Assembly (NCBI GenBank): GCA_963849495.1
Contig: CAWKHN010000015.1
Location: 294,723-358,722, forward strand
Direction of reading: 5' to 3'
Length of the DNA stretch: 64,000 nt
Source of the DNA: an uncultured Chloroflexia bacterium
Lineage (GTDB): Bacteria > Chloroflexota > Limnocylindria > Limnocylindrales > CSP1-4
In this document: positions 1 through 64,000 of the stretch, piece after piece
How positions within the stretch are numbered: position 1 is the stretch's first letter
How the letters are laid out: every line of letters begins with the position of its first letter
Translations under genes and position numbers: made by a program
The notes under the pieces: generated by a model
Seen by the model: the letters and a program-made list of their open reading frames with translations, nothing else
Databases searched by the model: none
What the model was told of the DNA's origin: nothing

Positions 1-455
1 AACGCCATCTCGAGCGCCTCCCGCTGGAGGGGCGTGAGCTGCTCGATCGCCGCGCGAACGCCGTCGCGCCGGACGCGCATCCAGGCCTCGTGGTCAACGT
101 CGTCGGCGGCCTCCTCGAACTCGAGATCGACGTCCGCGGTCCGCTTCCGGACGTTCGCCTCGCGGCGGACGAGGTCGATCGCCTTGTGCCGCGCGAGCGA
201 GAACAGCCAGGGCGCCACCGCACCCCGAGCGGCGTCGAAGCGGGCCGCGTCCTTCCAGAGGGCGATGAACACCTCCTGGACGACATCCTGCGCGAACCGC
301 TCGGCGCGCGTGACCTGGTAGGCAAGCGAGTAGATCGGCTTGGAGTAGCGCTCGTACAGCTCCTCCACCGCCCGTTCGTCGCGCTCGACGATGCGCGCGA
401 GGAGCGCGGCGTCCTCGGCGCGACGCTGCGCCTTGGCCTCGTCCGGCTCCGGCAA
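1..455 (-). CDS. ECF-type sigma-70 family RNA polymerase sigma factor (C-terminus runs off the left window edge)
   Basis: Reverse-strand translation gives ...ERFAQDVVQEVFIALWKDAARFDAARGAVAPWLFSLARHKAIDLVRRE...IEQLTPLQREALEMA, i.e. sigma-70 region 2 and region 4 HTH. Start is TTG at 455 preceded by GGGAGGA. The ORF track does not list it because there is no stop inside the window. Confidence 0.8.
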   Translation of the reverse strand, partial: MPEPDEAKAQRRAEDAALLARIVERDERAVEELYERYSKPIYSLAYQVTRAERFAQDVVQEVFIALWKDAARFDAARGAVAPWLFSLARHKAIDLVRREANVRKRTADVDLEFEEAADDVDHEAWMRVRRDGVRAAIEQLTPLQREALEMA

Positions 456-669
456 GCGATCCTCCCTGGCAGCCGGCACGCCCGACGTGGGCACGCCACT
501 CGACCTGCCGTCATCGAAGTCCGCAGGTCTCGCTCCGCGATCATACCCACGGGGAGGGAGCGAGAGGGGCACATGCGGCGTGGGGAGCGCGAATGTCAGG
601 CTGTCCATCGCCCTTGGGTTCGCGCCAGCCGATCGCCCGGATGGGCTCGGGCCGGGTACGATCGGGGCC

Positions 670-1818
670 ATGTTCGGAATGCTGCACGGCGGTCTGCCGC
701 GAATCACGCAGGATGGGGTCGATCTCGACGCGCTCGAGGCGGCCGTGAAGGCGGGCACGACCTCCGCGGAGGCGCTGCACGAGGCGATCGACCGGCTGGT
801 CGCCGAGGTCGTGGCGGCCCAGGTGGACGCCAGCTTGGAGCTCGTCACCGACGGGCAGGTGCGCTGGCCTGATCTCGCGGCCGCCGTGCTGGCAGAGCTT
901 GGGGGGGCGGCGGATACCTCGACGCCGGCGCCGGCATCCGATCCTGGGCCCGCTCCGGCGCCCGCTTCGACGCCCGATCCGGCATCGCCGGCCGATCCAG
1001 CGTCCGCTTCGGCGCCCTCGCCCGCTGAGACGCCCGCCCCCGCGTCGACGCCCGGCGCGTTCCTCGTGGACGCCTGGCGTGCGGCGTCGGCGCTCACCGA
1101 CCACCCCGTTGCCCAGGCCGTGCCGGGCCCGTACTCGCTCGGCCGCCGGAACACAGGCGCGTCCGCCGCACGGCGCCGGGCGCGCACCATGGCCCTCGCG
1201 GACGCGCTGGCCGTCGTGCTCCGCGCGCTCGCCGATGCTGGCTGCCCCATCGTCGTCGTCGAGGAGCCGGCCGCTATCCGGATCGGCACCACCACCGGCG
1301 AGCGCCGCCTGTTCGCCGATGCACATCGCCGGCTGCTCGAGGGGGTCCCGGACCTGCACGCGATGCTTGCGATCTCCGGCGGATCGGCTGCGGACGCCGG
1401 ACCGGAGACCATCTTCGCGGCGCCGTACCGCTCCCACCTGTTCGACCTGATCGCCGGCCCGGACGACTGGAACCTGGTGCGCGCGGCGCCGCCCGATCGG
1501 GGGATCGTCTGCGCCGTGCTGCGCGCGGGCCCCGGCCCGTCCGACGACCAGGCACCGATCCTGGTCTGGGCGGCACAGTACGCGGCGTCCACCGGCTCCC
1601 GCGGCCTCGCACGGGTGGGGCTCGCCAACTCGACCCCGCTCCGCGGCCTGTCCGCCGCCGATGCGCTGACCGCCGCACAGGCCCTCGGCCGAGCCGCCGG
1701 CCTGGCCGCCATGACCCCCGAGGACGCCGTCGCCGCCGGCCTTGACGCCCGCACCTTCGCAAACCGGCCGAGGCCACGGCGCCCCGCGCGCCCGACGCCG
1801 CCTCCCCCCGAGGGTTGA
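670..1818 (+). CDS. hypothetical protein, possible UroD/MetE-like (cobalamin-independent methionine synthase C-terminal-like) fold with a Pro/Ala/Ser-rich low-complexity insert
   Basis: ORF 391..1818. The segment CPIVVVEEPAAIR resembles the IQxDEPA motif of the Meth_synt_2 family; the zinc ligands are not obviously conserved. In-frame ATG at 670. The start is uncertain. Confidence 0.35.
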   Translation: MFGMLHGGLPRITQDGVDLDALEAAVKAGTTSAEALHEAIDRLVAEVVAAQVDASLELVTDGQVRWPDLAAAVLAELGGAADTSTPAPASDPGPAPAPASTPDPASPADPASASAPSPAETPAPASTPGAFLVDAWRAASALTDHPVAQAVPGPYSLGRRNTGASAARRRARTMALADALAVVLRALADAGCPIVVVEEPAAIRIGTTTGERRLFADAHRRLLEGVPDLHAMLAISGGSAADAGPETIFAAPYRSHLFDLIAGPDDWNLVRAAPPDRGIVCAVLRAGPGPSDDQAPILVWAAQYAASTGSRGLARVGLANSTPLRGLSAADALTAAQALGRAAGLAAMTPEDAVAAGLDARTFANRPRPRRPARPTPPPPEG

Positions 1819-1870
1819 TCCGCCGCCGTCCGCTCCGGCCGGCGCCACCCACCAGCACGCGAGGATTGCC

Positions 1871-3127
1871 GTGACCACGTCCTTCTGGCATGGATTTGCC
1901 GACATGCACACCGTCAAGGACGCCGAGGTGGTGATCCGCGACGGCGACGGCGTGTGGGTCACCGACGTCGACGGGCGCCGCTATCTCGATGCGACCGCCG
2001 GGCTCTGGTACGCCAATGTCGGCTTCGGGCGCGGCGAGATCGCCGATGCGGTGGCGGCGCAGCTGCGGCGGCTGTCGGCGTATTCCTCGTTCGGCGGCTA
2101 CACGACGGAGCCGACGGTGCAGCTGGCGGCCCGCCTGGCCGCGATGGCGCCGATCGACGACGCCGTCGTCTTCTTCACCTCCGGTGGCTCGGAATCCATC
2201 GACACGGCTGCCAAGCTCGCGCGCCGGTACTGGGACGTCGTCGGCCGGCCCGAGAAGCGCGTCATCGTGTCGCGCCAGCACAGCTACCACGGCATGGCCG
2301 CCTTCGGGACCTCGCTCGGCGGCATCCCGATCAACGAGGCGGGCTACGGCCCGCTGGTCGGCGACATCGTCCACGTCGGCGTGCACGACGTGGCGGCGAT
2401 CGAGGCCCTGTTCGAGGCGCGGGCAGGCGAGATCGCGGCCTTCATCGCGGAGCCGGTGATCGGCGCGGGCGGCGTGATCCCGCCCAGGGACGGGTACTTC
2501 GCCCGCGTCCAGGAGCTGTGCCGCCGGCACGACATCCTGCTCATCGTCGATGAGGTCATCACCGGGTTCGGACGGACCGGATCCTGGTGGGGGAGCCAGC
2601 GCTATGGGATCCAGCCGGACCTCATCACGTTCGCCAAAGGCGTGACGTCGGGGTACGTGCCGCTGGGCGGCGTGATCGTGGGTCCACGGGTCCGCGCCCC
2701 GTTCTGGGACGACCCGATCCCCGGCGCCATCTTCCGGCACGGCTACACCTACTCCGGCCATGCCGGCGCGTGCGCGGCCGCGATGGCCAACCTCGACATC
2801 CTCGAGCGCGAGGATCTCGTCGGCCGGGTCCGCACCCTGGAACCGGTCCTGGCGGCGGCCCTCGGCCGGCTGGCCGACGCGCCGCTCGTCGGTGAGGTGC
2901 GGACCGTCGGTCTGACCGGCGCCGTCCAGCTCGCCGACGAGGTGCAGGCGGCAAACCCCGGAGCGATCGAGGCGGTCGTTGCCGCGGCTCGCCGCCACGG
3001 CGTCCTCACGCGAGCCGTCCGCGGCGGCGCCCTGCAGGTGTCGCCGGCGTTCGTCATCACGGAGGCCGAGATCTCGACCCTCGCGGATGGCTTCGAGGCC
3101 GCCCTGCGGGAGGTCGCGGCACGCTGA
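1871..3127 (+). CDS. class III (omega) aminotransferase, PLP-dependent
   Basis: ORF 1742..3127 with GTG at 1871 after a GAGGA. The product has the motif layout of aspartate-aminotransferase-fold class III enzymes (LIVDEVITGFGRTGSWWG, TFAKGVTSGYVPLG). Confidence 0.85.
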   Translation: MTTSFWHGFADMHTVKDAEVVIRDGDGVWVTDVDGRRYLDATAGLWYANVGFGRGEIADAVAAQLRRLSAYSSFGGYTTEPTVQLAARLAAMAPIDDAVVFFTSGGSESIDTAAKLARRYWDVVGRPEKRVIVSRQHSYHGMAAFGTSLGGIPINEAGYGPLVGDIVHVGVHDVAAIEALFEARAGEIAAFIAEPVIGAGGVIPPRDGYFARVQELCRRHDILLIVDEVITGFGRTGSWWGSQRYGIQPDLITFAKGVTSGYVPLGGVIVGPRVRAPFWDDPIPGAIFRHGYTYSGHAGACAAAMANLDILEREDLVGRVRTLEPVLAAALGRLADAPLVGEVRTVGLTGAVQLADEVQAANPGAIEAVVAAARRHGVLTRAVRGGALQVSPAFVITEAEISTLADGFEAALREVAAR

Positions 3128-3200
3128 GCCGGGCCGCGGCATCGGCGTAATCCCGATACGCGGGCAGGGACCGACGCCCCTCGCCGACCGTCGCCGACCG

Positions 3201-3315
3201 TGACCCATCAATGTGTCATGGCACGGATCCCCGAGTTCCGGTGGAACCCCGGACTGCGACTTCGTGCCCCGAGCCGAGCGTGGACCGAGTCGCGTTGACA
3301 CCCGTGCGAGTCAGG
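3201..3315. mobile_element. MITE-like element copy 1 (~110 bp) with terminal inverted repeats ATGTGTCA...TGACAC
   Basis: tgacccatcaATGTGTCAtggcacgg...gagccgagcgtggaccgagtcgcgtTGACACccgtgcgagtcaggg. It is homologous over its whole length to 4415..4529. Confidence 0.55.
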
Positions 3316-3324
3316 GCGGCGGGC

Positions 3325-3432
3325 AGCGCCGGGCGCAATCGCGTGGTCAGGGCGACGCGTAGCGCCGGCCGTCATCGCGTGGTCAGCGCGTCGCGCAAAG
3401 CCGGCCGTCATCGGGTGGTTGGCCGGCGCAGC
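3325..3432. repeat. three tandem ~36-38-bp repeats (agcgccggccgtcatcgcgtggtcag...), the last overlapping the 3' end of the XRE gene
   Basis: Direct reading of three consecutive similar units. Confidence 0.7.
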
Positions 3433-4229
3433 AGGCGAGCGGCCGCATCGGCGTAGTCCTCGTAGGCAGCAGCTCGGCGACGAGATCCGAGCAGCGTCGG
3501 CCGCAGCCAGGCGGCGCCACGCTGGGCGGCGTCGACCATTCCCAGCGCCCAGCCAGTCGGCGGTTCCCGAGCGGGATCGGAGAGCCAGGCAGCGACATCG
3601 CCGATTCCGGCAGGGAATGCGCGGACGACGAGATCGCGGTTGTCGGCAAGCCGGTGTCCCAGCGCGACGCTGTCCAATGCGGCGACGAGCACGGCGGATC
3701 GCCGCGGGCTCCAGCCAAGGCGGCGCGCCGCCGTCCATGCCTCTCGCTCGTAGAATGCGACGCTCCGCTGCAGGGCTCCGAAGTCCGGGATCTCCGTCTT
3801 GGTTTCCTCGACCAGGAGCGCGGCATCGGCGGCCCTGAAAGCCAGCAGATCGATCCAGCCACGCGGCGGGTCGTCGCCGAGCGGGACCTCTGTGACCGTC
3901 CGCCATCCGGTCCGCTCGAGCCTGCGGGCGACATATCCAGTCAGCCGGGCGTGGACAGCGTCGCGCTGACGGTATCGATCCGCCAGGTGGCGCGCATCGA
4001 GCTGCAGCGAGGCCCTGATCCCGAGCGCCGCCAGCACCCGCTCCACGGCGAGCAGGTCGAGATGACGTGCGGCGCCCGTCTCGACCCGCCAGATGGTCGC
4101 CTGGGAGGTGCGAGCACGATCCGCGAGCTCCCGCTGCGACCAGCCGATGAGCTGCCGGGCCTCGCGGCCGACGTCCGCCAGATGGGGGGCGAACGCGCGG
4201 CGGCCGAGGTCGATGACTGAAGTTGGCAC
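3408..4229 (-). CDS. XRE-family HTH DNA-binding protein with a C-terminal putative PD-(D/E)XK nuclease-like domain
   Basis: ORF 3408..4718 -. A GTG at 4229 gives VPTSVIDLGRRAFAPHLADVGREARQLIGWSQRELADRARTSQATIWRVETG..., a helix-turn-helix. Downstream, WIDLLAF ... LLVEETKTE matches a D...(D/E)xK pattern. The extended N-terminus in the track is a low-complexity GC artefact. Confidence 0.7.
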   Translation of the reverse strand: MPTSVIDLGRRAFAPHLADVGREARQLIGWSQRELADRARTSQATIWRVETGAARHLDLLAVERVLAALGIRASLQLDARHLADRYRQRDAVHARLTGYVARRLERTGWRTVTEVPLGDDPPRGWIDLLAFRAADAALLVEETKTEIPDFGALQRSVAFYEREAWTAARRLGWSPRRSAVLVAALDSVALGHRLADNRDLVVRAFPAGIGDVAAWLSDPAREPPTGWALGMVDAAQRGAAWLRPTLLGSRRRAAAYEDYADAAARLLRRPTTR

Positions 4230-4295
4230 AGCGCGTGGATACACGAGAACGCTTGTCGGTCCCTTATCCCGGATGGGCGAAACGGGCCACTTTGC

Positions 4296-4420
4296 CGGTC
4301 GTGCCCGGGGTGCACGTGCCGGTCGTGCCGGTCGTGCCGGGGGCTCGTGCCGCCGGTCGTGCCAGGGGCGCTCGTGCCATGGGGCGCTCGTGCCAGGGGC
4401 GCTCGTGCCGGTCGTGACCC
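4296..4420. repeat. iteron-like array: about 10 copies of TCGTGCC(G/A)G in two sub-periodicities directly upstream of the XRE gene
   Basis: ggtcgtgcccgggg tgcacgtgccgg tcgtgccgg tcgtgccggggg ctcgtgccgcc ggtcgtgccagggg cgctcgtgccatgggg cgctcgtgccagggg cgctcgtgccgg tcgtgaccc. Confidence 0.7.
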
Positions 4421-4529
4421 AGATATGTGTCACCAGGCTGGTGTCGCAGCGTGGCTGGAGGTCCGGACGACGACTTCGAGCCCCCAGCCGAGCGTGGGCC
4501 ATGTCTCGATGACACATAGTCGAGTCAGG
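4415..4529. mobile_element. MITE-like element copy 2 with perfect 8-bp terminal inverted repeats ATGTGTCA / TGACACAT
   Basis: tgacccagatATGTGTCAccaggctgg...cagccgagcgtgggccatgtctcgaTGACACATagtcgagtcagg. Same orientation as copy 1. Confidence 0.6.
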
Positions 4530-4798
4530 AAGGGGCCGGAACCCGGGGCGCCGCTCCCGGCGCCCCGGCCGGCGCCCCGGGGCCGCCGCCGCACCACGGC
4601 CACCCGGGTCCCGGCGCCCCGCCACGCCCCCGGCCCCGCGCCGCGCCAGCTGAGCCGCCCCCCGCCGGCGCAACCCGCGGGAGACCCGGTTGCGTCCTCG
4701 GCGCGACGGTGCCACCATCCGGTTTCGTGCCGCGCCGGACCGGACCGGCGCCGCCTCCCAGCGTCGCCACCCCCTCGAAGGGGAAGGAGGTCGTCCCG

Positions 4799-5299
<501 letters not shown>

Positions 5300-5309
5300 G
5301 GAGGACGAC

Positions 5310-7712
5310 GTGACCACCGACGTCCTGGGCACCCCGGTCAAGCGGGTCGAGGACCCGCGCTTCATCAAGGGCGAGGGCCGCTACCTCGACGACATCACGC
5401 TGCAGGGCATGGTCCACATGGCCATCCTGCGCAGCCCCTACGCCAACGCCAACATCAGGTCGATCGACACCAGCGCTGCGAAGTCCGCCCCCGGCGTCCT
5501 CGCGGTCATCGTTGGCGCCGACATCCCGTACAACCCGCTGCCGATGGCCTGGCCCGCCGGCGGCGCGAGCGGCATCACCAACAACGTGAACTCGCCCCGC
5601 GTGCTCGCGACGGACGACGTCAAGTGGACCGGCGAGGGCGTCGCTGCAGTCGTCGCGGAGACGGCGGCCCAGGCGGTCGATGCCGTGGAGCTGATCCGGG
5701 TCGACTGGGAGCCGCTGCCCGCCGTCGTGGATGCGGAGAAGGCGACCCAGCCGGGTGCGCCCCAGCTCCACGAGAACGCCCCCAACAACATCGTGTTCGA
5801 GTGGGCCGTGGGCGACAAGGCCGGCACGGACCAGGCCTTCGCGAACGCCGAGGTCATCGTCCGGCAGCGCCTCGTCAACCAGCGCCTGATCCCGAACCCG
5901 ATGGAGGTCCGGGGCGACATCGGCTGGTACAACCCTGGCACCGACGAGTACACGATCTGGATGTCGAGCCAGACGCCGCACATCCAGCGCCTGCTGCTGT
6001 CGGCCTTCGTGATGGGCATCCCCGAGCACAAGATCCGGTGCATCAGCCCTGACGTGGGCGGAGCCTTCGGGACCAAGATCTTCACCTACGCCGACATGCC
6101 GCTCGTGCTGTTCGCGAGCAAGCTCATCGGCGGCCGGCCCGTCAAGTGGGTCGAGACCCGCCGCGAGAACTACCAGAGCACGATCCACGGCCGGGACCAC
6201 ATCACCTACGTGGAGGTTGCGGCCACCAAGGCGGGCGACGTGACCGGCCTGCGCGTCAAGACGTACGCCAACCTCGGCGGGCGCCTGTCGACGATCGGAC
6301 CCGGCATCCCGACGACGCTCTACGGCCGGATCCTGTCCGGGCCCTACAAGATTCCCAACGTCCACTGCGAGGTTACCGGCGTCTACACCAACACCACCTT
6401 CGTCGACGCGTATCGCGGTGCGGGCCGCCCCGAGGCGACCTACGTCGTGGAGCGGGCGATGGACCTCCTGGCCGACGAGCTGGCCATGGACCCGGCCGAG
6501 GTGCGCCGCCGCAACTTCCTGCCCCCGGACAGCTTCCCGTACGACAACCCGTCAGGGCTGCTGACCGCGGTCAACGGCAGCAAGCTGTACATCGACTCCG
6601 GCAACTACGAGCCGGCGATGGACAAGGCGCTGGGCATGGCCGGCTACGCCGACATGGCCGCGAAGAAGGCCGAGGCGAAGACCCGCGGCAAGCTCCTCGG
6701 CGTCGGCCTGTCCACCTACATCGAGGTGTGCGGCGTCGCCCCCTCCAAGTGGATCGGCGCCGTCGGCGAGGGCTGGGGCGCCGCGATGTGGGAGTCGGCC
6801 AACATCAAGGTCCACCTCACCGGCAAGGTCGTCATCACCGTCGGCACCCAGCCCCAGGGCCAGGGCCACGAGACGACCTACGCCCAGATCATCAGCCACG
6901 AGCTGGGTGTCCCCATGGACGACATCGTCGTCCAGCACTCGGACACCCAGGGCACGCCGTTCGGCTACGGCTCGTACGGCAGCCGGACCTCGAACGTGGG
7001 CACCGGTGCCGCGATCAAGGCGGCCGCCAAGATCCGCGACAAGGCGAAGCGCTACGCGGCCCACATGCTCGAGGCCAACCCCGAGGACATCGAGGTCGAC
7101 GGCGCGAGCTACCGGGTCAAGGGCTCGCCCGACAAGGTCAAGACGATCCAGGAGATCGCGTTCGCCCTGGATCTCGCGTTCGATACCCCCGCAGGCATGG
7201 AGCCGTACCTCGACGAGACGGCCTACCACGACACCCCGAACTGCACGTTCCCGTTCGGCACGCACATCGCGCTGGTCGAGATCGACCAGGAGACCGGCGT
7301 CGTGGACCTCGTCCGCTACGTCGCGGTGGACGATGTCGGCAAGAAGATCAACCCCATGATCGTGGACGGCCAGCTCCACGGCGGCATCGCCCAGGGCATC
7401 GGCCAGGCGCTGTGGGAGGGCGCCGTGTACGGCGATGACGGCCAGCTGCTCAGTGGCTCGATGCTGGACTACGCGCTGCCGCGGGCGTCGTGGCTGCCGG
7501 CCTTCGAGCTGGACGAGACGGTGACCCCGTCGCCGGTCAACCCGCTGGGCGTCAAGGGCGTCGGCGAGGCCGGCTGCATCGCGAGCACCGCCGCGGTCTC
7601 CAACGCCGTCATCGACGCGCTGGGGCCGCTGGGCATCCACCACCTCGACATGCCATACACCGCACAGAAGGTGTGGGGCGCCATCCAGGGCGCGAAGGGA
7701 GGTCAGGCATGA
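5310..7712 (+). CDS. coxL: molybdopterin-binding large subunit of a form-II-type CO dehydrogenase-like enzyme
   Basis: 800 aa. Active-site loop [12 protein letters not shown] (AYRGAGR is the form II / putative-CODH signature). GTG start after GAGGAGGA. Confidence 0.9.
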
Positions 7713-8569
7713 TCCCGGCGGCCTTCGGGTACACCCGCGCCGACAGCGTCGACGACGCGCTCCGCATCCTCGCCTCGGACGAGGGGGCCAAGGTCATCGC
7801 CGGCGGGCAGAGCATCCTGCCCTTGATGAAGCTCCGCCTGGCGAGGGCGGAGACGCTCGTGGACATCGGCCGGCTGGGCGAGCTGCGGGGCGTCGAGCGG
7901 CTCGAGGACGGCCGGCTGGCGGTCGGCGCGCTGACGACGTACGCGGAGCTCATGGACTCCCGGGCGATCCACTACGGCGTGCTGAAGGACGCGCTGCCCA
8001 CCATCGGCGACGTCCAGGTCCGCAACCGCGGCACCGTCGGCGGCGCCGTCGCGCACGCGGACCCGGCCTCGGACCTGCCGGCGGCGCTGCTCGCGCTCGA
8101 TGCCGAGATCGTCGTCCAGTCCGCAGCCGGCACGCGGGTGCTCAAGGCCGATGGCTTCTTCGAGGGCGCGTTCACGACGGGCCTCCGGCACGACGAGCTG
8201 GTCACCCAGGTCCGCCTGCCCGCACCTCTCGACAACGCCGGATCCGCCTATGCCTCGCTCGAGCAGCCGGCCTCCGGCTACGCGATGGTGGGCGTGGCGG
8301 CCGTCGTGATCGTGGGCCCGGGCAACGTGATCGAATGGGCCGGCATCGGCGTGACCGGTGTCTCGGACCACCCGTACCGGGCGACCGAGGTCGAGGAGGC
8401 GCTCGTCGGCAGCGACGGCTCTGCCCCGGCCGTTGCCGCCGCCGCGGCGAAGGTCGTCGGCTCGCGTTCGGTCAACGGCGACATCCACGCCAACCCCGAG
8501 TACCGCGCCGCCATGGCGGTCGTGTACACGCGGCGGGCCATCGAGGCGGCGCTGGCCCGCGTGGGCTGA
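7709..8569 (+). CDS. coxM: CO dehydrogenase medium (FAD-binding) subunit
   Basis: ORF 7490..8569. ATG at 7709 overlaps the coxL stop (ATGA). [21 protein letters not shown]...[15 protein letters not shown] matches the FAD_binding_5 / CO_deh_flav_C layout. Confidence 0.9.
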   Translation: MIPAAFGYTRADSVDDALRILASDEGAKVIAGGQSILPLMKLRLARAETLVDIGRLGELRGVERLEDGRLAVGALTTYAELMDSRAIHYGVLKDALPTIGDVQVRNRGTVGGAVAHADPASDLPAALLALDAEIVVQSAAGTRVLKADGFFEGAFTTGLRHDELVTQVRLPAPLDNAGSAYASLEQPASGYAMVGVAAVVIVGPGNVIEWAGIGVTGVSDHPYRATEVEEALVGSDGSAPAVAAAAAKVVGSRSVNGDIHANPEYRAAMAVVYTRRAIEAALARVG

Positions 8570-8593
8570 CGGCGCGGCGATTCGGAACAGGCG

Positions 8594-9673
8594 GTGCGGC
8601 TCGAGCGAATCGTTCCCGGCCGCCGCGCGCCGGACGGTCTCGTGGGTGCCGTGCTCACCCGCGACCTGTCGGTCGCGGGTGCCCGCTGGTCGAAGGGTCG
8701 GCGGCTGTCCGCGGCCGACCTGGCGGCCTTCGCCGACCTGCCCGACGGTCCGCCGGGGATCACCGGGACCACGGGGATCACGGTCCTGGTCCCGGAGCCC
8801 GTCGACGTCCACGAGGATGACGCCGGTCTCCGGCTCGCCGCGGCGGTCTCCGGCGGCGACCCCGGCCTGACCCCGCGCGGCCCCGTCCAGTCCCGCGTCG
8901 ACCTCGTCGCGGCCGTGCCGGGTGTCGTGGCCGTGCGCGTGGCAGCGCTCGAGCGCGTCAACCGGATCGACCCGCTCGAAGTGTTCACGGTGTTCGATGG
9001 CCAGGTGGTCGGGCCCGGCGACCTCGTCGCGAGCGTCAAGATCGGGCCGCACCTCGTCCGCGAGGAGGTTCTGGCGGCGGGGGAGGGGATCCTGCGGCGG
9101 GGTGGCCCGCTCGTCCGCGTCCGGCCGTTCCGGCCGGTCCGGATCGCCGTGCTGGTCGCGGAGCGCATCGGCGGCGCGGCGAGGGAGCGGTTCGAGGCCT
9201 CGGTGCGGGCCAAGGCCGCGGGCCTGGGGGCGGTCCTCGCGACCATCGACTACGTGCCCGACGATGCCGCGGCCGTGACCGCGGCGCTGGCAACGGCCGT
9301 GGGGAGCGTCCGGCAAAGCGGGCACGCTGCCCGGATCGTGCTCACCGCGGGCGGTGGCAGCACCGATCCGGCCGACCCCTTCTTCGCGGCGGTCGAGGCG
9401 CTGGGCGGCCGGATCGTGCGCCACGGCGTCCCGGCCCACCCGGGGTCGATGCTCTGGCTGGGCCGCGTCGGCCGGGCCGCGATCGTCGGCCTGCCCAGCT
9501 GCGGCGCGTTCTCGAAGGCGACCGCCGCGGACCTGCTCCTGCCGCGCCTCGTTGCCGGAGAGCCCGCGAGCGCGGTCACGGTCGCGCGCCTCGGTCACGG
9601 CGGGATCCTCACCCGCAGCCAGCGCTTCCGGTTCCCGGCCTACGCGCGGGAGCTCGACGCCCCCGACGGCTGA
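8594..9673 (+). CDS. molybdopterin-binding (MoCF-biosynthesis / MoeA-CinA-like) domain protein, cox accessory
   Basis: The C-terminal half (LTAGGGSTDPADPFF...HGVPAHPGSMLWLG...GLPSC) resembles the MoCF_biosynth fold. Placement is between coxM and coxD. Confidence 0.5.
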   Translation: MRLERIVPGRRAPDGLVGAVLTRDLSVAGARWSKGRRLSAADLAAFADLPDGPPGITGTTGITVLVPEPVDVHEDDAGLRLAAAVSGGDPGLTPRGPVQSRVDLVAAVPGVVAVRVAALERVNRIDPLEVFTVFDGQVVGPGDLVASVKIGPHLVREEVLAAGEGILRRGGPLVRVRPFRPVRIAVLVAERIGGAARERFEASVRAKAAGLGAVLATIDYVPDDAAAVTAALATAVGSVRQSGHAARIVLTAGGGSTDPADPFFAAVEALGGRIVRHGVPAHPGSMLWLGRVGRAAIVGLPSCGAFSKATAADLLLPRLVAGEPASAVTVARLGHGGILTRSQRFRFPAYARELDAPDG

Positions 9674-9723
9674 TTCGTCCCCGGCGCCGTGCCGCCGGCC
9701 GCCCTGCTGCCGCGACACGCGTT

Positions 9724-9893
9724 GCTGCCGTGACTCGCGTGGCAGCCTCACCCCTCGCACCACGCCCCACGCGCCACGACTCACGTGGCGAGTCAGGATG
9801 AGGTCCCGGCTGCGGCCTCGAGGCCGAATGTGCCCCTTCAGTGCGCCGCCACGCAGGCTGGGCCGCCGATTTGACACGCCGCGTGAGTCAGGC
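9724..9893. repeat. three palindromic TGACTCA/TGAGTCA-type motifs in the coxM-coxD intergenic region
   Basis: gctgccgtgactcgcgtggcagc (9724-9746); cacgactcacgtggcgagtcagg (9774-9796); cgccgcgtgagtcaggc (9878-9893). Confidence 0.6.
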
Positions 9894-10032
9894 TGTTGGG
9901 GCGAGGACCCGGCGATGACCCGGCGACGCCGCCGCGTGGACCCCGACGCCACCCCACCCCGCCGAGCCCCGCCGAGCCCCGCCGCGCGACGCGATCCGCC
10001 CACATCGCGGCAGCGGTGTAGCATCGCGGGCC

Positions 10033-11004
10033 ATGGGATCAGACCACTCTCTCTCCGCTGCGGGCACGGCCGCGGCCGCCGATCGGACCGAGAACCGCGC
10101 GGAGCGGCCTGAGGCCACGCGCTCCATCGAGGGCCTCCAGGAGGCCTTTCGCGAGCACGGCTACATCGCCGAGCGCTCGCTGGCCACCACGGTGTTCCTC
10201 GCCCTGGAGCTCGCGCGCCCGCTGCTGCTCGAAGGCGAGGCCGGCGTCGGCAAGACGGAGCTCGCGAAGGTCCTCGCGTCGACCCTCGACACGCGCCTCA
10301 TCCGCCTCCAGTGCTACGAGGGCCTGGACGTCAACACCGCCGTGTACGAGTGGAACTACCCGCGCCAGATGCTCGAGATCCGGCTGATGGAGGCCCGCGG
10401 CGAGGTCGCCAAGGCATCGGCCCATGACATCTTCGGCCCCGAGTTCCTGCTCAAGCGCCCGCTCCTCCAGGCGCTCGAGGCGACCGACGGCAACGCCCCG
10501 GTCCTGCTGATCGACGAGATCGATCGCGCGGATGAGGAGTTCGAGGCGTACCTGCTCGAGATCCTGTCCGACTTCCAGGTCACCGTCCCCGAGATCGGTA
10601 CCATCCGCGCCGTCCAGGCGCCGCGCGTCGTGCTCACCTCGAACCGCACCCGCGAGGTCCACGACGCGCTCAAGCGGCGCTGCCTGTACCACTGGATCGA
10701 CTACCCGACGGCCACCAAGGAGTTCGAGATCGTCGCGGCGCGCGTGCCGGACGCCCCGGCCCGGCTGGCCCGCGAGGTCGTCGGCTTCGTCCACCGCCTG
10801 CGCACCGCCGACCTGACCAAGGTGCCCGGTGTCGCAGAGACGCTCGACTGGGCGTCGGCGCTGCTGTCCCTCGGCGCGACGGAGCTGGCGCCTGACCTTG
10901 TCGACGAGACCCTCGGCGTGGTCCTCAAGTACGAGGAGGACATCCGCCAGGTCCAGGGCGCCACGGCGCGCCAGTTCCTGGCCGAGGCCACCGCCCAGGC
11001 ATGA
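10033..11004 (+). CDS. coxD: MoxR-type AAA+ ATPase CoxD (CODH maturation)
   Basis: Walker A GEAGVGKTE and Walker B LLIDEIDRAD are present; overall MoxR layout. Confidence 0.9.
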   Translation: MGSDHSLSAAGTAAAADRTENRAERPEATRSIEGLQEAFREHGYIAERSLATTVFLALELARPLLLEGEAGVGKTELAKVLASTLDTRLIRLQCYEGLDVNTAVYEWNYPRQMLEIRLMEARGEVAKASAHDIFGPEFLLKRPLLQALEATDGNAPVLLIDEIDRADEEFEAYLLEILSDFQVTVPEIGTIRAVQAPRVVLTSNRTREVHDALKRRCLYHWIDYPTATKEFEIVAARVPDAPARLAREVVGFVHRLRTADLTKVPGVAETLDWASALLSLGATELAPDLVDETLGVVLKYEEDIRQVQGATARQFLAEATAQA

Positions 11005-11843
11005 CGCCGGGGCTGGGGGCGGACGCGGACGACACGCGAGCCGGGGCCCGCATCGACCTCCATTGCCACACGCGGGCCAGCTTCGACGGCGTCGCGGACG
11101 CCGCGGCGCTGGTCGCACGGGCCGCGGCCATCGGGCTCCCCACCTGGCGGTCACGGACCACGACACGCTCGACGGCGCCTTCCGTGCCCGGGACGCCGCG
11201 CCGGCGGGGCTCCGGGTGACCCCGGTGACTACCTCTTCCCGGTGGATTCGAACGTGTGGCCGGCGTCCAAGCTCAACGCCGTCACGGACCAATCGCCGGA
11301 CCTCGAGGTGAAGCTGGACACTTCCGGCAACGCGGACGACACGCTCACCGTCCACTGGGACAACGGGATCCTGTCCGATGCGGCGCGGCCATACCGGGAG
11401 CTCCCCACGCTTCAGGGCCTCACGACGCTGGGCACGTACTTCCGGCTGTATGTCCCGGAGCGCAGCCGTCTCGCGACCGTGAACGTGGGGACCGGATCCC
11501 GATCACCTCGCCCTCGGACATGGAAGTTGAGGCCGGTCGCACGGTCATCGCCAACTACCTCAGGATCCCGCCCGGCTCGGCAACGCTCACCTACAGCTGG
11601 ATGAGCCCACACCCAGCGGACCTGGGAGATGACGGCATCACCACCTACCGGCTCACCATCCAGAAGCAGCCGGGTCTGCGCCCGGGACCACTCCACCTCC
11701 GGATCAGCCTCCCGCCCGGAGCGACACGCGTCGACGCCAGTCCCGGCCTGACCCTGGCGGGCGGGACCGCGACCGTGGATACGACCTTCGATCGGGACAT
11801 GGTCGTGGTCATCCGCTACCGCCCCGCCCCGGAGGTGCCGTAG
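11001..11843 (+). pseudogene. gene-decay region: truncated PHP-domain gene N-terminus joined, by frameshifts, to a C-terminal fragment of an unrelated protein
   Basis: 11001.. encodes MTPGLGADADDTRAGARIDLHCHTRASFDGVADAAALVARAAAIGLP (PHP motif DLHCHT). It continues in another frame as LAVTDHDTLDGAFRARDAAPAGLRVTPV. After that, two further frames carry ...NVWPASKLNAVTDQSPDLEVKLD... and ...LTYSWMSPHPADLGDDGITTYRLTIQ...RYRPAPEVP. Confidence 0.5.
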
Positions 11844-11999
11844 CCGGCCCTGACCCAACAGCGCCGGGGACGTTCGGATCGGCCGGCCTCGGGGCTGGGC
11901 CAGAGGAGCAGGCGTGCTTGATCGGACAGATGATGCCGGATGGTCGGCTCCACTCGCGGTTGGTGAGGTTCCTGCCCGTGGGTCGCGCGCCCGTATCCT

Positions 12000-12407
12000 G
12001 TGGGCGTGGTTGCGCGGATGGTGCGAGTCGTGCGAGATCCCCGTCCCCGGGCACTGTCATGGCTCCCGGCTGCCGCGTGGGCCACGGGGATCTTCATCGC
12101 CTCCGCACAGGCGAACCTGCGGTTTGTGCCGGACGAGACCCTCGACTTCGTCGTCCGCAAGATCGGCCACATGGGGGTGTTCGGGATCCTGTTGCTTCTC
12201 CTGTGGTGGGCGCTGGCCACGACGACGGGCTGGCGCCGGCCGTGGGCGTGGGCATTCGTGCTCACGGTCCTCTACGCGGCGAGCGACGAGTGGCACCAGG
12301 GGTTCACGGCGGGGCGGCACCCGGCCGTCCTCGATGTCGGGATCGATGCGACAGGCGCGCTGATCGCGCTGGCGGCGGTCGGGCTGATCCTTGCCCGCCG
12401 CGCCTGA
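12000..12407 (+). CDS. VanZ-like family membrane protein
   Basis: 135 aa, multi-TM. SDEWHQGFTAGRHPAVLDVGIDATG is the VanZ signature region. The start could also be the GTG at 12030. Confidence 0.6.
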   Translation: MGVVARMVRVVRDPRPRALSWLPAAAWATGIFIASAQANLRFVPDETLDFVVRKIGHMGVFGILLLLLWWALATTTGWRRPWAWAFVLTVLYAASDEWHQGFTAGRHPAVLDVGIDATGALIALAAVGLILARRA

Positions 12408-12437
12408 CGGGATCACTACCTAGACCCGATCGAACCT

Positions 12438-12460
12438 GCTGACTCACGCAGCATGAGTCG
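12438..12460. repeat. palindrome CTGACTCA-n7-TGAGTCGG (member of the dispersed motif family)
   Basis: ctgactcacgcagcatgagtcgg. Confidence 0.6.
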
Positions 12461-12640
12461 GCCCAGGATCCGCCCCGGTCAGCCCCCGGTCAGCGCCGGG
12501 TCTGTGCCGAGGCCGACCCGGCTCGGCGGCCGGGCCGTCGGGACGGGACCTCCCGAGCGCGACCCCCGCGCCGCTGGACTACCCTGTGCGCCATGCGTGA
12601 GATGCGGCGTGCCTGAGATCTGCGAGCCGGGGCGGACGGC

Positions 12641-14029
12641 GTGACCGCCCCCGGGCCCGCCATCCTCCTCGCCCCCACGGGCGAGGCCATCGACGGCCGG
12701 CGGCTGCTGGCCGAGGCGGTCGGGTTCGGGCGGGCGCTGCGGACCGCGGGCCTTCAGGTGGATCTCGTCGCGGCGATCGACTTCGCGCGCGCCCTGGGGC
12801 TCGTCGACGTGGGCGAGCGAGCGACGGTCAAGGACGCGGGGGCGGCCGTGTTCGTGCGCCGCCGGGACGATCGCGAGACGTACGACCGCGTGTTCGACCT
12901 GTTCTGGCGGCGGCGCGGCCGCCAGCTGGCCCGGCCGCGCATCGATCCGACGGCGGCGCCCGACGCGGACCGCGAGGAGGGCGAGCCGGGCGCGACGGAC
13001 GAGCCGGGCGACGGCACCGAGGCCACCATGACGGAGCTCGCCCGGATGGGCATTCAGGTGGCGACCGATGCCGATGAGGGCGGCGAGATCGAGGGGGCGA
13101 CCATCTCGCCCGATGCCTACTCGCGCGGGGAGGTCCTCCGCCACCGTGACTTCGACCGGATGACGGCCGCCGAGCTGCGCGATGCCGAGCGCTTCGTGGA
13201 CCTGCTGCGCCCGAGGCTGGAGCGGCGCAAGACGCGTCGCCAGGAGCTGCACCCGCACGGCCGGCGCCTGGCGGCCCGCGCGATGTTCCGCCGCAACCTC
13301 GCCACCGGCGAGCTCACGGAATGGGTGTGGCGGCGGCAGGTTCGGGAGCCGCGCCAGCTCGTGGTGCTGTGCGACATCTCGGGCTCCATGGAACGCCATG
13401 CGCGCCTGCTGCTCCGGTTCATCCAGGCGCTCGCGCGGACCAACGAGGTGCGCACGGAGTCGTTCGTGTTCGGCACCCGGCTGACGCGGGTGACCCGGCT
13501 GCTCAAGGACCGCAACCGGGACCGGGCGCTGGAGCGGGTGGCCGATTCCGTCAACGACTGGGCGGGCGGCACCCGGATCGGGGAGTCGTTCCGCGACTTC
13601 AACCACCGCTGGGCGCGGCGCACGCTGCGGACCTCCGGGGTGGTGATCGTCGTGTCGGACGGCTGGGATCGCGGCGACCCGGCGCTGGTGGCCGCGGAGA
13701 CCGCCCGCCTGCGGCGCAACTGCCATCGCCTGGTGTGGCTCAACCCGCTGGCGTCGGCCCCGGGCTACCTGCCGCTCGCCGCCGGCATGAAGGCCGCCTA
13801 CCCGTACATCGACGACTTCCTGCCCGCCGGCACGCTCGGCTCGCTCGAGCGGCTGGGGGAGGTCCTTGCGGGCGCATCGCAGGGGACCGCGCGCAGGGGA
13901 TCGGCGGTCACCCACGCTGCGACCGTGGCCCCGTCGCTGGGCCTGTTTGCGCCGGAATCGGAGGCTCCGCGCGCGCTCGACGCGGCCCCCGGCGAAGCGG
14001 ACGACGCACGCGCCCGCCCCCTCACCTGA
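12641..14029 (+). CDS. coxE: VWA-domain protein CoxE (CODH maturation)
   Basis: 462 aa. LVVLCDISGSMERHARLL is the VWA_CoxE MIDAS-type motif. GTG start. Confidence 0.85.
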   Translation: MTAPGPAILLAPTGEAIDGRRLLAEAVGFGRALRTAGLQVDLVAAIDFARALGLVDVGERATVKDAGAAVFVRRRDDRETYDRVFDLFWRRRGRQLARPRIDPTAAPDADREEGEPGATDEPGDGTEATMTELARMGIQVATDADEGGEIEGATISPDAYSRGEVLRHRDFDRMTAAELRDAERFVDLLRPRLERRKTRRQELHPHGRRLAARAMFRRNLATGELTEWVWRRQVREPRQLVVLCDISGSMERHARLLLRFIQALARTNEVRTESFVFGTRLTRVTRLLKDRNRDRALERVADSVNDWAGGTRIGESFRDFNHRWARRTLRTSGVVIVVSDGWDRGDPALVAAETARLRRNCHRLVWLNPLASAPGYLPLAAGMKAAYPYIDDFLPAGTLGSLERLGEVLAGASQGTARRGSAVTHAATVAPSLGLFAPESEAPRALDAAPGEADDARARPLT

Positions 14030-14080
14030 CGCCCGAGAATCGACCCCGCAACACACGACCCCGCGAAGCCGGAGGACACG

Positions 14081-15268
14081 ATGCAGGAGCTGCTGGAGAC
14101 GCTGGACCGATGGCGCGCCGAGGACGTGGGCGTCGGCCGCGCGGTCGTGGTCCGGACGTTCGGCAGCGCCCCGCGGCCGGAGGGCGCCGTCCTTCTCGTG
14201 ACCGACGACGGCCGTCTGGCCGGCTCCGTGTCCGGCGGCTGCGTGGAAGGAGCGGCGGCCGAGGAGATCCATGTCGCGCGCGCGACCGGCCGGGAGCGGG
14301 TGATCCGCTACGGGATCAGCGACGAGCAGGCGTGGGACGTGGGGCTCGCCTGCGGCGGCACGATCGACGTCCTGGTCTCTCCCTGGGTGCCGGAGGTCGC
14401 GGCTGCGGCCGCCCGCGAGACGCGCGATGGCCTGGGCGACGGGCGCGCGATCGTGACGCCGCTGCCGGCCGATGCGCCGCCTCCGACGTTCGGCGCGCAC
14501 GCGCCGGGGCAGGGGAGCGAGCCGTCTTCGCCGCTCGTCGTGCACGACGACGGGCACCTGGACGGGTCGCTGGGCGATCCCGATGCCGATGCGGCGCTCG
14601 TCGCGGCAGCCCGCGATGCGCTGGCCCACGGCGTGTCGCGCACGGTCGAGATCGGCGGGCGCCAGCTGTTCGTCGAGGCGTATCCGATCCGGCCGCGACT
14701 GGTCGTCGTGGGGGCGGTCGAGGTGTCCCGGTTCCTGGTCCGGCTCGCGAAGGAGCTGGGCTACGAGACGGTGGTGATCGACGGGCGGGCGGCGTTCGCC
14801 ACGGAGGCCCGCTTCCCGGACGTGGACCGGCTGATCGTCGGCTGGCCGGACGAGGTGGCCGACGATATCGGGCTCGGACCGGCCGACGCGGTTGCGGTCC
14901 TCACCCACGACGTGAAGTTCGACGAACCGGCGATCGTCGCGGCGCTGGCCCGGGGCTGCCGCTATGTCGGCGCGGTCGGGTCGCGCAAGACGCAGGCGGA
15001 CCGGCGGGCGAGGTTGCTCGAGGCGGGCGTCGCGCCCGAGGACCTGGACCGGCTGCGGGGGCCGATCGGGCTCGATCTCGGCGGGCGGCTGCCGTCCGAG
15101 ACGGCGCTCGCGATCCTGGCCGAGATCGTCGCGGAACGGAGAGCCGGCACGGGGCGGCCGATGCGGGAGCTGGCCCGGGCTCGGGAAGCGGCTGCCGCGA
15201 CGGGTTCGGCGGCGGGCCCCACGGCGGCGGACACCGCGACAGCCACCGGCCCCGCGGTGGCCGGGTGA
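14081..15268 (+). CDS. coxI: XdhC/CoxI-family molybdenum cofactor insertion chaperone
   Basis: N-terminal XdhC_CoxI domain (RAVVVRTFGSAPRPEGAVLLVTDDGRLAGSVSGGCVE) plus a C-terminal Rossmann-like domain (VVVGAVEVSRFLVRLAKELGY). Confidence 0.85.
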   Translation: MQELLETLDRWRAEDVGVGRAVVVRTFGSAPRPEGAVLLVTDDGRLAGSVSGGCVEGAAAEEIHVARATGRERVIRYGISDEQAWDVGLACGGTIDVLVSPWVPEVAAAAARETRDGLGDGRAIVTPLPADAPPPTFGAHAPGQGSEPSSPLVVHDDGHLDGSLGDPDADAALVAAARDALAHGVSRTVEIGGRQLFVEAYPIRPRLVVVGAVEVSRFLVRLAKELGYETVVIDGRAAFATEARFPDVDRLIVGWPDEVADDIGLGPADAVAVLTHDVKFDEPAIVAALARGCRYVGAVGSRKTQADRRARLLEAGVAPEDLDRLRGPIGLDLGGRLPSETALAILAEIVAERRAGTGRPMRELARAREAAAATGSAAGPTAADTATATGPAVAG

Positions 15269-15909
15269 AGGTCGTCGCGATCGTCCTCGCCGCAGGCGCC
15301 AGCCGGCGCTTCGGATCGCCCAAGCTGCTCGCACCGCTCGACGGCCGGCCGCTGCTCCAGCACGTGCTCGACACCGTCGCGATGGCCAGGCTCGAGGACG
15401 TCGTCGTGGTCCTGGGCGACGAAGCTGTTGCCATCGAGGCGGCGATCGGCTGGCGCGGCGAGCGCCGGGTCGTCAACCCGAGGCCGCAGGACGGCCTGTC
15501 GAGCTCGCTGCGCGTGGGGCTGGACGCGGCGGCCGAGGATCCCGAGGTCGATGCCGTGCTCGTCGTGCTGGGCGATCAGCCGTGGCTCCGTCCGGAGGTC
15601 GTGGCCGAAGTGCTGGACGCCGCGACCGCCGGGACCGCCGTGACCGATGCCGCACTGCCGCCGGCCGACCCGGCGCCACCCCGGCCGATCATCCGCGTCC
15701 GGTACGCGGACGACGATGCGCCCAACCCGGTGCTCTTCCGGCGGACCGGGTGGGCGCTGGCGGCGGGTCTCGAGGGCGACCGCGGCTTCGGACCGTTGCT
15801 CGCCCGCCACCCGGACCTCGTGGAGGAGGTGCGCATCGGCGGCCGGAACCCCGACGTCGATACCCCGGCCGACCTCCCGATCGATCCGTCGACGGCGAGG
15901 CTGTCGTGA
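15265..15909 (+). CDS. mocA: MobA-like NTP transferase, probable CTP:molybdopterin cytidylyltransferase (MocA-like)
   Basis: GTG at 15265 overlaps the preceding stop (GTGA). VVAIVLAAGASRRFGSPKLLAPLDGRPLL is the nucleotidyltransferase N-terminal motif. The product is hidden inside the long ORF 13321..15909. Confidence 0.8.
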   Translation: MKVVAIVLAAGASRRFGSPKLLAPLDGRPLLQHVLDTVAMARLEDVVVVLGDEAVAIEAAIGWRGERRVVNPRPQDGLSSSLRVGLDAAAEDPEVDAVLVVLGDQPWLRPEVVAEVLDAATAGTAVTDAALPPADPAPPRPIIRVRYADDDAPNPVLFRRTGWALAAGLEGDRGFGPLLARHPDLVEEVRIGGRNPDVDTPADLPIDPSTARLS

Positions 15910-16766
15910 GCATCGACCCGCGATCGGCCCCCGCCGGGGACCTCGAGACCGCGTGGGCCGAGCGCGTCCGCGCCAACCGGGAGCAGGCCGAGCGGGTGCG
16001 CGAGGTCCAGGCGGGCGATTTCTACGCCCCGGTGTCGGCGACGTTCGTCGCGGATCCGCGACGGACCGGCGAGCCGGCGCTCACGCTGCTGCGGGAGATG
16101 GCCGGTGCCGGGGAGACGTGGCTGGACATCGGTGCCGGCGCGGGACGCTACGCCCTGCCGCTCGCGCTGATCGTGCATCACGTGATCGCCGTCGAGCCGT
16201 CGCCCGGGATGCGCCGGGCGCTCCGGTTGGGCCTGTCGGAGCACGGGATCACGAACGTCCGGGTGATCGCCGGCGCGTGGCCGGGCGCGCTGGCGCAGCT
16301 GGGCCCGCCGCCCGTGGCGGACGTCGCCCTCATCGCCCACGTTGGCTACGACATCGAGGCGATCGGCCCATTCCTCGACGCGATGGAGGCGGCGACCGGC
16401 GATCGGTGCGTCGCCGTGCTCACCGATCGCAGCCCGGCAGCGGTCGCGGATCCGTTCTGGCCGATCGTCCACGGCGAGGCGCGCGTGCCGCTCCCGGCCC
16501 TGCCCGAGCTGCTGGCGATCCTCCACGCCCGCGGTCGCGAGACCGAGGTGGAGCGCGTCGAGCGCCCTGCCCGGACGTTCGAGTCCCCGCAGACGCTGGC
16601 CGCGTTCCTGCGTCGCCAGCTGTTCATCGCCGAGGCCAGCGAGAAGGACGAGCGGTTCCGGGCCGGCGTGCGCGATCTGACGGTGGTGCGGGACGGGGGC
16701 TGGACGCTCGCGGATCCGCCTGCGGGCGTGATCGGCGTCGTCACCTGGCGTCCAGGGCCCGGCTGA
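15906..16766 (+). CDS. class I SAM-dependent methyltransferase, translationally coupled to mocA
   Basis: GTG at 15906 overlaps the mocA stop (GTGA). LDIGAGAGRYALPLA is SAM-binding motif I. The product is hidden inside ORF 14964..16766. Confidence 0.7.
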   Translation: MSIDPRSAPAGDLETAWAERVRANREQAERVREVQAGDFYAPVSATFVADPRRTGEPALTLLREMAGAGETWLDIGAGAGRYALPLALIVHHVIAVEPSPGMRRALRLGLSEHGITNVRVIAGAWPGALAQLGPPPVADVALIAHVGYDIEAIGPFLDAMEAATGDRCVAVLTDRSPAAVADPFWPIVHGEARVPLPALPELLAILHARGRETEVERVERPARTFESPQTLAAFLRRQLFIAEASEKDERFRAGVRDLTVVRDGGWTLADPPAGVIGVVTWRPGPG

Positions 16767-16840
16767 GGGCGGGGCCGGGCGGCTCGCCAGAGCGGCCTCC
16801 GGTGCGCGTGCCGAAACCTTGGTGAACCTCGGTTGACGGC

Positions 16841-16875
16841 TTTCGGATCGCGCGCGGATACTTTGGTCTCGCCAG
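16841..16875 (+). promoter_or_regulatory. candidate sigma-70-like promoter for the form I cox operon (TTGACG-n18-GATACT)
   Basis: ggTTGACGgctttcggatcgcgcgcgGATACTttgg, about 140 nt upstream of the coxM ATG. The RBS AAGGAGGG precedes the ATG at 17016. Confidence 0.3.
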
Positions 16876-17015
16876 AACCCCAACGTCCCCCAGCGCGACC
16901 GTGGCCGACGGTGACGGTCGCAACCCGATCGTCATGGCAACGCCGAGCCCGTCCCCCTGGGCCGGGCCCGACATCGGCTCCGCGCCCCAGGTGCGGAAAG
17001 GAGGGTTGGCAGCGC

Positions 17016-17888
17016 ATGATTCCCGGCCAGTTCGAGTACGTCCGTCCGGCGTCGCTGGATGAGGCGTTGCGCATCCTCAAGGAGCGCGAGGGGGAGGCGA
17101 AGATCCTCTCCGGGGGCTACAGCCTCATCCCTCTCATGAAGCTCCGGCTGGCACAGCCGGCCCTGCTGGTGGACATCCAGGCGGTCGGCGGTCTCAACGG
17201 CATCACGCGCACCGACACCGAGTGGCGGATCGGCGGCCGGACCACCCATCGGGCGATCCTCGAGAACGACGAGCTGACGGCCGGGCTCCCCATCGTCCAC
17301 GACGCGGCCGGTGGCATCGGCGACCCGCAGGTTCGCAACTGGGGAACGATCGGCGGCTCCTGCGCGCACGCGGACCCGGGCTCGGACTGGCCGGCCGTCC
17401 TGCTGTCCCTCGGCGCCTCGTTCGTGTGCCGCAGCGCGGACGGTGAGCGCGTGCTCCCGGCGCGCGGCTTCTTCCTGGACACGTTCCAGACCGGCATCGA
17501 GCCCACCGAGGTCCTCACCGAGGTGCGCATCCCGCGCGCCGCGGCGCACACCGGTTCCGCCTACGTCAAGCTGGAGCGGCGGGCCGGCGACTTCGCGACG
17601 GTCGGTGCCGCGGCCGTGCTCACGCTCGGTGGTGACGGCCGGATCGCCGCGGCGGGCATGGCGCTGACCGCCGTCGCGGACGCACCGTTCGCGGCAACGG
17701 ACGCCGAGGCGGCCCTGGTCGGGGAGGAGCCGGGCGAGGACACCTTCAAGACCGCGGCGGCCGCCGCATCGGCCCAGGCCCGTCCGGTGGCCGACAGCCA
17801 CGGCCCGGCCGATTACAAGCTGGCGATGGTCCGCGAGATCACGGTCAGGGCCCTGCGCCTGGCCGCGTCCCGGGCGCAGGACGCGTGA
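17016..17888 (+). CDS. coxM: CO dehydrogenase medium (FAD) subunit, form I cluster
   Basis: ORF 16833..17888. ATG at 17016 after [31 protein letters not shown]...[14 protein letters not shown]. Confidence 0.9.
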
Positions 17889-17901
17889 GAGGAGCGGATC
17901 G

Positions 17902-18408
17902 ATGAGCACCCAGCACATCTCGGTCACCGTCAACGGGGTGGCCCGCGAGGCCGACGTCGAGCCCCGCCTCCTGCTCGTCCACCTCCTCCGCGACGTGTTC
18001 GGTCTCACCGGCACGCACACCGGGTGCGACACGAGCAACTGCGGCGCCTGCACCATCCACGTGGACGGCCGGAGCGCGAAGTCGTGCACGATGCTGGCCG
18101 TCCAGGCGAGCGGCGCCTCGATCACCACGATCGAGGGCATGGAGCAGGGCGGCAAGCTTCACCCGCTCCAGCAGGCGTTCTGGGACCAGCACGGCCTCCA
18201 GTGCGGTTTCTGCACGCCGGGCATGATCATGGAGTCGGCCTGGATGCTGGCCCAGAACCCGGATCCCTCCGAGCAGGAGATCCGCGAGGGGATCGCCGGC
18301 AACCTGTGCCGGTGCACCGGCTACGTGAACATCGTCAAGGCGATCCAGCAGGGTGCCGCCGAGCTCCGGGCCGACACGGCCACGGGTGCCGGCGCGGCGT
18401 CCGCCTGA
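17902..18408 (+). CDS. coxS: CO dehydrogenase small (2Fe-2S) subunit, form I cluster
   Basis: [15 protein letters not shown] and [10 protein letters not shown]...CRCTGY. Confidence 0.9.
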
Positions 18409-18425
18409 GCCCCGAAGGAGACGAG

Positions 18426-20795
18426 ATGACGGAGGCGCAGGCACTCACGACGACCGCAGAGGTCTCGGGGATGGGTCACTCGATGAAGCGCAAGGAGGAC
18501 CCGCGCTTCATCCGGGGTCAGGGCGAGTACATCGAGGACGTCGTCCTGCCGAACATGGTCTGGATGGACATCGTCCGCAGCCCGTACGCCCACGCGAAGA
18601 TCAAGTCGATCGACGCCAGCGAGGCCCTGGCCATGCCGGGCGTGCTCGCGGTGATCACCGGCAAGGACCTCGAGAAGGCCGGTCTCCACTGGATGCCGAC
18701 CCTCGCCGGCGACAAGCAGATGGTGCTGCCGGTGGACACGGTGATGTACCAGGCCCAGGAGGTGGCGGCCGTCATCGCGACGACCCGCTACCAGGCGGCC
18801 GATGCGATCCAGGCGGTCCTCGTGGACTACGAGCCGCTGCCGGTGGTCGTCGATCCGTTCAAGGCGCTGCTGCCGGACGCGCCGGTGCTCCGCCCGGATC
18901 GCGGGCCGGACAAGGCCACCAACCATATCTGGCACTGGGAGTCGGGCGACAAGGACGCGACCGATGCGGCTCTCGCCGCATCGGACAAGGTCGTCCCGAT
19001 CGACGTCTACATCCCGCGCATCCACGTCTCGTCGATCGAGACCTGTGGCTGCATCGCGGACTGGAACCCCGTCCGCGCCCATCTCGACTTCCACGTCACG
19101 AGCCAGGCGGCGCACGTCTACCGGACGGTCATCAGCCTGGTCTCGGGCATCCCCGAATCGAGCATCCGGGTCAAGACGCACGACATCGGCGGCGGGTTCG
19201 GCGGCAAGGTGCCGGTCTACCCGGGTTATGTCATCGCGATCGTGGCCTCGCTGACGCTGGGGCGGCCGGTCAAGTGGATCGAGGACCGGTCCGAGAACCT
19301 GCAGGCCGATTCGTTCGCCCGTGACTACCACATCCACGCGGAGATGGGCCTCAGCAACGAGGGCCAGATCAACGGCCTGCGGGTCAAGACGCTCGCGGAC
19401 CACGGCTACACCGACGCGGCCGCCGATCCCTCGAAGTTCCCGGCCGGCCTGTTCAACGTGATCACCGGCTCCTACGACATGCCCACCGCGTTCGTCGAGG
19501 TGGACGCCGCCTACACCAACAAGCCGCCCGGCGGCGTCGCCTACCGCTGCTCGTTCCGCGTGACCGAGGCGGTCCACACCATCGAGCGGCTCGTCGACCA
19601 GGCGGCCCGCGAGATCGGCATGGACCCGGCTGCGTTCCGGATGAAGAACTTCATCCGGAAGGACCAGTTCCCGTACCACACGCCGACCGGCTGGGAGTAC
19701 GACTCGGGCGACTACCACACGGCACTGCAGAAGGCGCTGGACACGATCGGCTACGACGACCTGCGCAAGGAGCAGGCGGAGAAGCGCGCCCGCGGCGAGC
19801 TGATGGGCATCGGCATCTCGTCGTTCACGGAGATCGTCGGCGCCGGCCCGTCCCACGACTTCGACATCATCGGCATCAAGATGTTCGACTCGGCCGAGCT
19901 CCGGGTGCACCCGACCGGCTCGGCGATCCTCCGGCTCGGCGTCCAGAGCCAGGGCCAGGGCCATGAGACCACCTACGCGCAGATCGTCGCCGAGGAGCTC
20001 GGCATTCCGGCCTCGAAGGTGACGGTCGAGGAGGGCGATACGGACACCGCGCCGTACGGCCTCGGCACCTATGCCTCCCGGTCCACGCCGGTCGCCGGCG
20101 CGGCCACCGCCATCGCTGCGCGCAAGATCCGCGAGAAGACCCGCCACCTGGCCGCGCACCTGCTCGAGTGCTCGCCCAACGACCTCGAGTGGACGAACGG
20201 CAAGTGGAGCGTCACCGGCTCGCCGGACCGCTTCAAGACCATCGCGGAGCTTGCCTTCGCGGCCTACACCAATCATCCCGAGGGGATGGAGGCCGGCCTC
20301 GAGGCGGTCGACTACTACGACCCGCCCAACCTGACCTTCCCGTTCGGCAGCTACATCTGCGTCGTGGACATCGACAAGGGCACGGGGCAGGTGAAGATCC
20401 GGCGCTTCGTCGCGATCGATGACTGCGGCAACATCATCAACCCGATGATCGTGGACGGGCAGATCCACGGCGGCCTGACGATGGGCATGGCCCCGTCGCT
20501 GTACGAGGAGATCTCGTACGACGAGCAGGGCAACAACCTCGCCGGGACGTTCATGGACTACCTGCTGCCGACGGCGATGGAGACACCGTCCTGGGAGACC
20601 GGCAAGACGACCACCCCCTCGCCGCACCATCCGCTGGGCGCGAAGGGAGTGGGGGAGTCTGCGACCGTCGGCGCCCCGCCCGCCATCGCCAATGCCGTCG
20701 TGGACGCGCTCGCCCATCTCGGCGTCACCAACGTGGACATCCCGATCACGCCCCAGAAGGTGTGGCGGATCCTCCACGACAAGGGCGTGGTCTGA
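18426..20795 (+). CDS. coxL: aerobic CO dehydrogenase large subunit, form I (Mo-Cu type)
   Basis: ATG at 18426 after GAAGGAG. Active-site loop GGVAYRCSFRVTEA carries the form I VAYRCSFR signature; the Cys is the Cu ligand. Confidence 0.9.
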   Translation: MTEAQALTTTAEVSGMGHSMKRKEDPRFIRGQGEYIEDVVLPNMVWMDIVRSPYAHAKIKSIDASEALAMPGVLAVITGKDLEKAGLHWMPTLAGDKQMVLPVDTVMYQAQEVAAVIATTRYQAADAIQAVLVDYEPLPVVVDPFKALLPDAPVLRPDRGPDKATNHIWHWESGDKDATDAALAASDKVVPIDVYIPRIHVSSIETCGCIADWNPVRAHLDFHVTSQAAHVYRTVISLVSGIPESSIRVKTHDIGGGFGGKVPVYPGYVIAIVASLTLGRPVKWIEDRSENLQADSFARDYHIHAEMGLSNEGQINGLRVKTLADHGYTDAAADPSKFPAGLFNVITGSYDMPTAFVEVDAAYTNKPPGGVAYRCSFRVTEAVHTIERLVDQAAREIGMDPAAFRMKNFIRKDQFPYHTPTGWEYDSGDYHTALQKALDTIGYDDLRKEQAEKRARGELMGIGISSFTEIVGAGPSHDFDIIGIKMFDSAELRVHPTGSAILRLGVQSQGQGHETTYAQIVAEELGIPASKVTVEEGDTDTAPYGLGTYASRSTPVAGAATAIAARKIREKTRHLAAHLLECSPNDLEWTNGKWSVTGSPDRFKTIAELAFAAYTNHPEGMEAGLEAVDYYDPPNLTFPFGSYICVVDIDKGTGQVKIRRFVAIDDCGNIINPMIVDGQIHGGLTMGMAPSLYEEISYDEQGNNLAGTFMDYLLPTAMETPSWETGKTTTPSPHHPLGAKGVGESATVGAPPAIANAVVDALAHLGVTNVDIPITPQKVWRILHDKGVV

Positions 20796-20799
20796 GGCC

Positions 20800-21903
20800 A
20801 TGCCCGGACGAAGCCTGTTCCGACGCGTCGCCGAGCTCGAGGCCGCCGGGGGGACGTTCGCGGTCGCCACCGTGGTGGCGGTCCAGCGGCCGACCTCCGC
20901 CCGGCCCGGCGCGAGCGGCATCGTCCACCCGGATGGCACGATCGAGGGCTGGGTCGGCGGCAGCTGCGCCCAGCCCGTCGTCGTCCGCGAGGCCCTGCGG
21001 GCGCTCGTCGACGGTCATCCGCGCCTGCTCCGCCTCTCGAAGTCGGCACCGGCCGAGGGCCGGCGGGGGGACGGGGTGGTCGAGCTCGTGATGACCTGCC
21101 ACTCGGGGGGCACCCTGGAGATCTACGTGGAACCGCATCTTCCGGCGCCCTCGCTGTGGGTCGCCGGCACGACGCCCATCATCGGCGCGCTCGTCGCGCT
21201 GGGCTCGGCGACCGGCTGGCGCGTGTCGGTGTTCGACCCGATCGCCGACGTCGACGCCTTCCCGGACGCGGAGCGCGTCTCGACCGACACCGCCCTCGGG
21301 CGGATCGATCCGGAGCTCTCCCCATACGTGGTCGTGGCGACGCAGGGGATCTGGGATGAGGAGGCGGTGGCCGCCGCGTTGCGCCGCGAGGTCTCGTACG
21401 TTGGCCTGGTTGCCTCGCCGACGCGCGCGAGCGTGGTGCGGACGTGGCTGCGCGAGGAGGCGGGCATCCCCGAGGAGCGGCTGGCCGCGCTGCGGGCCCC
21501 GGCCGGTCTCGACCTGGGTGCCGAGACGCCCGAGGAGATCGCGCTCTCGATCCTCGCGGAGCTCGTCCAGGTGCGTCGTGGCCGGGCGCCGTTCATCGCA
21601 AAGCCGGGGCCGGCCACGCTCGTCGGGGAGGCGGCGGCCGTCGCGCCGCTGCAGCCCGTCGTCGACGACATCGTGCTGCTCGATCCGGTGTGCGGGATGA
21701 CGGTCGATCGCGCCCATGCCCGGCATCTCGCCGAGCACGAGGGCACGGTCTACGCGTTCTGCTCGATGGGCTGCCGCACGGCGTTCATCAAGGAGCCCGG
21801 CGCGTACGTCACCGCCGCGTCCAGCGGCGGTCCATCGGGTGCTGCCGTGTCCGAGGAGGGCTCGTCCGGCGGCGACTCGTCCACGTCCACCACAGGGGCC
21901 TGA
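20800..21903 (+). CDS. coxF: XdhC/CoxF-family cofactor-insertion protein fused to a C-terminal YHS/TRASH metal-binding domain
   Basis: ORF 20692..21903 with ATG at 20800. The N-terminus is XdhC_CoxI-like (FAVATVVAVQRPTSARPGASGIVHPDGTIEGWVGGSCAQ) and a Rossmann domain follows. The C-terminus reads DPVCGMTVDRAHARHLAEHEGTVYAFCSMGCRTAF, a YHS-type Cys motif. Confidence 0.8.
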   Translation: MPGRSLFRRVAELEAAGGTFAVATVVAVQRPTSARPGASGIVHPDGTIEGWVGGSCAQPVVVREALRALVDGHPRLLRLSKSAPAEGRRGDGVVELVMTCHSGGTLEIYVEPHLPAPSLWVAGTTPIIGALVALGSATGWRVSVFDPIADVDAFPDAERVSTDTALGRIDPELSPYVVVATQGIWDEEAVAAALRREVSYVGLVASPTRASVVRTWLREEAGIPEERLAALRAPAGLDLGAETPEEIALSILAELVQVRRGRAPFIAKPGPATLVGEAAAVAPLQPVVDDIVLLDPVCGMTVDRAHARHLAEHEGTVYAFCSMGCRTAFIKEPGAYVTAASSGGPSGAAVSEEGSSGGDSSTSTTGA

Positions 21904-21926
21904 TCGGCCCAGCCTCGGAGGCCTCG

Positions 21927-22370
21927 ATGCAGTTTCAGGGCACCGTCCAGATTGCCGCGCCACGTGACCGGGTGTGGGCATTCCTCATGGATCCCGACCA
22001 GGTCGGCGGATGCGGACCGGGCGTCGAGTCCATCGAGGTGATCGATGCCGATCACTTCAAGGCGAAGGCAAAGGTGGGCGTCGGGTTCATCTCCGCGCGC
22101 TTCGTCGTGGAGATGACCGTGGCCGAGCGCAACGAGCCCGACCTCGCGATCCTCAAGGCGCACGGGCAGGCGCCGGGATCGGCCGTCGATGCCACGGCGA
22201 ACATGAAGCTCTCCGGCCCCCCGGAAGGCCCGACCACCATGGACTGGTCCGCCGATGTGCTGATCGCCGGGACGCTGGCGTCGGTGGGTGCGCGGATGAT
22301 CGAGGGAACGGCCAACAAGATGATCGGCCAGACCTTCGAGTGCATCCGCTCCAAGCTCGAGGCCGGCTGA
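21927..22370 (+). CDS. coxG: CoxG (SRPBCC-fold) CO dehydrogenase subunit G
   Basis: 147 aa. MQFQGTVQIAAPRDRVWAFLMDPDQVGGCGPGVESIEV is the typical CoxG N-terminus. It is hidden in the long ORF 21444..22370. Confidence 0.8.
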   Translation: MQFQGTVQIAAPRDRVWAFLMDPDQVGGCGPGVESIEVIDADHFKAKAKVGVGFISARFVVEMTVAERNEPDLAILKAHGQAPGSAVDATANMKLSGPPEGPTTMDWSADVLIAGTLASVGARMIEGTANKMIGQTFECIRSKLEAG

Positions 22371-22518
22371 GGGGCCATCCGGCGGCCCGCGGTCCCGGCC
22401 ACTCGTCGCCCTCGCCCTCGCCGCGACTCACGTTGGGGTCAATGGGCCTCCCGCCGAGCGTGGCTCGCTGCCGCAACCTTGACCTCGCGGGTCGACCTGA
22501 GCGCGCCGCACCTCCGCC

Positions 22519-22543
22519 TGACCCACACACGTGTCAATCGGCG
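22519..22543. repeat. left flank repeat of the VapBC cassette (tgacccacacACGTGTCAATCGGCG)
   Basis: Shares A(C/T)GTGTCAATCGGCG with 23308-23322, and the tgaccca...aYgtgtca head with the MITE-like elements at 3201 and 4415. Confidence 0.5.
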
Positions 22544-22610
22544 CCCGTGCCCTCGTGCGCCAAGGTCGGTTGTAGGTCCGGGGGGATCGGGCGTCAGAGC
22601 CGCCGTTGGC

Positions 22611-23072
22611 TCAGACGCCAATGACCTCGATCTGATCGCGCGACAACCCGGCGGCCTCGCGGAGCAGATCCATGTCGTCGGGGTCGGACGTGAGGATCAC
22701 AGCCGCACCTGCGGCCACAGCCTCCGCCATGACGATCGCGTCGACCGCGGACGGTGGCCGGTCGCCCTTCCGACGCCGACCCGACGTCCGCCGGAGATCC
22801 CACGCACGGGCGCGCAGGATCCCGGCCTGGCGGGCGCGCTCGGGGGTGAGCGGCAGTTCCTCGTCGACACTCCCGATGACTCCGTCGATCATTGCGTGGT
22901 CAGGCCGGTCGGTCACCACCTCGGCAAGCACAGCCGACGGGATCGCCACCTGGCGTCCCTCGGTGCGGGCGCGCGCGAGGACAGCACGGGCATCACGATT
23001 GCCGTCAGCGATCGCCGAGATCCCGCCCGAGTCCAGCAGGAGTGCGCCTCGGCTGACTGCTACCTCGGCCAA
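22611..23072 (-). CDS. vapC: PIN-domain ribonuclease toxin
   Basis: TTG start overlapping the vapB stop. ...LLDSGG... with conserved acidic residues. Confidence 0.75.
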   Translation of the reverse strand: MAEVAVSRGALLLDSGGISAIADGNRDARAVLARARTEGRQVAIPSAVLAEVVTDRPDHAMIDGVIGSVDEELPLTPERARQAGILRARAWDLRRTSGRRRKGDRPPSAVDAIVMAEAVAAGAAVILTSDPDDMDLLREAAGLSRDQIEVIGV

Positions 23073-23281
23073 GGCGTCTGGTCGATGCGATGCCGGACCT
23101 CGTCAGGGATGGGACCGTAGACCGCGGACAGGTCGCGCTCGAGGTCGACCAAGCGATCATGCTGGAGCGCCCGCCCGAGAGCCTCGTCGAGATAGCGCGA
23201 GAACCCGCGCTCACCGACTCGCGCCTTGGCCTCGCGGACCCGGTCCGGGTTGAGGGTGGTGGAGAACTTCGCCGTGGTCAT
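23060..23281 (-). CDS. vapB: antitoxin of the VapBC pair
   Basis: 73-aa protein immediately upstream of, and overlapping, the PIN gene. Confidence 0.7.
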   Translation of the reverse strand: MTTAKFSTTLNPDRVREAKARVGERGFSRYLDEALGRALQHDRLVDLERDLSAVYGPIPDEVRHRIDQTPWPR

Positions 23282-23287
23282 GGCGCT

Positions 23288-23308
23288 ATCCTACTGCGGG
23301 TAGGATAC
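23288..23308 (-). promoter_or_regulatory. perfect palindrome TATCCTAC-tgcgg-GTAGGATA abutting the vapB start; probable autoregulatory operator overlapping a TAGGAT -10 box (leaderless mRNA)
   Basis: tatcctactgcgggtaggata lies 6 bp from the vapB ATG. Confidence 0.45.
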
Positions 23309-23461
23309 ATGTCAATCGGCGGGACCTACCAACCGTCCTTGATGCACATGCCCGTGCCACGCGGGACTGCTGAGCCGCGCGCAGACCACCGTTAGGCCCG
23401 TTCCCTCGTTGGTCCGCGGTGTCGTCGCCCAGCAGATGCCCGCGGTGCCGGTGCGCCGGGG

Positions 23462-23710
23462 TCAGGCGTCCTGGAACACGGTCCAATGGGAGACGTGCTC
23501 GAGCGCCTCATCCACGGTCCGCTCGACCTCGACCTGCGCCGTCGGGTAGCCGGCCTCCCGCAGGAGGGCCTGGACCCTCGCGGCCGCCTCCGGCCCGCCG
23601 GGGCAGCATCCGGACTGCTCGACCTCGTCGCGCGCATGCTCGAAGGCCCGGACGAAGTCGGGATCGCTCCACGGGATGAGCCTGGCCTTGATGTGCATCG
23701 TGGTGGTCAT
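23462..23710 (-). CDS. small hypothetical protein (82 aa)
   Basis: C-terminal segment of ORF 23462..24586. ATG at 23710 preceded by GGAGG. Sequence MTTTMHIKARLIPWSDPDF...CCPGG... Confidence 0.5.
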   Translation of the reverse strand: MTTTMHIKARLIPWSDPDFVRAFEHARDEVEQSGCCPGGPEAAARVQALLREAGYPTAQVEVERTVDEALEHVSHWTVFQDA

Positions 23711-23815
23711 CTCGACAACCTCCAGCCTCCATTCTCTGCGCGGTGAGCCACGGAGGGCAGGGCCGGAGGGCCCGCGGTCGTCACGAAGGGCCCGCAGCGT
23801 GCCAGACTGAACGGC

Positions 23816-24454
23816 ATGGAACGGCTTCACACGGTCATCGGACCCGTCGCAACCAACGTCTACGTGCTCGCGGACCCCGCTTCGCGCGAGGCGATCGCGA
23901 TCGACACGGCCACCCCGTCGCTGGCGTGGATCACGGGCGCGCTCGAGGAGCGCGGCTGGACGCTCAAGCTGATCGTGAGCACCCACGGACACTGGGATCA
24001 CATCGGCGATAACGCCGCGCTCGCCGAGCACACCGGCGCCCCGATCGCGGTCCACCCCGACGACCGCTATCGGCTGATCGATCCGAAGCCGCTCTACGCC
24101 CCGTTCCCGATCGTCCCGTCGGTTCCGGCGGTCGACCTGGCCGAGGGCGGCGAGATCCGTTTCGGCGAGATCCGGCTGCGCGTGCTCCACACGCCCGGCC
24201 ACACGGAGGGCTCGGTCTGCCTGCTCGCGTACGACGAGGGCCTGCTGTTCAGCGGCGACACGCTGTTCACCGGCGGATGGGGCCGGGTGGACTTCCCCGG
24301 CGGCTCGGCGGAGGCCATGGCCGAGTCGATCGCCCGCCTGGCCGCGATGGAGGATCACCTCCGCGTGTTCCCGGGTCACGGGGCGGCGACCACGATCGGG
24401 CGTGAGCGGGCCTGGATGGACCTGGTCCGCCGTGAGGGCCGCCTCCTGCTCTGA
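23816..24454 (+). CDS. MBL-fold metallo-hydrolase
   Basis: HGHWDHIG metal-binding motif. 212 aa. Confidence 0.85.
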   Translation: MERLHTVIGPVATNVYVLADPASREAIAIDTATPSLAWITGALEERGWTLKLIVSTHGHWDHIGDNAALAEHTGAPIAVHPDDRYRLIDPKPLYAPFPIVPSVPAVDLAEGGEIRFGEIRLRVLHTPGHTEGSVCLLAYDEGLLFSGDTLFTGGWGRVDFPGGSAEAMAESIARLAAMEDHLRVFPGHGAATTIGRERAWMDLVRREGRLLL

Positions 24455-24743
24455 CCAGCGACGGGCCTCTGGTCGCCAACGCTGCCTTGGGTCGGGGCGG
24501 CTCCCACCGGACCGCATGCCACCCGCTGACTCAGCCGGCGCATCAGGAGGCGACCCCGGCTGGGGCGCTCGGCGCTCCAGGGCCACTATTTCGTCACTCG
24601 GTTGCGGCCTGGTCGTGCCGCTGACGCGCCACGTGAGTCACGAGAGATCGGCCGGCACGCCGCCGCCGCCAGCGGGGAGCCGGAGCACGCCGCCGGAGGG
24701 ACCGGCACCCGCCACCGCTCCCCCCAACGGCCGCAGGCCCCCC

Positions 24744-25424
24744 TCAGCCCCCTCGGCGATATCGAGCCTCGAGGACCGCCGTTCCGTGCACCGCGGCCCC
24801 GGCGAGCGCGCTCCGGACCGCCGCGGCCCGGGGCGTTCCCGGGAGCCCAAGCGGAGCCGCGAGCGCGTACAGCGTGAACACGTAGCGGTGGTCGCCGGAG
24901 GGCGGGCACGGGCCGCCCCAGCCCAGGCGCCCGAAGTCGTTGAACCCCTGGCGCGGGGAATCCGGGGAGGCCGAGATCCCCAACGGCAGCGCGCCGCTCA
25001 GCGAGCCTGAGACATCGAGGACCAGCCAGTGCACGAAGCCGCTCGCATCGGGGTCGTCCACGACGAGCACCAGGGCAGCCGTGCCCACCGGGACGCCGTC
25101 CCACTCGAGGTCCGGCGAGACGTCCTCGCCGTCGCACGTGAACCGCCGGGGGATCGAGCCACCGGCGACGAAGGCGGACGAGGAAAGGGTGAACGCGGGC
25201 ATGGTCGCCTCCTGGGTAGCGGACGGGGCGGGGGATGGGGTGCCGGGCGGGGCGGACACGGGACCGGCCGTCGACGCCGTCACGCCGGGCGAGGTCGCGG
25301 CTGGAGGGACGATGGACGGCACGGGAGGCGTCACGGTCGAGGGCGCAGGCGCGCACCCGGTGAGGACCAGGGCAATCACCACGGCAGTGACGATCAGCCG
25401 ATTCCGGCCAATCGATCGCTCCAT
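24744..25424 (-). CDS. YbhB/YbcL (PEBP) family lipoprotein
   Basis: Signal peptide plus lipobox (VLTGC). The PEBP core reads FTCDGEDVSPDLEWDGVP...DPDASGFVHWLVLD...GPCPPSGDHRYVFTLYAL. Confidence 0.8.
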   Translation of the reverse strand: MERSIGRNRLIVTAVVIALVLTGCAPAPSTVTPPVPSIVPPAATSPGVTASTAGPVSAPPGTPSPAPSATQEATMPAFTLSSSAFVAGGSIPRRFTCDGEDVSPDLEWDGVPVGTAALVLVVDDPDASGFVHWLVLDVSGSLSGALPLGISASPDSPRQGFNDFGRLGWGGPCPPSGDHRYVFTLYALAAPLGLPGTPRAAAVRSALAGAAVHGTAVLEARYRRGG

Positions 25425-25432
25425 GGTAGCCG

Positions 25433-26515
25433 TCAGCCGGCGTCCGGCTGATCGCCCGTGGGCCGCCAGCCATCCGGCGCCGCGTGCTCGAGCGGGCGCC
25501 CGTACGCCCGCCAGCGCCGCGCGACGAGGAAGCCGAGGCCCTCGTAGAGCTGCAGCGCCCCGGTGGGGTTGGACCCATCGACCCCGAGCCAGGCCTGGTC
25601 CATGCCCTTCGCGCGCAGCACACGGAACGAGGCCGTGCACAGTGACTTGGCCACGCCCCGGCCGCGCCAACGACGGCGCACCGAGACGTGCTCGAGCCAG
25701 CCGCGACGGATGCCGAGCGCCTCGTTCTCGGCCGCGTAGATGGCGTTCATCACCACGCCCGCGACCTCGTCGCCGTCCCAGGCCACGCACCACAGCGAGG
25801 TGTCGACGTCCGGCCCCTCGAACGTGGTGACGAAGTCCCCCTCGGTCGCCTGGCGGTGGCCCCAGTGATCCCGGAACGCTTCCTCGTCGGCATCGAAGAT
25901 CGCGCGGTGCAGGTCCGGCGTCACGGGCCGGAGGTCCAGGCCGGCCGGCAGCGGACGATCCGGCAGGGAGCCGCTGATCGGTCGCCGCATCTCGAACCCG
26001 TAGCGGATCGGGACGTAGCCCTCGGCGGCGAGCAGGGCCAGCTCGCCCTGCTCGACGTCCAGCGCATAGCTGCGCAGCTCGCGGGGACCCGGGCGAGGGT
26101 CTCCTGCCGCCTCGGCGGCCAGCCGCGAGCGTGTGGCCCGGGCCAGGGCGGTGCCGATCCCCCGACGGCGATGCTCGGGCACGACGGCGCCCCACGTCTC
26201 GCACACGAGAGCACCGCCACGCTCGACGCGGTAGCCCATGGCGAACCCGGCAGCCCGGCCGTCGACCTCGGCGACGAGCACGTCCCGCCCCAACTCGAAG
26301 GCCTCGAGCGGGTCGTACTCGGCCGCAAGGCTGTCGCCGGATCGGACCTCGTCGATCCCGTCCGCCCGCCGCGCCCGGTTGACCATGTCCGCCAGGACGT
26401 CCCAGTCGCCGGGGACGGCGAGGCGGAACGTGAGCCCCGCGATGGCAGGGGCGTCGGGAGTGTTCATGGGGCGAATGATGGACTCGGAGACGACGGCCGG
26501 CGTGAGGTGGGTCAT
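25433..26515 (-). CDS. tandem-GNAT N-acetyltransferase (mycothiol-synthase MshD-like architecture)
   Basis: Two GNAT cores (EHRRRGIGTALA...; VRRRWRGRGVAKSL). The start is uncertain (26515 or 26467). Confidence 0.7.
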   Translation of the reverse strand: MTHLTPAVVSESIIRPMNTPDAPAIAGLTFRLAVPGDWDVLADMVNRARRADGIDEVRSGDSLAAEYDPLEAFELGRDVLVAEVDGRAAGFAMGYRVERGGALVCETWGAVVPEHRRRGIGTALARATRSRLAAEAAGDPRPGPRELRSYALDVEQGELALLAAEGYVPIRYGFEMRRPISGSLPDRPLPAGLDLRPVTPDLHRAIFDADEEAFRDHWGHRQATEGDFVTTFEGPDVDTSLWCVAWDGDEVAGVVMNAIYAAENEALGIRRGWLEHVSVRRRWRGRGVAKSLCTASFRVLRAKGMDQAWLGVDGSNPTGALQLYEGLGFLVARRWRAYGRPLEHAAPDGWRPTGDQPDAG

Positions 26516-26529
26516 GGGTCTGCTCCCGT

Positions 26530-27681
26530 TCATCGCTCGTTCCCGTACTTTGCGGCCATGTGGCGGCTCGATGCCTGGGAGATCGCCTTCCACCGGCGCC
26601 GCTCGGCCTCCTGGAGCAGGCGGTCGCCGGACCGGGCGACGTGCGCCGCCTCCTTCTCCAGCTTTCGATGGCTTGCCAGCCGGTCCGGGGTCAACCGGCC
26701 ATCGGCCAGGGCGGCCCGAACCTCGCAGCCCGGCTCTCCCTCGTGGCGGCAGTCGGTGAACCGGCAGCCGGCGGCCAGGTCGGCGATGTCGGCGAACGCC
26801 GGATCGAGTCCCTCGGCCGCACCGGCAACACCCAGCGAGCGAATGCCGGGGGTGTCGATCAGGAGCGCACCGCCGGGGAGCCGGACCAGCTCGCGATGCG
26901 TGGTGGTGTGGCGGCCGCGCGAGTCGGTGTCGCGGACGGCGCTCGTTCGCTGCCGCTCGTGGCCCACCAGCGCGTTGACGAGCGTGGACTTGCCCGCGCC
27001 CGACGAGCCCAGCACGACGGCCGTCCGGCCGGGTACCAGGTGATCGCGCGCGAGGGCGCTCACGCCGTCACCGGTCAGAGCGGACACCGCCAGGACGCTG
27101 ACCCCGGGGGCCACGGCCTCCGCCGCGACGCGGAGCCCGTCGATGTCCACGGCGAGGTCGGCCTTGTTGAGCAGGACCACCGGCGTGGCGCCGCCGCTGA
27201 ACGCGACCGCGATGTACCGCTCCAGGCGCCGCAGATTGAAGTCGTTGTCCAGGCCCGCGACGACGAGCGCCACGTCCACGTTCGCGGCGAGCACCTGCTC
27301 GTCGACGGCGTGGCCGTCCTCCGCTCCCCTTCGGAACACCGTCCGGCGGGGCAGGATCGCGTGGATCACCGTGGATCCCGCGTCGGACTGGTCGACTGCC
27401 GACACGGTACTGACGACCCAGTCGCCGACGGCCGGGAGGTCGGCCGGACCGAGTGCCATGTGGCGAAGTCGGCCGGACACGACGGCGTTGCGGTCGCCGT
27501 CCGGCGTGGCCAGCACCCAGGCGTCGCGATGGGCGGCGATGACCCGGGCCGGCCATCGCTCCGGGTCCGAGAACGGCTCGAAGGAGGCGGCCCAGCCCGG
27601 GTCCCAGCCGAGGCCGGACAGCGCGTGGTTCGGGACGGTGACCTCCGATGAGGCTCCGCCCGGGGTCGAGAGACGGTCCAT
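26530..27681 (-). CDS. rsgA: ribosome small-subunit-dependent GTPase A
   Basis: Circularly permuted GTPase motifs (VLLNKADL before GSSGAGKSTLVNAL) and a C-terminal Zn finger (CRFTDCRHEGEPGC). Confidence 0.85.
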   Translation of the reverse strand: MDRLSTPGGASSEVTVPNHALSGLGWDPGWAASFEPFSDPERWPARVIAAHRDAWVLATPDGDRNAVVSGRLRHMALGPADLPAVGDWVVSTVSAVDQSDAGSTVIHAILPRRTVFRRGAEDGHAVDEQVLAANVDVALVVAGLDNDFNLRRLERYIAVAFSGGATPVVLLNKADLAVDIDGLRVAAEAVAPGVSVLAVSALTGDGVSALARDHLVPGRTAVVLGSSGAGKSTLVNALVGHERQRTSAVRDTDSRGRHTTTHRELVRLPGGALLIDTPGIRSLGVAGAAEGLDPAFADIADLAAGCRFTDCRHEGEPGCEVRAALADGRLTPDRLASHRKLEKEAAHVARSGDRLLQEAERRRWKAISQASSRHMAAKYGNER

Positions 27682-27682
27682 C

Positions 27683-28486
27683 TCAGCCCACCCGCTTGAG
27701 CTTGCCGGTGCGCTTCGCATAGCGCTCGGCGCGCCCGAATGCCCACAACCCGGCCGGGATGAGCACGGCGCCCATCACCAGCAGCGGCAGGATGTCGCCG
27801 ACCAGTGCCGTCACGGACGTCCCGTCGAGCAGCCCGCCTCGGACGCCGTCGAGGACGTACGTTGCTGGTGACAGGTGCGAGACCGCCTGCATCCACCCGG
27901 GCAGCACGCTCACCGGGTAGTAGACGCCGGAGACCAGCAGCAGACACGACTGCAGGACGAAGGTCATCTGCGCGCCGCGCTCCACGTAGAGCAGGGGCAG
28001 GATGGCGGCCATCATGCCGATGCCCACGAAGCTGAACGAGCCGAGCGCGATGAACACCACCGCGGTCGCCAGGTTCATCGCCCCGGGGTTGAGCTGCGGG
28101 AAGAACAGCACCAGCACGACGAGCATCGCCGCCGTGTGCACGAGCCCGTACGCCATCGCGTACAGGCACGAGCCCAGCAGCTGCGTCCAGCGCCGGACGG
28201 GCGCCATCATCGTGTACTCGAGCGTGCCCTCCCATCGCTCCACGGCGATCGTCTCCGCGATCCACGAGAACACGACGGACAGGTAGTTCCAGAACACGGC
28301 CCCGACGATGAGCGTGAGAAGCAGACGGTCGTCACCCGCCGCGGCGCCGATCAGCGAGATCGACAGCGCACCGGCGACGGAGTAGACGAGGAACGCCACC
28401 TCCCAACCCCAGTAGCGGCGGGTGAGGAAGAAGTTGCGCTCGACGAAGGCGTACGACGCCTTCAGCTCCTGCGCGAGGAGAGCCAA
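27683..28486 (-). CDS. ABC-2 type transporter permease
   Basis: 267 aa, six predicted TM segments, ABC2_membrane-like. Confidence 0.8.
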   Translation of the reverse strand: MALLAQELKASYAFVERNFFLTRRYWGWEVAFLVYSVAGALSISLIGAAAGDDRLLLTLIVGAVFWNYLSVVFSWIAETIAVERWEGTLEYTMMAPVRRWTQLLGSCLYAMAYGLVHTAAMLVVLVLFFPQLNPGAMNLATAVVFIALGSFSFVGIGMMAAILPLLYVERGAQMTFVLQSCLLLVSGVYYPVSVLPGWMQAVSHLSPATYVLDGVRGGLLDGTSVTALVGDILPLLVMGAVLIPAGLWAFGRAERYAKRTGKLKRVG

Positions 28487-28525
28487 CGGAGTGTCCCTTT
28501 CGGATGGGGCCCCCGCCCCGACCGG

Positions 28526-28714
28526 TCAGCCGGTCGGAACGGGGGAGGTGCGTCGGTCGTCGGCGAGCCGCTCTCCGAGCCGGATGAGCGACGCGCCGAT
28601 GCGATGCCGGATGGGTCGGCCGGGCTGGCGGAACAGCCGCTCGGCCGCGATTCGCTCTCGCTCGAGCGCCTGGCGCTCGAGGATGGCGATGAGCTGGCGA
28701 TCGATGTGCCGCAT
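28526..28714 (-). CDS. small hypothetical protein (62 aa) between the ABC ATPase and the permease
   Basis: ATG at 28714 preceded by GGAGG. MRHIDRQLIAILERQALERERIAAERLF... Confidence 0.35.
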   Translation of the reverse strand: MRHIDRQLIAILERQALERERIAAERLFRQPGRPIRHRIGASLIRLGERLADDRRTSPVPTG

Positions 28715-28731
28715 GGCACACCTCCTTTCTG

Positions 28732-29688
28732 TCAGTTGTCGGTGTCGTCGTCGGTCTCGACGTCCTCGTCGAGCGAACGGCCGGTATAGGTCATGAACAC
28801 GGCCTCCAGCGTGGGCGGCTGCCCGTGACGCTCGGCCACGAGCTGCTTGAGCCCCTCGGGGCTGTCCTCGGCCACCACGCGCCCCTGATCGAGGATCGTG
28901 ATGCGGCTGCACAGGCGCTCGGCCTCGGCCAGGTCGTGGGTGGTGAGGACGATCGTCGCGTCGTGCGCGGCGTTGACCTCCTCCACGAACGCCTGGACGT
29001 CGAGCTTGCTGCGCGGATCGAGGCCCGTCGTCGGCTCGTCGAGGAGCAGCAGCGTCGGGCTCGTCAGCAGGGCTCGCGCGATCGCGACCTTCTGCTGCAT
29101 CCCCCGGCTCATCTGCTCCACCGGGCGGCCGAGGCGGCTCTCCGCGATGCCCAGCCGGGCGAGGATCGCCGTGGCCTCTCGCCGTGCCAGACGGGCATCG
29201 AGTCCGTACAGGCGGGCGGCGAACAGGAGGTTCTCCATCGGGCTGAGCTTCTTGAAGAAGGCCGCGTCCACGCTCACCCGGTTGATGAGCCGCTTCACGG
29301 CGAGCTCGTCACGCACGAGGTCGTGGCCGAAGACCTCCACCCGCCCCTCGTCCAGGGTCAGCAACCCCGACACGAGGCGGATGAGGGTCGACTTGCCGGA
29401 GCCGTTCGCCCCCAGGATCCCGTGGATCGCGCCGCGCTCCAGGCGGAGCGAGACGTCCTCGATCGCGATGACGGGAGGCTTGCGGCGGTCGACCTTGAAA
29501 CGCTTGGTGACGTGCTCGACGAGGAGCGCCGGCGGGCCGGCCGGGGTCCGGGGCGAGGGGACCGTCAGGTCCCCCGCGTCCGGGGCGGCCGGGATCCGCG
29601 CGGCGGACGCGCGACCGGCGAGGGGGGCCGGCAGCGGGCTCGACGTCGGGGTGGTCGTCTTCGGTTCGGGCGCGAGGGTGGTGGTCAC
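28732..29688 (-). CDS. ABC transporter ATP-binding protein (DrrA-like)
   Basis: Walker A GANGSGKST, signature MSRGMQQKV, Walker B LLLLDEPTTGLD. The low-complexity N-terminal extension in the track is probably untranslated; I chose a GTG near 29688. Confidence 0.8.
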   Translation of the reverse strand: MTTTLAPEPKTTTPTSSPLPAPLAGRASAARIPAAPDAGDLTVPSPRTPAGPPALLVEHVTKRFKVDRRKPPVIAIEDVSLRLERGAIHGILGANGSGKSTLIRLVSGLLTLDEGRVEVFGHDLVRDELAVKRLINRVSVDAAFFKKLSPMENLLFAARLYGLDARLARREATAILARLGIAESRLGRPVEQMSRGMQQKVAIARALLTSPTLLLLDEPTTGLDPRSKLDVQAFVEEVNAAHDATIVLTTHDLAEAERLCSRITILDQGRVVAEDSPEGLKQLVAERHGQPPTLEAVFMTYTGRSLDEDVETDDDTDN

Positions 29689-30059
29689 GGGACCCTCCTG
29701 CGGTGATGGGTGGCTCGGGTGGGTGAGCCGGACCGCGGTGTCCCGGACATGGGACGAGCCGCGGACCCGGAATGCGGGGGGCCGGCGGCTCGTGTGGTCG
29801 AGGCGGGCACGAAGGTGCCCGAGAATCACGTGAGCCGCGGACCCGGTGGGCCCACGGCTCGGCGGTCGCTCCTGGGGCTGAAGCCCCGCGTCCTACCTGC
29901 TGGTGGGCACACCTCTCCCGCTGACAGCGCCGATGAGCGCCGCTTTGCGCGGGTAGAAGACTGCGTTCTTCACCATGGGGCGTACCGCCTCCGGTAACAG
30001 GACGTGCCGAGCGACCTGCTCGACCGCGGCGGAGTCTACGCGCACGGGAGCCGCCTCGT

Positions 30060-30095
30060 CAACAGCACGTGGACGACCTGACCCACGTCCTGTTG
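30060..30095. promoter_or_regulatory. 13-bp inverted repeat (caacagcacgtgg ... ccacgtcctgttg) upstream of the DUF2975 / HTH pair
   Basis: Direct reading; 1 mismatch, 11-nt loop. Confidence 0.35.
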
Positions 30096-30161
30096 GCCAT
30101 GACGCCGCCGGGTGCCGATTGGCCTATTGACAGTCGAGCGAAAGCAATCGACACTCGATAG

Positions 30162-30638
30162 ATGCACACGCTCGCAACGCGGCTTCTCCGGGTCGCTCTT
30201 GTCGCCCTCCTGCTCGGAACCGTGCTCGCCCAGGTGCTCCTGACCGTATACGCATCCGAGGTCGGGACGAGATTTCCCGAAGTCGCCTACCTCGTCATCC
30301 CGTACTCGGTGGCCGCCATCCTGTTCATCGGATGCGGCCAGGTGGCGCTGCTCGTCGTCTGGCGGCTGCTGTCGCTGGTCGACGACGGGGTCATCTTCAC
30401 TCGCCGCGCCGTGCGCTGGGTCGACGTCGTCATGGCCTGCGCGGCGGTCGCCACGGTCCTGACCGCGGGCGTGTTGATCCACATGCTCAGCTTCGTCCCT
30501 GGTGGCGGCGGACCGATGATCTACTACCTGGCTGTCTGCATCGCCGGCGGGCTGGCGTTCATGCTCCTGATGATCGTCATGCGAGGCTTGCTCGAGTCGG
30601 CGATCGCCGACCGCACCGAGCTCGACGAGGTGATCTGA
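30162..30638 (+). CDS. DUF2975-type membrane protein
   Basis: 158 aa, 4 TM. Coupled (ATGA) to the small HTH regulator that follows; this pairing is conserved in Firmicutes and Actinobacteria. Confidence 0.7.
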   Translation: MHTLATRLLRVALVALLLGTVLAQVLLTVYASEVGTRFPEVAYLVIPYSVAAILFIGCGQVALLVVWRLLSLVDDGVIFTRRAVRWVDVVMACAAVATVLTAGVLIHMLSFVPGGGGPMIYYLAVCIAGGLAFMLLMIVMRGLLESAIADRTELDEVI

Positions 30639-30853
30639 TGGCCCTCGTCGTCGAGCTCGACGTCATGCTCGCCCGACGCAAGATGTCCGTGGGCGATTTT
30701 GCCAACGAGGTCGGCATCACGCCGGCGAACGTCGCCGTCCTGAAGAACGGACGCGCCCGAGCCATCCGGTTCACCACCCTGGACTCGATCTGCCGGGTGC
30801 TCGATTGCCAGCCGGGTGACATCCTCCGGTGGACCGTCGACCCGCCCGCCTAG
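30638..30853 (+). CDS. HTH XRE-family (YozG-like) transcriptional regulator
   Basis: 71 aa: MALVVELDVMLARRKMSVGDFANEVGITPANVAVLKNGRARAIRFTTLDSICRVLDCQPGDIL. Confidence 0.8.
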   Translation: MALVVELDVMLARRKMSVGDFANEVGITPANVAVLKNGRARAIRFTTLDSICRVLDCQPGDILRWTVDPPA

Positions 30854-30941
30854 CGGGCGGATGCTCTGGACCGTTTGTACGGCGTGACAAGCCCGGCCGA
30901 CCTGGCCATGGCCGTGTTCGCCCCGCGCGTCGACCTTTGGG

Positions 30942-31514
30942 TCACGCCCGGCGTCGCATCACCACGCGTGGGGTGCCGGCCGCGGCCTTGGACGTGGTCC
31001 GGGCCGCAACCGAGAACCCGGCCCGCTCGAACATCGATGCCGTGCCCGTGTAGACCGAGGCCGACGAGATCCGGCCGCCGCTGGTCGCGACCGGGTAGCC
31101 CTCGAGCAGGGTTGCACCGTGATCACGGGCGTATTCGACGGCCGCGTCGAGCAGTGCGCTCGCGATCCCGCTCCGCCGCGCCGTCCTCGCCACGACGAAG
31201 CAGTTGACGACCCACACTCCTTCCCCGGGGAGCTGCGGGATCGTTCGCGACCGGCCCAGCCGCCCGAACTCCTCGCGCGGACCCAGACCGACCCAGCCCA
31301 CGGCCGCGCCGTCCCGGAGCGCCACCAGCCCGGGGGCCGGATCGCGATCCACCAGCGCCCGCAGCGAGTCACGGTTGTCGTCGGCCGTGGTGTTCGACCA
31401 GTTCGATCCGGGCTTGCGCCAGAACTGGCACCAGCACCACTTCGGGTCGCCGCCTGCGGCGAACAGCTCGGCGAGCGCGGGCCAGACATCGGGCGAGGCG
31501 GGGACGATCTCCAT
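30942..31514 (-). CDS. GNAT family N-acetyltransferase
   Basis: 190 aa with CWCQFWR and a GNAT core (VVNCFVVARTARRSGIASALL). Confidence 0.7.
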   Translation of the reverse strand: MEIVPASPDVWPALAELFAAGGDPKWCWCQFWRKPGSNWSNTTADDNRDSLRALVDRDPAPGLVALRDGAAVGWVGLGPREEFGRLGRSRTIPQLPGEGVWVVNCFVVARTARRSGIASALLDAAVEYARDHGATLLEGYPVATSGGRISSASVYTGTASMFERAGFSVAARTTSKAAAGTPRVVMRRRA

Positions 31515-31579
31515 GCGGGACAGGGTAGGCCGTGAGTCCGGCCCCCGGTGCCGCCTCTCGACGGACGTGCGAGCCCCCC

Positions 31580-31975
31580 CTACGTCAGCATGTCGATCGA
31601 CGCGGTCGGGACGATCCCGTCGAGGCTGCGCGCCAGATCCTCGTCCAGGGTGATGAACGCGTCCGCCTGCAGCTGGGTCAGCGCAACGTACTCGGCGTCG
31701 TAGGTCGAGGCCCATCCCAGCTGGTCCGCCACGTCCCAGGCGCGGCGCCGGAGCACGGCGTCGCCGAGAAGCCTGATCGACATCCGCCCGATGTGCGCGA
31801 GGTGGTCACGCGCGACGTCGGCCTCGATCTCGCCCCGCTGGGCGGCCTCGTGCAGGGCCGAGAGCACCTGGGAGCGCAGGAGCGTCGGAGAGAGGAGCTC
31901 GTGCCCGCCCGGGATCTCGATCCCCGCGCTCGCCAGGTGCAGAACGGCGCTGGCGTCGACGACGAACCTGGTCAT
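31580..31975 (-). CDS. orphan PIN-domain (VapC-like) protein
   Basis: MTRFVVDASAV...TYDAEYVALTQ...FITLDEDL. ATG at 31975 after GAGGT. No antitoxin-sized ORF in the 150 bp upstream. Confidence 0.7.
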   Translation of the reverse strand: MTRFVVDASAVLHLASAGIEIPGGHELLSPTLLRSQVLSALHEAAQRGEIEADVARDHLAHIGRMSIRLLGDAVLRRRAWDVADQLGWASTYDAEYVALTQLQADAFITLDEDLARSLDGIVPTASIDMLT

Positions 31976-32129
31976 CGGGTACCTCGGGTGCGGTGCGAAG
32001 GAACGCGACAACACTACCTCTGCGTGCCTTCGCGCTCGCCTGGACGGCCAACCCGGGCGGTCGCCAGCCGCCTATCCTTGTCGTGATCGCCGTCGTCTCG
32101 TCCGCGCCGGTCCACAGGGAGGAATCCGC

Positions 32130-32534
32130 ATGCTGCGCCGGATGCTCGCCATCGGTCTCATCGCGCTGAGCGTCGTCGCATGCGGGGGGTCAACGGCAAC
32201 GCCATCGCCATCGGCCGCTGCGTCGGTCGCGCCGACCCTGACGCCGACCCTGACGCCGACCGAGCAGCCCACGACGGCGTCGACGACGATGACCGCGATC
32301 TGCAACGCGATCGGGGTGCGCAAGACGCCCTCGACGACGGGCGGGCTGGTGGCCCGCGTCAACAACGGGGCGACGGTCCACGCTGTCAATACGGTGACCG
32401 GCGATGCGTACACGGTGGGGGCCTGCGGCACGGGCGGCACCACATGGCTCGAGATCGACGAGATCAACGGCAAGACGGTCCAGTCGATGTATGGCGTGCC
32501 GTCCGTCTACTCCGCGGCCGGGCTGTTCCAGTAG
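32130..32534 (+). CDS. lipoprotein with a C-terminal SH3b-like domain
   Basis: Signal peptide plus lipobox (LSVVACGG) and a Thr/Pro-rich linker. GATVHAVNTVTGDAYTVGACGTGGTTWLEID resembles bacterial SH3. Confidence 0.6.
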   Translation: MLRRMLAIGLIALSVVACGGSTATPSPSAAASVAPTLTPTLTPTEQPTTASTTMTAICNAIGVRKTPSTTGGLVARVNNGATVHAVNTVTGDAYTVGACGTGGTTWLEIDEINGKTVQSMYGVPSVYSAAGLFQ

Positions 32535-32580
32535 GGGCTCGCCCGCGCACGGTTGTCCACCGGGGCGGTAGCCTCTCACC

Positions 32581-33510
32581 GTGACCCAGGAGAGCCGGCC
32601 GGAGGCCGTTCCGCTGCCCAGCGCGTGGGCGGCTCCATGGCGCGCGGAACCCGCCAGTCCGCGCTCGATCGTGGAGCTGCTGGCTGCCGGCGTGCTGGAC
32701 ACGGAGCTCGCGGCGCTGCTGTGGCTCCTGGTCGAGGCGCGGCTGCCGATCGTCGTCGCCGGGCCCTTCGGTGCCGGGCGCACGACGCTCCTGACCGCGC
32801 TGCTCGACTTCCTGCCCGCCGATGCGCGGCCCGTGCCGCTCGCCGGCGCGGAGGAGGACTTCGACTGGCTCCCCGAGGCGCCCGAGCTTGGCTGGCGCCG
32901 CGAGCGGACCGGCGCGGCGCGCGGTCGCGGTGCTGCGGCCAGCCCGGGCAACACGGTGCTCATGGTGCGGGAGCTGGGCGGGCGGCCCCCTGCGGGCACG
33001 TGGGGTCCGCGGGCCCGGATCGTCATCAGGGCGCTCGCGGTCGGGTACGGCATGGCGGCGACGATGATCGCGGGAGGCCTCGAGGACGTGTTCGCCACGC
33101 TGCACGCCGCACCAGTGAGCGCGGACGACGACGAGCTGGCCCGGCTCGGGCTCGTGCTCGTGGTGAACGCGTTCCCCGACGAGACGGCGAGCCGCGAACC
33201 GCGCCGCCGGGTGGTCGCGGCCCACTACGTGCGCCCGGTCGTCCGCGACGCGCACGGCCACGTCCAGAGACTGCCCCCGGCCGTTCTGGCCGCGCACGAG
33301 CCGCGGACCGACCGCCTCGAGCACTTCGCCTGGGGGATCGTGGGCGAGCTGGCCGGCCGAACCGGGCGCCCGTCGATCGACTTCGAGCGCGAGCAGGCGC
33401 AGCGGGCCGGCTACCTCGCGGGGCTGGTCGCGGGCGGGATCAGCGACCCGGACGACGTGCGAGCCGCGATCGCCGGCTACCGGGGCACCGAGGGCGATCG
33501 GCCGGCCTGA
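32581..33510 (+). CDS. CpaF/TadA (T2SSE/VirB11)-family ATPase homologue with a degenerate Walker A (probable pseudo-ATPase)
   Basis: ELAALLWLLVEARLPIVVAGPFGAGRTTLLTAL aligns to the CpaF LNIVVSGGTGSGKTTLLNAL block, but the Walker A Lys is Arg. LMVRELGG aligns to the Walker B region (IIVGEVRG). The His-box region (GYGMAATMIAGG) lacks the His. Confidence 0.6.
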   Translation: MTQESRPEAVPLPSAWAAPWRAEPASPRSIVELLAAGVLDTELAALLWLLVEARLPIVVAGPFGAGRTTLLTALLDFLPADARPVPLAGAEEDFDWLPEAPELGWRRERTGAARGRGAAASPGNTVLMVRELGGRPPAGTWGPRARIVIRALAVGYGMAATMIAGGLEDVFATLHAAPVSADDDELARLGLVLVVNAFPDETASREPRRRVVAAHYVRPVVRDAHGHVQRLPPAVLAAHEPRTDRLEHFAWGIVGELAGRTGRPSIDFEREQAQRAGYLAGLVAGGISDPDDVRAAIAGYRGTEGDRPA

Positions 33511-33711
33511 CGGACGGGGCCGTGAGGCCGGGGACCGGCTCCCGTTTCCGAGGTCCGCGCCCGCGGGCGGCGGGCTGCTCGCGTGCCTGTTGTGCACCGT
33601 GACCCGATCGAGCGCCACGGCGGTCTCGTGTCGTACAGTTCCGGCCGGGCGCGGCCCGACCTGACCCACATGGGCCGGGTTGCCGGTCGCGCGGTTCACA
33701 GGGAGGTGCGC

Positions 33712-34203
33712 ATGCTCCAGTTGTTCCTCGTCCTTCACGTCCTGGGCGCGATCGCGGTGTTCGGCCCGACGTTCGCGTTTCCGCTGATCGCGAGACACGC
33801 CAGTAGGGAGCCGCAGCACGGGCACTTCGCGGCCGTCGTGACCGACGCCATCGAGCGCCGGATCGTCATCCCGGGCGCGATCGTCCAGGGGATCACGGGC
33901 GTTGCGCTGATCCTGGTGCTCGGCCTGAACCTCACCGACCCGGCGTGGCGATGGCTGATCCTGGGTATCGTGCTGTACCTGATCGCGGTCGCGTACGCCG
34001 TCTTCGTCCAGGCACCCGCGTCGGAGAAGATGGTTCACCTGACGGCCGGCGGGCCGCCCGCCGGGGCACCGCCTGCGGGGGCACCCGCCGGTCCGCCCCC
34101 GGAGCTCGTCGCGACCGCGAAGAAGCTCCAGCAGGGTGGAATGTTCCTGAGCGTCATGATCGTGGCGATCGTGATCCTGATGGTGACGAAGCCCATGGGA
34201 TGA
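33712..34203 (+). CDS. DUF2269-like membrane protein
   Basis: ATG at 33712 after GGGAGG. 4 TM segments and a Pro/Ala-rich loop. Confidence 0.55.
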   Translation: MLQLFLVLHVLGAIAVFGPTFAFPLIARHASREPQHGHFAAVVTDAIERRIVIPGAIVQGITGVALILVLGLNLTDPAWRWLILGIVLYLIAVAYAVFVQAPASEKMVHLTAGGPPAGAPPAGAPAGPPPELVATAKKLQQGGMFLSVMIVAIVILMVTKPMG

Positions 34204-34501
34204 GGCCGCCGGATGCGGTCGACCGCGGTCGAGCGCGGTCGGACGGGGAACCCGTCCGACCGCCCGGCCCGCCGGACAGGCGGCCGGTCGGCCCGCCGGC
34301 GCGGGCCATGCAGCCCCCGAACCCTGACCGCCGGCCCGGTCGGGGGCGCCCTTCTGCCCTCGCAATCGTGGATCTCCTGCGTCAACCTTGACGGGCGGCC
34401 CGGCCTCGTGGCCGGGCGGTCCCGTAGCGGCCGGCTCGTCCTCGCCTGGTCCGGCCGCGCGCGGCTACCATCTGTCCGACACCCGCAGGAGACCGTTTCC
34501 G

Positions 34502-35905
34502 ATGCCCAACGTCGCCACCTCGATCGCCGACCTCCTCACCCGGCTCTCCGGGATCGCCCACATCGAGGGTGATCGCCTGCTCATCGACGATGAGGCGAGG
34601 TTCCGGTCCGAGGCTGCGGCCGACCTCGCATGGACCGCGGCCTTCACCGAGGACGACCCGACCGCGGAGGCGGTCCGCTGGATCGTCTGGGAGGCGAGCC
34701 AGGCGCTGGGCGCCCGGTCGTCGAGCATCGAGGACCTGTACCGGGCCCGGGGTCGCGGCGAGATCCACGGGTTCACCGTCCCGGCGATCAACATCCGCGC
34801 CCAGACGTTCGACATGGCGCGCACCCTGTATCAGACGGCCGCCCGCGCCGACGTCGGCACCGTGATCTTCGAGCTTGCCCGGAGCGAGCAGACGTACACC
34901 TACCAGCGGCCGATGGACTACGCGACGTCCGTGCTCGCGGGCGCGATCGCGGCCGGGTGGACGCACCCGGTGTTCATCCAGGGCGATCACTACCAGTTCA
35001 ACGCCAAGAAGTACGCGGCGGACCCGGAGGCGATGACCGAGGAGATCCGGCGTGCCTGCCGCCTCGCGATCGACGCCGGCTACCACAACATCGACATCGA
35101 CAGTTCCACCCTGGTCGACCTCTCGCAGCCGAACCTGGATCTCGAGCAGCGCGAGAACTACACCCGCGCGGCGGAGCTGACGGCGCTCATCCGCACACTC
35201 GAGACCGATGGCGTGACCGTCAGCGTGGGCGGCGAGATCGGCGAGGTCGGCAAGCAGAACTCCACGCCCGACGAGCTCAAGGCATACCTGGACGGCTACA
35301 ACCGTGAGCTCGCCGCGCGCGCCCCGGGCGCCACGGGCCTGTCCAAGGTCAGCGTCCAGACCGGGACCTCGCACGGCGGTGTCCCGCTCCCCGACGGCGG
35401 CGTGGCCGAGGTCAAGCTGGACTTCGAGGTGCTCCGCGAGCTGGGCGAGATCGCCCGGTCCTACGGCGCGGCAGGCGCGGTCCAGCACGGTGCCTCGACG
35501 CTCCCGGACGAGCTGTTCCATCACTTCCCGGCCGTCGAGACGGCGGAGATCCACCTCGCCACGGGGTTCCAGAACCTGCTCTACGACCATCCCGCATTCC
35601 CCGCCGCGCTCACGGCGGAGATCGACGAGTGGTGCCGCCAGAACGCGGCGAACGAGCGCAAGGCCGGCCAGACGGAGGAGCAGTTCCTGTACACGACGCG
35701 CAAGAAGACGATCGGGCCGTTCAAGCGCCGGCTGTGGGAGCTCGAGACCAGGGACGAGATCCTGGCCGCGCAGGGGGCCAAGGTCGCCTACCTGTTCTCG
35801 GCCCTGGGCGTGAACGGGTCGATGGAGATGCTGGAGCGCTACGTCCGGCCCGTGCCGGTCGTGCGGCCCATCCCCGAGACCCTGCGCGCCGCGGTCGCCG
35901 GCTGA
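34502..35905 (+). CDS. class II fructose-bisphosphate aldolase family protein (long ~470-aa form)
   Basis: ...IQGDHYQF... and ...HGASTLPDELF... metal- and substrate-binding blocks. ATG at 34502. Confidence 0.75.
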   Translation: MPNVATSIADLLTRLSGIAHIEGDRLLIDDEARFRSEAAADLAWTAAFTEDDPTAEAVRWIVWEASQALGARSSSIEDLYRARGRGEIHGFTVPAINIRAQTFDMARTLYQTAARADVGTVIFELARSEQTYTYQRPMDYATSVLAGAIAAGWTHPVFIQGDHYQFNAKKYAADPEAMTEEIRRACRLAIDAGYHNIDIDSSTLVDLSQPNLDLEQRENYTRAAELTALIRTLETDGVTVSVGGEIGEVGKQNSTPDELKAYLDGYNRELAARAPGATGLSKVSVQTGTSHGGVPLPDGGVAEVKLDFEVLRELGEIARSYGAAGAVQHGASTLPDELFHHFPAVETAEIHLATGFQNLLYDHPAFPAALTAEIDEWCRQNAANERKAGQTEEQFLYTTRKKTIGPFKRRLWELETRDEILAAQGAKVAYLFSALGVNGSMEMLERYVRPVPVVRPIPETLRAAVAG

Positions 35906-35906
35906 C

Positions 35907-36482
35907 GTGGCGGACGGCCCTGGACGAATTCTCGCGCCCGAGCCCGAGGAGCCGTACCGGGTCACCATCCGTCTCGAGGCCCCCGGCGACGAGCCGTCAG
36001 TCCGCGCGGTCGAGGAAGCGGCCTTCCCCGGTCCCGAGGAGGCGGACACCGTCGACCGGATCCGGCGGGAGGCGCCGCCGGGCTGGCACTCCCTGGTCGC
36101 CGTCGACGAGGCGCAGCACATGGTCGGCCACCTGTTGCTGTCGCCATGCCCCGTCCTCGACGACGACGGAGCACGGGTGGCGGAGGTGCTTGCGATCGGG
36201 CCGGTGGCCGTCCTGCCCGACGTCCAGTCCCGTGGCATCGGCTCCGCGCTGATGGCCGCCGCAACGAGCCTCGCGATTGCGCGGGCGGTGCCGGCGGTGG
36301 TGCTGCTCGGGCACCCGTCCTACTACCCGCGGTTCGGGTTCACGCCCGCGCGAGCGATGGGCCTGGAGCCACCCGCACAGGCATGGCCGGACGACGCGTG
36401 GCTGGCCCGGCGGCTGCCGGCCTGGACCGATGACGTCCGTGGCACCGTGCGCTATCCGGAGGCGTTCGGGCCGCTCGCGTGA
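35907..36482 (+). CDS. GNAT family N-acetyltransferase
   Basis: VQSRGIGSALMAAA core motif. Confidence 0.75.
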   Translation: MADGPGRILAPEPEEPYRVTIRLEAPGDEPSVRAVEEAAFPGPEEADTVDRIRREAPPGWHSLVAVDEAQHMVGHLLLSPCPVLDDDGARVAEVLAIGPVAVLPDVQSRGIGSALMAAATSLAIARAVPAVVLLGHPSYYPRFGFTPARAMGLEPPAQAWPDDAWLARRLPAWTDDVRGTVRYPEAFGPLA

Positions 36483-36498
36483 TCGAGGAGGGAGCCGA

Positions 36499-37449
36499 AT
36501 GACGGTCGAGGCCGACAACGTCCCGCGCGGCGAGCTCGCCGACGAGCTCGTGCGCGCGATGCAGCGCGTCCCGGACCTGGCCGGCCGGCCGCTGACGCTC
36601 ACGGCCCTGTCCGGGGGGATCACGAACCGCAACTTCCTGGTCCAGAGTCAGGGGCTCCCGGACCGTTTCGTGATCCGACTGGCCGGCAACGACACGCATC
36701 TGCTGGGGATCAGCCGCGAGATCGAGCATGCGGCCACCGTCGCGGCCGCCGGTGTCGGCGTGGGGCCCGAGGTCGTCGCCTTCCTGCGGCCCGAGGGGTA
36801 CCTGGTGACCCGGTTCATCGCGGGCACGCCCATCGCGGAGCTGGACATCCACCACCCGGGGACCATCGCGCGCGTGGCGGATTCGATCCGGCGGGTTCAC
36901 GAAGGGCCCGCGATCCCGGGCCTGTTCGTTCCGCTCCGGCTCGTCGAGGTGTACCGGGCGCTGGCCCACGATCGCGGCGTGCCGATCCCGCCCGAGTTCT
37001 CGCTGGCACAGGCGATCGGCCGGCGGATCGAGCTGGCGCTGATCGGCAGCCCGCTGGAGCTGCGTCCCTGCCACAACGACTTCCTGCCCGGCAACCTGAT
37101 CGACGATGGCTCCCGGATGCGGATCGTGGACTGGGAATATGCCGGCATGGGCGACCCGTTCTTCGATCTCGGCAACTTCAGCATCAACAACGGGCTCTCG
37201 GTGGATGAGGACGCGGCGTTCCTTGCCGCCTACGACGGCGTGCCGGCGCGCGCCGACCGCCTCGCCCGCCTCGTGCTGTTCCGCGTCGTGTCCGACTTCC
37301 GGGAGGCGATGTGGGCGGTTCTCCAGCAGGCGGTCAGCAACCTGGACGTCGACTTCATGGCCTATACCGCCGACCACTTCGAGCGGCTCCTTGGGAACGC
37401 CGCGACGCCGCAATTCGAACGTGCCCTGCGCGAGGTCGCCGGCGACTGA
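36499..37449 (+). CDS. aminoglycoside/choline-kinase-type phosphotransferase (APH family)
   Basis: ATG at 36499 after GGAGGGAG. Brenner motif LRPCHNDFLPGNLI and the DWEYAG catalytic loop. Confidence 0.8.
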   Translation: MTVEADNVPRGELADELVRAMQRVPDLAGRPLTLTALSGGITNRNFLVQSQGLPDRFVIRLAGNDTHLLGISREIEHAATVAAAGVGVGPEVVAFLRPEGYLVTRFIAGTPIAELDIHHPGTIARVADSIRRVHEGPAIPGLFVPLRLVEVYRALAHDRGVPIPPEFSLAQAIGRRIELALIGSPLELRPCHNDFLPGNLIDDGSRMRIVDWEYAGMGDPFFDLGNFSINNGLSVDEDAAFLAAYDGVPARADRLARLVLFRVVSDFREAMWAVLQQAVSNLDVDFMAYTADHFERLLGNAATPQFERALREVAGD

Positions 37450-37542
37450 CTGTGGGCCGCGTCACCGCTCCGCCGCGCCCAGCCGAGGCGACGTGAGGGC
37501 GGACGATCGATCGATCGCCCTGCTCGCGGTAGGCTTCGCTTC

Positions 37543-38661
37543 GTGCAGCCTGAGCCACCGCCCGACGTCCAGCCGGAGCCCCCGTTCGACGCCCAGCCAG
37601 AGCCTCCGCCCGACGCTCCGCGCGAGCCATCTCCGGCTCCGGATCCGGGCCTCCTCACGACGGCGACGCGGCTTCTCGTCGCCCTGACCGTCCTGGCGCT
37701 CGGCGCGATCCTCGTTACGGCCGGGTTGCCGGCTGTGCTCGCACCCGCCTCACCGGGGCCAGGTGGTGGGTCGCCGGCCGCCACCGTGTCCGGAGCGCCC
37801 GCTTCGCCGTCTGCCGGTGCGGGCGGCGGGTCCATCGGTCCGTCGGCCTTGCCGTCGGGGGCCGATCCGGTCCTGGTCGGTGCCGGCGACATCGTCAGCT
37901 GCGACGGGACCGATGACAAGGCCACGGCCGCCCTCGTCGAGCGGACGCCCGGCATCGTGTTCACGCTGGGTGACAACACGTACGACGAGGGCACGGGCGC
38001 CCAGTTCCAGGACTGCTATGGGCCCAACTGGGGCCGCTTCCTGGACCGGACCCGGTTCGCGGTCGCCGGCAACCACGACTACCTGACCGATCACGGCGCC
38101 CCGTTCAAGGCGTACTTCGGGTCGGCGGCCGTGCGCGACGGTGTCACCTGGTTCTCCGAGGACGTGGGCACCTGGCACGTGATCGTGCTCGACGCGAACT
38201 GCGCGGAGCTGACCGGCGGCTGTGGGCCGGACTCCCCGGAGGTGCAGTGGCTGCGCGCCGACCTCGCCGCCAGCACGGCCCGCTGCACGGTTGCCCTGTG
38301 GCATCAGCCGCGGTTCAGCAGCGGGTTGCATGGCAACGACCCGGCCGTCGGTCCCTTCTGGGACGCCCTGTACGCGGCGGGCGCGGACCTGGTGCTCAAC
38401 GGCCATGATCACGACTACGAGCGGTTCGCGCCCCAGAGCCCCTCGGGGGCGGCGGATCCGTCGCACGGGATCACGGAGATGGTCGTCGGGACGGGCGGTG
38501 CCCCGCTCCGTGCGTTCGGACCGGAGATCGCGAACGACGTCGTGCGGTCCAGCTTCGCGCACGGGGTCGTCGTCCTGACCCTCCACCCGTCGGGCTGGAG
38601 CTTCCAGTTCGTGTCCACGGACGGATCGTTCGGCGACCAGGGCCGGGGCACCTGCCACTGA
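37543..38661 (+). CDS. membrane-anchored or secreted calcineurin-like metallophosphoesterase
   Basis: GDNTYDEG, GNHDY, GHDHDYERF motifs. The N-terminus carries (QPEPPPD)x3 from a 24-nt tandem repeat, followed by a TM segment. Confidence 0.8.
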   Translation: MQPEPPPDVQPEPPFDAQPEPPPDAPREPSPAPDPGLLTTATRLLVALTVLALGAILVTAGLPAVLAPASPGPGGGSPAATVSGAPASPSAGAGGGSIGPSALPSGADPVLVGAGDIVSCDGTDDKATAALVERTPGIVFTLGDNTYDEGTGAQFQDCYGPNWGRFLDRTRFAVAGNHDYLTDHGAPFKAYFGSAAVRDGVTWFSEDVGTWHVIVLDANCAELTGGCGPDSPEVQWLRADLAASTARCTVALWHQPRFSSGLHGNDPAVGPFWDALYAAGADLVLNGHDHDYERFAPQSPSGAADPSHGITEMVVGTGGAPLRAFGPEIANDVVRSSFAHGVVVLTLHPSGWSFQFVSTDGSFGDQGRGTCH

Positions 38662-38765
38662 CGGCGGGACGGTCCGACGGCGGGACGGTTGCGGCCGCCG
38701 GATCGGCCCTCCGGCCGCCGGATCGGCCCGATACCCTTCGTCGAGCGAGGTGAGACCCTGACGAG

Positions 38766-41228
38766 GTGGCAGCAGTGACCGAGCATGCACGGGCGGTCGT
38801 CATCGGCGGTGGCGTGGGCGGAACATCCATCGCGTACCACCTTGCGGAGCTGGGCTGGACGGACATCGTCCTGCTCGACCGCGCCGAGCTGACCTCCGGG
38901 TCCACGTTCCACAGTGCCGGTCTGGTGGGTCAGCTCCGGAGCTCCGTCACCCTGACCCGGATGATGATGTACGGGGTGGATCTCTACCGCCGGCTGGCGG
39001 CCGAGACGGGCGTCGACCCCTCCTGGCACGAGGTGGGCTCGCTCCGTCTCGCGTCCACGACCGCACGCTTCGAGGAGCTGCAGCGGCAGGCGGGCTGGGC
39101 GAAGACGTTCGGGCTCCCGCTGGAGCTGATCTCGGCCCGGGAGGCACGTGATCGCTTTCCGCTGATGACCCTCGACGGCGTACTGGGCGCCGTCTGGCTG
39201 CCGACGGACGGCTGGCTGGACCCGTCCAATCTCGCGTTCGCGATGGCGGCCGGCGCCCGCAAGAGGGGGGCCCGGATCCTCAACCACCACCGGGTCGTCG
39301 CGATCGGCGTGACCGGCGGACGCGTGACGGGCGTGGACGTCGAGCACGACGGCGAGCGCTTCACGATCGAGGCCGACGTGGTCGTCAACGCCGGTGGCAT
39401 GTACGCCCCCGAGATCGGCCGCATGGCCGGCGTGACCATCCCGATCATCCCCATGGCCCACCAGTACCTGCTGACCGGGCGCATCGAGGGGGTGGCTCCC
39501 GGCCTGCCGCAGCTGCGCGACCCGGACAACCTGGTCTACTTCCGCGAGGAGGTCGGCGGTTTGTGCATGGGCGGCTACGAGCGCAACCCCGCGCCATGGT
39601 CCCTGGACGGGATCCCGGCCGACTTCAACCACCGGCTGCTGGACCCGGATTGGCCGCGGTTCGAGGAGATCATGAGCGGTGCCATCCGGCGCGTGCCCGC
39701 GATCGCGGACGCGGAGGTGACCCGGATGATCAACGGGCCGGAGGCGTTCACCCCCGACAACGAGTTCATCCTGGGCGAGAGCGACGCGCGCGGGTTCTTC
39801 GTCGCGGCCGGGTTCTGTGCCCACGGCATCGCGGGTGCGGGCGGCATCGGGCAGCAGGTCGCAACCTGGATCGTCGAGGGCGAGCCGCAGCTCGACCTGT
39901 GGAAGATGGACATCCGCAGGTTCGGGCCGCAGTACCGGAGCCGGGCCTACACCCTGGCCCGGAGCTACGAGAACTACGCCACCTACTACGACATCCACTA
40001 CCCGAACGAGGAGCGCGCGGCGGGGCGGCCCCTCCGCGTCTCCCCGACGTATTCGCGGCTCCGCGACCTGGGCGCGGCGTTCGGGGAGAAGTCCGGCTGG
40101 GAGCGTCCCAACTGGTTCGAGGGCAATGCGGCGGGCGCCGGCGTGGCCGACGAGGCGGTCCTCGAGGCGCTGCGCCCGCGCGGCTGGGCCGGGCAGCACT
40201 GGAGCCCCGCGATCGGGGCAGAGGCGCTGGCCACCCGGACCACGGCCTCCCTGTTCGACGAGACCTCGTTCGCGAAGATCGAGGTGGCCGGTCCGGGCGC
40301 CGTGGCGCTCCTGGGGTGGCTGTGCTCGAACGACATCGACCGCGAGGTGGGCTCGGTCACCTACACCCAGCTGCTCAACCGCCGCGGCGGCATCGAGTGC
40401 GACCTGACGGTCACCCGCACGGCACCCGACCGCTTCCTGCTCGTGACGGGGACGGCGTTCGGGAACCACGACCTGTCCTGGATCCGGAAGCATGCCCCGG
40501 ACGACGGCAGCGTGATCATCGGCGACGTGACCTCGTCGCGCGTGTGCTTCGGCCTGTGGGGCCCCCGCGCCCGTGACATCCTGGCGGCCACGACACCCGA
40601 TGACGTCTCCGACGCGGCGATCCCGTATCTCAGCGCGCGCCAGGTCACCGTGGGCTCCGTCCCGGTGCTCGCGATCCGGGTCACCTACGTCGGCGAGCTG
40701 GGCTGGGAGCTGTATGCGCCCAGCGAGTACGGCGCGACGCTGTGGGACACGCTGTGGGCGGCCGGCCGGCCGCACGGGCTGGTCGCCGGCGGCTATCGCG
40801 CGATCGACGCGCTGCGGCTGGAGAAGGGCTACCGCGCCTGGGCCTTCGACATCACGCCCGAGGAGACCCCGTACGAGGCCGGCCTCGGCTTCGCGGTCCG
40901 GCTCGACAAGGGCGACTTCCTCGGCCGGGACGCGCTGGTCGCCGCGAAGGCCTCGGGACCGCGCAAGCGGCTGCGGTGCCTGGCCCTGGACGACCCCCGA
41001 TCGGTGTGCCTGGGCAATGAGCCGGTTCGCATCGATGGCCGGATCGTCGGACGGGTCACGTCCGGGGGCTACGGCTTTGCCGTGGGGCGGAGCATCGCCT
41101 TCGCGTACCTGCCCCCCGAGGTCCCGATCGGCGCGCGCGGCGATGTCGACGTGTTCGGGACCTGGACCGGGTTCGAGGTCGTCCGGGACCCGCTGTACGA
41201 TCGGGCCGGAGAGCGGGTTCGCGCGTAG
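38766..41228 (+). CDS. FAD-dependent oxidoreductase fused to a GcvT-like aminomethyltransferase domain (dimethylglycine/sarcosine dehydrogenase family)
   Basis: N-terminal VVIGGGVGGTSIAYHLAE dinucleotide fold and a C-terminal GcvT domain. Confidence 0.85.
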   Translation: MAAVTEHARAVVIGGGVGGTSIAYHLAELGWTDIVLLDRAELTSGSTFHSAGLVGQLRSSVTLTRMMMYGVDLYRRLAAETGVDPSWHEVGSLRLASTTARFEELQRQAGWAKTFGLPLELISAREARDRFPLMTLDGVLGAVWLPTDGWLDPSNLAFAMAAGARKRGARILNHHRVVAIGVTGGRVTGVDVEHDGERFTIEADVVVNAGGMYAPEIGRMAGVTIPIIPMAHQYLLTGRIEGVAPGLPQLRDPDNLVYFREEVGGLCMGGYERNPAPWSLDGIPADFNHRLLDPDWPRFEEIMSGAIRRVPAIADAEVTRMINGPEAFTPDNEFILGESDARGFFVAAGFCAHGIAGAGGIGQQVATWIVEGEPQLDLWKMDIRRFGPQYRSRAYTLARSYENYATYYDIHYPNEERAAGRPLRVSPTYSRLRDLGAAFGEKSGWERPNWFEGNAAGAGVADEAVLEALRPRGWAGQHWSPAIGAEALATRTTASLFDETSFAKIEVAGPGAVALLGWLCSNDIDREVGSVTYTQLLNRRGGIECDLTVTRTAPDRFLLVTGTAFGNHDLSWIRKHAPDDGSVIIGDVTSSRVCFGLWGPRARDILAATTPDDVSDAAIPYLSARQVTVGSVPVLAIRVTYVGELGWELYAPSEYGATLWDTLWAAGRPHGLVAGGYRAIDALRLEKGYRAWAFDITPEETPYEAGLGFAVRLDKGDFLGRDALVAAKASGPRKRLRCLALDDPRSVCLGNEPVRIDGRIVGRVTSGGYGFAVGRSIAFAYLPPEVPIGARGDVDVFGTWTGFEVVRDPLYDRAGERVRA

Positions 41229-41246
41229 CGCGGCATCATCGTCGCG

Positions 41247-42086
41247 ATGACAGCCCCGGATCACGGACCCGACTGGTCCGCCTCACTGGCCCGCGTCCCC
41301 GAGACGCAGCTGCGGCAATGGCTCGCGTTCGCGCTCGAGGCCTGCGACGTCGCCGACGAGATCGCTCTCCGCCACTTCCGCCGGGACATCGTCATCGAGC
41401 GCAAGCCGGACCGCTCGTTCGTGACCGCGGCCGACCAGGGGATCGAGCGCGAGATTCGGGGCCGGATCGCCGCGCGCTACCCGGAGCACGGCCTCATCGG
41501 GGAGGAGTACGGGACCGAGGCGGTCGGGGCGGCGACCCGCTGGTACATCGATCCCATCGACGGCACCCACAACTTCATCCGCGGCGTGCCGCTGTTCGGG
41601 ACGCTGCTCGCGGTGGAGCACGAGGGAGAGCTGCAGGTGGGCGTCATCTCCGCGCCCGCGATGCGCGAGCGCTGGTTCGCCTACCGGGGTGGGGGAGCCT
41701 GGGAGCGTGGCCTGGACGGCGAGCGCCGGATCCACGTCTCCCGCGTGGCGGCGCTCGAGGATGCGCAGCTCGTCTACGGCGGCGGCCGCGACAACGTGGC
41801 GTCGGGCCTGATGCCGGGCTTCGACGCGCTGCTCGGGTCCGCCTGGCGCGAGCGAGGTTTCGGCGACTTCTGGGGCTACGCGCTGGTCGCCGAGGGTGCG
41901 GCCGAGGCGATGCTGGAGACCGGCATGCACAGCTGGGACCTGGCCGCGCCGCTGGTGCTGATCGAGGAGGCCGGCGGTCGGGTCACCGACGTCAACGGGG
42001 AGCGGCGGATCGACACGCCGTCATTCGTGGGTTCCAACGGCCTGCTCCACGACGAGATCCTCGGCCGGCTGCGCCTGCCGGGCTGA
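41247..42086 (+). CDS. inositol monophosphatase family / histidinol-phosphatase
   Basis: WYIDPIDGTHNF and WDLAAP motifs. Confidence 0.85.
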   Translation: MTAPDHGPDWSASLARVPETQLRQWLAFALEACDVADEIALRHFRRDIVIERKPDRSFVTAADQGIEREIRGRIAARYPEHGLIGEEYGTEAVGAATRWYIDPIDGTHNFIRGVPLFGTLLAVEHEGELQVGVISAPAMRERWFAYRGGGAWERGLDGERRIHVSRVAALEDAQLVYGGGRDNVASGLMPGFDALLGSAWRERGFGDFWGYALVAEGAAEAMLETGMHSWDLAAPLVLIEEAGGRVTDVNGERRIDTPSFVGSNGLLHDEILGRLRLPG

Positions 42087-42140
42087 CGAGCGCCGGCGGC
42101 GTGTGACGGGTTCCCCGGTCCTGCGTCACCCCGGGCGCGC

Positions 42141-43463
42141 TCAGGTGCCGGCGGCGTCCAGTGCCTGCTCGATGACCAGGAGGGCCTGGTCGACCTCCTC
42201 GGCCGTCGTGACCAGCGGCGGGATGATGCGGATCACGTTGACGTAGGTGCCGGCGGTCAGCAGCAGCAGCCGGCGGTCGAACGCCTCCTTCTGGACGCGC
42301 TTCGTGAGCTCCGGGTTCGGCACCCGTCCATCGCCCTCGCCCGGCTTCACGAACTCCAGCGCCACCATCAGGCCGAGGCCGCGCACGTTGCCCACCTGGG
42401 CCCTGCCGGCGCAGATCCGGCCGAGGCCGTCGAGGAGCTGTGCTCCGCGGTCGCGCGCGTTGGCGACGAGACGCTCGTCCTCGATGACGTCGAGGGTCGC
42501 CAGCGCGGCCGCACACGAGACGACGTTGCCGCCGTAGGTGCCGCCGTGCGACCCGGGCGGCATCCGGTCCAGGATCTCCCGCCGGGCGATGATCCCCGAC
42601 AGCGGCATGCCCGACGCGATGCCCTTGGCCATGACCAGGATGTCCGGCTCCACGTCCCAGTGCCGGACCGCGAACAGCTCGCCGGTCCGCCCGAACCCCG
42701 TCTGGACCTCGTCCGCGATGAGCAGGATGCCGTGCGAGGCGGTGATCTCGCGCAGGCGGGGCAGAAACCCGGGCGGCGGCACGATGTAGCCGCCTTCGCC
42801 GATCACGGGCTCCACGATGATCGCCGCGACCTTGTCCGGGTACACCAGCTGGTGGAACAGGAGGTCCAGCTGGGCCTCCCAGTCGCAGGTGCAGGCCGCC
42901 GGGTCGTGGGCGCCGCCCGCCGCGCGGTAGCAGTACGGGTAGCTGGCGTGGTACACGGACCCCGGCAGGGGCTCGAACGCCCCGCGGTAGACATCCTTGG
43001 CCGCCGTCAGCGCCATCGTCTGTGCGGTCCGGCCGTGGAATCCGTAGCGGAACGCGATGATCGCCGGCCGGCCGGTCGCGACCCGGGCAAGCTTCACCGC
43101 GGCCTCGACCGCCTCCGCCCCGGAGTTGGACAGGAACGCGCTCCAGGGCCCGCCCGGCAGCAGGTGCGTCAGCCGCTCGTACAGCCGCAGCCCGGGCTCG
43201 TGATACATGATGTTCTGCTGGCCGTGGAGGAGCTTCGCCGCCTGTGCCTGGATGGCGGCGACGACCCGTGGATGGGCGTGCCCCGTATTGGTGACACCGA
43301 TCCCGGAGGTGTAATCGAGGTAGCGGTCGCCCTCGGGCGTCACCAGCCAGCTGCCCTCGCCGTGATCGACCAGCAGGTTGGTGATCCGGCTCCAGACCGG
43401 GGGCACGACCGAGCGGTCGGGCAGGGGAGCGGCAGCCGGAGATGCCGGCGCGGTATCGACCAT
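42141..43463 (-). CDS. class III aminotransferase (GabT / putrescine aminotransferase-like)
   Basis: LIADEVQTGFGRTG and VMAKGIASG motifs. It is the last gene of the pot operon strand. Confidence 0.85.
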   Translation of the reverse strand: MVDTAPASPAAAPLPDRSVVPPVWSRITNLLVDHGEGSWLVTPEGDRYLDYTSGIGVTNTGHAHPRVVAAIQAQAAKLLHGQQNIMYHEPGLRLYERLTHLLPGGPWSAFLSNSGAEAVEAAVKLARVATGRPAIIAFRYGFHGRTAQTMALTAAKDVYRGAFEPLPGSVYHASYPYCYRAAGGAHDPAACTCDWEAQLDLLFHQLVYPDKVAAIIVEPVIGEGGYIVPPPGFLPRLREITASHGILLIADEVQTGFGRTGELFAVRHWDVEPDILVMAKGIASGMPLSGIIARREILDRMPPGSHGGTYGGNVVSCAAALATLDVIEDERLVANARDRGAQLLDGLGRICAGRAQVGNVRGLGLMVALEFVKPGEGDGRVPNPELTKRVQKEAFDRRLLLLTAGTYVNVIRIIPPLVTTAEEVDQALLVIEQALDAAGT

Positions 43464-43479
43464 GGAAGCCTCCGTGGGG

Positions 43480-44358
43480 CTAGCGGATCCGGACGGCCTG
43501 CCCGGAGCGGAGCGATGTGAGCGCGACCAGTCCGACGGCGCCCAGGAACACGATCGAGCCCACGACGTTGATCTGGACCGGCAGCGCGTTGCGCTGGATG
43601 GAGTACACCCAGATCGGGAACGTGTTGGTCGTGCCCGAGACGAAGTTCGTGATCACGAAGTCGTCGATCGACAGGCTGAACGCCAGCAGCCCGGCCGCCA
43701 TGATGCCGGGGAAGATCAGCGGGAAGGTGACCTTCCAGAACGTCGTCAGCTCGTTCGCGCCCAGGTCCATCGCCGCCTCCTCGAGACGCCGGTCGAACCC
43801 GGCCACGCGCGCTTTCACGGTCACGACCACGTAGCTGATGTTGAACATGATGTGGGCGATCACGATCGTGACGAACCCTGTCGGGTAGAGCAGCGGCACG
43901 GTGCCCGCGAGCGGGGGCAGGGCGGTCGCCACGAACAGGGTCAGCAGGCTGGCCCCCATGACGATCTCGGGAGTCGCCATGGGCAGGAAGATGAGCCCGT
44001 TGAGCGGGCCGCGGCCGCGGAACTGGTAGCGGGTCAGGGCGAGTCCGATCAACGTGCCCAGGAGCGTGGCCACGATCGTGGACACGACCGCCACCGTGAG
44101 GCTGATCCGGACCGAGTCACCGAGGCCGGGCCAGTCGAGCGGGTGCAGCCAGCCGTCGATCGAGAACTCGTTCCAGATGTAGTTGAACTTGCCCGCGGGC
44201 TTGTTGAACGAGAACACGATCATGACCGCGATCGGGATCAGCAGGTACCCGATCGCGAGGGTCGTGAACAGCGGCAGCAGGTAGCGGTCGATCCGCTGCC
44301 ACACCGGCTGCGGAGGTCGGGCGGCGGGAGCGTCCGAGGCGCGGACAGGCGTCGACAT
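43480..44358 (-). CDS. potC: spermidine/putrescine ABC transporter permease
   Basis: ABC TM1 permease with the EAA-like loop. Confidence 0.85.
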   Translation of the reverse strand: MSTPVRASDAPAARPPQPVWQRIDRYLLPLFTTLAIGYLLIPIAVMIVFSFNKPAGKFNYIWNEFSIDGWLHPLDWPGLGDSVRISLTVAVVSTIVATLLGTLIGLALTRYQFRGRGPLNGLIFLPMATPEIVMGASLLTLFVATALPPLAGTVPLLYPTGFVTIVIAHIMFNISYVVVTVKARVAGFDRRLEEAAMDLGANELTTFWKVTFPLIFPGIMAAGLLAFSLSIDDFVITNFVSGTTNTFPIWVYSIQRNALPVQINVVGSIVFLGAVGLVALTSLRSGQAVRIR

Positions 44359-45248
44359 CAGCCGGTCAGCGCCTCGGTACCCAGCAGCCGGGCGTAGATC
44401 GCCACCGCCGCCAGGATCGCCGCCATGAGGATGAACGACAGGGCCGACCCGACCGGGTAGTCATTCTGGAGCAGCAGCCGGTTCTGGATCACGTTCCCGA
44501 TCATCTGCGTCTTCGGAGTGCCCAGCAGCTCGGCGTTGATGTAGTCGCCCATGGCCGGGATGAACGTGAGCAGCGACCCGGCGAACACGCCCGGCAGGGC
44601 CAGCGGGATCGTCACCCGGCGGAAGGCGGCCCAGCGCCCGGCGTACAGGTCAGAGGCCGCCTCGAGCAGTCGCGGATCGATCTTCTCGAGCGCGACGTAC
44701 AAGGGCAGGATCATGAACGGGAGGAAGTTGTAGGTGAGGCCGGCCACCTGTGCAATCGGGGTGCTGGTCAGGCTGAAGGTCCCGGGCAGGATGTGGAGGA
44801 TGTGCTTCATCGGCCCCAGGACCGGACCCTCGTCGCCGAGCAGGATCTTCCACGAGATCGTGCGGATGAGGAAGCTGGTGAAGAACGGGGCGATCACCAG
44901 GAACAGGACCAGGTTCTTGTAGCGGCCGCCGCGGATCGCGATGGTGTACGCAACCGGGAACCCGATCACGAACGTGAACACCGTCGCGAGCCCGCCATAG
45001 GTGATGGAGTTGAGGAACTGCGGTCCGAACCTCGTGAGCGCCGTCACGTATGCGTCCGGCGTGCCGGTCATCTGGAAGCCCGTCACGATCGACCCCGTGG
45101 AGATCGAGTACGTGAACATCTGGAGGATGGGCAGCACGTAGAACACGACCAGCCACAGCAGGCCGGGAGCCATGAGCAGCCACGGCACGGCCCGGTTGAA
45201 ACGGTGTCGCAGGCCGGGCCCGGGCGGCCCGGCCGGAGCTGCCGTCAT
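44358..45248 (-). CDS. potB: spermidine/putrescine ABC transporter permease
   Basis: ABC TM1 permease. Shares its stop/start base with potC. Confidence 0.85.
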   Translation of the reverse strand: MTAAPAGPPGPGLRHRFNRAVPWLLMAPGLLWLVVFYVLPILQMFTYSISTGSIVTGFQMTGTPDAYVTALTRFGPQFLNSITYGGLATVFTFVIGFPVAYTIAIRGGRYKNLVLFLVIAPFFTSFLIRTISWKILLGDEGPVLGPMKHILHILPGTFSLTSTPIAQVAGLTYNFLPFMILPLYVALEKIDPRLLEAASDLYAGRWAAFRRVTIPLALPGVFAGSLLTFIPAMGDYINAELLGTPKTQMIGNVIQNRLLLQNDYPVGSALSFILMAAILAAVAIYARLLGTEALTG

Positions 45249-45293
45249 CGCCTCGTCTCCCTCATCAACGTTCGGTTCGGGCGCCCGGTCCGT

Positions 45294-46547
45294 CTAGGTG
45301 CCGGACAGGTCGGCGTACAGGCTGTTGAGCTGCGTCTCCTGCTCGGTGCTCAGCGCCTCGTAGTTGTGCTGCTTGGCGACAACGTCTGCGGGCGGGAACA
45401 GCAGCGGGTTGGTGGAGGCCCCGGGATCGAGCTTCTCGATCTCGGCCTCGATCCCCTTCACCGGGGAGATGTAGTACACGTAGTCGGCGATCTGGGCGGC
45501 GATCACGGGGTCATAGACCCAGTTCATCATCAGCTCGGCCGTGTACACATTGGCCGCTCCCTTGGGGATGAGCATGTTGTCCGTCCAGATCATCACCCCC
45601 TCCTCGGGAACGATGAACCTGTCGTCCGCGCTGCCCGATGACGCGAGATCGCCGGACCACACGAACGCCGCCCAGGTCTTCCCCTGGGCGAAATCGCTCA
45701 GGTACTCGTTGCCGGTGAACCGGAGGCCCTTGGCGACCAGCGGCTTGATGTCGTCGTGGACCGCCTGCAGGTTGGCGTCGGTGACGGTGGCCGGGTCCGG
45801 GTTGATGCCCAGCTTGAGCATCCCCAGGCCGAACGTGTCGCGCGCCTCGGACAGGAACGTCACCTTGTTGGACGGCATGTCCCACAGGTCGGCAATCTTG
45901 GTCGGCTCCGCGATCTTGTTCTCGGCCAGGGTCTTGGCGTTGTAGCCCACGCCGGTCATGCCCGACTGCCACGGGTAGTGGTAGTCATTGCCCGGGTCCC
46001 AGGGCTGGTTTCGCAGGGGGTCGCGCAGGTTGGTCACACAGTTGGGCACGAAGGTCTGTTCGATCTTCTCGGCCCAGCCGTTGGCGACCACCTTGGCCGC
46101 CATCCAGTCGGTGATCACGATCAGGTCCCAGCCCGTGGACAGGCCCGCGACCAGCGCCGGGGTGATCGTCTGGACGAACGACGAGTTGTCGGAGATCTTC
46201 TCCTCGTAGTCGACGTCCACGCTGTACTTCTTCTTGAACTCCTCGAGCGTCGGCGAGGATCCCGGCGAGTACTCGCCGGCGTCGCCGGCGGCCCCGGCGA
46301 GGTCGATATAGGCCGGCCAGTTCGCGAACTTCAGCGGCCCGGTGATGGCCGGCGGGGTGGGCGGCGCGGTCGGGGGTGCCGGGGTGGCGTTCGGGGCCAC
46401 GGACGGGGGTGCTGTGGGCGCCACGCTCGGAGAGGGCGTGGCCTTGGTTCCGGTGCACGCCGCGAGGAACGCAGAGACACCGGCGAGGGCGGTGCCCTTG
46501 AGGACCGTCCGGCGTGAGACGGGTGCTGTCAGGTAATCCCGGGCCAT
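45294..46547 (-). CDS. potD: polyamine ABC transporter substrate-binding lipoprotein (Tat signal)
   Basis: ATG at 46547 after GGAGGAAA. SRRTVLKGTALAGVSAFLAAC is a twin-arginine signal plus lipobox. Confidence 0.85.
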   Translation of the reverse strand: MARDYLTAPVSRRTVLKGTALAGVSAFLAACTGTKATPSPSVAPTAPPSVAPNATPAPPTAPPTPPAITGPLKFANWPAYIDLAGAAGDAGEYSPGSSPTLEEFKKKYSVDVDYEEKISDNSSFVQTITPALVAGLSTGWDLIVITDWMAAKVVANGWAEKIEQTFVPNCVTNLRDPLRNQPWDPGNDYHYPWQSGMTGVGYNAKTLAENKIAEPTKIADLWDMPSNKVTFLSEARDTFGLGMLKLGINPDPATVTDANLQAVHDDIKPLVAKGLRFTGNEYLSDFAQGKTWAAFVWSGDLASSGSADDRFIVPEEGVMIWTDNMLIPKGAANVYTAELMMNWVYDPVIAAQIADYVYYISPVKGIEAEIEKLDPGASTNPLLFPPADVVAKQHNYEALSTEQETQLNSLYADLSGT

Positions 46548-46560
46548 TGCGTTTCCTCCG

Positions 46561-47685
46561 TCACTCGGCCGCCGACACCGCGGCCTCTGGGGTTGACTCG
46601 ACCACGAACGTGTGATCAGGGGACCAGGTGAGGTGCACCGCGTCCCCGTGAGCCCACAGCTCCTCCCGCGTGGTGCGAGCGACATTCTGTTCGTACACCG
46701 TGATGCTGGTGCCGCCGCGGGTCTCGATCTGGTACTGCGTGCTGACGCCGAGATACGAGGCGTCCCGTACGACGCCCTCCAGGTGGTTCGCGCCCTCGGG
46801 AGCCGGATCGGCGTCGTGGTGGATCCGGATCTTCTCGGGCCGCACGCCCACATCCACCCGGGTCATGCCCTGCACCAGCGCGCGCGGCACGCGGACGCGC
46901 GTGTCGTCGCCGAGCCGGACCAGCGCGTAGTCGTCGGCGGTGCCGTCGACGGTTCCCGTCAGCAGGTTGCTGACGCCGAGGAATCCGGCGACGAAGCGCG
47001 TCTCCGGGTGCTCGTACAGGGTCTCCGGATCGCCGAGCTGCTCGTAATGGCCCTTGTTCATCACGGCGATGCGATCGGACATCGTCATCGCCTCCTCCTG
47101 GTCGTGGGTCACGTAGATGAACGTGATCCCGACCTCGCGCTGGATGCGCTTGAGCTCCACCTGCATCTGCTTGCGCAGCTTGAGGTCGAGCGCGCCCAGC
47201 GGCTCGTCGAGCAGCAGCACGGCAGGCCGGTTGATCAGGGCGCGGGCGAGGGCCACCCGCTGCGCCTGCCCGCCGGAGATTTGGTTCGGCTTGCGCCGCT
47301 CGAAGCCCGGCAGCTCGACGAGCTTCAGCATGTCCGTGACGCGGGACTTGATCTCGTCCTTCTTCACCCCGGACCGGTGGAGCCCGAACGCGACGTTCTC
47401 GTAGATGCTCAGGTGCGGGAACAGGCCGTAGTTCTGGAACACCGTGTTCACGTTGCGCCGGTAGGGCGGCCGCCAGGTGACGTCCTCGCCCTGGAGCTCG
47501 ATCCTGCCCGACGTCGGCTGCTCGAACCCGCCGATCATCCGCAGGGTCGTCGTCTTGCCGCACCCGGAGGGCCCCAGCAGGCTGAAGAACTCGCCGTCCA
47601 CGACCTCGAGGTCGATGTGGTCGACGGCATAAAGATCCCCGAAGACCTTGGAGACCTGGACCAGCCGGACGTCGACGTCGTGCAC
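46561..47685 (-). CDS. potA: polyamine ABC transporter ATP-binding protein
   Basis: Walker A GPSGCGKTT, signature ISGGQAQRV, Walker B LLLDEPLGALD. GTG at 47685. Confidence 0.85.
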   Translation of the reverse strand: MHDVDVRLVQVSKVFGDLYAVDHIDLEVVDGEFFSLLGPSGCGKTTTLRMIGGFEQPTSGRIELQGEDVTWRPPYRRNVNTVFQNYGLFPHLSIYENVAFGLHRSGVKKDEIKSRVTDMLKLVELPGFERRKPNQISGGQAQRVALARALINRPAVLLLDEPLGALDLKLRKQMQVELKRIQREVGITFIYVTHDQEEAMTMSDRIAVMNKGHYEQLGDPETLYEHPETRFVAGFLGVSNLLTGTVDGTADDYALVRLGDDTRVRVPRALVQGMTRVDVGVRPEKIRIHHDADPAPEGANHLEGVVRDASYLGVSTQYQIETRGGTSITVYEQNVARTTREELWAHGDAVHLTWSPDHTFVVESTPEAAVSAAE

Positions 47686-48044
47686 GGTAGACGCTGCTCC
47701 TGCGTGTGGGCGGGCGAGGCGGCGTGCCGGGCGGGACGGACCGGCTGCAAGCGCGACGCTACAGGTCCTGCGAGCGTCGGCGTGCGAACCATAGGTCTGG
47801 CGCCGCCGGGGTGTCAAGGAAACAATATCGCATCACCGGCCGACGTTGGGTTCGAATCTCGTTCGATCCCGAGCCGAACCCGTGCCGAATCGCACGGAGA
47901 CGGGCTCATGGCATGGGACGCGCAACCGGACCGCCGGAAGTTGGCCGGCCCGCCGGGGGCGTGCTGGCCGGGGCCCGGGTAGGATATCGACGCCCCGCGT
48001 GTCGGAAATCGGCGGGTGCTGGTGACAGGAGCGAGACACCCCCG

Positions 48045-49121
48045 ATGAGCGCTATCTCCGAAGCCACGGTCCTCGACGCCCTCCGCACCGTTCAGGAGCC
48101 CGAGCTGGGCGGCGACCTGGTGACGCGGAACATGGTCAAGGACCTCACGATCGACGGCGCCAACGTCGCGTTCACGATCGAGCTCACGACACCGGCCTGC
48201 CCGCTCAAGGACCAGATCGAGGCCGAGGTCCGCGCGGCGCTGGCACCGCTCGGGGTCGAGGGCATCGCCATCACCTGGGGCGCCACCGTGCGGCGGGCCA
48301 CCCCGCGTGCGGCCGAGCAGCTCGTCCCCGGCGTCAAGAACGTGATCGCCGTGGCGTCCGGCAAGGGCGGCGTCGGCAAGAGCACCGTCAGCGTCAACCT
48401 TGCCGTCGCCCTGGCGAGAGCGGGCGCCACCGTGGGTTTGCTCGATGCCGATATCACCGGTCCCAACATCCCGATGATGCTGGGCGTCGAGGGCCAGCCG
48501 ACGTCGAGCGCGAACAACAAGATCATCCCGCTCGAGCGGTACGGCGTGAAGGTGATCTCGATCCAGTTCTTCGTCCCCGAGGGCCAGCCGATCGTGTGGC
48601 GCGGTCCGCTCATCGGCGGCGCCATCCAGCAGTTCCTGCGCGACGTCGAGTGGGGCGAGCTCGACTACCTCGTCGTGGATCTGCCGCCCGGCACCTCGGA
48701 CGCGCAGCTGACGCTCGCGCAGGCGGTGCCGATCAGCGGCACGGTGCTCGTGACGACCCCGCAGGACGTGGCGCTCTCGGATGTCGCCAAGGCACTGGCC
48801 ATGCTCCAGCGCCTGAACGTTCCCGTGATCGGCATGGTCGAGAACATGAGCGCGTTCGTCTGCCCGCACTGCGGTGAGGCGACCGAGATCTTCGGGCGGG
48901 GCGGCGGCGAGCGGTTCGCGCGGGAGCACCAGCTCGACTTCCTGGGCAAGATCCCGCTCGACATCACCGTCCGGCAGGGCGGCGACGTGGGCGTGCCCGC
49001 GGTCGCGCAGCGCGAGCCGGGTCCGGCCGCCCAGGCGCTCGAGACGATGGCGGGCCTGGTTGCGGCACGGATGAGCGTTCGCGCCGAGACGACGCAGCAA
49101 CCCGTGCTCTCGATCTCGTAG
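48045..49121 (+). CDS. apbC: Mrp/ApbC/NBP35 Fe-S cluster carrier ATPase
   Basis: N-terminal DUF59 domain, deviant Walker A ASGKGGVGKST, and CPHC motif. Confidence 0.9.
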   Translation: MSAISEATVLDALRTVQEPELGGDLVTRNMVKDLTIDGANVAFTIELTTPACPLKDQIEAEVRAALAPLGVEGIAITWGATVRRATPRAAEQLVPGVKNVIAVASGKGGVGKSTVSVNLAVALARAGATVGLLDADITGPNIPMMLGVEGQPTSSANNKIIPLERYGVKVISIQFFVPEGQPIVWRGPLIGGAIQQFLRDVEWGELDYLVVDLPPGTSDAQLTLAQAVPISGTVLVTTPQDVALSDVAKALAMLQRLNVPVIGMVENMSAFVCPHCGEATEIFGRGGGERFAREHQLDFLGKIPLDITVRQGGDVGVPAVAQREPGPAAQALETMAGLVAARMSVRAETTQQPVLSIS

Positions 49122-49248
49122 GCCGGCCGGCGCGCCGCGGCCGCGGCCTCCTGGCCCCGATGTCGGCCCCGTCCTGTCCGCATGGTCGGCGGTCAGCGAC
49201 ATCCCACGGGCTGATCGTCGGCATCCAGCCGACTGTAGGATCCGTCTC

Positions 49249-49965
49249 GTGAGCCAGGCCCGCCCGTCCGCCGATCCCGCCGCGCTGCGCGCGGCGCTCG
49301 AGCGGATGCCCCTGTTTCGCGACCTCGGCGCGGCGGATCTCTCGATCCTCACCGGGACGGTCCGCACGCATCGCTACCGGCGCGGCGAGGTCATCTTCCA
49401 CCAGGGCGACCCGGGTGATGCCCTGTACATCATCCTCACCGGGCGCGTGAAGATCTCGAGCCCGTCCGAGACCGGCGTCGAGGCGATCCTCGCCACGCTG
49501 CGGCCGGGCGAGTTCTTCGGGGCCCTGGCGCTGCTCGACGGTGCCCCGCGGAGCGCATCGGCCACGGCCGTATCGGCCAGCGAGGCGCTCATCCTGCCGC
49601 GGGACCGGTTCCGGCAGCTGGTGAACGACGTCCCCGCGATCCGGGACCACGTGTTCGAGGAGCTGGCCCGGGAGCTGCGCCGGCTTACCACCCACGTGGA
49701 GGAGCTGCACTTCCTGGACATCGCGGGCCGGCTCGCGGCGCGGCTGGCACGGATGGCCGAGGAGCACGGCACGCCCGGTGACGACGGCGAGATCCGGCTC
49801 GATGGGCCGATCACACAGAGTGAGCTCGCCGCGATGGTCGGCAGCACCCGGCAGAGTGTGAACAAGCTGCTGGGCTACCTGATCGACGACCGGCTGATCC
49901 GGATCGAGCGGGACGCGATCGTGATCCAGGACGTCGCCGGACTTCACCGGGCGGCCCGCCGCTAG
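49249..49965 (+). CDS. Crp/Fnr family transcriptional regulator
   Basis: cNMP-binding domain plus a C-terminal HTH (TQSELAAMVGSTRQSVNKLLGYL). Confidence 0.85.
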   Translation: MSQARPSADPAALRAALERMPLFRDLGAADLSILTGTVRTHRYRRGEVIFHQGDPGDALYIILTGRVKISSPSETGVEAILATLRPGEFFGALALLDGAPRSASATAVSASEALILPRDRFRQLVNDVPAIRDHVFEELARELRRLTTHVEELHFLDIAGRLAARLARMAEEHGTPGDDGEIRLDGPITQSELAAMVGSTRQSVNKLLGYLIDDRLIRIERDAIVIQDVAGLHRAARR

Positions 49966-50152
49966 GCTCCCGAATCGCTGATCTCGGGGTGTTTGACCGC
50001 AGGGTCAGGAGCGCATCCGGCACACGTGGCTGGGTCCCCGAGCCGCCGGGTGACAACCGCACTCCTGCACGCCGTATCGCGCACCTGGGTGGGTCACGGG
50101 GCCGGGCGCAGGATTGGGTCCGCGCGCCTCCGCAACCAGCGAGCGACGCGGC

Positions 50153-51424
50153 TCATGCGTCGGTGGTTGCCCCGGATCTGCGCAGGACCTCGAGCAGGAC
50201 GGCAGCCGCAGCAATCGCGGCGCGGTCGGCGCTCTGGGGGCCGCGCAGGAATGCCAGCCGCCGTTCCCCGTGCGACCCGTCGGGAGTCGAGATGCCGACG
50301 TCGACCGTCGTGTCATCGCTCGCGGCGAACGCAGTGATCGCGAGACCGACATCGGCGCCGGCCGCCAGACGTGCGCGCACGGCTTCGGCCACGGCTTCGG
50401 CCACGGCTTCGGCCGCATTCTCCGAGCCCCGGGTCGTCGCCGGAAGCGATGGTCCGGCAGCACCCCCCGGTGTCGTCGCCAGGACCTCGGCGCGGGCAAG
50501 GGCCGGCAGGCCGCGCAGCAGGCCCACCAGCGCACCGCTCGTCCCTCGCTCCACCGTGGCGAGGGTCCAGCCGCGTTCGCCCAGCGCCGATCCCAGGGCA
50601 TCGGCCCAGGTCGTCCCGCCACGGGCCCAGACGTGATCGGCGAGGCTCGCCATCACGGTGGCCTCCGCCTCATCCGCAAGCTCCGCCGCGGAACGGCCAC
50701 CTTCGGCGCGGGCAGAGATTCGGACGTCCACGGCCTCGTGGCGTGCGTACGTGGCCACGATCGGGTTGGTCGCTCGCAACAGCTCGTCGCCGAGGTGCTC
50801 CGCCACCTGCGATTCCCCGATCCCGGTGAGACGGAAGGTCCGCACGTCGGTGTCGGTCCCGACACCTCTCGCCGCCAGCCTGGGCAGCACGCGGCCCGTC
50901 CACATCGGCCGCATCTCGCGCGGCGGCCCGGGGAGCGCCACGATCACCCGCCCGTCCGGCCGGTCGACCCACCAGCCGGGTGCCGTGCCGTTCGGGTTCG
51001 GCAGCAGGGTGGCGGACGGGATGATCCACGCCTGCTTCACGTTGGTCGAGGGGAACGGCTGGTGGCGCCGCTCCCAGAGTCGCTTCAGCCAGTCGAGCGT
51101 CGCCGCATCGATGCTGACCTGCTCCCCGCAGACGGCCGCGACCGCCTCCCGGGTGAGATCGTCCGGCGTCGGACCCAGACCGCCCGTGGTGATCACGAGA
51201 TCCGCGCGCTCCAGCGCCGCTCGCAGCGCCTCGACGACCACCGTCAGGTCGTCGGGCAGGCTGGACGTCCGGCCGACGGCGACACCGTGGGCAACGAGGG
51301 AGCGCGCCAGGTCGCCGCTGTTCGTGTCGAGCGTTTCGCCGACGGTCAGCTCCGTGCCGATGGCGAGGAGTTCCGCGGTCAGGATGGTGCGGGCGGTGGC
51401 GGCGATGTCGGAAGCGTCGGGCAT
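50153..51424 (-). CDS. cinA: competence/damage-inducible protein CinA
   Basis: N-terminal MoCF_biosynth domain plus a C-terminal CinA domain. Contains the AEAVx3 repeat. Confidence 0.85.
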   Translation of the reverse strand: MPDASDIAATARTILTAELLAIGTELTVGETLDTNSGDLARSLVAHGVAVGRTSSLPDDLTVVVEALRAALERADLVITTGGLGPTPDDLTREAVAAVCGEQVSIDAATLDWLKRLWERRHQPFPSTNVKQAWIIPSATLLPNPNGTAPGWWVDRPDGRVIVALPGPPREMRPMWTGRVLPRLAARGVGTDTDVRTFRLTGIGESQVAEHLGDELLRATNPIVATYARHEAVDVRISARAEGGRSAAELADEAEATVMASLADHVWARGGTTWADALGSALGERGWTLATVERGTSGALVGLLRGLPALARAEVLATTPGGAAGPSLPATTRGSENAAEAVAEAVAEAVRARLAAGADVGLAITAFAASDDTTVDVGISTPDGSHGERRLAFLRGPQSADRAAIAAAAVLLEVLRRSGATTDA

Positions 51425-51962
51425 CCACGCAGCGTAGCGAACCGCGCCTCATGGCGCGGGCGCATGCCCAGCGCGGGAGCAATCCCGGCGTCCCGCGTCG
51501 GCATTCCCGCACCCCGCACCACTTCCGATCCGGCCGTCGTTGGCGTCTCGGTCGGTCCCGGCGCTTGTCATCCACCACGCTCCGTGGTGGAAGTCAGGGT
51601 TCTGTCACCGTCCACGGCGTCCGGCGAACTGCTCCACGCACGGGGACGCCGGCTGATCCCGTCTCAACCGGAGCGTTGACCGCGCCGCTGCGGACTACCA
51701 CCAACCGACGTGGTATCTGACAGGGGATCAGGGTGTCGAGTCGGTTAGCACCACACCGCCTGGTATCTGGCAGAACCGGGACCACGAACCGGGGGACGGC
51801 CCCCCCTCGGCGCCGGCGACGACCCCGCCGCGGTCCAGCGACCGCGCGGCCCAAGCGCACCGGGCGACGGCCGCCCGCGGCGCTGGCGATGACCCGCCGC
51901 GGCCCAACGGCGCCGGCGACGAGGCGCCGCTGCGTTGGGCGACGACCCGGCCCCAGAGCACC

Positions 51963-52916
51963 TTGCCGGTCCGCGGCCGCTGGCGTACCGGTGGCCGCTG
52001 CTATGATTCGGGCTGTCCGCCGACGCTGCCCAACACCTTTCCCGGAGGACGACCACTGGATCCAGACGAGCAGGCTTCCGAAACCGAGCGTCCCGCCGCC
52101 GATCCCGGACACGCCGCGCGCGGCGACGCTCCGCCGGGGCTTCGCGCCCAGCTCGGCGCCACGAAAGCGGCCGTCCTGGCATTGCTGCGCGCGCACGTCG
52201 ACCTGGCGAAGGCCGAGGCCGACCAGATCAAGGGCGAGGTGGCCCGGGCGGCCCTGTTCGCAGGCATCGCGTTCGCCTGCCTGTTCCTGCTCGGGTTCCT
52301 GCTGCCGATTGGCCTGATCCTGTTCACCGGGGAGTGGGTGTTCGGATCGATCGGGTGGGGCCTGCTCCACGGCACGGAGATGCTCATCGCGATTGCCGTT
52401 CTTGCCGTTCTGCTGGCGCTTCGGACCAGGGGCATGCTCATGGATCTGTTGATCGCGACGGTCATCGGGCTGGTCGCCTCCGTGATCCTGGGACCGAACC
52501 TGCCGAACGAGCTGTGGCGGCGGCTCGGTGACGCCCTCAACCTGGGCGACGCCGCCTGGCGACCGCTGGCATCGGGCACCCTGGCCATGGCCGTCGTCGG
52601 TGGGCTTGTTGGAGTGCTGCTGGGTGCCCGGGCGGGTGGCGGCGGACCGGCCGTTGGCGGCCTCGTCGCCGGCGCCGTGCTCGGGGCGTCGATTGGCGCG
52701 TTCTCGGCCATCACCTTCGGCTGGCGGGTCGGTGTCGCACTGGGTGTGGCCATCGGGCTGGCCGCGTGGCCGATCCTCATGGGTGTGACAGCGGCCCGCG
52801 CAGGCATCGACACCGATGCCCTCAAAGCGCGTTTCTGGCCACAGACGACTATCGACACCACGAAGGAGACGATCGAGTGGGCGAAGGCACGATCGCCGCT
52901 CGGGCCGACGTCCTAG
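51963..52916 (+). CDS. actinobacterial holin-X (phage holin family) membrane protein
   Basis: ALLRAHVDLAKAEADQIKGEVARAALFAGIAFACLFLLGFLL is the characteristic holin-X N-terminal region, followed by multiple TM segments. The start is uncertain. Confidence 0.5.
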   Translation: MPVRGRWRTGGRCYDSGCPPTLPNTFPGGRPLDPDEQASETERPAADPGHAARGDAPPGLRAQLGATKAAVLALLRAHVDLAKAEADQIKGEVARAALFAGIAFACLFLLGFLLPIGLILFTGEWVFGSIGWGLLHGTEMLIAIAVLAVLLALRTRGMLMDLLIATVIGLVASVILGPNLPNELWRRLGDALNLGDAAWRPLASGTLAMAVVGGLVGVLLGARAGGGGPAVGGLVAGAVLGASIGAFSAITFGWRVGVALGVAIGLAAWPILMGVTAARAGIDTDALKARFWPQTTIDTTKETIEWAKARSPLGPTS

Positions 52917-53515
52917 CGGCGCGAGCCGCCCTGGACGACGAGCTCGAACGGCTCGAAGCATCGGCCCGCGCGGCCGTGGACATCCCGGCGAAGGTGCGAC
53001 GCAACCCGGTCAGGACTGCGGGCCTGGCGGCCGGCGCGGTCTTCCTGTTCGCGGGAGGCCCAGCGAAGGTGCTGCGCGGCGCCCGGAACGCGATCTTCGG
53101 CAAGCCGGATCCGCTCCCGAAGTCGATGCTGCCCAAGGAGATCGACAAGGCGCTCGGCGAGCTGGGAGACGACGGGAAGCGCGTCCGGGGCACGATCGAG
53201 CGCGAGTTCGCCGCGTACCTCAAGGACAAGGCCCCGGAGCGCAAGGAACGGGGCCTTGGCGCGGTTGCCGCGTTGCTCCTCGCATCGGCAGGCAAGCCCG
53301 TTGTGCAGCGCTATGGCCGGCAGCTCGTGGAGCAGCTGTTCTCACCGGACGGTCCAGGATTCGCGGCCCAGCTGGACAAGGTTCGCGCGCGGCGCGCTGG
53401 ACGCGACGGCGAGACGACGGACCGGGACACGGGCGGGGCGGCCCCCACGCCGACGAGCCCCACGACGACGAGCCCCGGGGCCCCGAAGGCCGGCCCGTCG
53501 GACGGCGCCGCATAG
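52877..53515 (+). CDS. DUF3618-like coiled-coil protein (holin-X partner)
   Basis: GTG at 52877 after AAGGAG overlaps the upstream gene. Its last 12 codons lie inside the 142-bp repeat. Confidence 0.5.
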   Translation: MGEGTIAARADVLAARAALDDELERLEASARAAVDIPAKVRRNPVRTAGLAAGAVFLFAGGPAKVLRGARNAIFGKPDPLPKSMLPKEIDKALGELGDDGKRVRGTIEREFAAYLKDKAPERKERGLGAVAALLLASAGKPVVQRYGRQLVEQLFSPDGPGFAAQLDKVRARRAGRDGETTDRDTGGAAPTPTSPTTTSPGAPKAGPSDGAA

Positions 53516-53620
53516 CCGACGTCCCGGCGCCGCGCACGGGGACCCCTGCCGGTCGGCGCTGGTAGGCGAGGTCGGGGTCGAACCGACACGTTCCTCACGG
53601 AGCACCGGCTCCCAAGGCCG
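53479..53620. repeat. 142-bp direct repeat, copy 1 (contains a tRNA-like T-arm/acceptor/ACCA fragment on the minus strand)
   Basis: Matches 56963..57104 with 2 mismatches. The reverse complement of 53560-53589 is GTGTCGGTTCGACCCCGACCTCGCCTACCA. Confidence 0.85.
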
Positions 53621-54073
53621 AAACGGGCCTGACTGGCCGAAACGGGCCTGACGGCAGGTATATCGATGCACCCCGCTGCAGCAGATCGGCACGCAATTGG
53701 CGAAGCGAGCCGCGCGCCGGCGGACGCATGACAAGTCGTAATGACAGAACGCTGTTGGACCCGCACGGTGCTGGCGAGTGGCAAGACGCCTGCCATTTCA
53801 TCCTTCGCGCCGCGCGCAGGATGTCGACGGTTCGGTCGTTCGGGGGCGATCGCGGGCGACATAAGGAACAGACGCCAATGGGCTCTGGCGAGGTGGTCGC
53901 TGCGTCAACCAGCGGCAGACCGTCTGCAGGATTGGGCGGCTCCCGGTGGGGCGTCCACGTGGCCGTGCCGGCAGACAGCCCCACGTTCGAGAAGCATCCG
54001 CGGCTGACCGCCTGCCTCGGGGCTTCGGAGAACCGCCTGCGGGCCGCGCTCGACATGCTCGCGGTGGCACGGG

Positions 54074-56461
54074 ATGGAGCAGCCGGCGAGGGCGAGGATC
54101 GCGCAGGGGCGGGACGTGGCAACGCAGGTTGAACCGCAGATGGACGCCAACTCGGAGGCCCGCTACCGGGGCCTGCTCGAGGCGGCCCCCGACGCGATGG
54201 TCGTGGTCAACCAGCGCGGCGAGATCGTCCTGCTCAACGTCCAGGCCGAGAAGCAGTTCGGCTACAGCCGCGATGAGCTCCTCGGGCAGCCCATCACGAA
54301 CATCATCCCGGAAGGCTTCGCCGAGCGGATCATCGCCGACGACCTGCGCTCGGCGGCCGACGCCCTGGCCCAGGTCATCGGCACCGGGATCGAGCTCGTC
54401 GCCCGCCGACGGGACGGCACCGAGTTCCCGATCGAGATCATGCTCAGCCCCCTCGAGAGCGCCGAGGGGATCCTCGTCACGGCAGCCATCCGTGACATCA
54501 GCGCGCGGCAGGCGGCGGAGGAAGAGCTGCGTCGCACTTCCTCGTATCTCGAGAACCTGATCGACTACGCGAACGCGCCGATCATCGTGTGGGACCCCGA
54601 CCAGCGGATCACGCGGTTCAACCATGCGTTCGAGCGGCTGACGCAACGTCGGGCGGACGAGGTCCTGGGTCAGCAGCTGGGCATGCTGTTCCCCGATCAG
54701 TCTCGCGCGGAGTCGCTCGCGAGGATCGAGCTCGCTGTCCGGGGCACGGGCCTGGAGAGCCACGAGATCCCGATCCTTCGCGCGGACGGTGATGTGCGGG
54801 CCGTCCTGTGGAGCTCGGCGAACATCTATGACACGCCGAGTGGTGGCGGGCTCCTCGCCGTCATCGCGCAGGGCCAGGACATCACGGCGAGCCGAAAGGC
54901 CGAGTGGCATGTCGTCCAGGCCGAGGCCCGCTACCGGGGCCTGCTCGAGGCGGCCCCCGACGCGATGGTCGTGGTCAACCAGCGCGGCGAGATCGTCCTG
55001 CTCAACGTCCAGGCCGAGAAGCAGTTCGGCTACAGCCGCGATGAGCTCCTCGGGCAGCCCATCACGAACATCATCCCGGAAGGCTTCGCCGAGCGGATCA
55101 TCGCCGACGACCTGCGCTCGGCGGCCGACGCCCTGGCCCAGGTCATCGGCACCGGGATCGAGCTCGTCGCCCGCCGACGGGACGGCACCGAGTTCCCGAT
55201 CGAGATCATGCTCAGCCCCCTCGAGAGCGCCGAGGGGATCCTCGTCACGGCAGCCATCCGTGACATCAGCGCGCGGCGGGCGGCGGAGGAGGCCCGCTTC
55301 GTCGAGAAGGAGCTCGCCGTCGTCACCCTGAACAGCATCAGTGACGCCGTGATCAGCGTGGATATGTCCGGCGGGGTCACGCTTCTCAACCTCGTCGCCG
55401 AGACGATGACCGGCTGGTCGTCACGGGAGGCAGCGGGTCGACCCGTCGCCGACGTGCTCCGCGTCCTGGATGCGACGACGCGCGAGAGCGTCGCGATTCC
55501 AACGGAGGCCGCAGTCCGAAACGACCGCACCGAGCATCTTCCGTCGGGCTGCCTCCTCATCCGCCGCGATGGCCACGAGATCGCCATCGCCGACTCGGTA
55601 TCACCGCTCCACGACCGCGACGATAACGTCATAGGCGCGGTGATCGTCGCTCGCGACGAGAGCGTGGCACGCGAGATGGCGAGGCGAGTACGCGCCGTCG
55701 GTGACGAGCTCGAACGGAGTAACCGGGAGCTGGACGACTTCGCGGCGATCGCGTCGCATGACCTGCAGGAGCCGCTTCGGAAAATTCGGGCATTCGGGGA
55801 TCGGCTCGCCGAGCATTCCACGAGCGCGCTCGACGAGGAGGCTCGGGACTACCTCCGGAGAATGACGGATGCCGCCGGCAGGATGCAGACCTTGATCGCC
55901 GACCTCCTGGAGTACTCACAGGTGACGATCCGACCTGAGCCGCCGCAGCCGGTGGATCTGGGCCAGGTCGTCGCCGAGGTGCTCTCCGACCTCGACGAGG
56001 GCATCCGGTCGAGACATGGGAGCGTGATCGTCGGTCGGCTTCCCACCGTGTCGGCAAGCCCTCTGCAGATGCGCCAGCTGTTCCAGAACCTGATCGCAAA
56101 CGCCCTCAAGTTTCATCCGGACGGTGTTGCCCCGGAAGTGCACGTGGACGCGACCGCGCGCGACGATGGCGCAGGAGCAGGAGAGCGCCGCCATGGCTCT
56201 CCGGTCTGGGCGATCTCCGTGAGCGACAACGGGATTGGCTTCAGCGAGAAGTACGCCGAGCGGATCTTTGCGCCGTTCCAGCGCCTCAACGGACGTCAGA
56301 CCTTCGAGGGCGCGGGGATGGGCCTGGCAATCTGCCGCCGGATCGTGACCCTGCGTGGAGGGACGATCACCGCCACGTCACACCCTGGCGCAGGCGCCAC
56401 GTTCGTCGTCACGCTTCCCGGCATCCCGCCGGGCGCCGCCGCAAGCGGACCTGCGGGATGA
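54074..56461 (+). CDS. multi-PAS sensor histidine kinase (PAS x ~4, HisKA, HATPase_c)
   Basis: HisKA H-box IASHDLQEPLRKI. HATPase motifs DNGIGF and GAGMGLAICRRIV. Confidence 0.85.
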   Translation: MEQPARARIAQGRDVATQVEPQMDANSEARYRGLLEAAPDAMVVVNQRGEIVLLNVQAEKQFGYSRDELLGQPITNIIPEGFAERIIADDLRSAADALAQVIGTGIELVARRRDGTEFPIEIMLSPLESAEGILVTAAIRDISARQAAEEELRRTSSYLENLIDYANAPIIVWDPDQRITRFNHAFERLTQRRADEVLGQQLGMLFPDQSRAESLARIELAVRGTGLESHEIPILRADGDVRAVLWSSANIYDTPSGGGLLAVIAQGQDITASRKAEWHVVQAEARYRGLLEAAPDAMVVVNQRGEIVLLNVQAEKQFGYSRDELLGQPITNIIPEGFAERIIADDLRSAADALAQVIGTGIELVARRRDGTEFPIEIMLSPLESAEGILVTAAIRDISARRAAEEARFVEKELAVVTLNSISDAVISVDMSGGVTLLNLVAETMTGWSSREAAGRPVADVLRVLDATTRESVAIPTEAAVRNDRTEHLPSGCLLIRRDGHEIAIADSVSPLHDRDDNVIGAVIVARDESVAREMARRVRAVGDELERSNRELDDFAAIASHDLQEPLRKIRAFGDRLAEHSTSALDEEARDYLRRMTDAAGRMQTLIADLLEYSQVTIRPEPPQPVDLGQVVAEVLSDLDEGIRSRHGSVIVGRLPTVSASPLQMRQLFQNLIANALKFHPDGVAPEVHVDATARDDGAGAGERRHGSPVWAISVSDNGIGFSEKYAERIFAPFQRLNGRQTFEGAGMGLAICRRIVTLRGGTITATSHPGAGATFVVTLPGIPPGAAASGPAG

Positions 56462-56913
56462 GGCGCACCCCGGGGGCAGGCATCCTGTGTGTCGAGGACG
56501 ACTCCGACGATCGCCTGCTCGTCGAGATGGCGCACCGCGACAGCGGCGTCGTCAACCAGCTGGAATTCGTTGCCGACAGCGACGAGGCCCTCGAGTATCT
56601 GCGCCGTGTCGGCCGCTACGCGGATCGGGCCGGAAAGGACCAGCCCGGGATCATCCTGCTCGACCTGAACCTGCCGGGGACGGACGGCCGTGAAACCCTC
56701 GTGATCCTCAAGGCAGACCCTACATTGCGGCGCATCCCCGTGATTGTCCTGACAACCTCGTCGGCCCGGCGTGACATCGCCGCGAGCTATGACAATGGCG
56801 CCAACTCCTACATCGTCAAGCCCACGGCATTCGCCGGCCTTGTCCGTCTCTTCGAGCGCCTGTGCGACTACTGGTTCGAGATCGGGTCGCTGCCGCCGGA
56901 GGCCGGAACGTGA
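56458..56913 (+). CDS. single-domain CheY-like response regulator
   Basis: Receiver domain with ...ILLDLNLPGTDG... and KP (IVKPTAF). ATGA overlap with the kinase stop. Confidence 0.85.
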   Translation: MRRTPGAGILCVEDDSDDRLLVEMAHRDSGVVNQLEFVADSDEALEYLRRVGRYADRAGKDQPGIILLDLNLPGTDGRETLVILKADPTLRRIPVIVLTTSSARRDIAASYDNGANSYIVKPTAFAGLVRLFERLCDYWFEIGSLPPEAGT

Positions 56914-56962
56914 AAGCGCCATCACCCGCCCGACTAGCGGGTGCGCCGCGTCATCAGGCCGC

Positions 56963-57104
56963 GGCCCCGAAGGCCGGCCCGTCGGACGGCGCCGCATAGC
57001 CGACGTCCCGGCGCCGCGCACGGGGACCCCTGCCGGTCGGCGCTGGTAGGCGAGGTCGGGGTCGAACCGACACGTTCCTCACGGAACACCGGCTCCTAAG
57101 GCCG
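56963..57104. repeat. 142-bp direct repeat, copy 2
   Basis: See copy 1. Confidence 0.85.
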
Positions 57105-57208
57105 GCGCGTCTGCCATTTCGCCACTCGCCCGAGAGGGAGTCTAGCGCTCGGGACCCGCTGGGCCCCGCCCCCGGTGCTGCGCGAACCCGCGAACGAAGG
57201 CGTGCCTT

Positions 57209-58429
57209 CTAGGCTCCTCCGGACGCACCGGCGACCTGCCGCCCGGCAAGCCAGACCGAGGCGATGCGGTCGGGGAGCGTGTCGAGCGCGTAGGGGTCAC
57301 CGTCCACGACGACGAAGTCGGCCAGCTTGCCGGGCTCGATCGTGCCCCGCTTTCCGTCCACGCCCATGAGCTGGGCCGCGCTCCGTGTCGTCGCCTCCAG
57401 GACGGCGCCGGGCGACATGCCCAGCCCGGCCATCAGCGCCAGCTCCCGGAGGTTCTGGCCGTGGGGCGTGACCCCCGTGTCGGTGCCCATGGCGATTCGG
57501 ACCCCGGCCTCGATCGCGCGGCGGACGGCCGTGCGGTGCTGGTCGATCGTGGCGCGGGCCTTCTCGATCACGTTGGGCGCGATCGTGGCCCCGGCCTCGG
57601 CCGCATCGATCACGCCCTGCGGAGCGACGAGCGTCGGTACCAGCCAGGTGCCCTTCCGGAGCATGAGCTCGATGCCCTCCTCGTCGAGGAAGATCCCGTG
57701 CTCGATCGAGCGGATGCCGGACCGCACGGCGTTCTTGATGCCGTCGGCCGCCTGCGCGTGGGCCATCACGAACATTCCTGCGGCGGTCGCCTCCTCGACG
57801 AGCACGTCGAGCTCGGCGGGGCGGAAGTGGGCATGGGACGGATCGTCACGCGGGGAGGACACGCCGCCCGACGTCGCGACCTTGACCACGTCGGCACCGT
57901 CTCGATGGAGCTCGCGGATCTTGCGCCGCATCTCGTCGGGGCCGTCCACGATCGCGCTGGGCATGCCCGGGTAGGCGTTCAGCAGCGGGATGTCCACGCC
58001 CGACACGTACCAGTCGTCGCCGTGGCCGCCGGTCTGGCTGAGCATCGTGAGGCTGATCTGCATCCTCGGCCCGGGGATCAGCCCGGTCTCAACGGCCTCC
58101 TTGATGCCGAGGTCTGCCCCGCCCGCGTCGCGGATGGAGGTGATCCCGGACCGGAGCGTCGTCGCGAGGTTGCGCGCTGCCACGTAGAAGCGGAGGGAGA
58201 AGGGCTGGTTCGCCATTCGCCAGGCGTCGACGCTGTCGAGCACGACGTGGACGTGCGTGTCGAAGAAGCCCGGGAGCAGCGTCCGGCCGCCGAGATCGAC
58301 CTCCTCGTCGCCGTCCAGCCGCGGGCCGACGTCGACGATGCGACCGTCCTCGACGCTGACATCGGCGGGACCCGGATCCGTGCCCGTGCCGTCGAACACC
58401 GAACCGCCGCGAAAGACCGTGCGCGTCAT
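57209..58429 (-). CDS. amidohydrolase family metal-dependent hydrolase
   Basis: HVHV metal-binding block near the N-terminus, and MGTDTG / LADFVVVDGDP C-terminal motifs. Confidence 0.8.
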   Translation of the reverse strand: MTRTVFRGGSVFDGTGTDPGPADVSVEDGRIVDVGPRLDGDEEVDLGGRTLLPGFFDTHVHVVLDSVDAWRMANQPFSLRFYVAARNLATTLRSGITSIRDAGGADLGIKEAVETGLIPGPRMQISLTMLSQTGGHGDDWYVSGVDIPLLNAYPGMPSAIVDGPDEMRRKIRELHRDGADVVKVATSGGVSSPRDDPSHAHFRPAELDVLVEEATAAGMFVMAHAQAADGIKNAVRSGIRSIEHGIFLDEEGIELMLRKGTWLVPTLVAPQGVIDAAEAGATIAPNVIEKARATIDQHRTAVRRAIEAGVRIAMGTDTGVTPHGQNLRELALMAGLGMSPGAVLEATTRSAAQLMGVDGKRGTIEPGKLADFVVVDGDPYALDTLPDRIASVWLAGRQVAGASGGA

Positions 58430-58535
58430 GGCGCCTCCCTGATGATCGCTGAGCAACCCAGTCTACGAGCGTGCCCCGCGATCCGCGATGCGTCGGGCTC
58501 CGCCCCCGCCGGCCGACCCACCCTATACTCGCCCG

Positions 58536-60038
58536 GCGATGAATGTGACCGCCACCCCTGCCCCCAAGAGCTCCATCCTCCTCGAGATCGAGGTTCCGGC
58601 CGACCGCCTGGACCGCGCCGTGCGCGAGGCCGTCCAGCGCCTGTCGCGCCGGACGCGCGTCGCCGGCTTCCGGCCCGGCAAGGCCCCGAGACCGATCCTC
58701 GAGCGCGTCCTCGGCCCCGGCGCGGTGCTGGACGAGGCCGTCGAGCACCTGGTCCAGGACGCGTACCGCGAGGCCCTCGTCGAGCAGGCGCTCGTCCCGC
58801 TCACGAACGCGGACGTCGAGGTGGTCCAGGCCGAGGAGGGCAAGCCCCTCGTGTTCAAGGCGACCATTCAGGTGCGGCCGGAGATCGAGCTCGGCGACTA
58901 CAAGGACTTCAAGTTCGGCCCCGAGATCGAGACGGTCGACGACGCCAAGGTGGACAAGGTCGTCGAGGAGCTGCGGGACCAGAACGCGACCCTTGCGGCG
59001 GTCGAGGACCGCGGGGCTCGCAACGGTGACTGGGCGGTCATCGGCTTCGTGGGCACCCGCGAGGGTGAGCCGTTCGACGGCGGCACGAGCGACCGGATGC
59101 CCCTGATCCTCGGCGAGGAGCGGCTCATCCCGGGCTTCGAGGCCAACCTGCTGGGCCTGGAGCCGGGCCAGTCCACCGAGTTCGACATCACGTTCCCGGA
59201 CGACTATGCCGAGCAGACCCTGGCCGGCACGCAGGCACACTTCGCAGTCGACCTCAAGGAGCTTCGCGAGAAGGTCATGCCGGTGCTGGACGACGCGTTC
59301 GCCCAGAACATGGGCGAGTACGCGGACCTGGCGGCCCTGCGGGCGGAGATCGGGGAGAGGCTGCGGCGCAACGCGCTCGACCACGCCCGTCATGAGTTCG
59401 CGGACCGGATCATCGAGTACGCCGTCTCCAACTCGACCATCGACCTGCCGGACGTCCTGGTGGACCAGGAGGTCGAGGTGATGCACGACGAGTTCCGGGC
59501 GACGCTCGCCCGGCAGGGCATCGCCGAGCCCGCCTACCTCAAGGCCACGAACCAGACGGAGGCGGAGCTCCACACCGAGTTCCGGCCCCGCGCCGAGCAC
59601 CGCACGAAGGTGCTGCTGGCCCTCTCGAAGATCGCGGAGGCCGAAGGGATCAGCGTCCCCGAGGCGGACGTCGAGGCCGAGATCGACCGGGCCCGCTCCC
59701 GGTACCAGGACCCGAAGACGGTGCGCTACTTCGAGTCTGACCGGGGCCGCAGCTTCATCCGCAGCTCGCTCCGGCGCACCCGCGTGATCGAGGGGCTCGT
59801 GGACGCGTGGCTGGCGGCCCACCCCGAGCACCCGCCGCTGCCGCACCTCGAGGACGATGCACCCTCCGCCGTCGACGGGCCCCAGGCCGCAGCCTCGGCA
59901 GCCATCGGTGCCACCGACCCGGGCTCACTGCCGGGGCACTCCCACGAGGATCACGTTCACGACCACGACCACGACCACGGCGACGCCGATGACGCGGTCG
60001 GGGCCGAGACCTCCGGCGGCGGCGCTGCACGCCGCTAG
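58536..60038 (+). CDS. tig: trigger factor
   Basis: N-terminal ribosome-binding motif (GFRPGKAPR), PPIase and C-domain layout. An unusual His/Asp-rich C-terminal tail. Confidence 0.9.
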   Translation, partial: AMNVTATPAPKSSILLEIEVPADRLDRAVREAVQRLSRRTRVAGFRPGKAPRPILERVLGPGAVLDEAVEHLVQDAYREALVEQALVPLTNADVEVVQAEEGKPLVFKATIQVRPEIELGDYKDFKFGPEIETVDDAKVDKVVEELRDQNATLAAVEDRGARNGDWAVIGFVGTREGEPFDGGTSDRMPLILGEERLIPGFEANLLGLEPGQSTEFDITFPDDYAEQTLAGTQAHFAVDLKELREKVMPVLDDAFAQNMGEYADLAALRAEIGERLRRNALDHARHEFADRIIEYAVSNSTIDLPDVLVDQEVEVMHDEFRATLARQGIAEPAYLKATNQTEAELHTEFRPRAEHRTKVLLALSKIAEAEGISVPEADVEAEIDRARSRYQDPKTVRYFESDRGRSFIRSSLRRTRVIEGLVDAWLAAHPEHPPLPHLEDDAPSAVDGPQAAASAAIGATDPGSLPGHSHEDHVHDHDHDHGDADDAVGAETSGGGAARR

Positions 60039-60080
60039 CGTCACCTGTCCGTGCCCGATCGAACCCAGGGGAGACCCACG

Positions 60081-60764
60081 ATGCTCGTCCCGATGGTCAT
60101 CGAATCCACCAGCCGCGGTGAGCGCGCGTACGACATCTACTCGCGCCTGCTCCGTGAGCGGATCATCTTCCTCGGGGACGCGATCGACGACCATCTCGCG
60201 AACCTCGTGATCGCGCAGCTGCTGTTCCTCGAATCCGAGGATCCCGAGAAGGACATCAGCCTGTACGTCAACTCGCCCGGCGGCGTCGTGACCAGCGGGC
60301 TGGCGATCTACGACACGATGCAGTACCTGCGCGCCCCGGTGAGCACCATCTGCATCGGCATGGCGGCGTCGATGGCGGCGGTCCTGCTCTCGGCCGGTGC
60401 GAAGGGCAAGCGCTACGCGCTGCCGCACAGCCGGATCATGATCCACCAGGGCTCGGGTGGCTTCCGCGGCAATGCCGCGGACGCCGTGATCCAGATGAAG
60501 GAGTGGGAGTACCTGGTCCAGGTGAACCACGAGATCCTGGCGCGACACACCGGCCAGCCGCTCGAGAAGGTCGTCCACGACACCGATCGGGACTATTTCA
60601 TGGGTCCCGAGCAGGCCAAGGACTATGGCATCATCGACGCGGTGTACACGCTGACCGGCGATTCCCTCATCGCGCAGGCGCACGACGCGGGGTTGACGGG
60701 CGGCGAGGGCCCCAGTGTCACGGACCCGGGCTCTTCCGACCCCGGGCCTGCGACGGACCGCTAG
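60081..60764 (+). CDS. clpP: ATP-dependent Clp protease proteolytic subunit
   Basis: Catalytic triad context: GMAASMAA (Ser), HQGSGG (His). C-terminal ~35-aa extension. Confidence 0.9.
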
Positions 60765-60776
60765 GCCGAGGACGAC

Positions 60777-62093
60777 GTGCCGGTGACCACGACGGGCGGC
60801 TCGAAGGGAACGAAGGTTCCCTACCGCTGCTCCTTCTGCGGAAAGAGCCAGGAACAGGTTCGCAAGCTCATCGCGGGCCAGGGTGTCTATATCTGCGATG
60901 AGTGCATCAACCTGTGCCAGGAGATCATCGAGGAGGAGATGCTGGACGCGCCCAAGCCGCGTCCGGCCCAGCAGAAGCTCCCCAACCCCCGGCAGATCAC
61001 CGTCTCGCTCGACCAGTACGTGATCGCCCAGGACAAGGCGAAGAAGGTCCTGGCAGTCGCCGTCTACAACCACTACAAGCGCATCAACGCCGGTTCGACG
61101 GTCGACGACGTGGAGCTCCAGAAGTCGAACGTGCTGCTCGTGGGTCCCACGGGCTCCGGCAAGACGCTCCTGGCCCAGACGCTGGCCCGGATCCTCGATG
61201 TCCCGTTCTGCATCGCGGACGCCACCTCGCTCACCGAGGCCGGCTACGTCGGTGAGGACGTCGAGAACATCCTGCTGCGCCTGATCCAGGCCGCGGACTT
61301 CGACGTTGCCCGGGCCCAGCGCGGGATCATCTACATCGACGAGATCGACAAGATCGCCCGCAAGGCGGACAACCCGTCGATCACCCGTGACGTCTCGGGC
61401 GAGGGCGTCCAGCAGGCCCTGCTCAAGATCCTCGAGGGCACCGTTGCCAACGTGCCGCCGCAGGGTGGCCGGAAGCATCCGCACCAGGACTTCATCCAGA
61501 TCGACACCACGAACATCCTGTTCATCTGCGGCGGGGCGTTCGACGGGCTGGAGAAGATCGTCGAGGAGCGGGTGGGGAAGCGCTCGATCGGCTTCGGGGC
61601 CGATGGCGCCATGTCCCGCACGGACAAGGCGAAGATCATCGAGAAGCTGATGCCGGAGGATCTGCTCAAGTTCGGGCTGATCCCGGAGTTCATCGGCCGG
61701 CTGCCCGTGATCGTTACGCTCTCACCGCTGACCGTGGACGACCTGATGCGGGTCCTCGTGGAGCCGAAGAACGCCGTCACCCGCCAGTTCCAGAAGTTCC
61801 TCCAGCTCGACAAGGTGGAGCTGGTGTTCACGGACGGAGCGCTGCAGGCGGCCGCCGAAGTGGCGCTCGATCGCAAGACCGGTGCGCGGGCCCTGCGCTC
61901 CATCGTGGAGGAGGCGCTGCTCGAGGTGATGTACGACATCCCCGAGCGCACCGACGTGCGGAAGTGCCTGATCATCGAGGAGACGATCCGCACCGGCCGC
62001 GCGCCCCTGCTCCTGACCAAGTCGGACGTGGACAAGGGCGTCGACGAGACGAACTACGAGGAGTGGCTCTCGGCCCAGGGCGCGAGCGCCTAG
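60777..62093 (+). CDS. clpX: ATP-dependent Clp protease ATP-binding subunit ClpX
   Basis: Zn-finger CSFCGKSQ...CDEC, Walker A GPTGSGKT, Walker [10 protein letters not shown]. Confidence 0.9.
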
Positions 62094-62380
62094 CCGCCCA
62101 CGGGGCGCGGCCGGCGCATCTCGGCCCACGACCGCTCGTCGCCACTGTGCCCTCGTGGCCAGGTACCCGGAGGTCTTCGCCGCACGATTCCCGGGATCGT
62201 CACTCGCGTGGGCTCGCACTCTTACGGTTGGGCCCGACCCGCCGGCAGAGCCCGGCCTGGTGTGGTGCGACATAGCCGCCACGCGCGTCTTCGCCTGGAG
62301 GCGGTAGCGCCCGACGCCGACAGACGCGGCCGACGCATGGCGCGGACGGGCGACTCGACGCGCGGCCCCCTCCGTGGTCG

Positions 62381-62734
62381 TCAGCCCGTCTGGAACAGCC
62401 GCAGGACGAGCAGCGAGAGGATCACGCCTCCGATGCCGACCGCCAGCCCCCGTCGCCCCGCCAGGCGGTCCCAGAAGCGGACGACCGGGAGGATGAGCAG
62501 CGCGATCGCACCGTAGAGCAGGTGGAGCGCGTCGTTGGGCCGGCCGCCGCCGATGAGGATGACGAGCCCGGTCGCGGCCCCGATGGCGACCACCCCGATC
62601 GCAGCCAGGATCGCGCGGTCACGGGCGAACCTGACCGGGCGATGCGTGACCGCCCCGATCACCACGACAAGCGCAACAGCGACACCGCCGGCCGCGACCA
62701 GGATCGCGAGGAGTCGGTGAACATCGGCGAGCAT
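62381..62734 (-). CDS. hypothetical small membrane protein
   Basis: 3-4 hydrophobic segments. The start is uncertain. Confidence 0.35.
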   Translation of the reverse strand: MLADVHRLLAILVAAGGVAVALVVVIGAVTHRPVRFARDRAILAAIGVVAIGAATGLVILIGGGRPNDALHLLYGAIALLILPVVRFWDRLAGRRGLAVGIGGVILSLLVLRLFQTG

Positions 62735-62889
62735 CAAGCGGTTCCCTTCGGCCGGCGTCAGACGTCCGGCCTCGTGCCCGAGACCGGTCCGGAGCGCGGC
62801 CAGAGCCCGGCAGCGTCCTGCTGGGCGCATCCCCGGTAAACTGCAGTCGCCCTGCCGGGTAGGATGGGCGCTCGACCACGCAGGAGGCG

Positions 62890-63768
62890 ATGATAGACCG
62901 CGCGACCGCGTCCCCCGCGGCCCCCACGCCAGCCTCGCGACCGAACGGGCCGCGACCGCAGTCGTCGCGGGGGCGCTCCCCGAGACGGCGCTCGCCGTCC
63001 GGCTGGAAGCTGCTCCTGGGCTACGTCGCGGTTTCCGGCGCGATCATCGCGGCCCTTGCCGTCGCAGGCGTCGCGGTCGGGGCGTCGGCTCCCTCGCAGG
63101 ATCCCGTTGTCGGGCCTGCCGTCACGGTTGCGGCCCGCGGCGAGGGACTGTTCCTGACCAGCTGCGCATCGTGTCACGGAATGCAGGGCGCGGGTACCGC
63201 GAACGGTCCCGACATCCGGTCCGCGGGCGCCGCTCTCGCCGACTTCGTGCTCCGGACCGGAAGGATGCCGCTCGCGGACCCGGCCGCGCCGATGGAGCGC
63301 GGCACCCCGCAGTTCGACGACGTGGACATCCAGGCGCTGGTGGCGTACGTCGCGTCGCTCGGACAGGGCCCCGCGATCCCGGACGTCGTCGTCACCGGGG
63401 CCGAGACGAGCCGGGGCCGGGCGCTGTTCGTGGCCAACTGCGCCGCGTGTCACGGTCCGGCAGGCGGTGGCGGGGCGGTCGGTGGCGGTTTCATCGCACC
63501 TGCCCTGACCAGTGCCGATCCCACAACGGTGGGCGAGGCCGTGGTCACCGGCCCCGGCCCCATGCCCCGGTTCTCATTTTCGCCGACCGAGCTGAACGAC
63601 CTGGCCGGCTACGTCCAGTTCCTGCGCAACGCGCCGCACCCCGGCGGAGCGACAGGCCCGGCGGTCGGGCCGGTGACCGAAGGTTTCGTATCCGCCCTGG
63701 CGCTGCTCGCCCTGCTCCTGGTCGCGCGCTGGGTCGCGGTTCGGCGCGAGCGGGGGAATTCGGAATGA
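62890..63768 (+). CDS. qcrC: diheme cytochrome c (bc1 complex cytochrome c subunit QcrC-like)
   Basis: Two CxxCH motifs (CASCHG, CAACHG) plus a C-terminal TM anchor. AGGAGG RBS. Confidence 0.8.
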   Translation: MIDRATASPAAPTPASRPNGPRPQSSRGRSPRRRSPSGWKLLLGYVAVSGAIIAALAVAGVAVGASAPSQDPVVGPAVTVAARGEGLFLTSCASCHGMQGAGTANGPDIRSAGAALADFVLRTGRMPLADPAAPMERGTPQFDDVDIQALVAYVASLGQGPAIPDVVVTGAETSRGRALFVANCAACHGPAGGGGAVGGGFIAPALTSADPTTVGEAVVTGPGPMPRFSFSPTELNDLAGYVQFLRNAPHPGGATGPAVGPVTEGFVSALALLALLLVARWVAVRRERGNSE

Positions 63769-64000
63769 GCGAGCAACCCAGGGACACGCGGCGGGTCGAG
63801 CGAACGATCGGGCTCGTGTTCATGGTGTCGGCAGCCGCCGGCGTGGCCCTCCTCGGCGTCTACCTCGCGGGCGGCCAGACGCAGATCGAGGCGGTCCTGC
63901 TGGCGACGTGCCTTGGGGGAATCGGCATCGGGATCATCTCCTGGTCGCAGTGGCTCCTCCCCAACGCCCTGCGCACGGAGGAGCGCCACCCCGTCGCAGC
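63767..64000 (+). CDS. qcrA: ubiquinol-cytochrome c reductase Rieske iron-sulfur subunit, N-terminal part (runs off the window)
   Basis: ATGA overlap with qcrC. The N-terminal TM region is typical of actinobacterial QcrA; gene order qcrC-qcrA. Confidence 0.6.

Follow-up and report, generated by a model that had tools for sequence, protein, structure and literature searches.

An XRE/PD-(D/E)XK-fold gene family accompanied by box-ended repeats in uncultured soil Chloroflexota, a possible counterpart of RAYT/REPIN systems

Introduction

RAYT genes are single chromosomal genes flanked on both sides by cognate palindromic repeats, near the stop codon, and the same repeats also occur as scattered non-coding copies (PMC2817692). 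One genome may hold several RAYT/repeat pairs, in which protein and repeat diversify together, and no target-site duplication (TSD) is associated with the repeats (PMC2817692). The locus described here is similar in that a gene is flanked by dispersed, apparently cognate repeats, in the co-diversification of the two, in the presence of several pairs per genome and in the lack of a TSD. It differs, however, in its enzyme, since RAYTs belong to the HUH/Y1 transposases of the IS200/IS605 superfamily whereas our protein combines an XRE helix-turn-helix (HTH) with a PD-(D/E)XK fold; in its repeat, a unit of ~112 bp with two 18-bp boxes of double-strand type and a conserved non-hairpin core, as opposed to the REP hairpin of 20-40 nt with a GTAG/CGTC head; in the far lower number of dispersed copies, about one solo copy per 60 kb against more than 100 REP copies per genome; and in its host, which belongs to the Chloroflexota and not to the Proteobacteria.

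Miniature inverted-repeat elements (MITEs), considered with their parent insertion sequences, are likewise short, non-coding and dispersed, with terminal inverted repeats (TIRs) matching the ends that flank a protein-coding copy. In contrast, complete two-box elements flank the present gene in place of one TIR per end, there is no TSD, domains of DDE, serine or tyrosine transposases are absent from the protein, and many genomes carry the gene at a syntenic place in the chromosome. Integron cassettes with their attC sites also show a single gene between two homologous, imperfectly palindromic direct sites of ~60-140 bp, and in both cases cassettes are seemingly exchanged at one locus; however, the ends here are TGAnnC/GnnTCA without GTTRRRY-type core sites, no integrase gene or array occurs among the flanking genes (aminotransferase, cox), and the 'cassette' gene is itself the conserved component. 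HipB and the C proteins of restriction-modification (R-M) systems are repressors of ~70-100 aa at their own promoters, whereas here HTH and nuclease fold form one fusion protein and the boxes are placed beyond the promoter region, occurring also downstream of the gene and elsewhere. Among PD-(D/E)XK proteins that take part in DNA rearrangement, XisH, TnsA of Tn7, the Rpn/YhgA nucleases and the Hjc-type resolvases have no detectable sequence relationship to the protein; we know of none with a fused XRE HTH, nor of any bracketed by cognate repeats.

To our knowledge, chromosomal genes that live alongside a population of non-coding repeats cognate to them are so far essentially confined to RAYT/REPIN systems, and we are aware of almost no study of mobile DNA in uncultured soil Chloroflexota. 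The literature that we covered, which was incomplete, held no description of the gene-repeat arrangement, and an earlier one is possible. We analysed a 64-kb stretch of DNA (hereafter the window) in which the gene lies between an aminotransferase gene and the cox operon, and propose, with about as much doubt as confidence, that this locus represents a single instance of a chromosomal partnership between a nuclease and a repeat, specific to Limnocylindria-type Chloroflexota, resembling RAYT/REPIN in lifestyle but with an unrelated enzyme.

Results

Structure and copies of the repeat element

The initial annotation had recognised two homologous repeats of ~115 bp in direct orientation around the gene, and this was borne out by alignment: the two copies (Table 1) are 77-81% identical. 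The element measures ~112 bp and carries at each end an 18-bp box, TGAnnC-N6-GnnTCA, the two boxes being spaced ~94 bp apart. The 8-bp TIRs assigned to it earlier do exist as the inverted termini ATGTGTCA...TGACACAT of the upstream copy, but they are the inner halves of these boxes. Shuffled sequence never reaches the frequency at which the head and core patterns are observed.

As had been anticipated, the repeat recurs elsewhere. A third copy in the window adjoins the vapBC module (43.9 bits, E 2e-11 with the element profile; also aligned with the family), and the generic profile, run over 1.04 Mb of related DNA, yields 71 copies. Related repeat heads were, however, thought to flank vapBC on both sides, and this we could not sustain: only the element at 22424-22536 is related, while the supposed head at 23308 is part of a conserved vapBC upstream region that is present also in the related sequence L034. 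Neither are the elements classical MITEs, as they had been styled, since none of 54 has matching flanks of at least 4 nt at offset 0, a result equal to that of controls. A scan of metagenomes for ATGTGTCA-N65-95-TGACACAT returned 120 loci, all attributable to chance, and none fits the element profile.

The upstream copy can be folded as a single long hairpin (z -2.8). A conserved long hairpin or cruciform was nevertheless rejected, because the downstream copy does not fold in this way (z -0.2 and -0.7). Among 50 elements examined with RNAalifold the pairing of box with box is the sole pairing supported, and the left and right halves are complementary at 62% of positions overall against ~40% in shifted registers; on these three grounds we regard the element as quasi-palindromic and not as a conserved stem. 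Detection of self-palindromes, both ungapped and BLAST-based, was dropped on account of excess noise in DNA of 70% G+C. The element is not a known RNA by Rfam at gathering or permissive thresholds; in the whole window a single match attains the gathering score, namely a tRNA (57047-57131), and a permissive scan of 3100-4720 gave a single chance match to a miRNA (E 0.75).

Table 1. Coordinates of the gene, its domains and the associated repeats in the window
Feature	Position	Strand	Details
Remnant of an earlier family gene, final ~20 codons	3125..3184	-	reads GEGRRSLPAYRDYADAAARL
Element copy downstream of gene	3201..3313	+	boxes 3201-3218 TGACCCATCAATGTGTCA, 3296-3313 TGACACCCGTGCGAGTCA
Tandem array, 36-bp x 3.1	3310..3419	.	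abuts inner edge of downstream element; includes the gene's stop codon
Gene for XRE-HTH / PD-(D/E)XK-fold protein, 273 aa	3408..4229	-	GTG start at 4229
PD-(D/E)XK nuclease-fold core, residues ~92-185	3675..3956	-	alpha-beta-beta-beta-alpha-beta
Putative catalytic residues	E114 3888-3890; D127 3849-3851; E142 3804-3806; K144 3798-3800	-	
XRE/HipB-like helix-turn-helix, N-terminal, residues ~17-72	4014..4181	-	recognition helix TSQATIWR
Conserved upstream region common to all paralogues	4230..4275	-	ATAAG..CAAGC repeat, then -10-like TATCCA ~8 nt before start
Tandem array, 15/31/58-bp periods	4294..4410	.	fills gap from upstream element to promoter region
Element copy upstream of gene	4415..4527	+	boxes 4415-4432 TGACCCAGATATGTGTCA, 4510-4527 TGACACATAGTCGAGTCA
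Solo element copy, intergenic, adjoins vapBC module	22424..22536	+	boxes CGACTCACGTTGGGGTCA ... TGACCCACACACGTGTCA; same box class

The protein and its family

The start codon was picked through an alignment of homologues, and the public protein P0001 begins five codons earlier. An N-terminal HTH of the XRE type, expected from the initial annotation, is evident in the match to Pfam HTH_3 (2.2e-7); HTH_3/HTH_31 matches exceed the curated cut-off, the five-helix fold of the XRE/Cro-C1 group is present, and the closest relatives are HipB and the R-M controller proteins. The remainder of the protein was suspected of a D...(D/E)xK arrangement and a PD-(D/E)XK fold, and both suggestions stand. Its fold matches PD-(D/E)XK enzymes only and includes their alpha-beta-beta-beta-alpha-beta core, and the E...(P)D...(D/E)xK signature, formed by E114, D127 (in GWIDLL) and E142-x-K144 (in VEETK) and located on strands two and three, is kept in 51-52 of 53 family genes. 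By sequence, the domain belongs to no family in Pfam, NCBIfam, PADLOC or the PDB sequences, a UPF0102 match from one distant family member being sub-threshold, and searches of Pfam, NCBIfam and PDB gave no HUH/Y1, DDE, serine or tyrosine transposase domain in the protein. Hence a PD-(D/E)XK nuclease fold is supported for the C-terminal domain by structural matching and residue conservation, and the domain is a putative nuclease.

Family proteins have ~270 aa and an unvarying architecture across 674 representative clusters, and are currently annotated only as 'XRE-family transcriptional regulator'. They are encoded by a set of soil Chloroflexota that are uncultured, and 'Candidatus Limnocylindrales' metagenome-assembled genomes (MAGs) have several paralogues each; all the genomes compared are MAGs. 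Comparison of 30 upstream regions defined a segment common to all paralogues, which is probably the promoter of a leaderless or short-leader mRNA; scanning for the sigma-70 consensus gave no match.

Association of elements with the gene

Of the 71 profile copies, 56 lie no more than 700 bp from a family gene, such that element density is 0.49 per kb near family genes and 0.016 per kb elsewhere. One element is usually placed 60-220 bp upstream and another 10-115 bp downstream of the gene, in mixed orientation relative to it. The profile finds elements on both sides at 19 of 49 loci, and direct comparison of flanks reveals similar upstream and downstream sequences at 29 loci. The profile detects no element at approximately 20 of the 49 loci, mainly those of an old clade resident at the cox locus; where these are cox-clade loci, the downstream element is missing altogether, and the gene therefore need not be flanked by a pair. 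Copies of the solo kind lie between genes and are sparse, with 15 in 0.92 Mb and one in the window; their number is far below that typical of REPINs and is compatible also with a regulon. The one case of presence and absence concerns an orthologous spacer, which contains an element in L046, an element of another subtype in L029 and none in L013, L005 or L006; its poor alignment blurs the junctions. Beside solo copies, where nearby ORFs were annotated superficially, family genes were seen but no transposase gene.

The iteron-like arrays noted previously are real, and the two beside the gene have the highest tandem-array scores in the window; they are not conserved iterons, however, but variable tandem duplications abutting element edges. 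Such arrays occur at 32% of element edges compared with 4.8% of random positions, a ~7-fold enrichment.

Boxes vary with the recognition helix

Each of the several paralogues in a genome has a private box type, and in ~30 genes the class of the recognition helix agrees with that of the boxes: SQAxxW is paired with TGAC(T/C)C, SQxxxC with TGAKKC/TGAACC, SQxxxS with GATCC/TGCAT, SHTxxW with TGGCAC and SKGTTW with CCCCAC. The protein tree implies a minimum of three origins for the S class and of four for the C class. In 17-18 of 50 elements the two variable positions have changed in the boxes of both ends, whereas no conserved pairing is seen outside the boxes, and boxes belonging to the same gene are 82% identical against 66% for cores. 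For a solo copy, the box type can usually be matched to a paralogue from its own genome. The variable bases of the boxes thus follow the recognition helix of the HTH, independent recurrences included, with shared descent as a partial confounder.

Paralogue replacement at the cox locus

Gene and cox operon are transcribed away from each other, the position of the gene being conserved in many genomes, and most related genomes carry a family gene at this same cox-adjacent site. The cassette is therefore not a simple insertion into an empty site. Comparison of the locus among relatives showed, as had been surmised, that its arrangement varies, in that at least four protein lineages occupy the site and the cassettes of the window and of L027 are oppositely oriented beside the same aminotransferase gene; the prospect of relatives without the cassette fared less well, a family gene being there in most.

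The tail of the gene was also said to be duplicated outside the cassette, which is correct, as the minus strand of 3125-3184 encodes a second such tail. This remnant directly adjoins the stop codon of the aminotransferase gene, and in syntenic genomes that is precisely the point at which the resident gene terminates; it is the sole tail of this kind in 1.04 Mb of related sequence, and it shares 15 of 21 residues with L036, a member of the resident clade. The earlier suggestion of a recombination or duplication scar at the left junction thus survives as to recombination, whereas a recent tandem duplication is unlikely, the remnant and the tail of the current gene being identical at only 34 of 63 nt. 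Synteny and sequence comparison together indicate that a unit of the L001-L004/L027 lineage replaced the resident paralogue in the window.

Discussion

The locus had been described as a small mobile or selfish module and not a chromosomal regulator. It is indeed more than an ordinary local regulator, because the elements recur around paralogues elsewhere, solo copies appear to be polymorphic and the cassette is found in both orientations; what took place at the cox site is, however, the replacement of one paralogue by another and not simple insertion. In the partnership that we propose, the HTH would read the 18-bp boxes at both element ends, so that four cognate boxes bracket the gene, and the protein bound to a box would cut or nick at or beside it. 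Repair and recombination at the cut boxes could then copy or move solo elements, generate tandem duplications abutting the element edges, invert the element-gene-element unit, or allow this unit to replace a paralogous one elsewhere. By this route, the L001-L004/L027-lineage unit would have taken over the aminotransferase-cox site and left nothing of the old gene but its final 20 codons. Ordinary homologous recombination between repeats could also produce such rearrangements, with no need of the nuclease.

A bolder form of this proposal is that HTH-guided PD-(D/E)XK nucleases constitute an unrecognised class of repeat-mobilising or repeat-maintaining enzymes, which would cut double-stranded boxes to copy, invert and exchange solo elements and their own cassette. 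Their recognition helix would act as an evolvable 'code' shifting with the box, the RAYT/REPIN lifestyle would have been invented independently, and the protein-site pairs would be naturally orthogonal. We advance this only tentatively, as a possibility somewhat short of an even chance.

It is rather unlikely, in our estimation, that the protein is an ordinary transcription factor, an autoregulator with a small regulon, for which the boxes serve as operators and the nuclease-like domain as a dimerisation or sensor module or in some unrelated role, the repeats being duplicated operator regions rearranged by host homologous recombination. Its nearest HTH relatives do bind paired palindromic operators, and the box spacing would permit cooperative binding on one face of the DNA, but boxes situated 60-220 bp from the start codon and outside the promoter-like region common to all paralogues, often by more than 100 bp, are not simple operators, and at many loci a full element follows directly after the stop codon without obvious regulatory purpose. 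The conserved position of a gene divergent from cox and the rarity of intergenic solo elements would suit a regulator; a private box type for each of several paralogues, hot spots of tandem duplication at element edges, and both inversion and paralogue replacement at one locus would not. Moreover, the E...D...ExK residues are essentially invariant in paralogues that are 40-76% identical, which is unexpected of a degenerate scaffold.

A solitary restriction-like, defence or addiction module is improbable. In such a module the controller-type HTH would be fused to its own endonuclease, the boxes would be C-box-like sites that check its expression or activity, and genomic sites would be tolerated through tight repression or because the enzyme nicks only. 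Yet neither here nor in the other contexts seen is a methyltransferase or other partner gene adjacent, the C-terminal domain matches no defence-system profile, searches of plasmids, phages and viral contigs found no relatives, and the host chromosome itself holds the cognate sites, clustered around the gene. That the elements are partner-less MITEs or REP-like repeats, moved by another enzyme and merely accumulating beside a functionally unrelated gene family, for instance in an insertion-tolerant region, is very improbable, for while solo copies exist, individual copies can form long hairpins and orientation relative to the gene is mixed, the elements show a ~30-fold enrichment beside the gene within narrow ranges of distance, their boxes change in step with the recognition helix that the adjoining gene encodes, convergent cases included, and TSDs, and transposase genes among the superficially annotated ORFs beside solo copies, were not seen.

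If the mechanism of the nuclease-plus-repeat partnership holds, a second, unrelated enzyme class would stand beside the RAYT/REPIN systems, in uncultured soil Chloroflexota. Dozens of protein/box pairs are available in nature within the family, with two box positions following one or two residues of the helix, and the co-evolution of DNA specificity and target sites is therefore directly testable. The partnership would explain why one small gene has turned over so quickly between metabolic operons that are themselves highly conserved, and it would supply a family comprising several hundred protein clusters with a hypothesis of structure and function.

Layout of the window locus

An 18-bp box stands at the start and at the end of each of the two element copies that bracket the family gene. 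The head pattern common to both copies, GTGACCCA-N3-ATGTGTCA, was observed 6 times against 0.28 expected (both strands), and a 26-nt core pattern, also common to both, twice against 0.00 expected. The 8-bp inverted repeat ATGTGTCA...TGACACAT, described in the initial annotation as the element termini, is present, but it is the inner half of the 18-bp boxes. The GTG at 4229 matches homologue starts in the alignment, and a 436-aa ORF given for the same frame is a high-G+C artefact. The arrays at the inner edges of the elements are the two top-scoring tandem arrays in the entire 64-kb window. A repetition of the gene tail outside the cassette had been noticed at the outset; this remnant is indeed the conserved C-terminus of the family, and immediately adjoins the stop codon of the aminotransferase gene.

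A very G+C-rich, weakly repetitive stretch of CCGGCGCC-type units (4530-4660) spans the interval from the outer edge of the upstream element to the resumption of cox-locus homology (about 4664-4785). Within the coding region lies a perfect 17-nt inverted repeat (3660-3676 CAGCGCGACGCTGTCCA / 3952-3968 TGGACAGCGTCGCGCTG, 275 nt apart), coinciding with the conserved RDAVH and LDSVAL motifs; it may be a chance effect of the codons or may function as a site. The only Rfam match above gathering score in the window is a tRNA gene at 57047-57131 (-).

Coordinates of features at the window locus and at one orthologous spacer
Feature	Position	Strand	Details
Class-III aminotransferase gene	1742-3127		convergent; Pfam 1.9e-88
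Remnant of family C-terminus	3125-3184	-	reads GEGRRSLPAYRDYADAAARL; outside downstream element
Element copies	3201-3313 and 4415-4527		direct orientation; 77-81% identical to each other
Boxes of downstream element	3201-3218; 3296-3313		TGACCCATCAATGTGTCA; TGACACCCGTGCGAGTCA
Tandem array, inner edge of downstream element	3310-3419		36 bp x 3.1
Family gene	3408-4229	-	sole gene between the two elements
Tandem array, inner edge of upstream element	4294-4410		
Boxes of upstream element	4415-4432; 4510-4527		TGACCCAGATATGTGTCA; TGACACATAGTCGAGTCA
Cox-type operon, right side	4709		first gene, 2Fe-2S subunit
Orthologous spacer	L046 8509-8621; L029 8508-8612; L013 ~8590-8657; L005 ~8530-8699		

A family of nuclease-fold proteins

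The window protein carries an XRE helix-turn-helix (HTH) at residues ~17-72 (HTH_3, 2.2e-7; HTH_31, 1.9e-6; both above Pfam cut-offs), and its other ~190 residues had no match in any sequence library searched. An AlphaFold model (28 homologues as input, mean pLDDT 88.3) shows its elements in the order alpha-beta-beta-beta-alpha-beta, as is typical of PD-(D/E)XK nucleases. E114, D127 (GWIDLL) and E142-x-K144 (VEETK) show no variation in the 28-sequence alignment, and 51-52 of the 53 family genes taken from genomes retain them. Because of this predicted fold and these conserved residues, the initial assignment as a nuclease appears sound for both fold and signature. Substitutions at these catalytic-type positions occur in two family genes only, at loci L041 (E114, D127 and K144) and L037 (E142), which may be pseudogenes or non-catalytic derivatives.

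With the full-length protein as query, 253 cluster-level relatives were found at E <= 1e-3 (among 8,000 scored candidates); the C-terminal domain alone gave 382 clusters and, against an exhaustive representative library, 674 representatives, 239 with E <= 1e-10. Nearly all relatives are 260-290 aa long, the domain starts near residue 75-95 and an XRE HTH precedes it in 10/10 distant members checked; the architecture of the family is therefore fixed. Named sources are metagenome-assembled genomes (MAGs) of 'Candidatus Limnocylindrales' and other Chloroflexota, and relatives were absent from the plasmid, phage and viral collections searched. A genome scan yielded 51 loci with a full family relative (L003-L053) and four HTH-only matches; a single MAG has as many as three paralogues. 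Since all relatives are on MAG contigs, per-genome copy numbers are extrapolations.

Elements accompany the gene

The gene-plus-repeat arrangement is general across family loci. Of 50 homologous loci whose flanks were both long enough to compare, 29 have upstream and downstream flanks that are similar to each other, and 15 flank elements from different loci can be aligned end to end. A 112-position profile iterated from these 15 found 71 copies in 1.04 Mb of related sequence; 56 are no farther than 700 bp from a family gene, where the density is 0.49 per kb as opposed to 0.016 per kb elsewhere. The upstream element mostly ends 60-220 bp ahead of the start codon, and the downstream element mostly starts 10-115 bp past the stop. 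Among 49 two-flank loci the profile matched on both sides at 19, upstream only at 6, downstream only at 4 and on neither at 20, although this generic profile overlooks divergent element types and several of the 20 have flank repeats beyond its reach. The consensus reads TGAnnC-N6-GnnTCA, about 14 nt, GtGCgGGG, a central cgAAcccGgGgTTCG, CCGtGCgg, about 12 nt, and TGAnnC-N6-GnnTCA again. The 15 solo copies include one at window 22424-22536 with boxes of the window gene's class. Two or three whole elements stand in tandem upstream of the gene at L004 (9283-9880, 242-bp period), L016 (9677-9934) and L028 (5-368). L029 and L038 lie ~25 kb apart on contig CAVVJT010000007.1; a stretch of ~45 kb there holds both paralogues together with six or more elements, of two box types. 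L038 may be in decay: its tblastn match (E 3e-63) covers residues 1-259 only, and no ORF exceeds 258 aa.

Boxes vary with the recognition helix

The TGA...TCA frame of the box is constant across loci, and its inner positions vary with the HTH recognition helix.

Recognition helices and the half-sites of the accompanying boxes
Helix	Half-sites	Genes
SQA(T/A)xW	TGAC(T/C)C / G(A/T/G)GTCA	13, including window
SQ(T/S)xxC	TGATGC, TGAGTC, TGAACC or TGATCG	8
SQxxxS	GATCC / TGCAT	4
SHT(T/A)xW	TGGCAC / GTGCCA	L016, L022; L009 by eye
SKGTTW	CCCCAC...GTGGGG	L038
SQSTVQ	TGACCC...GGGTCA	L017

A simple neighbour-joining tree has at least three separate occurrences of the S class and at least four of the C class, and the type of half-site is the same at every recurrence of a class; the pattern appears to go beyond what shared ancestry alone explains. 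Around the same gene, boxes are 82% and cores 66% identical; in different-gene pairs with equally similar cores, box identity is only 67%. RNAalifold on 50 elements gave a single helix pairing the inner halves of the left and right boxes, with both sides changed in 18 and 17 sequences at its two variable positions. Most solo copies share their box type with a paralogue from their own genome or contig (CCCCAC at L038/L029; at L046, the type of the L011 paralogue in the same MAG). Given the covariation of box and helix, the HTH very probably reads the 18-bp boxes.

Probable replacement at the cox locus and other signs of DNA turnover

The cox locus offers what seems the clearest evidence of DNA turnover. 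At least 13 related loci are syntenic with the window (78-86% nucleotide identity in the cox genes, 74-84% in the aminotransferase), and all of them have a family gene in this position. Most of their proteins form one clade, which shares only 40-56% identity with the window protein; those of L009/L016 and L031/L034 take two other tree positions, and those of the window and L027 nest among L001-L004 and L007 (68-76% identical), genes of quite different contexts. Genes of the main cox clade reach the aminotransferase gene or end no more than ~60 bp short of it, and they have no downstream element. The 20-codon remnant occupies this position in the window; its xGRRS...RLS signature is of the resident-clade type (15/21 residues shared with L036), only 34/63 nt match the current gene's tail, and it is the sole one of its kind in the 1.04 Mb. 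In L027, closest to the window with 84% nt identity in the aminotransferase gene and 75% in the protein, the whole element-promoter-gene unit lies in the opposite orientation beside the same aminotransferase gene. Most simply, the resident paralogue would have given way to an element-gene-element unit from another lineage, and either orientation would be open to such units.

Tandem arrays touch 46/142 element edges (32%, versus 4.8% of random positions): 42/112 in gene-adjacent copies and 4/30 in solo copies. In one orthologous spacer the element is of the TGACTC type in L046 and of the CCCCAC type in L029, and L013, L005 and L006 have none, although the spacer aligns poorly. No target-site duplication was found (0/54 elements with a flank match of >= 4 nt at offset 0).

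The vapBC genes (window 22604-23352) adjoin the solo element and are 91% identical to L034 2343-3091, whereas the L034 cox genes are only ~81% identical to the window's, which suggests recent horizontal movement of vapBC. A box-like palindrome in L034, TGAACAAACCTGGGTGTTCA, preceded by tandem repeats, adjoins the same vapBC end, and 12-nt TGTCAATCGGCG is common to the right edge of the element (about 22530-22541) and the vapBC upstream region (about 23310-23321).

Interpretation

On the mechanism that we prefer, and to which we give an even chance on predicted structure and comparative sequence, a dimer of the protein would bind the 18-bp boxes, two per element about 94 bp apart, so that four boxes bracket the gene, and the PD-(D/E)XK domain would cut or nick at or beside them. 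Break repair, slippage and inter-element recombination could then copy solo elements or move them elsewhere with no target duplication, build arrays abutting element edges, invert the cassette and exchange cassettes between paralogous loci.

The main rival, which we consider unlikely, holds that the protein is purely a regulator, that its nuclease-like domain is no nuclease and that the repeats recombine passively. In its favour, solo copies are few, and the oldest cox-locus clade has neither a downstream element nor a profile-detectable upstream one. The geometry bears on an operator role. All paralogues of any box class (30 loci) share a 45-nt region directly before the start codon (window 4230-4275 (-)), with two (A/G)TAAG(C/T)-like repeats and a GCTACAAC-like motif ending ~8 nt before the ATG; although a sigma-70 consensus scan gave no match, this region is probably the promoter of an mRNA with a short leader or none, or else a common-factor site. 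The elements sit upstream of it, often with a tandem array between (171 bp in the window). Because they lie outside this promoter-like region, and a second element follows the stop, 'ends of a unit' fits better than 'operator over a promoter'. A restriction- or addiction-type module fits less well and is improbable; unrelated MITEs, also a poorer fit, are more improbable still, and membership of the MITE/IS class fails on target duplications and the absent transposase domain.

Cut-and-repair at cognate repeats, as preferred here, follows the same logic as REP/REPIN-RAYT systems, in which a gene is flanked by its cognate repeats, shares their phylogeny and resides in the chromosome (PMC2817692), but the enzyme and repeat type are unrelated, and RAYT/REP membership fails on both. 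Integron cassettes differ in core sites and integrase. The protein's two domains are members of the XRE-HTH and PD-(D/E)XK superfamilies, and full-text literature searches found no description of this nuclease-gene-plus-element arrangement. A chromosomal gene with its own dispersed repeats is a known kind, of which the arrangement here is a variant; that it might represent a mechanistically new class, an HTH-guided nuclease-repeat system, we suggest only tentatively.

Follow-up and report, generated by a model that had tools for sequence, protein, structure and literature searches.

The window analyzed here, meaning the whole stretch of 64 000 nucleotides, encodes a CoxF orthologue that carries a YHS domain on a disordered C-terminal tether. 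Most of the CoxF orthologues sampled, from many bacterial phyla and one haloarchaeon, possess such a dedicated, conserved and tethered Cys/Asp domain that is predicted to bind metal, and we regard it as a good candidate for the copper-supplying module of the form I (Mo-Cu) CO dehydrogenase (CODH). Taken alone, the window gene is an ordinary member of a large group that is annotated generically as “XdhC family protein”.

Aerobic (Mo-Cu) CODH drives the consumption of atmospheric CO by soil and marine bacteria. To our knowledge, the sole model of copper supply to its Mo-S-Cu site is built on mutant strains of a single alphaproteobacterial species and on weak motifs in the CoxF sequence.

The coxF gene and its cox cluster

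The gene lies at 20800–21903 on the plus strand and has a stop-free translation of 367 aa, with a GC3 of ∼0.9 throughout. Its ATG start at 20800 is backed by a 367-aa homologue (P0001, 98% identity, 100% coverage). Both Pfam domains of the XdhC family score above their gathering cut-offs: XdhC_CoxI (PF02625) at aa 15–78 (E 8.8e-18, 64.5 bits vs a cut-off of 24.3) and XdhC_C (PF13478) at aa 119–255 (E 1.1e-29, 104 bits vs 29.7). The predicted fold matches the XdhC structures 2we8 and 3on5 (Foldseek E ∼6e-18 to 2we8); in this search with the whole model, the XdhC core dominated and the YHS part returned no match.

The assignment as coxF draws on Pfam, on BLASTP against CoxF and CoxI of Oligotropha carboxidovorans, on the AlphaFold2 confidence profile and on homologues. 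A preliminary description of the locus had named the product a CoxF-type XdhC protein, and BLASTP bears this out: identity to O. carboxidovorans CoxF is 42% over 258 aa (E 1e-44), compared with 24% to CoxI (E 1e-12) and 38% over 169 aa to the other XdhC paralogue of the window. The reciprocal comparison agrees, the window protein and O. carboxidovorans CoxF being mutual best matches among the compared XdhC paralogues, and a neighbor-joining (NJ) tree without bootstrap recovers a monophyletic CoxF clade against four paralogue outgroups. By these sequence criteria, the XdhC core of the window protein is an orthologue of O. carboxidovorans CoxF. The upstream XdhC paralogue (14081–15268) has the place behind coxE that coxF occupies in the model cluster; it was considered as the true CoxF, but BLASTP and the tree reject it.

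The surrounding genes, all on the plus strand, form a form I cox cluster. The three structural genes are coxM (17016–17888; FAD-binding medium subunit; FAD_binding_5 and CO_deh_flav_C), coxS (17902–18408; [2Fe-2S] small subunit; Fer2_2 and Fer2) and coxL (18426–20795). For coxM, inspection of possible starts led us to take the ATG at 17016, preceded by GGAGGG, whereas the mechanical ORF starts at 16833. The translated coxL carries the form I signature AYRCSFR, found by motif search, and is 57–88% identical to CoxL of related loci. Since coxF begins 4 nt past its stop, the earlier placement of the gene directly after a form I coxL is correct. A coxG gene of the SRPBCC/CoxG family follows (21927–22370; COXG, E 3.1e-34). 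At 7–11 kb upstream lie genes for a coxD-like MoxR AAA+ ATPase (10033–11004; AAA_5 and AAA; 50–60% identical to the MoxR genes of other cox clusters) and a coxE-like VWA protein (12641–14029; VWA_CoxE, E 3e-56). Further genes encode the second XdhC-family protein (14081–15268; 395 aa, without YHS), identified from Pfam, BLASTP and its outgroup position in the NJ tree, and a MobA/MocA-like nucleotidyltransferase (15265–15909; NTP_transf_3, E 1.6e-31; start inspected), presumed to be the molybdopterin cytidylyltransferase for the MCD cofactor. Two small minus-strand ORFs past coxG (22611–23281), guessed to be a PIN toxin/antitoxin pair, gave no Pfam match at E ≤ 1e-4, and that reading was dropped.

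The CoxF of O. carboxidovorans OM5 (pHCG3, WP_013913733, 280 aa) shares the XdhC_CoxI and XdhC_C core with the window protein, and each of the two genes lies in a form I cox cluster that also contains coxD, coxE and coxG. Both also contain the Cys of the M-x-C-x-S-x-G motif, a possible Cu site according to Pelzmann et al. The O. carboxidovorans protein, however, ends ∼20 residues past XdhC_C, without the linker and YHS domain found here, and its proposed “phytase” motif RHGQRQS is absent from the window protein. Gene order differs as well (coxMSL-DEFG in O. carboxidovorans vs coxD..E-xdhC-mocA-MTase-coxMSL-F-G in the window). The XdhC-family Moco chaperones (Rhodobacter XdhC; the Mycobacterium smegmatis Rv0376c homologue, 2we7/2we8; CoxI) have the two-domain XdhC fold and the GG-x-C and C-x-x-GG cysteines in common with the window CoxF, but constitute a paralogous branch, like the protein at 14081–15268, with a long insertion between the domains.

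The YHS domain and its candidate metal ligands

The C-terminal domain matches the Pfam YHS model (PF04945) at aa 295–339, encoded at 21682–21816 (+). The match scores 36.9 bits (E 3.7e-9; gathering cut-off 30.3) and covers profile positions 3–46 of 47. The peptide DPVCGMTVDRAHARHLAEHEGTVYAFCSMGCRTAF occupies aa 295–329 (DNA from ∼21682). The domain is separated from XdhC_C by a disordered linker (∼aa 260–294) and followed by a Ser/Gly-rich tail of 28 residues (aa 340–367) that is not conserved and is predicted to be disordered. The Cys motif near the C-terminus noted in the preliminary description is thus present, although it does not make up the last ∼45 residues, as had been stated, because the tail comes after it. 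In the full-length AlphaFold2 model, pLDDT falls below 50 in the linker (aa 270–289) and reaches 78–93 in the YHS domain; the isolated segment has a mean pLDDT of only 58.9, so that the domain is confidently modeled only in the full-length protein. It contains the single YHS motif of the whole window, and neither the window's form II-like cluster nor its other XdhC paralogue has one.

Conserved columns in alignments of 92 and 74 sequences, together with residue statistics, support the assignment of the domain. Across the 92 homologues, which are 31–75% identical to the window protein, four residues never vary (C298, F320, C321 and C325) and three more (D295, P296 and M300) are conserved in at least 90%. 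This yields D295, C298, M300, C321 and C325 as conserved candidate metal ligands, of which D295, C298, C321 and C325 match the putative D-x2-C...C-x3-C ligand set of YHS domains (one Asp, three Cys). Position 322 is Ser in the window protein and Cys in ∼70% of homologues.

The earlier label “YHS/TRASH” survives in its first half only. TRASH sensu stricto (C-x2-C-x19-22-C-x3-C) does not fit, as the first ligand position is Asp instead of Cys, and the TRASH_HVO_1752_C profile stays below its cut-off on the window protein (13.8 bits vs 27, E 0.067). From its profile match and residues, the domain is a YHS-type relative of TRASH and not a canonical TRASH domain. Likewise, no HMA Pfam match was found in the window protein and no [GA]M[TSHD]CxxC motif anywhere in the window; the relation to HMA/CopZ-type chaperones is one of functional analogy, not membership.

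Spread, replacement and probable loss of the domain

Of the 120 closest database proteins, only one lacks the three-domain architecture, and YHS is present in 119 of the 146 nearest 50%-identity cluster representatives, a recurrence across close and diverse sequences that is far beyond chance. Genomes of at least 570 species, spread over more than a dozen phyla, encode a relative, as does one haloarchaeal plasmid. Complete isolate genomes or plasmids with the fusion as a single ORF include those of Thermomicrobium roseum, Paraburkholderia aromaticivorans and Natronorubrum bangense. The fusion had been described as departing from the standard CoxF architecture; this is true only in comparison with the one CoxF that has been studied, the 280-aa protein of O. 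carboxidovorans, and among the nearest database homologues sampled the YHS form is the majority. We found no literature linking CoxF or XdhC with YHS or TRASH in the corpus searched, which excludes most subscription journals, and the YHS-bearing form seems to be undescribed there.

Using a 12-sequence alignment, we gathered 165 related loci, of genomic or metagenomic origin, and inspected their gene context. With the exception of L030, L047 and L073, every locus with a readable coxL active-site region has a form I loop (AY[RA]CSFR, SYRCSFR, or AYACSIR). L030 has a YHS-bearing orthologue beside a form II-type coxL (AYRGAGR), and L047 has one with no cox genes within 8 kb. Across these loci, YHS was found in 137 CoxF-like genes compared with none of the 31 second XdhC paralogues.

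The tethered part of the protein varies among orthologues. Linkers have a median length of 28 aa (range 19–94), and YHS occurs in one, two, or three tandem copies. In P0163 and in loci L089–L091, a Pfam HMA domain (GMSCAHC, 40.9 bits) replaces YHS; these loci keep the gene order coxMSL(form I)-G-D-E-F-mocA, and the nearest relatives of the HMA-bearing proteins (54–58% identity) have YHS. Deinococcus sp. AJ005 retains a degenerate YHS without the first Cys.

The domain is absent from the CoxF orthologues of Oligotropha, Bradyrhizobium, and Roseivivax, and six-frame searches of the YHS-less alphaproteobacterial loci detected no YHS or HMA motif. In the NJ tree, which carries no bootstrap values, alphaproteobacterial CoxFs without YHS group in a single nested clade, with the experimentally studied one among them. 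This position points to a secondary, lineage-specific loss of YHS and does not indicate an irrelevant domain; the YHS-bearing form is probably ancestral. The preliminary description had counted it against a copper module if CoxF orthologues lacked the domain with no compensating Cu chaperone nearby. Such cases do exist, technically, in the three genera named, but they are confined to the nested clade. MHYT-domain genes stand out in the YHS-less alphaproteobacterial loci.

Proposed copper hand-off and competing readings

Mutants of O. carboxidovorans in coxE and coxF make a CODH with a sulfurated Mo site but without Cu, a phenotype from which CoxF was proposed to act as a Cu escort (PMC4240915). 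A requirement of coxF for Cu incorporation into the Mo-S-Cu site is known only for this organism (PMC4240915). Guided by sequence comparison, we lean slightly towards the view that, in the CoxF of form I (Mo-Cu) CODH, the flexibly tethered YHS domain serves as a Cu(I) capture and hand-off module for this site. The domain (D295, C298, C321, and C325, with M300) would take up Cu(I) from the cytoplasmic pool and act as a swinging arm on its linker of ∼30 residues. Two recipients of this Cu(I) are proposed: the CoxF core (C56; C100-H101 in the MTCHSGG motif) or, by direct transfer, the active-site cysteine and sulfurated Mo centre of folded apo-CoxL. Its delivery would complete the Mo-S-Cu cluster.

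The suggestion of a built-in Cu module in the preliminary description is plausible and has comparative support in the form I linkage, the HMA swap, the tandem copies, and the Asp + 3 Cys set; Cu(I) binding and transfer by the domain are what we infer from these features. The linkage to clusters of the Cu-containing form I enzyme is near-exclusive, and the second XdhC paralogues lack the domain. A disordered linker followed by a confidently modeled YHS domain is an architecture typical of metal hand-off modules. The N-terminal domains of P1B-type Cu ATPases and the CopZ/Atx1 HMA chaperones are similarly small, Cys-based, tethered, and often tandem, and pass Cu(I) to a partner; some CoxF YHS repeats also match the ATPase-cat_bd model. 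Unlike these systems, the window protein has neither the HMA fold nor MxCxxC, and its client is the active site of a Mo-pterin enzyme, not a membrane transporter. Against a copper module stands the fact that alphaproteobacterial CoxFs, among them the only one studied experimentally, work without YHS; with no YHS or HMA motif in the corresponding loci, the domain is dispensable at least there. The degenerate YHS of Deinococcus sp. AJ005 and the exceptional loci L030 and L047 also count against it.

More tentatively, and with our judgement tilted a little against so general a statement, CoxF could be a two-module metallochaperone whose ancestral and predominant form bears a Cu(I)-binding YHS domain (HMA in one lineage) and donates copper directly, the O. 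carboxidovorans protein being derived and truncated. If true, YHS would fill the role of the direct donor of copper to the Mo-S-Cu site of CODH, which has long been sought. The derived state of the O. carboxidovorans CoxF would then account for the continued obscurity of its copper route and for the reliance on weak motifs (the “phytase” motif, MCPSHGTM) to explain it. The wide conservation of the domain, its form I linkage and its HMA interchange lend independent comparative support to CoxF as a copper-delivery factor, and a 45-residue module and four residues are now specified as targets. Thermomicrobium roseum, Paraburkholderia, and Rhodococcus or Mycolicibacterium species offer better experimental systems than O. 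carboxidovorans, and CoxF-YHS or CoxF-HMA beside coxL provides a simple marker of genuine Cu-dependent CODH loci in metagenomes.

The main rival to the copper module, although we consider it unlikely, is a structural zinc ribbon that holds Zn permanently and serves for docking or oligomerisation (e.g. with CoxL, CoxE/CoxD, or the membrane), with no part in copper handling. Sequence comparison identified a single solved relative of the domain, the YHS segment of phenol hydroxylase/toluene monooxygenase alpha subunits (2inp, 3u52; E 2e-4 to 4e-3; only the C-terminal half aligns). The site in 2inp holds a structural Zn on four Cys. This closest solved relative (2inp/2inn/3u52) lies inside a diiron hydroxylase and has no known copper role (PMC4626032), and the TRASH-type protein L24e binds Zn/Cd via the same cysteines (PMC4626032). 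Several homologues also match zf-FCS zinc-finger models. A docking role, however, is not expected to tolerate an unrelated fold, whereas an HMA domain of metallochaperone type takes the same position in some orthologues. HMA domains are able to bind Zn, Cd, or Hg too. Tandem arrays of two or three flexibly linked copies are closer to the metal-binding domains of P1B-ATPases than to structural fingers, the first ligand is Asp instead of Cys and a Met is conserved, and a zinc ribbon leaves the tight link to the Cu-containing form I enzyme without explanation.

By analogy with the sole biochemically tested YHS domain, copper on the CoxF domain might instead act as a switch, altering CoxF conformation so that chaperone action is permitted only when Cu is available; we regard this as improbable. 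That domain, at the C-terminus of a class III adenylyl cyclase of Mycobacterium phlei, is a sensor that controls the cyclase from an 8-residue tether and confers Cu-specific activation, with one Asp and three Cys as proposed ligands (PMC4626032); the same D-x2-C...C-x3-C set is conserved in the CoxF domain. The CoxF domain differs in its ∼30-residue disordered linker, in belonging to a cofactor-maturation chaperone, and in being sometimes duplicated or swapped for HMA. Long, variable, and disordered linkers (19–94 aa) transmit allosteric signals poorly, and two or three tandem copies and HMA substitution are better suited to the carrying of cargo envisaged in the hand-off proposal. A domain that is both Cu sensor and Cu donor is possible.

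We give a very small chance to a sulfur (persulfide) relay, in which the Cys-rich domain would assist in placing or shielding the sulfide that bridges the Mo-S-Cu site, as would suit the handling of sulfurated Moco by XdhC proteins. Rhodobacter XdhC is tied to Moco sulfuration and to protection of the sulfido ligand, and three to four Cys of the domain are conserved. Yet sulfuration in O. carboxidovorans needs CoxD and persists in the Cu-less coxE and coxF mutants (PMC4240915), replacement by a metal-binding HMA domain indicates metal, not sulfur, and the XdhC partners of other sulfido-dependent Mo hydroxylases have no YHS (0/31 paralogues).

An artefactual fusion, produced by a frameshift or an error of assembly between coxF and a small YHS gene of its own, is effectively refuted: error-rich assemblies do distort such genes, but in the opposite direction, splitting them instead of fusing them, whereas the window ORF is unbroken with GC3 ∼0.9 along its length and the same single ORF recurs in complete isolate genomes and plasmids and in hundreds of species.

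A search with the YHS segment alone retrieved 94 short “stand-alone YHS” proteins of 45–100 aa (70–93% identity). True gene fission was considered for these, but the one locus inspected (L086) has coxM, coxL, and xdhC all broken, and they are most likely frameshift fragments of error-rich assemblies. Some of these short proteins are named “Cu+-exporting ATPase” by JGI.

Identity and setting of the coxF orthologue

The gene at 20800–21903 (+) is a single unbroken ORF of 367 codons (GC3 ∼0.9; window G+C 71%), with its ATG 4 nt after the coxL stop, a start backed by a 98% identical database homologue of 367 aa (P0001). The product carries three Pfam domains, each exceeding its own gathering score: XdhC_CoxI (residues 15–78), XdhC_C (119–255), and YHS (PF04945; 295–339; 36.9 bits, gathering score 30.3, E 3.7e-9). 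It falls below threshold for the strict TRASH model (E 0.067) and matches no NCBIfam equivalog at cut-off, and its homologues are named in databases only as “XdhC family protein”, “xanthine dehydrogenase accessory factor”, or “YHS domain-containing protein”. An XdhC–YHS fusion directly after form I coxL, as claimed in the preliminary description, is borne out by the ORF, the Pfam domains, and the AYRCSFR loop. The same description had placed a metal-binding domain in the last ∼45 residues; the YHS domain is there, but slightly off that position, because a 28-residue tail follows it (21817–21900; residues 340–367). This Ser/Gly-rich, low-complexity, and predicted disordered tail is absent in most homologues, which stop at about 345–350 aa.

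Comparative data establish identity and orthology. Plasmid pHCG3 of Oligotropha carboxidovorans encodes two XdhC-family proteins, CoxF and CoxI; of these two, the window protein is closer to CoxF (42% identity over 258 aa, E 1e-44) than to CoxI (only 24%). With the upstream XdhC paralogue of the window (14081–15268) it shares 38% identity over 169 aa, and the reverse comparison agrees on the CoxF pairing. A neighbour-joining (NJ) tree of the XdhC core, with CoxI, the upstream paralogue, and two further paralogues as outgroups, recovered the CoxF-type sequences as one clade, and the predicted core fold matches solved XdhC-family structures (2we8/2we7 and 3on5). These sequence comparisons and the modelled fold support the CoxF label.

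With gene starts refined by inspection, the neighbourhood opens with a second Mo-hydroxylase gene set of the form II, Cu-free type (4709–8569, +; small, large, and medium subunits in S-L-M order, AYRGAGR in the large subunit) and a 359-aa MoCF_biosynth-domain protein (8594–9673). There follow a coxD-like MoxR ATPase (10033–11004), a VanZ-like gene (12000–12407), a coxE-like VWA_CoxE gene (12641–14029), the upstream XdhC paralogue (395 aa, +), a MocA-like nucleotidyltransferase (15265–15909, +), a SAM-methyltransferase-like gene (15906–16766, +), coxM (17016–17888), coxS (17902–18408), form I coxL (18426–20795), the coxF orthologue, and coxG (21927–22370), beyond which the genes are unrelated. 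Read in all frames, the window has a single YHS motif and lacks any HMA (MxCxxC) motif.

The MoxR and VWA genes, adjacent in most other loci, lie ∼1.6 kb apart here (10033–14029), separated by an unannotated stretch (11004–12000) and the VanZ-like gene. The upstream paralogue lacks YHS, and a long insertion separates its two domains; it has a 66% identical counterpart in related locus L013 and may load cofactor into this form I CODH or the neighbouring form II-type enzyme. The MocA-like and methyltransferase-like genes overlap by 4 nt (15265–16766, +) and appear as one fused 479-aa product in the close relative L086 (1–667). Two small overlapping ORFs (153 and 73 aa; 22611–23281, −), neither with a Pfam match, separate coxG from a metallo-beta-lactamase-fold gene and may be a small insertion, because L086 has a DUF1028 gene in the same place.

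Distribution and linkage to form I enzymes

Of the 120 closest clusters (78–98% identity; Chloroflexota, Ca. Limnocylindrales), 119 have the same three domains. When 1.84 billion representatives of 50%-identity clusters were searched exhaustively with HMMER, 515 matched at E ≤ 1e-30, and Pfam YHS is present in 119 of the 146 best representatives (82%); most of the rest, judging from an inspected subset, are seemingly fragments or frameshifted entries. Since the fusion is common among sampled homologues, its earlier characterization as “not the standard CoxF architecture” is true only by comparison with the single studied protein. With each GTDB species represented by one genome, at least 570 species have a relative, and the best 80 of these span Chloroflexota, Acidobacteriota, Bacteroidota, Myxococcota, Dormibacterota, Methylomirabilota, Deinococcota, Gemmatimonadota, Bacillota, Armatimonadota, Actinomycetota (Rhodococcus, Nocardioides, Actinoplanes, and Mycolicibacterium sphagni), and Gammaproteobacteria. 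Complete replicons place the fusion within annotated “aerobic carbon-monoxide dehydrogenase” clusters of the isolates Thermomicrobium roseum, Paraburkholderia aromaticivorans, and Natronorubrum bangense (a haloarchaeon), and, in degenerate form, of Deinococcus sp. AJ005.

Automated domain annotation picks up the architecture, which is present in thousands of database entries, so the window gene is ordinary among its relatives. The full text of 7.7 million PMC open-access papers and of bioRxiv yielded no paper that pairs XdhC/CoxF with YHS, XdhC with a TRASH domain, or YHS with carbon monoxide dehydrogenase, and none on Mo-CODH maturation with a copper chaperone or on CoxF with AlphaFold. The XdhC–YHS form of CoxF, a known maturation factor, is widespread and apparently undescribed in open-access full text.

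The fusion is linked to the form I enzyme. In 165 related loci, the CoxL active-site loop, where the flank extends far enough to show it, reads AY[RA]CSFR, SYRCSFR, or AYACSIR, all of which keep the Cu-ligand Cys, with three exceptions: L030 (a Myxococcota MAG), where a YHS-bearing CoxF-like gene lies beside divergently transcribed coxSLM with AYRGAGR in the large subunit; L047 (an Acidimicrobiaceae MAG), with no cox gene within 8 kb; and L073, where the active-site motif was not matched. As an internal control, none of 31 second XdhC paralogues in the same loci carries YHS, against 137 CoxF-like genes that do; residual “no YHS” calls were inspected one by one.

A plasmid gene of Deinococcus sp. 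AJ005 (L005:8914–9975) has a degenerate YHS in which neither the CGM motif nor the first Cys survives (SPVDGEEI...YYFTCANC), with the form I cox cluster retained around it. Dozens of 45–100-aa “stand-alone YHS” proteins (P0390–P0483), several named “Cu+-exporting ATPase” by JGI, are an annotation trap: in L086, the one locus inspected, they are C-terminal coxF fragments whose neighbours are also frameshift-split.

CoxF without YHS occurs in Oligotropha (L001), Bradyrhizobium (L087), and Roseivivax (L088). These three group in the NJ tree as a single clade, nested next to Paraburkholderia and gammaproteobacterial sequences that bear YHS, and every sampled branch except this alphaproteobacterial trio bears YHS. 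The simplest reading is that YHS was ancestral to CoxF and was probably lost once in Alphaproteobacteria, provisionally, because the tree is not bootstrapped. The alphaproteobacterial CoxFs function without the module, and no substitute is visible in their loci, so it is not essential in every lineage. MHYT-domain membrane proteins are encoded just upstream of coxM in all three YHS-less clusters, and no MHYT gene is annotated in the four annotated YHS-bearing loci (L002–L005).

The tethered YHS module and its proposed role with copper

C298, F320, C321, and C325 are invariant in 92 sequences (31–75% identity to the window protein), and D295, P296, M300, V302, F329, and P333 are ≥ 90% conserved in the same set; position 322 is Ser in the window protein and Cys in some 70% of homologues. 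Only one YHS domain has been tested biochemically, that of a mycobacterial adenylyl cyclase: Cu specifically activates the enzyme, and a D-x2-C...C-x3-C set is proposed to bind it (PMC4626032); the window YHS shares this set. The domain is tethered: an AlphaFold2 model (74-sequence alignment, mean pLDDT 83.9) is confident in the core and in YHS (78–93) and shows the linker as disordered (residues 270–289, pLDDT below 50); linkers span 19 to 94 residues across orthologues (median 28).

Mutation of coxE or of coxF in O. carboxidovorans gives a CODH with a sulfurated Mo site but without Cu; a putative phytase motif and the short motif MCPSHGTM were the grounds on which CoxF was proposed as a Cu escort (PMC4240915). 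In the window protein, C56 and a C100-H101 pair (in MTCHSGG) are conserved in the core; C56 and C100 are conserved in non-CoxF paralogues too. The comparisons made here agree with a more specific scheme, which we favour with slightly better than even confidence: a tethered YHS would take up Cu(I) and hand it on, with both the metal and its transfer inferred. The heaviest rival is a structural Zn ribbon, for which the sole solved sequence relative, a phenol hydroxylase YHS segment, speaks; we consider it unlikely. A Cu-sensing switch ranks below it and a persulfide relay lower again, and an assembly artefact, last in rank, is effectively excluded. CoxF–YHS offers a specific, testable handle on Cu insertion into Mo-Cu CODH.

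The module also varies in copy number and kind. Orthologues carry one, two (P0139 and many of P0274–P0329), or three YHS copies (P0271–P0273); such tandem copies recall the arrays of metal-binding domains in Cu-ATPases, and the ATPase-cat_bd model also matches some of the repeats. A domain swap is seen in one lineage of CoxF orthologues, in P0163 and in loci L089, L090, and L091 (each 7001–8035), where a Pfam HMA domain (GMSCAHC, 40.9 bits) occupies the YHS position with gene order unchanged, coxMSL(form I)-G-D-E-F-mocA, and the nearest relatives (54–58% identity) bear YHS. Three CoxF-like proteins with neither domain (P0244, P0249, and P0269) have Cys-rich C-terminal tails (CC...CC, CxxxC) that may represent a further type of metal-binding tail. 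P0253 has a C-terminal MocA-like fusion without YHS, and P0135, P0154, and P0176 join an N-terminal MocA-like nucleotidyltransferase, XdhC, and YHS in one polypeptide, uniting an MCD-synthesis enzyme, an XdhC-type chaperone, and a metal-binding module.

Follow-up and report, generated by a model that had tools for sequence, protein, structure and literature searches.

A probably inactive FlaI/GspE-type ATPase domain retained in a Limnocylindria clade after deletion of its AAA+ and VWA gene partners

The window (the whole 64-kb stretch of DNA analysed, ~72% G+C) harbours a gene for a 309-residue protein (Table 1) that is probably a retained pseudo-ATPase, descended from a FlaI/archaeal-GspE-type ATPase domain and catalytically inactive. 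In the reading we favour, it would be the survivor of a three-gene module whose other two members were deleted, and would be kept by selection for a binding or scaffold role that does not require hydrolysis.

Table 1. Positions of features at the window locus
Feature	Coordinates	Strand	Basis and remarks
SH3b-domain lipoprotein gene	32133–32534	+	46 bp upstream of the ATPase-homologue gene, co-directional; weak Pfam SH3_3 match; signal and lipobox MLRRMLAIGLIALSVVAC read from sequence
ATPase-homologue gene	32581–33510	+	GTG start, 309 aa; ORF, Pfam/NCBIfam, PDB profile, AlphaFold2, Foldseek
P-loop GPFGAGRTT, residues 61–69	32761–32787	+	R67 (32779–32781) replaces the Walker A lysine, FlaI K268
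Walker B/catalytic-Glu block VLMVRELGGRPPAG, residues 126–139	32956–32997	+	Motif tables, alignment to FlaI/afGspE
His-box block GYGMAATMIAGG, residues 155–166	33043–33078	+	I163 replaces the invariant His of GYGLAATIHADS
C-terminal motif AAHYVRPVVRDAHGHVQRLPPAV, residues 213–235	33217–33285	+	Near-invariant in active-type and degenerate members (conservation tables)
Intergenic gap, deletion site of both partner genes	33511–33712		Locus comparison; relatives carry ~3.6 kb there
DUF2269 membrane-protein gene	33713–34203	+	Pfam DUF2269 E=9e-15; RBS and ATG at 33713 read from sequence

Identity and active site of the 309-residue protein

Searched as a single sequence, the protein matched the Pfam T2SSE model (PF00437) over residues 31–83 only (E=1.8e-5, 24.0 bits), just under the gathering threshold of 24.9, and one canonical relative scored 21.3 bits. 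NCBIfam returned FlaI (5e-10) and TadA-like (2e-9) models, both far under their cut-offs, together with a weak VirB11 match; the FlaI match (NF058587, 38.7 bits versus a cut-off of 550) spanned model positions 245–417 of 527, a section of the model's C-terminal domain. A profile built from 120 members of the family aligned with archaeal (Archaeoglobus) GspE (2OAP, residues 223–498, E=8e-15) and with Sulfolobus FlaI (4II7, from residue 217, E=3e-13). The AlphaFold2 model (mean pLDDT 90.6) was matched by Foldseek to FlaI and afGspE (E~1e-16, TMq 0.63–0.69). The Pfam, NCBIfam, family-profile and fold matches together place homology to secretion ATPases beyond chance, and profile and predicted structure agree on the RecA-like C-terminal ATPase fold of this superfamily.

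The N-terminal (N2/NTD) domain, which in secretion ATPases packs on the neighbouring subunit in the hexamer, is absent: the matches start at FlaI residue 217 and afGspE residue 223, with only ~25 poorly conserved residues ahead of them. No signal peptide or membrane segment was found in the protein. As judged from alignment and the predicted model, it is a FlaI/archaeal-GspE-type C-terminal ATPase domain without the N-terminal domain. The sequence-only reading had described the open reading frame correctly and had called its product a CpaF/TadA-family homologue. The superfamily was right, but the CpaF/TadA assignment was rejected, since CpaF gave a profile E-value of 0.087 and Foldseek TMq values of 0.48–0.49 (E~1e-8), against 1e-13 to 1e-15 and 0.63–0.69 for FlaI/GspE.

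The profile alignment pairs R67 with FlaI K268, E131 with FlaI E336 and I163 with the His-box histidine, so that the substitutions reported here are real. The Walker A pattern GxxGxGK[ST] is thereby broken at R67, and the His box (T-x-H) at I163, the window protein reading ATMIAGG where the family has ATIHADS. The catalytic Glu (E131) is retained; its surroundings, LMVRELGG, pair with the LVGE(I/V)R block of FlaI/GspE, and the ELSDHLP.Y of the family has become ELGGRPPAG. In total the window protein departs from canonical members at about 10 invariant or near-invariant active-site residues (K67R, E86P, S133G, D134G, H135R, L136P, Y139G, H163I, D165G and R196N). The earlier, sequence-only claims of a Lys-to-Arg change in GPFGAGRTT, of a missing His-box histidine (TIHAD in the family) and of an equivalence between LMVRELGG and the secretion-ATPase block all hold in this alignment, and profile and structure comparison confirmed the RecA-like fold that had been proposed, at significant similarity (the 2OAP match above) and with the substitutions mapped.

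These changes stand out against a well-defined family. A protein-database search recovered 872 homologues at E≤0.001 (among 8,000 candidates scored), an exhaustive profile search 214 cluster representatives at E≤1e-30 and 891 at E≤1e-10, and relatives turned up in 255 of the species-representative genomes scanned. All but two of the 80 loci kept are named Chloroflexota or a Chloroflexota lineage, with Limnocylindria predominant. Chloroflexota members are ~270–310 aa long and contain the C-terminal RecA-like ATPase domain only. The canonical consensus (A..G.GK[ST]T, VLL[IV]PELSDHLP.Y and GYGLAATIHADS) has the catalytic Glu and the His box intact. Among the best 120 homologues the Walker A position is Lys in 87 and Arg in 32, and the Walker A lysine and His-box histidine occur together in 74. 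The window protein is 53–62% identical to canonical members over its full length and its locus is syntenic with theirs (GNAT ... ATPase ... DUF2269-aldolase), as expected of an orthologous ATPase component.

The Arg-type sequences form a degenerate subgroup in which several replacements occur jointly (K67R, E86P/R, S133G, L136P, Y139G, I162M and H163 to T, A or I). R67 is 100% conserved in this clade, as are G66 and T69, and S133G, L136P and Y139G are found throughout it. Constraint has been lost at E131, H135, R196 and R209; E131, for example, is kept in 59% of R-type sequences, Gly often standing in its place. Even so, 88 positions are conserved in both canonical and degenerate groups, and H215, R218, P219, R222, D223, G226, H227 and P233 are invariant in all 120 sequences.

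Gene neighbourhoods in canonical and degenerate loci

The window was set against 89 related loci in a tblastn comparison. In 73 of the 77 loci whose ATPase has the Walker A lysine, AAA+ and/or VWA similarity lies downstream, and both are present unless the contig ends. Two of the four exceptions (L070, L076) are on contigs that end less than 3.5 kb from the gene, and in the other two (L011, L081) neither partner occurs in the 4.6 and 8 kb, respectively, that lie downstream. The partner genes, of ~480 aa (AAA+) and ~710 aa (VWA), are usually 0–100 bp from the canonical ATPase gene and are followed by DUF2269 and then a class II aldolase gene. The AAA+ protein matches BchI, BchD and cobaltochelatase ATPase models (BchI/MoxR-like, Rv0958-like), and the VWA protein has the Pfam domains Mb0984_helical, Rv0959_3rd and VWA_2; on these model and domain matches the two are homologues of mycobacterial Rv0958 and Rv0959.

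Much of the synteny within Limnocylindria reflects shared descent; the aldolase gene, for example, is always near. The link between the ATPase and its partners goes beyond shared descent of neighbours, because it recurs with different flanks in distant lineages. In a Chloroheliales-like lineage the order ATPase-AAA+-VWA is found with entirely different flanks. In another example, Dehalococcoidia-type genomes have the order nadABC-VWA-ATPase with a gap of 11–12 bp and canonical ATPases, the AAA+ gene not being beside the VWA-ATPase pair. The ATPase, the Rv0958-like AAA+ protein and the Rv0959-like VWA protein thus apparently constitute an undescribed three-gene cytoplasmic module. PADLOC gave no significant match for the ATPase, AAA+ or VWA protein, and a known type of anti-phage defence system was rejected on this basis. 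Our literature search, whose coverage was incomplete, found no description of a FlaI-like ATPase with MoxR/vWA genes outside archaeal pilus loci, nor of a C-terminal-domain-only FlaI-like protein coupled to an AAA+/VWA pair, which is not proof of novelty.

At the window locus no AAA+ or VWA gene adjoins the ATPase gene. Low-stringency tblastn (E≤1) found no remnant of either in the 202-bp gap downstream or in the whole 64-kb window, and the loss falls exactly between the ATPase gene and DUF2269. The sequence-only reading had called the gene stand-alone; this is correct for the window locus and not for the original state, the solitary arrangement being derived by deletion of the AAA+ and VWA genes. 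The neighbours are Lactamase_B, PEBP, GNAT, RsgA, ABC transporter, DUF2975 with HTH, GNAT and weak PIN matches, the SH3 lipoprotein and DUF2269 genes, and class II aldolase, GNAT, APH, Metallophos, DAO/GCV_T and inositol phosphatase. No tad/cpa genes (TadB/TadC, Flp pilin, CpaC) were found in the window neighbourhood or in related loci, no archaellum cluster genes (ArlJ, ArlH, ArlB) at the window locus or its orthologous locus L089, and no pilus platform, pilin, secretin or peptidase genes in the window locus or more than 90 related loci. The gene therefore lies outside any pilus locus, as had been claimed from the sequence. Orthologues with a canonical GK[ST]T do exist (the Lys-type 87 of the 120 best matches), which the same reading had named as one sign of a merely diverged pilus ATPase; the other sign, a place inside tad/cpa loci, is not seen, these orthologues lying instead beside AAA+/VWA genes. 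A search of 31900–34300 for promoter and terminator consensus gave no matches, which is uninformative for a 72% G+C genome.

The window shares its arrangement with the rest of its clade. All 10 R-type loci of the first survey (the window, L001–L003, L007–L010, L012 and L077) are without both partners and have the SH3 lipoprotein gene 12–47 bp upstream and co-directional; L089, a 95%-identical orthologue, is arranged like them. The lipoprotein gene occurs in 10 of 12 degenerate-type loci, the exceptions being L087 and L088, and is missing from every locus whose Walker A lysine is intact. L087 is a member of the degenerate clade from which both partners are missing as well as the SH3 gene. DUF2269 follows in almost every Limnocylindria locus, canonical or degenerate, and is absent in distant lineages, and its adjacency is inherited synteny; outside Limnocylindria the family is accompanied by neither the lipoprotein nor the DUF2269 gene. 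The genomes of the partner-less R-type loci form one coherent organismal clade, with aldolase identities of 0.79–0.99 within it and 0.70–0.82 to others. No contig of this clade, including the 2.19 Mb of L089 and 2.69 Mb of L077, was recognised among the best 120 of more than 5,500 VWA matches, a weak negative.

Degeneration and partner loss part ways at three loci. L088 encodes a degenerate ATPase (GRRS, with Glu and His lost) beside intact, highly conserved AAA+ and VWA genes, and it lies at the base of the degenerate clade in a neighbour-joining tree. An ancestral intermediate was considered and rejected: relative to the canonical locus L078, identity is 90% for its AAA+ protein and 88% for its VWA protein, and only 55% for its ATPase. 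Given this combination of high partner and low ATPase identity, we read L088 as a case of independent, accelerated degeneration, and its basal position is probably the result of long-branch attraction. L004 and L026 keep the Walker A lysine and both partners and have lost the DH and His-box residues. Because of these three loci, loss of catalysis and loss of partners must be regarded as associated but not strictly coupled, and to judge from the residues replaced, the AAA+/VWA pair of some lineages can apparently do without catalysis by this subunit.

Constraint on the gene and possible explanations

Pairwise dN/dS is 0.19–0.38 in the degenerate clade versus 0.06–0.30 for canonical pairs, and at matched aldolase identity the ATPase identity is ~10 points lower in the degenerate clade. 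These two comparisons indicate that constraint has been roughly halved yet is clearly present. The open reading frame is intact in at least nine genomes of the clade with aldolase identities down to 0.79, near the depth of the whole class sample. R67, G133, P136 and G139 are conserved replacements, unlike the outcome of random drift, and the invariance of R67, G66 and T69 suggests that the P-loop still has a role, plausibly in binding an anion or nucleotide. The protein thus combines active homologues, substituted catalytic residues and purifying selection, as a pseudoenzyme does, and the category of pseudo-ATPase given to it in the sequence-only reading is upheld by selection acting despite a wrecked active site, with inactivity itself deduced from the residues.

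In published work, the isolated C-terminal domain of Pyrococcus FlaI is a monomer and shows ATPase activity only on addition of the N-terminal domain, and FlaI E336A is inactive (PMC6011876). Since the isolated FlaI domain needs its N-terminal domain, a family made of the C-terminal domain only is likely to be partner-dependent, and by analogy the adjacent AAA+ and VWA proteins would be the obvious candidate partners of the canonical ATPase. The ancestral module probably worked like other AAA+/VWA pairs, in which the VWA protein docks a target and the AAA+ ring remodels it; the FlaI-like domain would be a partner-dependent third NTPase. In the window lineage the AAA+ and VWA genes have been deleted and the ATPase gene has exchanged about 10 active-site residues, with the probable loss of ATP hydrolysis. 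The conserved G-x-G-R-[ST]-T loop may still hold phosphate or nucleotide, and the protein may persist as a binding or scaffolding subunit, making contacts through surfaces invariant in both forms (the N-terminal helices, WLPEAxELGW and the His/Arg-rich C-terminal hairpin). With the partners gone, the site disabled, and the fold and invariant surfaces under selection, a pseudo-ATPase that binds rather than hydrolyses is the account we prefer. Several observations count against it. P-loops with a Lys-to-Arg change can sometimes retain weak activity, and E131 is still present in the window protein; the loci L088, L004 and L026 uncouple degeneration from partner loss; common descent explains much of the Limnocylindria synteny; moreover, the search for partners covered 64 kb of the genome, and they could sit elsewhere.

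The last point leads to an explanation in which the protein is a non-catalytic regulatory subunit of an AAA+/VWA module now located elsewhere in the genome. Intact partner genes can accompany a degenerate ATPase, as in L088, and the separate AAA+ gene of Dehalococcoidia-type genomes shows that module members can be unlinked. However, AAA+/VWA similarity is nil within the window, the VWA matches described above contain no recognised contig of the clade among their best 120 (weak though that negative is), and relocation is a less simple account than clean deletion at the ancestral site; we regard this explanation as improbable. Somewhat better placed, although still unlikely, is a new partnership in which the dead ATPase was recruited after partner loss to a membrane-associated function with the SH3 lipoprotein and possibly DUF2269. 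This would be compatible with the preferred account, and it draws on the close co-directional lipoprotein gene of 10 of the 12 degenerate loci, a gene seen in no locus with the Walker A lysine, as well as on continuing purifying selection, which implies some function. Against it, direct contact is unlikely between an extracytoplasmic lipoprotein and an ATPase that lacks both signal peptide and membrane segment, the SH3 gene is missing from L087 although that locus is degenerate and without partners, DUF2269 accompanies canonical loci equally and is absent in distant lineages, and co-occurrence in a single clade amounts to one evolutionary event. The earlier suggestion of a system formed with the flanking lipoprotein and membrane protein is accordingly favoured a little by the lipoprotein and not at all by DUF2269, whose adjacency canonical loci share.

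A functionless relic, in slow decay since partner loss and not yet disrupted, is a doubtful reading of the gene, to about the same degree as or slightly more than the new partnership. The roughly two-fold relaxation of constraint, the loss of the active site and the replacement of the catalytic Glu in ~40% of the clade would all be expected of a relic, but intact reading frames in at least nine genomes at such aldolase distances, dN/dS values well under 1, 88 positions still invariant or nearly so, and replacements (R67, G139) that are themselves conserved would not. It is very improbable that the protein is a diverged CpaF/TadA-type ATPase that still powers a pilus, Tad or secretion system. 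Such a reading could appeal to the weak NCBIfam TadA-like and VirB11 matches and to CpaF structures among the fold matches (E~1e-8); FlaI/afGspE match far better than CpaF, however, the N-terminal domain is missing, several catalytic residues are lost, and neither the window locus nor any of the more than 90 related loci has platform, pilin, secretin or peptidase genes. We infer that the window protein drives no pilus or secretion system, and retain as the probable explanation the inactive survivor of the three-gene module.

Relation to known systems

FlaI/ArlI and archaeal GspE (4II7, 4IHQ, 2OAP) are the best profile and fold matches over the C-terminal ATPase domain. The similarity extends to the FlaI-type C-terminal helical part, with residue-by-residue correspondence at Walker A, the Asp-box Glu (E92), the catalytic Glu and the His box. 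The window protein differs from them in having no N-terminal domain and in its substitutions at the K268 position, the His box and several other residues, and its locus in having no ArlJ, ArlH or archaellin genes. In the genuine archaella of Chloroflexota, a full-length ArlI is accompanied by ArlJ and other genes of the cluster (PMC12488501). CpaF/TadA proteins belong to the same superfamily with a common RecA-like core, but match much more weakly, and the window has no tad locus. FlaH/ArlH, a RecA-fold archaellum protein that binds ATP without hydrolysing it and acts by interaction (PMC6011876), offers an analogy for the usefulness of a dead P-loop protein; it is, however, KaiC-like, keeps its Walker A lysine and serves the archaellum, and homology is limited to the RecA fold.

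The partner genes of the relatives belong with the AAA+/VWA pairs (BchI/BchD, CobS/CobT, MoxR-VWA and M. tuberculosis Rv0958/Rv0959), both members of which are missing from the window. To our knowledge, no FlaI-like third protein is known among these pairs. A precedent linking FlaI/GspE-type ATPases with MoxR-vWA genes is provided by the vWA and MoxR/GvpN pairs beside thaumarchaeal type IV pilus loci (Makarova, Koonin and Albers 2016, PMC4858521). Those loci have a full-length ATPase, a complete pilus locus (TadC, pilins) and an ArnB-like vWA protein, whereas here there is the C-terminal domain only and no pilus components.

Secretion and pilus ATPases are usually read as markers of envelope machines. 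This family has a FlaI-type domain alone, linked to AAA+/VWA genes without filament or platform genes, which represents a different use of the fold. We tentatively suggest, as a possibility less probable than the derivation of the window protein itself, that the canonical relatives form an undescribed three-protein machine, composed of a type IV filament motor domain without its NTD, a chelatase/MoxR-like AAA+ protein and an Rv0959-type VWA protein, and that the window protein is a dead-subunit derivative that has outlived the machine in a hydrolysis-independent role. If so, the machine would offer a first way into the function of Rv0958/Rv0959, an uncharacterised family conserved in mycobacteria, for which the literature search yielded incidental mentions only and no characterised function. 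As the partner genes are homologues of these M. tuberculosis genes, the association with the ATPase could guide experiments on them. The degenerate clade constitutes a natural experiment, in which partners have been deleted, the site disabled and the protein long kept, separating a structural or binding role of the domain from catalysis. Taken by itself, a dead enzyme is of modest note; the module in the relatives and this uncoupling of structure and catalysis offer more. Motif-based annotation can be deceptive in this family, whose members carry public labels as varied as ‘FlaI’, ‘EcfA2’ and ‘hypothetical’.

Degenerate ATPases in genomes that keep both partners

At one related locus, L088, the FlaI-like ATPase reads GERALGRRS in its Walker A region and has lost both the catalytic Glu and the His-box histidine, while the AAA+ and VWA genes of the same genome are present and highly conserved. 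Against the canonical locus L078, identity is 90% for the AAA+ partner and 88% for the VWA partner, but just 55% for the ATPase. At L088 the FlaI-like ATPase thus appears to have degenerated a second time, independently. The ATPases of two further related loci, L004 and L026, retain the lysine and have lost the DH and His-box residues, again with both partners present. In more distant representatives of the family (P0243 and P0143) the P-loop is wholly gone, as in VAGPGGPAGAVGG and SGEDAAGRAGHV, and catalytic decay therefore seems to be recurrent within the family.

The C-terminal beta-hairpin region contains a cluster of His, Asp and Arg residues that is invariant in active-type and dead members alike. 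This cluster might form a metal or ligand site, a possibility of note because the partner genes are chelatase-like. Public names for family members are inconsistent ('energy-coupling factor transporter ATP-binding protein EcfA2', 'flagellar protein FlaI' and 'hypothetical protein'), and the evidence gathered here fits none of them.

Coordinates of the features discussed (L-numbers denote related loci)
Feature	Location	Strand	Remark
Degenerate FlaI-like ATPase with AAA+ and VWA genes present	L088:8001-12047		
Invariant cluster H215, R218, R222, D223, H225, H227, H248	window 33217-33285 and 33322-33324		
Rv0958-like AAA+ partner	L005:8925-10355 and orthologues		
VWA-ATPase pair, Dehalococcoidia-type	L092:897-8819; L094:1-7834		
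DUF2975 membrane-protein gene and HTH_26 (Cro/C1-type) regulator gene	window 30162-30853		regulator 72 aa
ORF with weak PIN-domain match	window 31580-32014	-	144 aa; E=0.009, below cut-off

The AAA+ partner and its linkage

Conservation of the Rv0958-like AAA+ partner is extreme, at ~80-95% identity within Limnocylindria, and the copy from the Chloroheliales-like locus L090 also aligns closely. The motifs of the L005 protein and its orthologues are nevertheless unusual, with GERGQAKT at the expected Walker A site and INELPD at the expected Walker B site, the usual Asp of the latter being replaced by Asn. At the two Dehalococcoidia-type loci, miaB-like, nadA, nadB and nadC genes are followed directly by the VWA-ATPase pair, with no AAA+ gene adjoining it; these genomes may lack the AAA+ partner or encode it elsewhere.

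Neighbouring genes in the window

The stop of the DUF2975 gene overlaps the start of the HTH_26 regulator gene directly after it. This pair was not found at the same position in the annotated related loci inspected (L002-L006 and L089, the last being the locus of the 95%-identical orthologue), and it therefore looks like an insertion in the window. The ORF with the weak PIN-domain match has no adjoining antitoxin-like gene, and its 131-aa orthologue at L089 is without a Pfam match. As listed, the first ~135 bp of the GNAT ORF (30942-31715) also fall within this ORF, so that the actual GNAT start probably lies further downstream.
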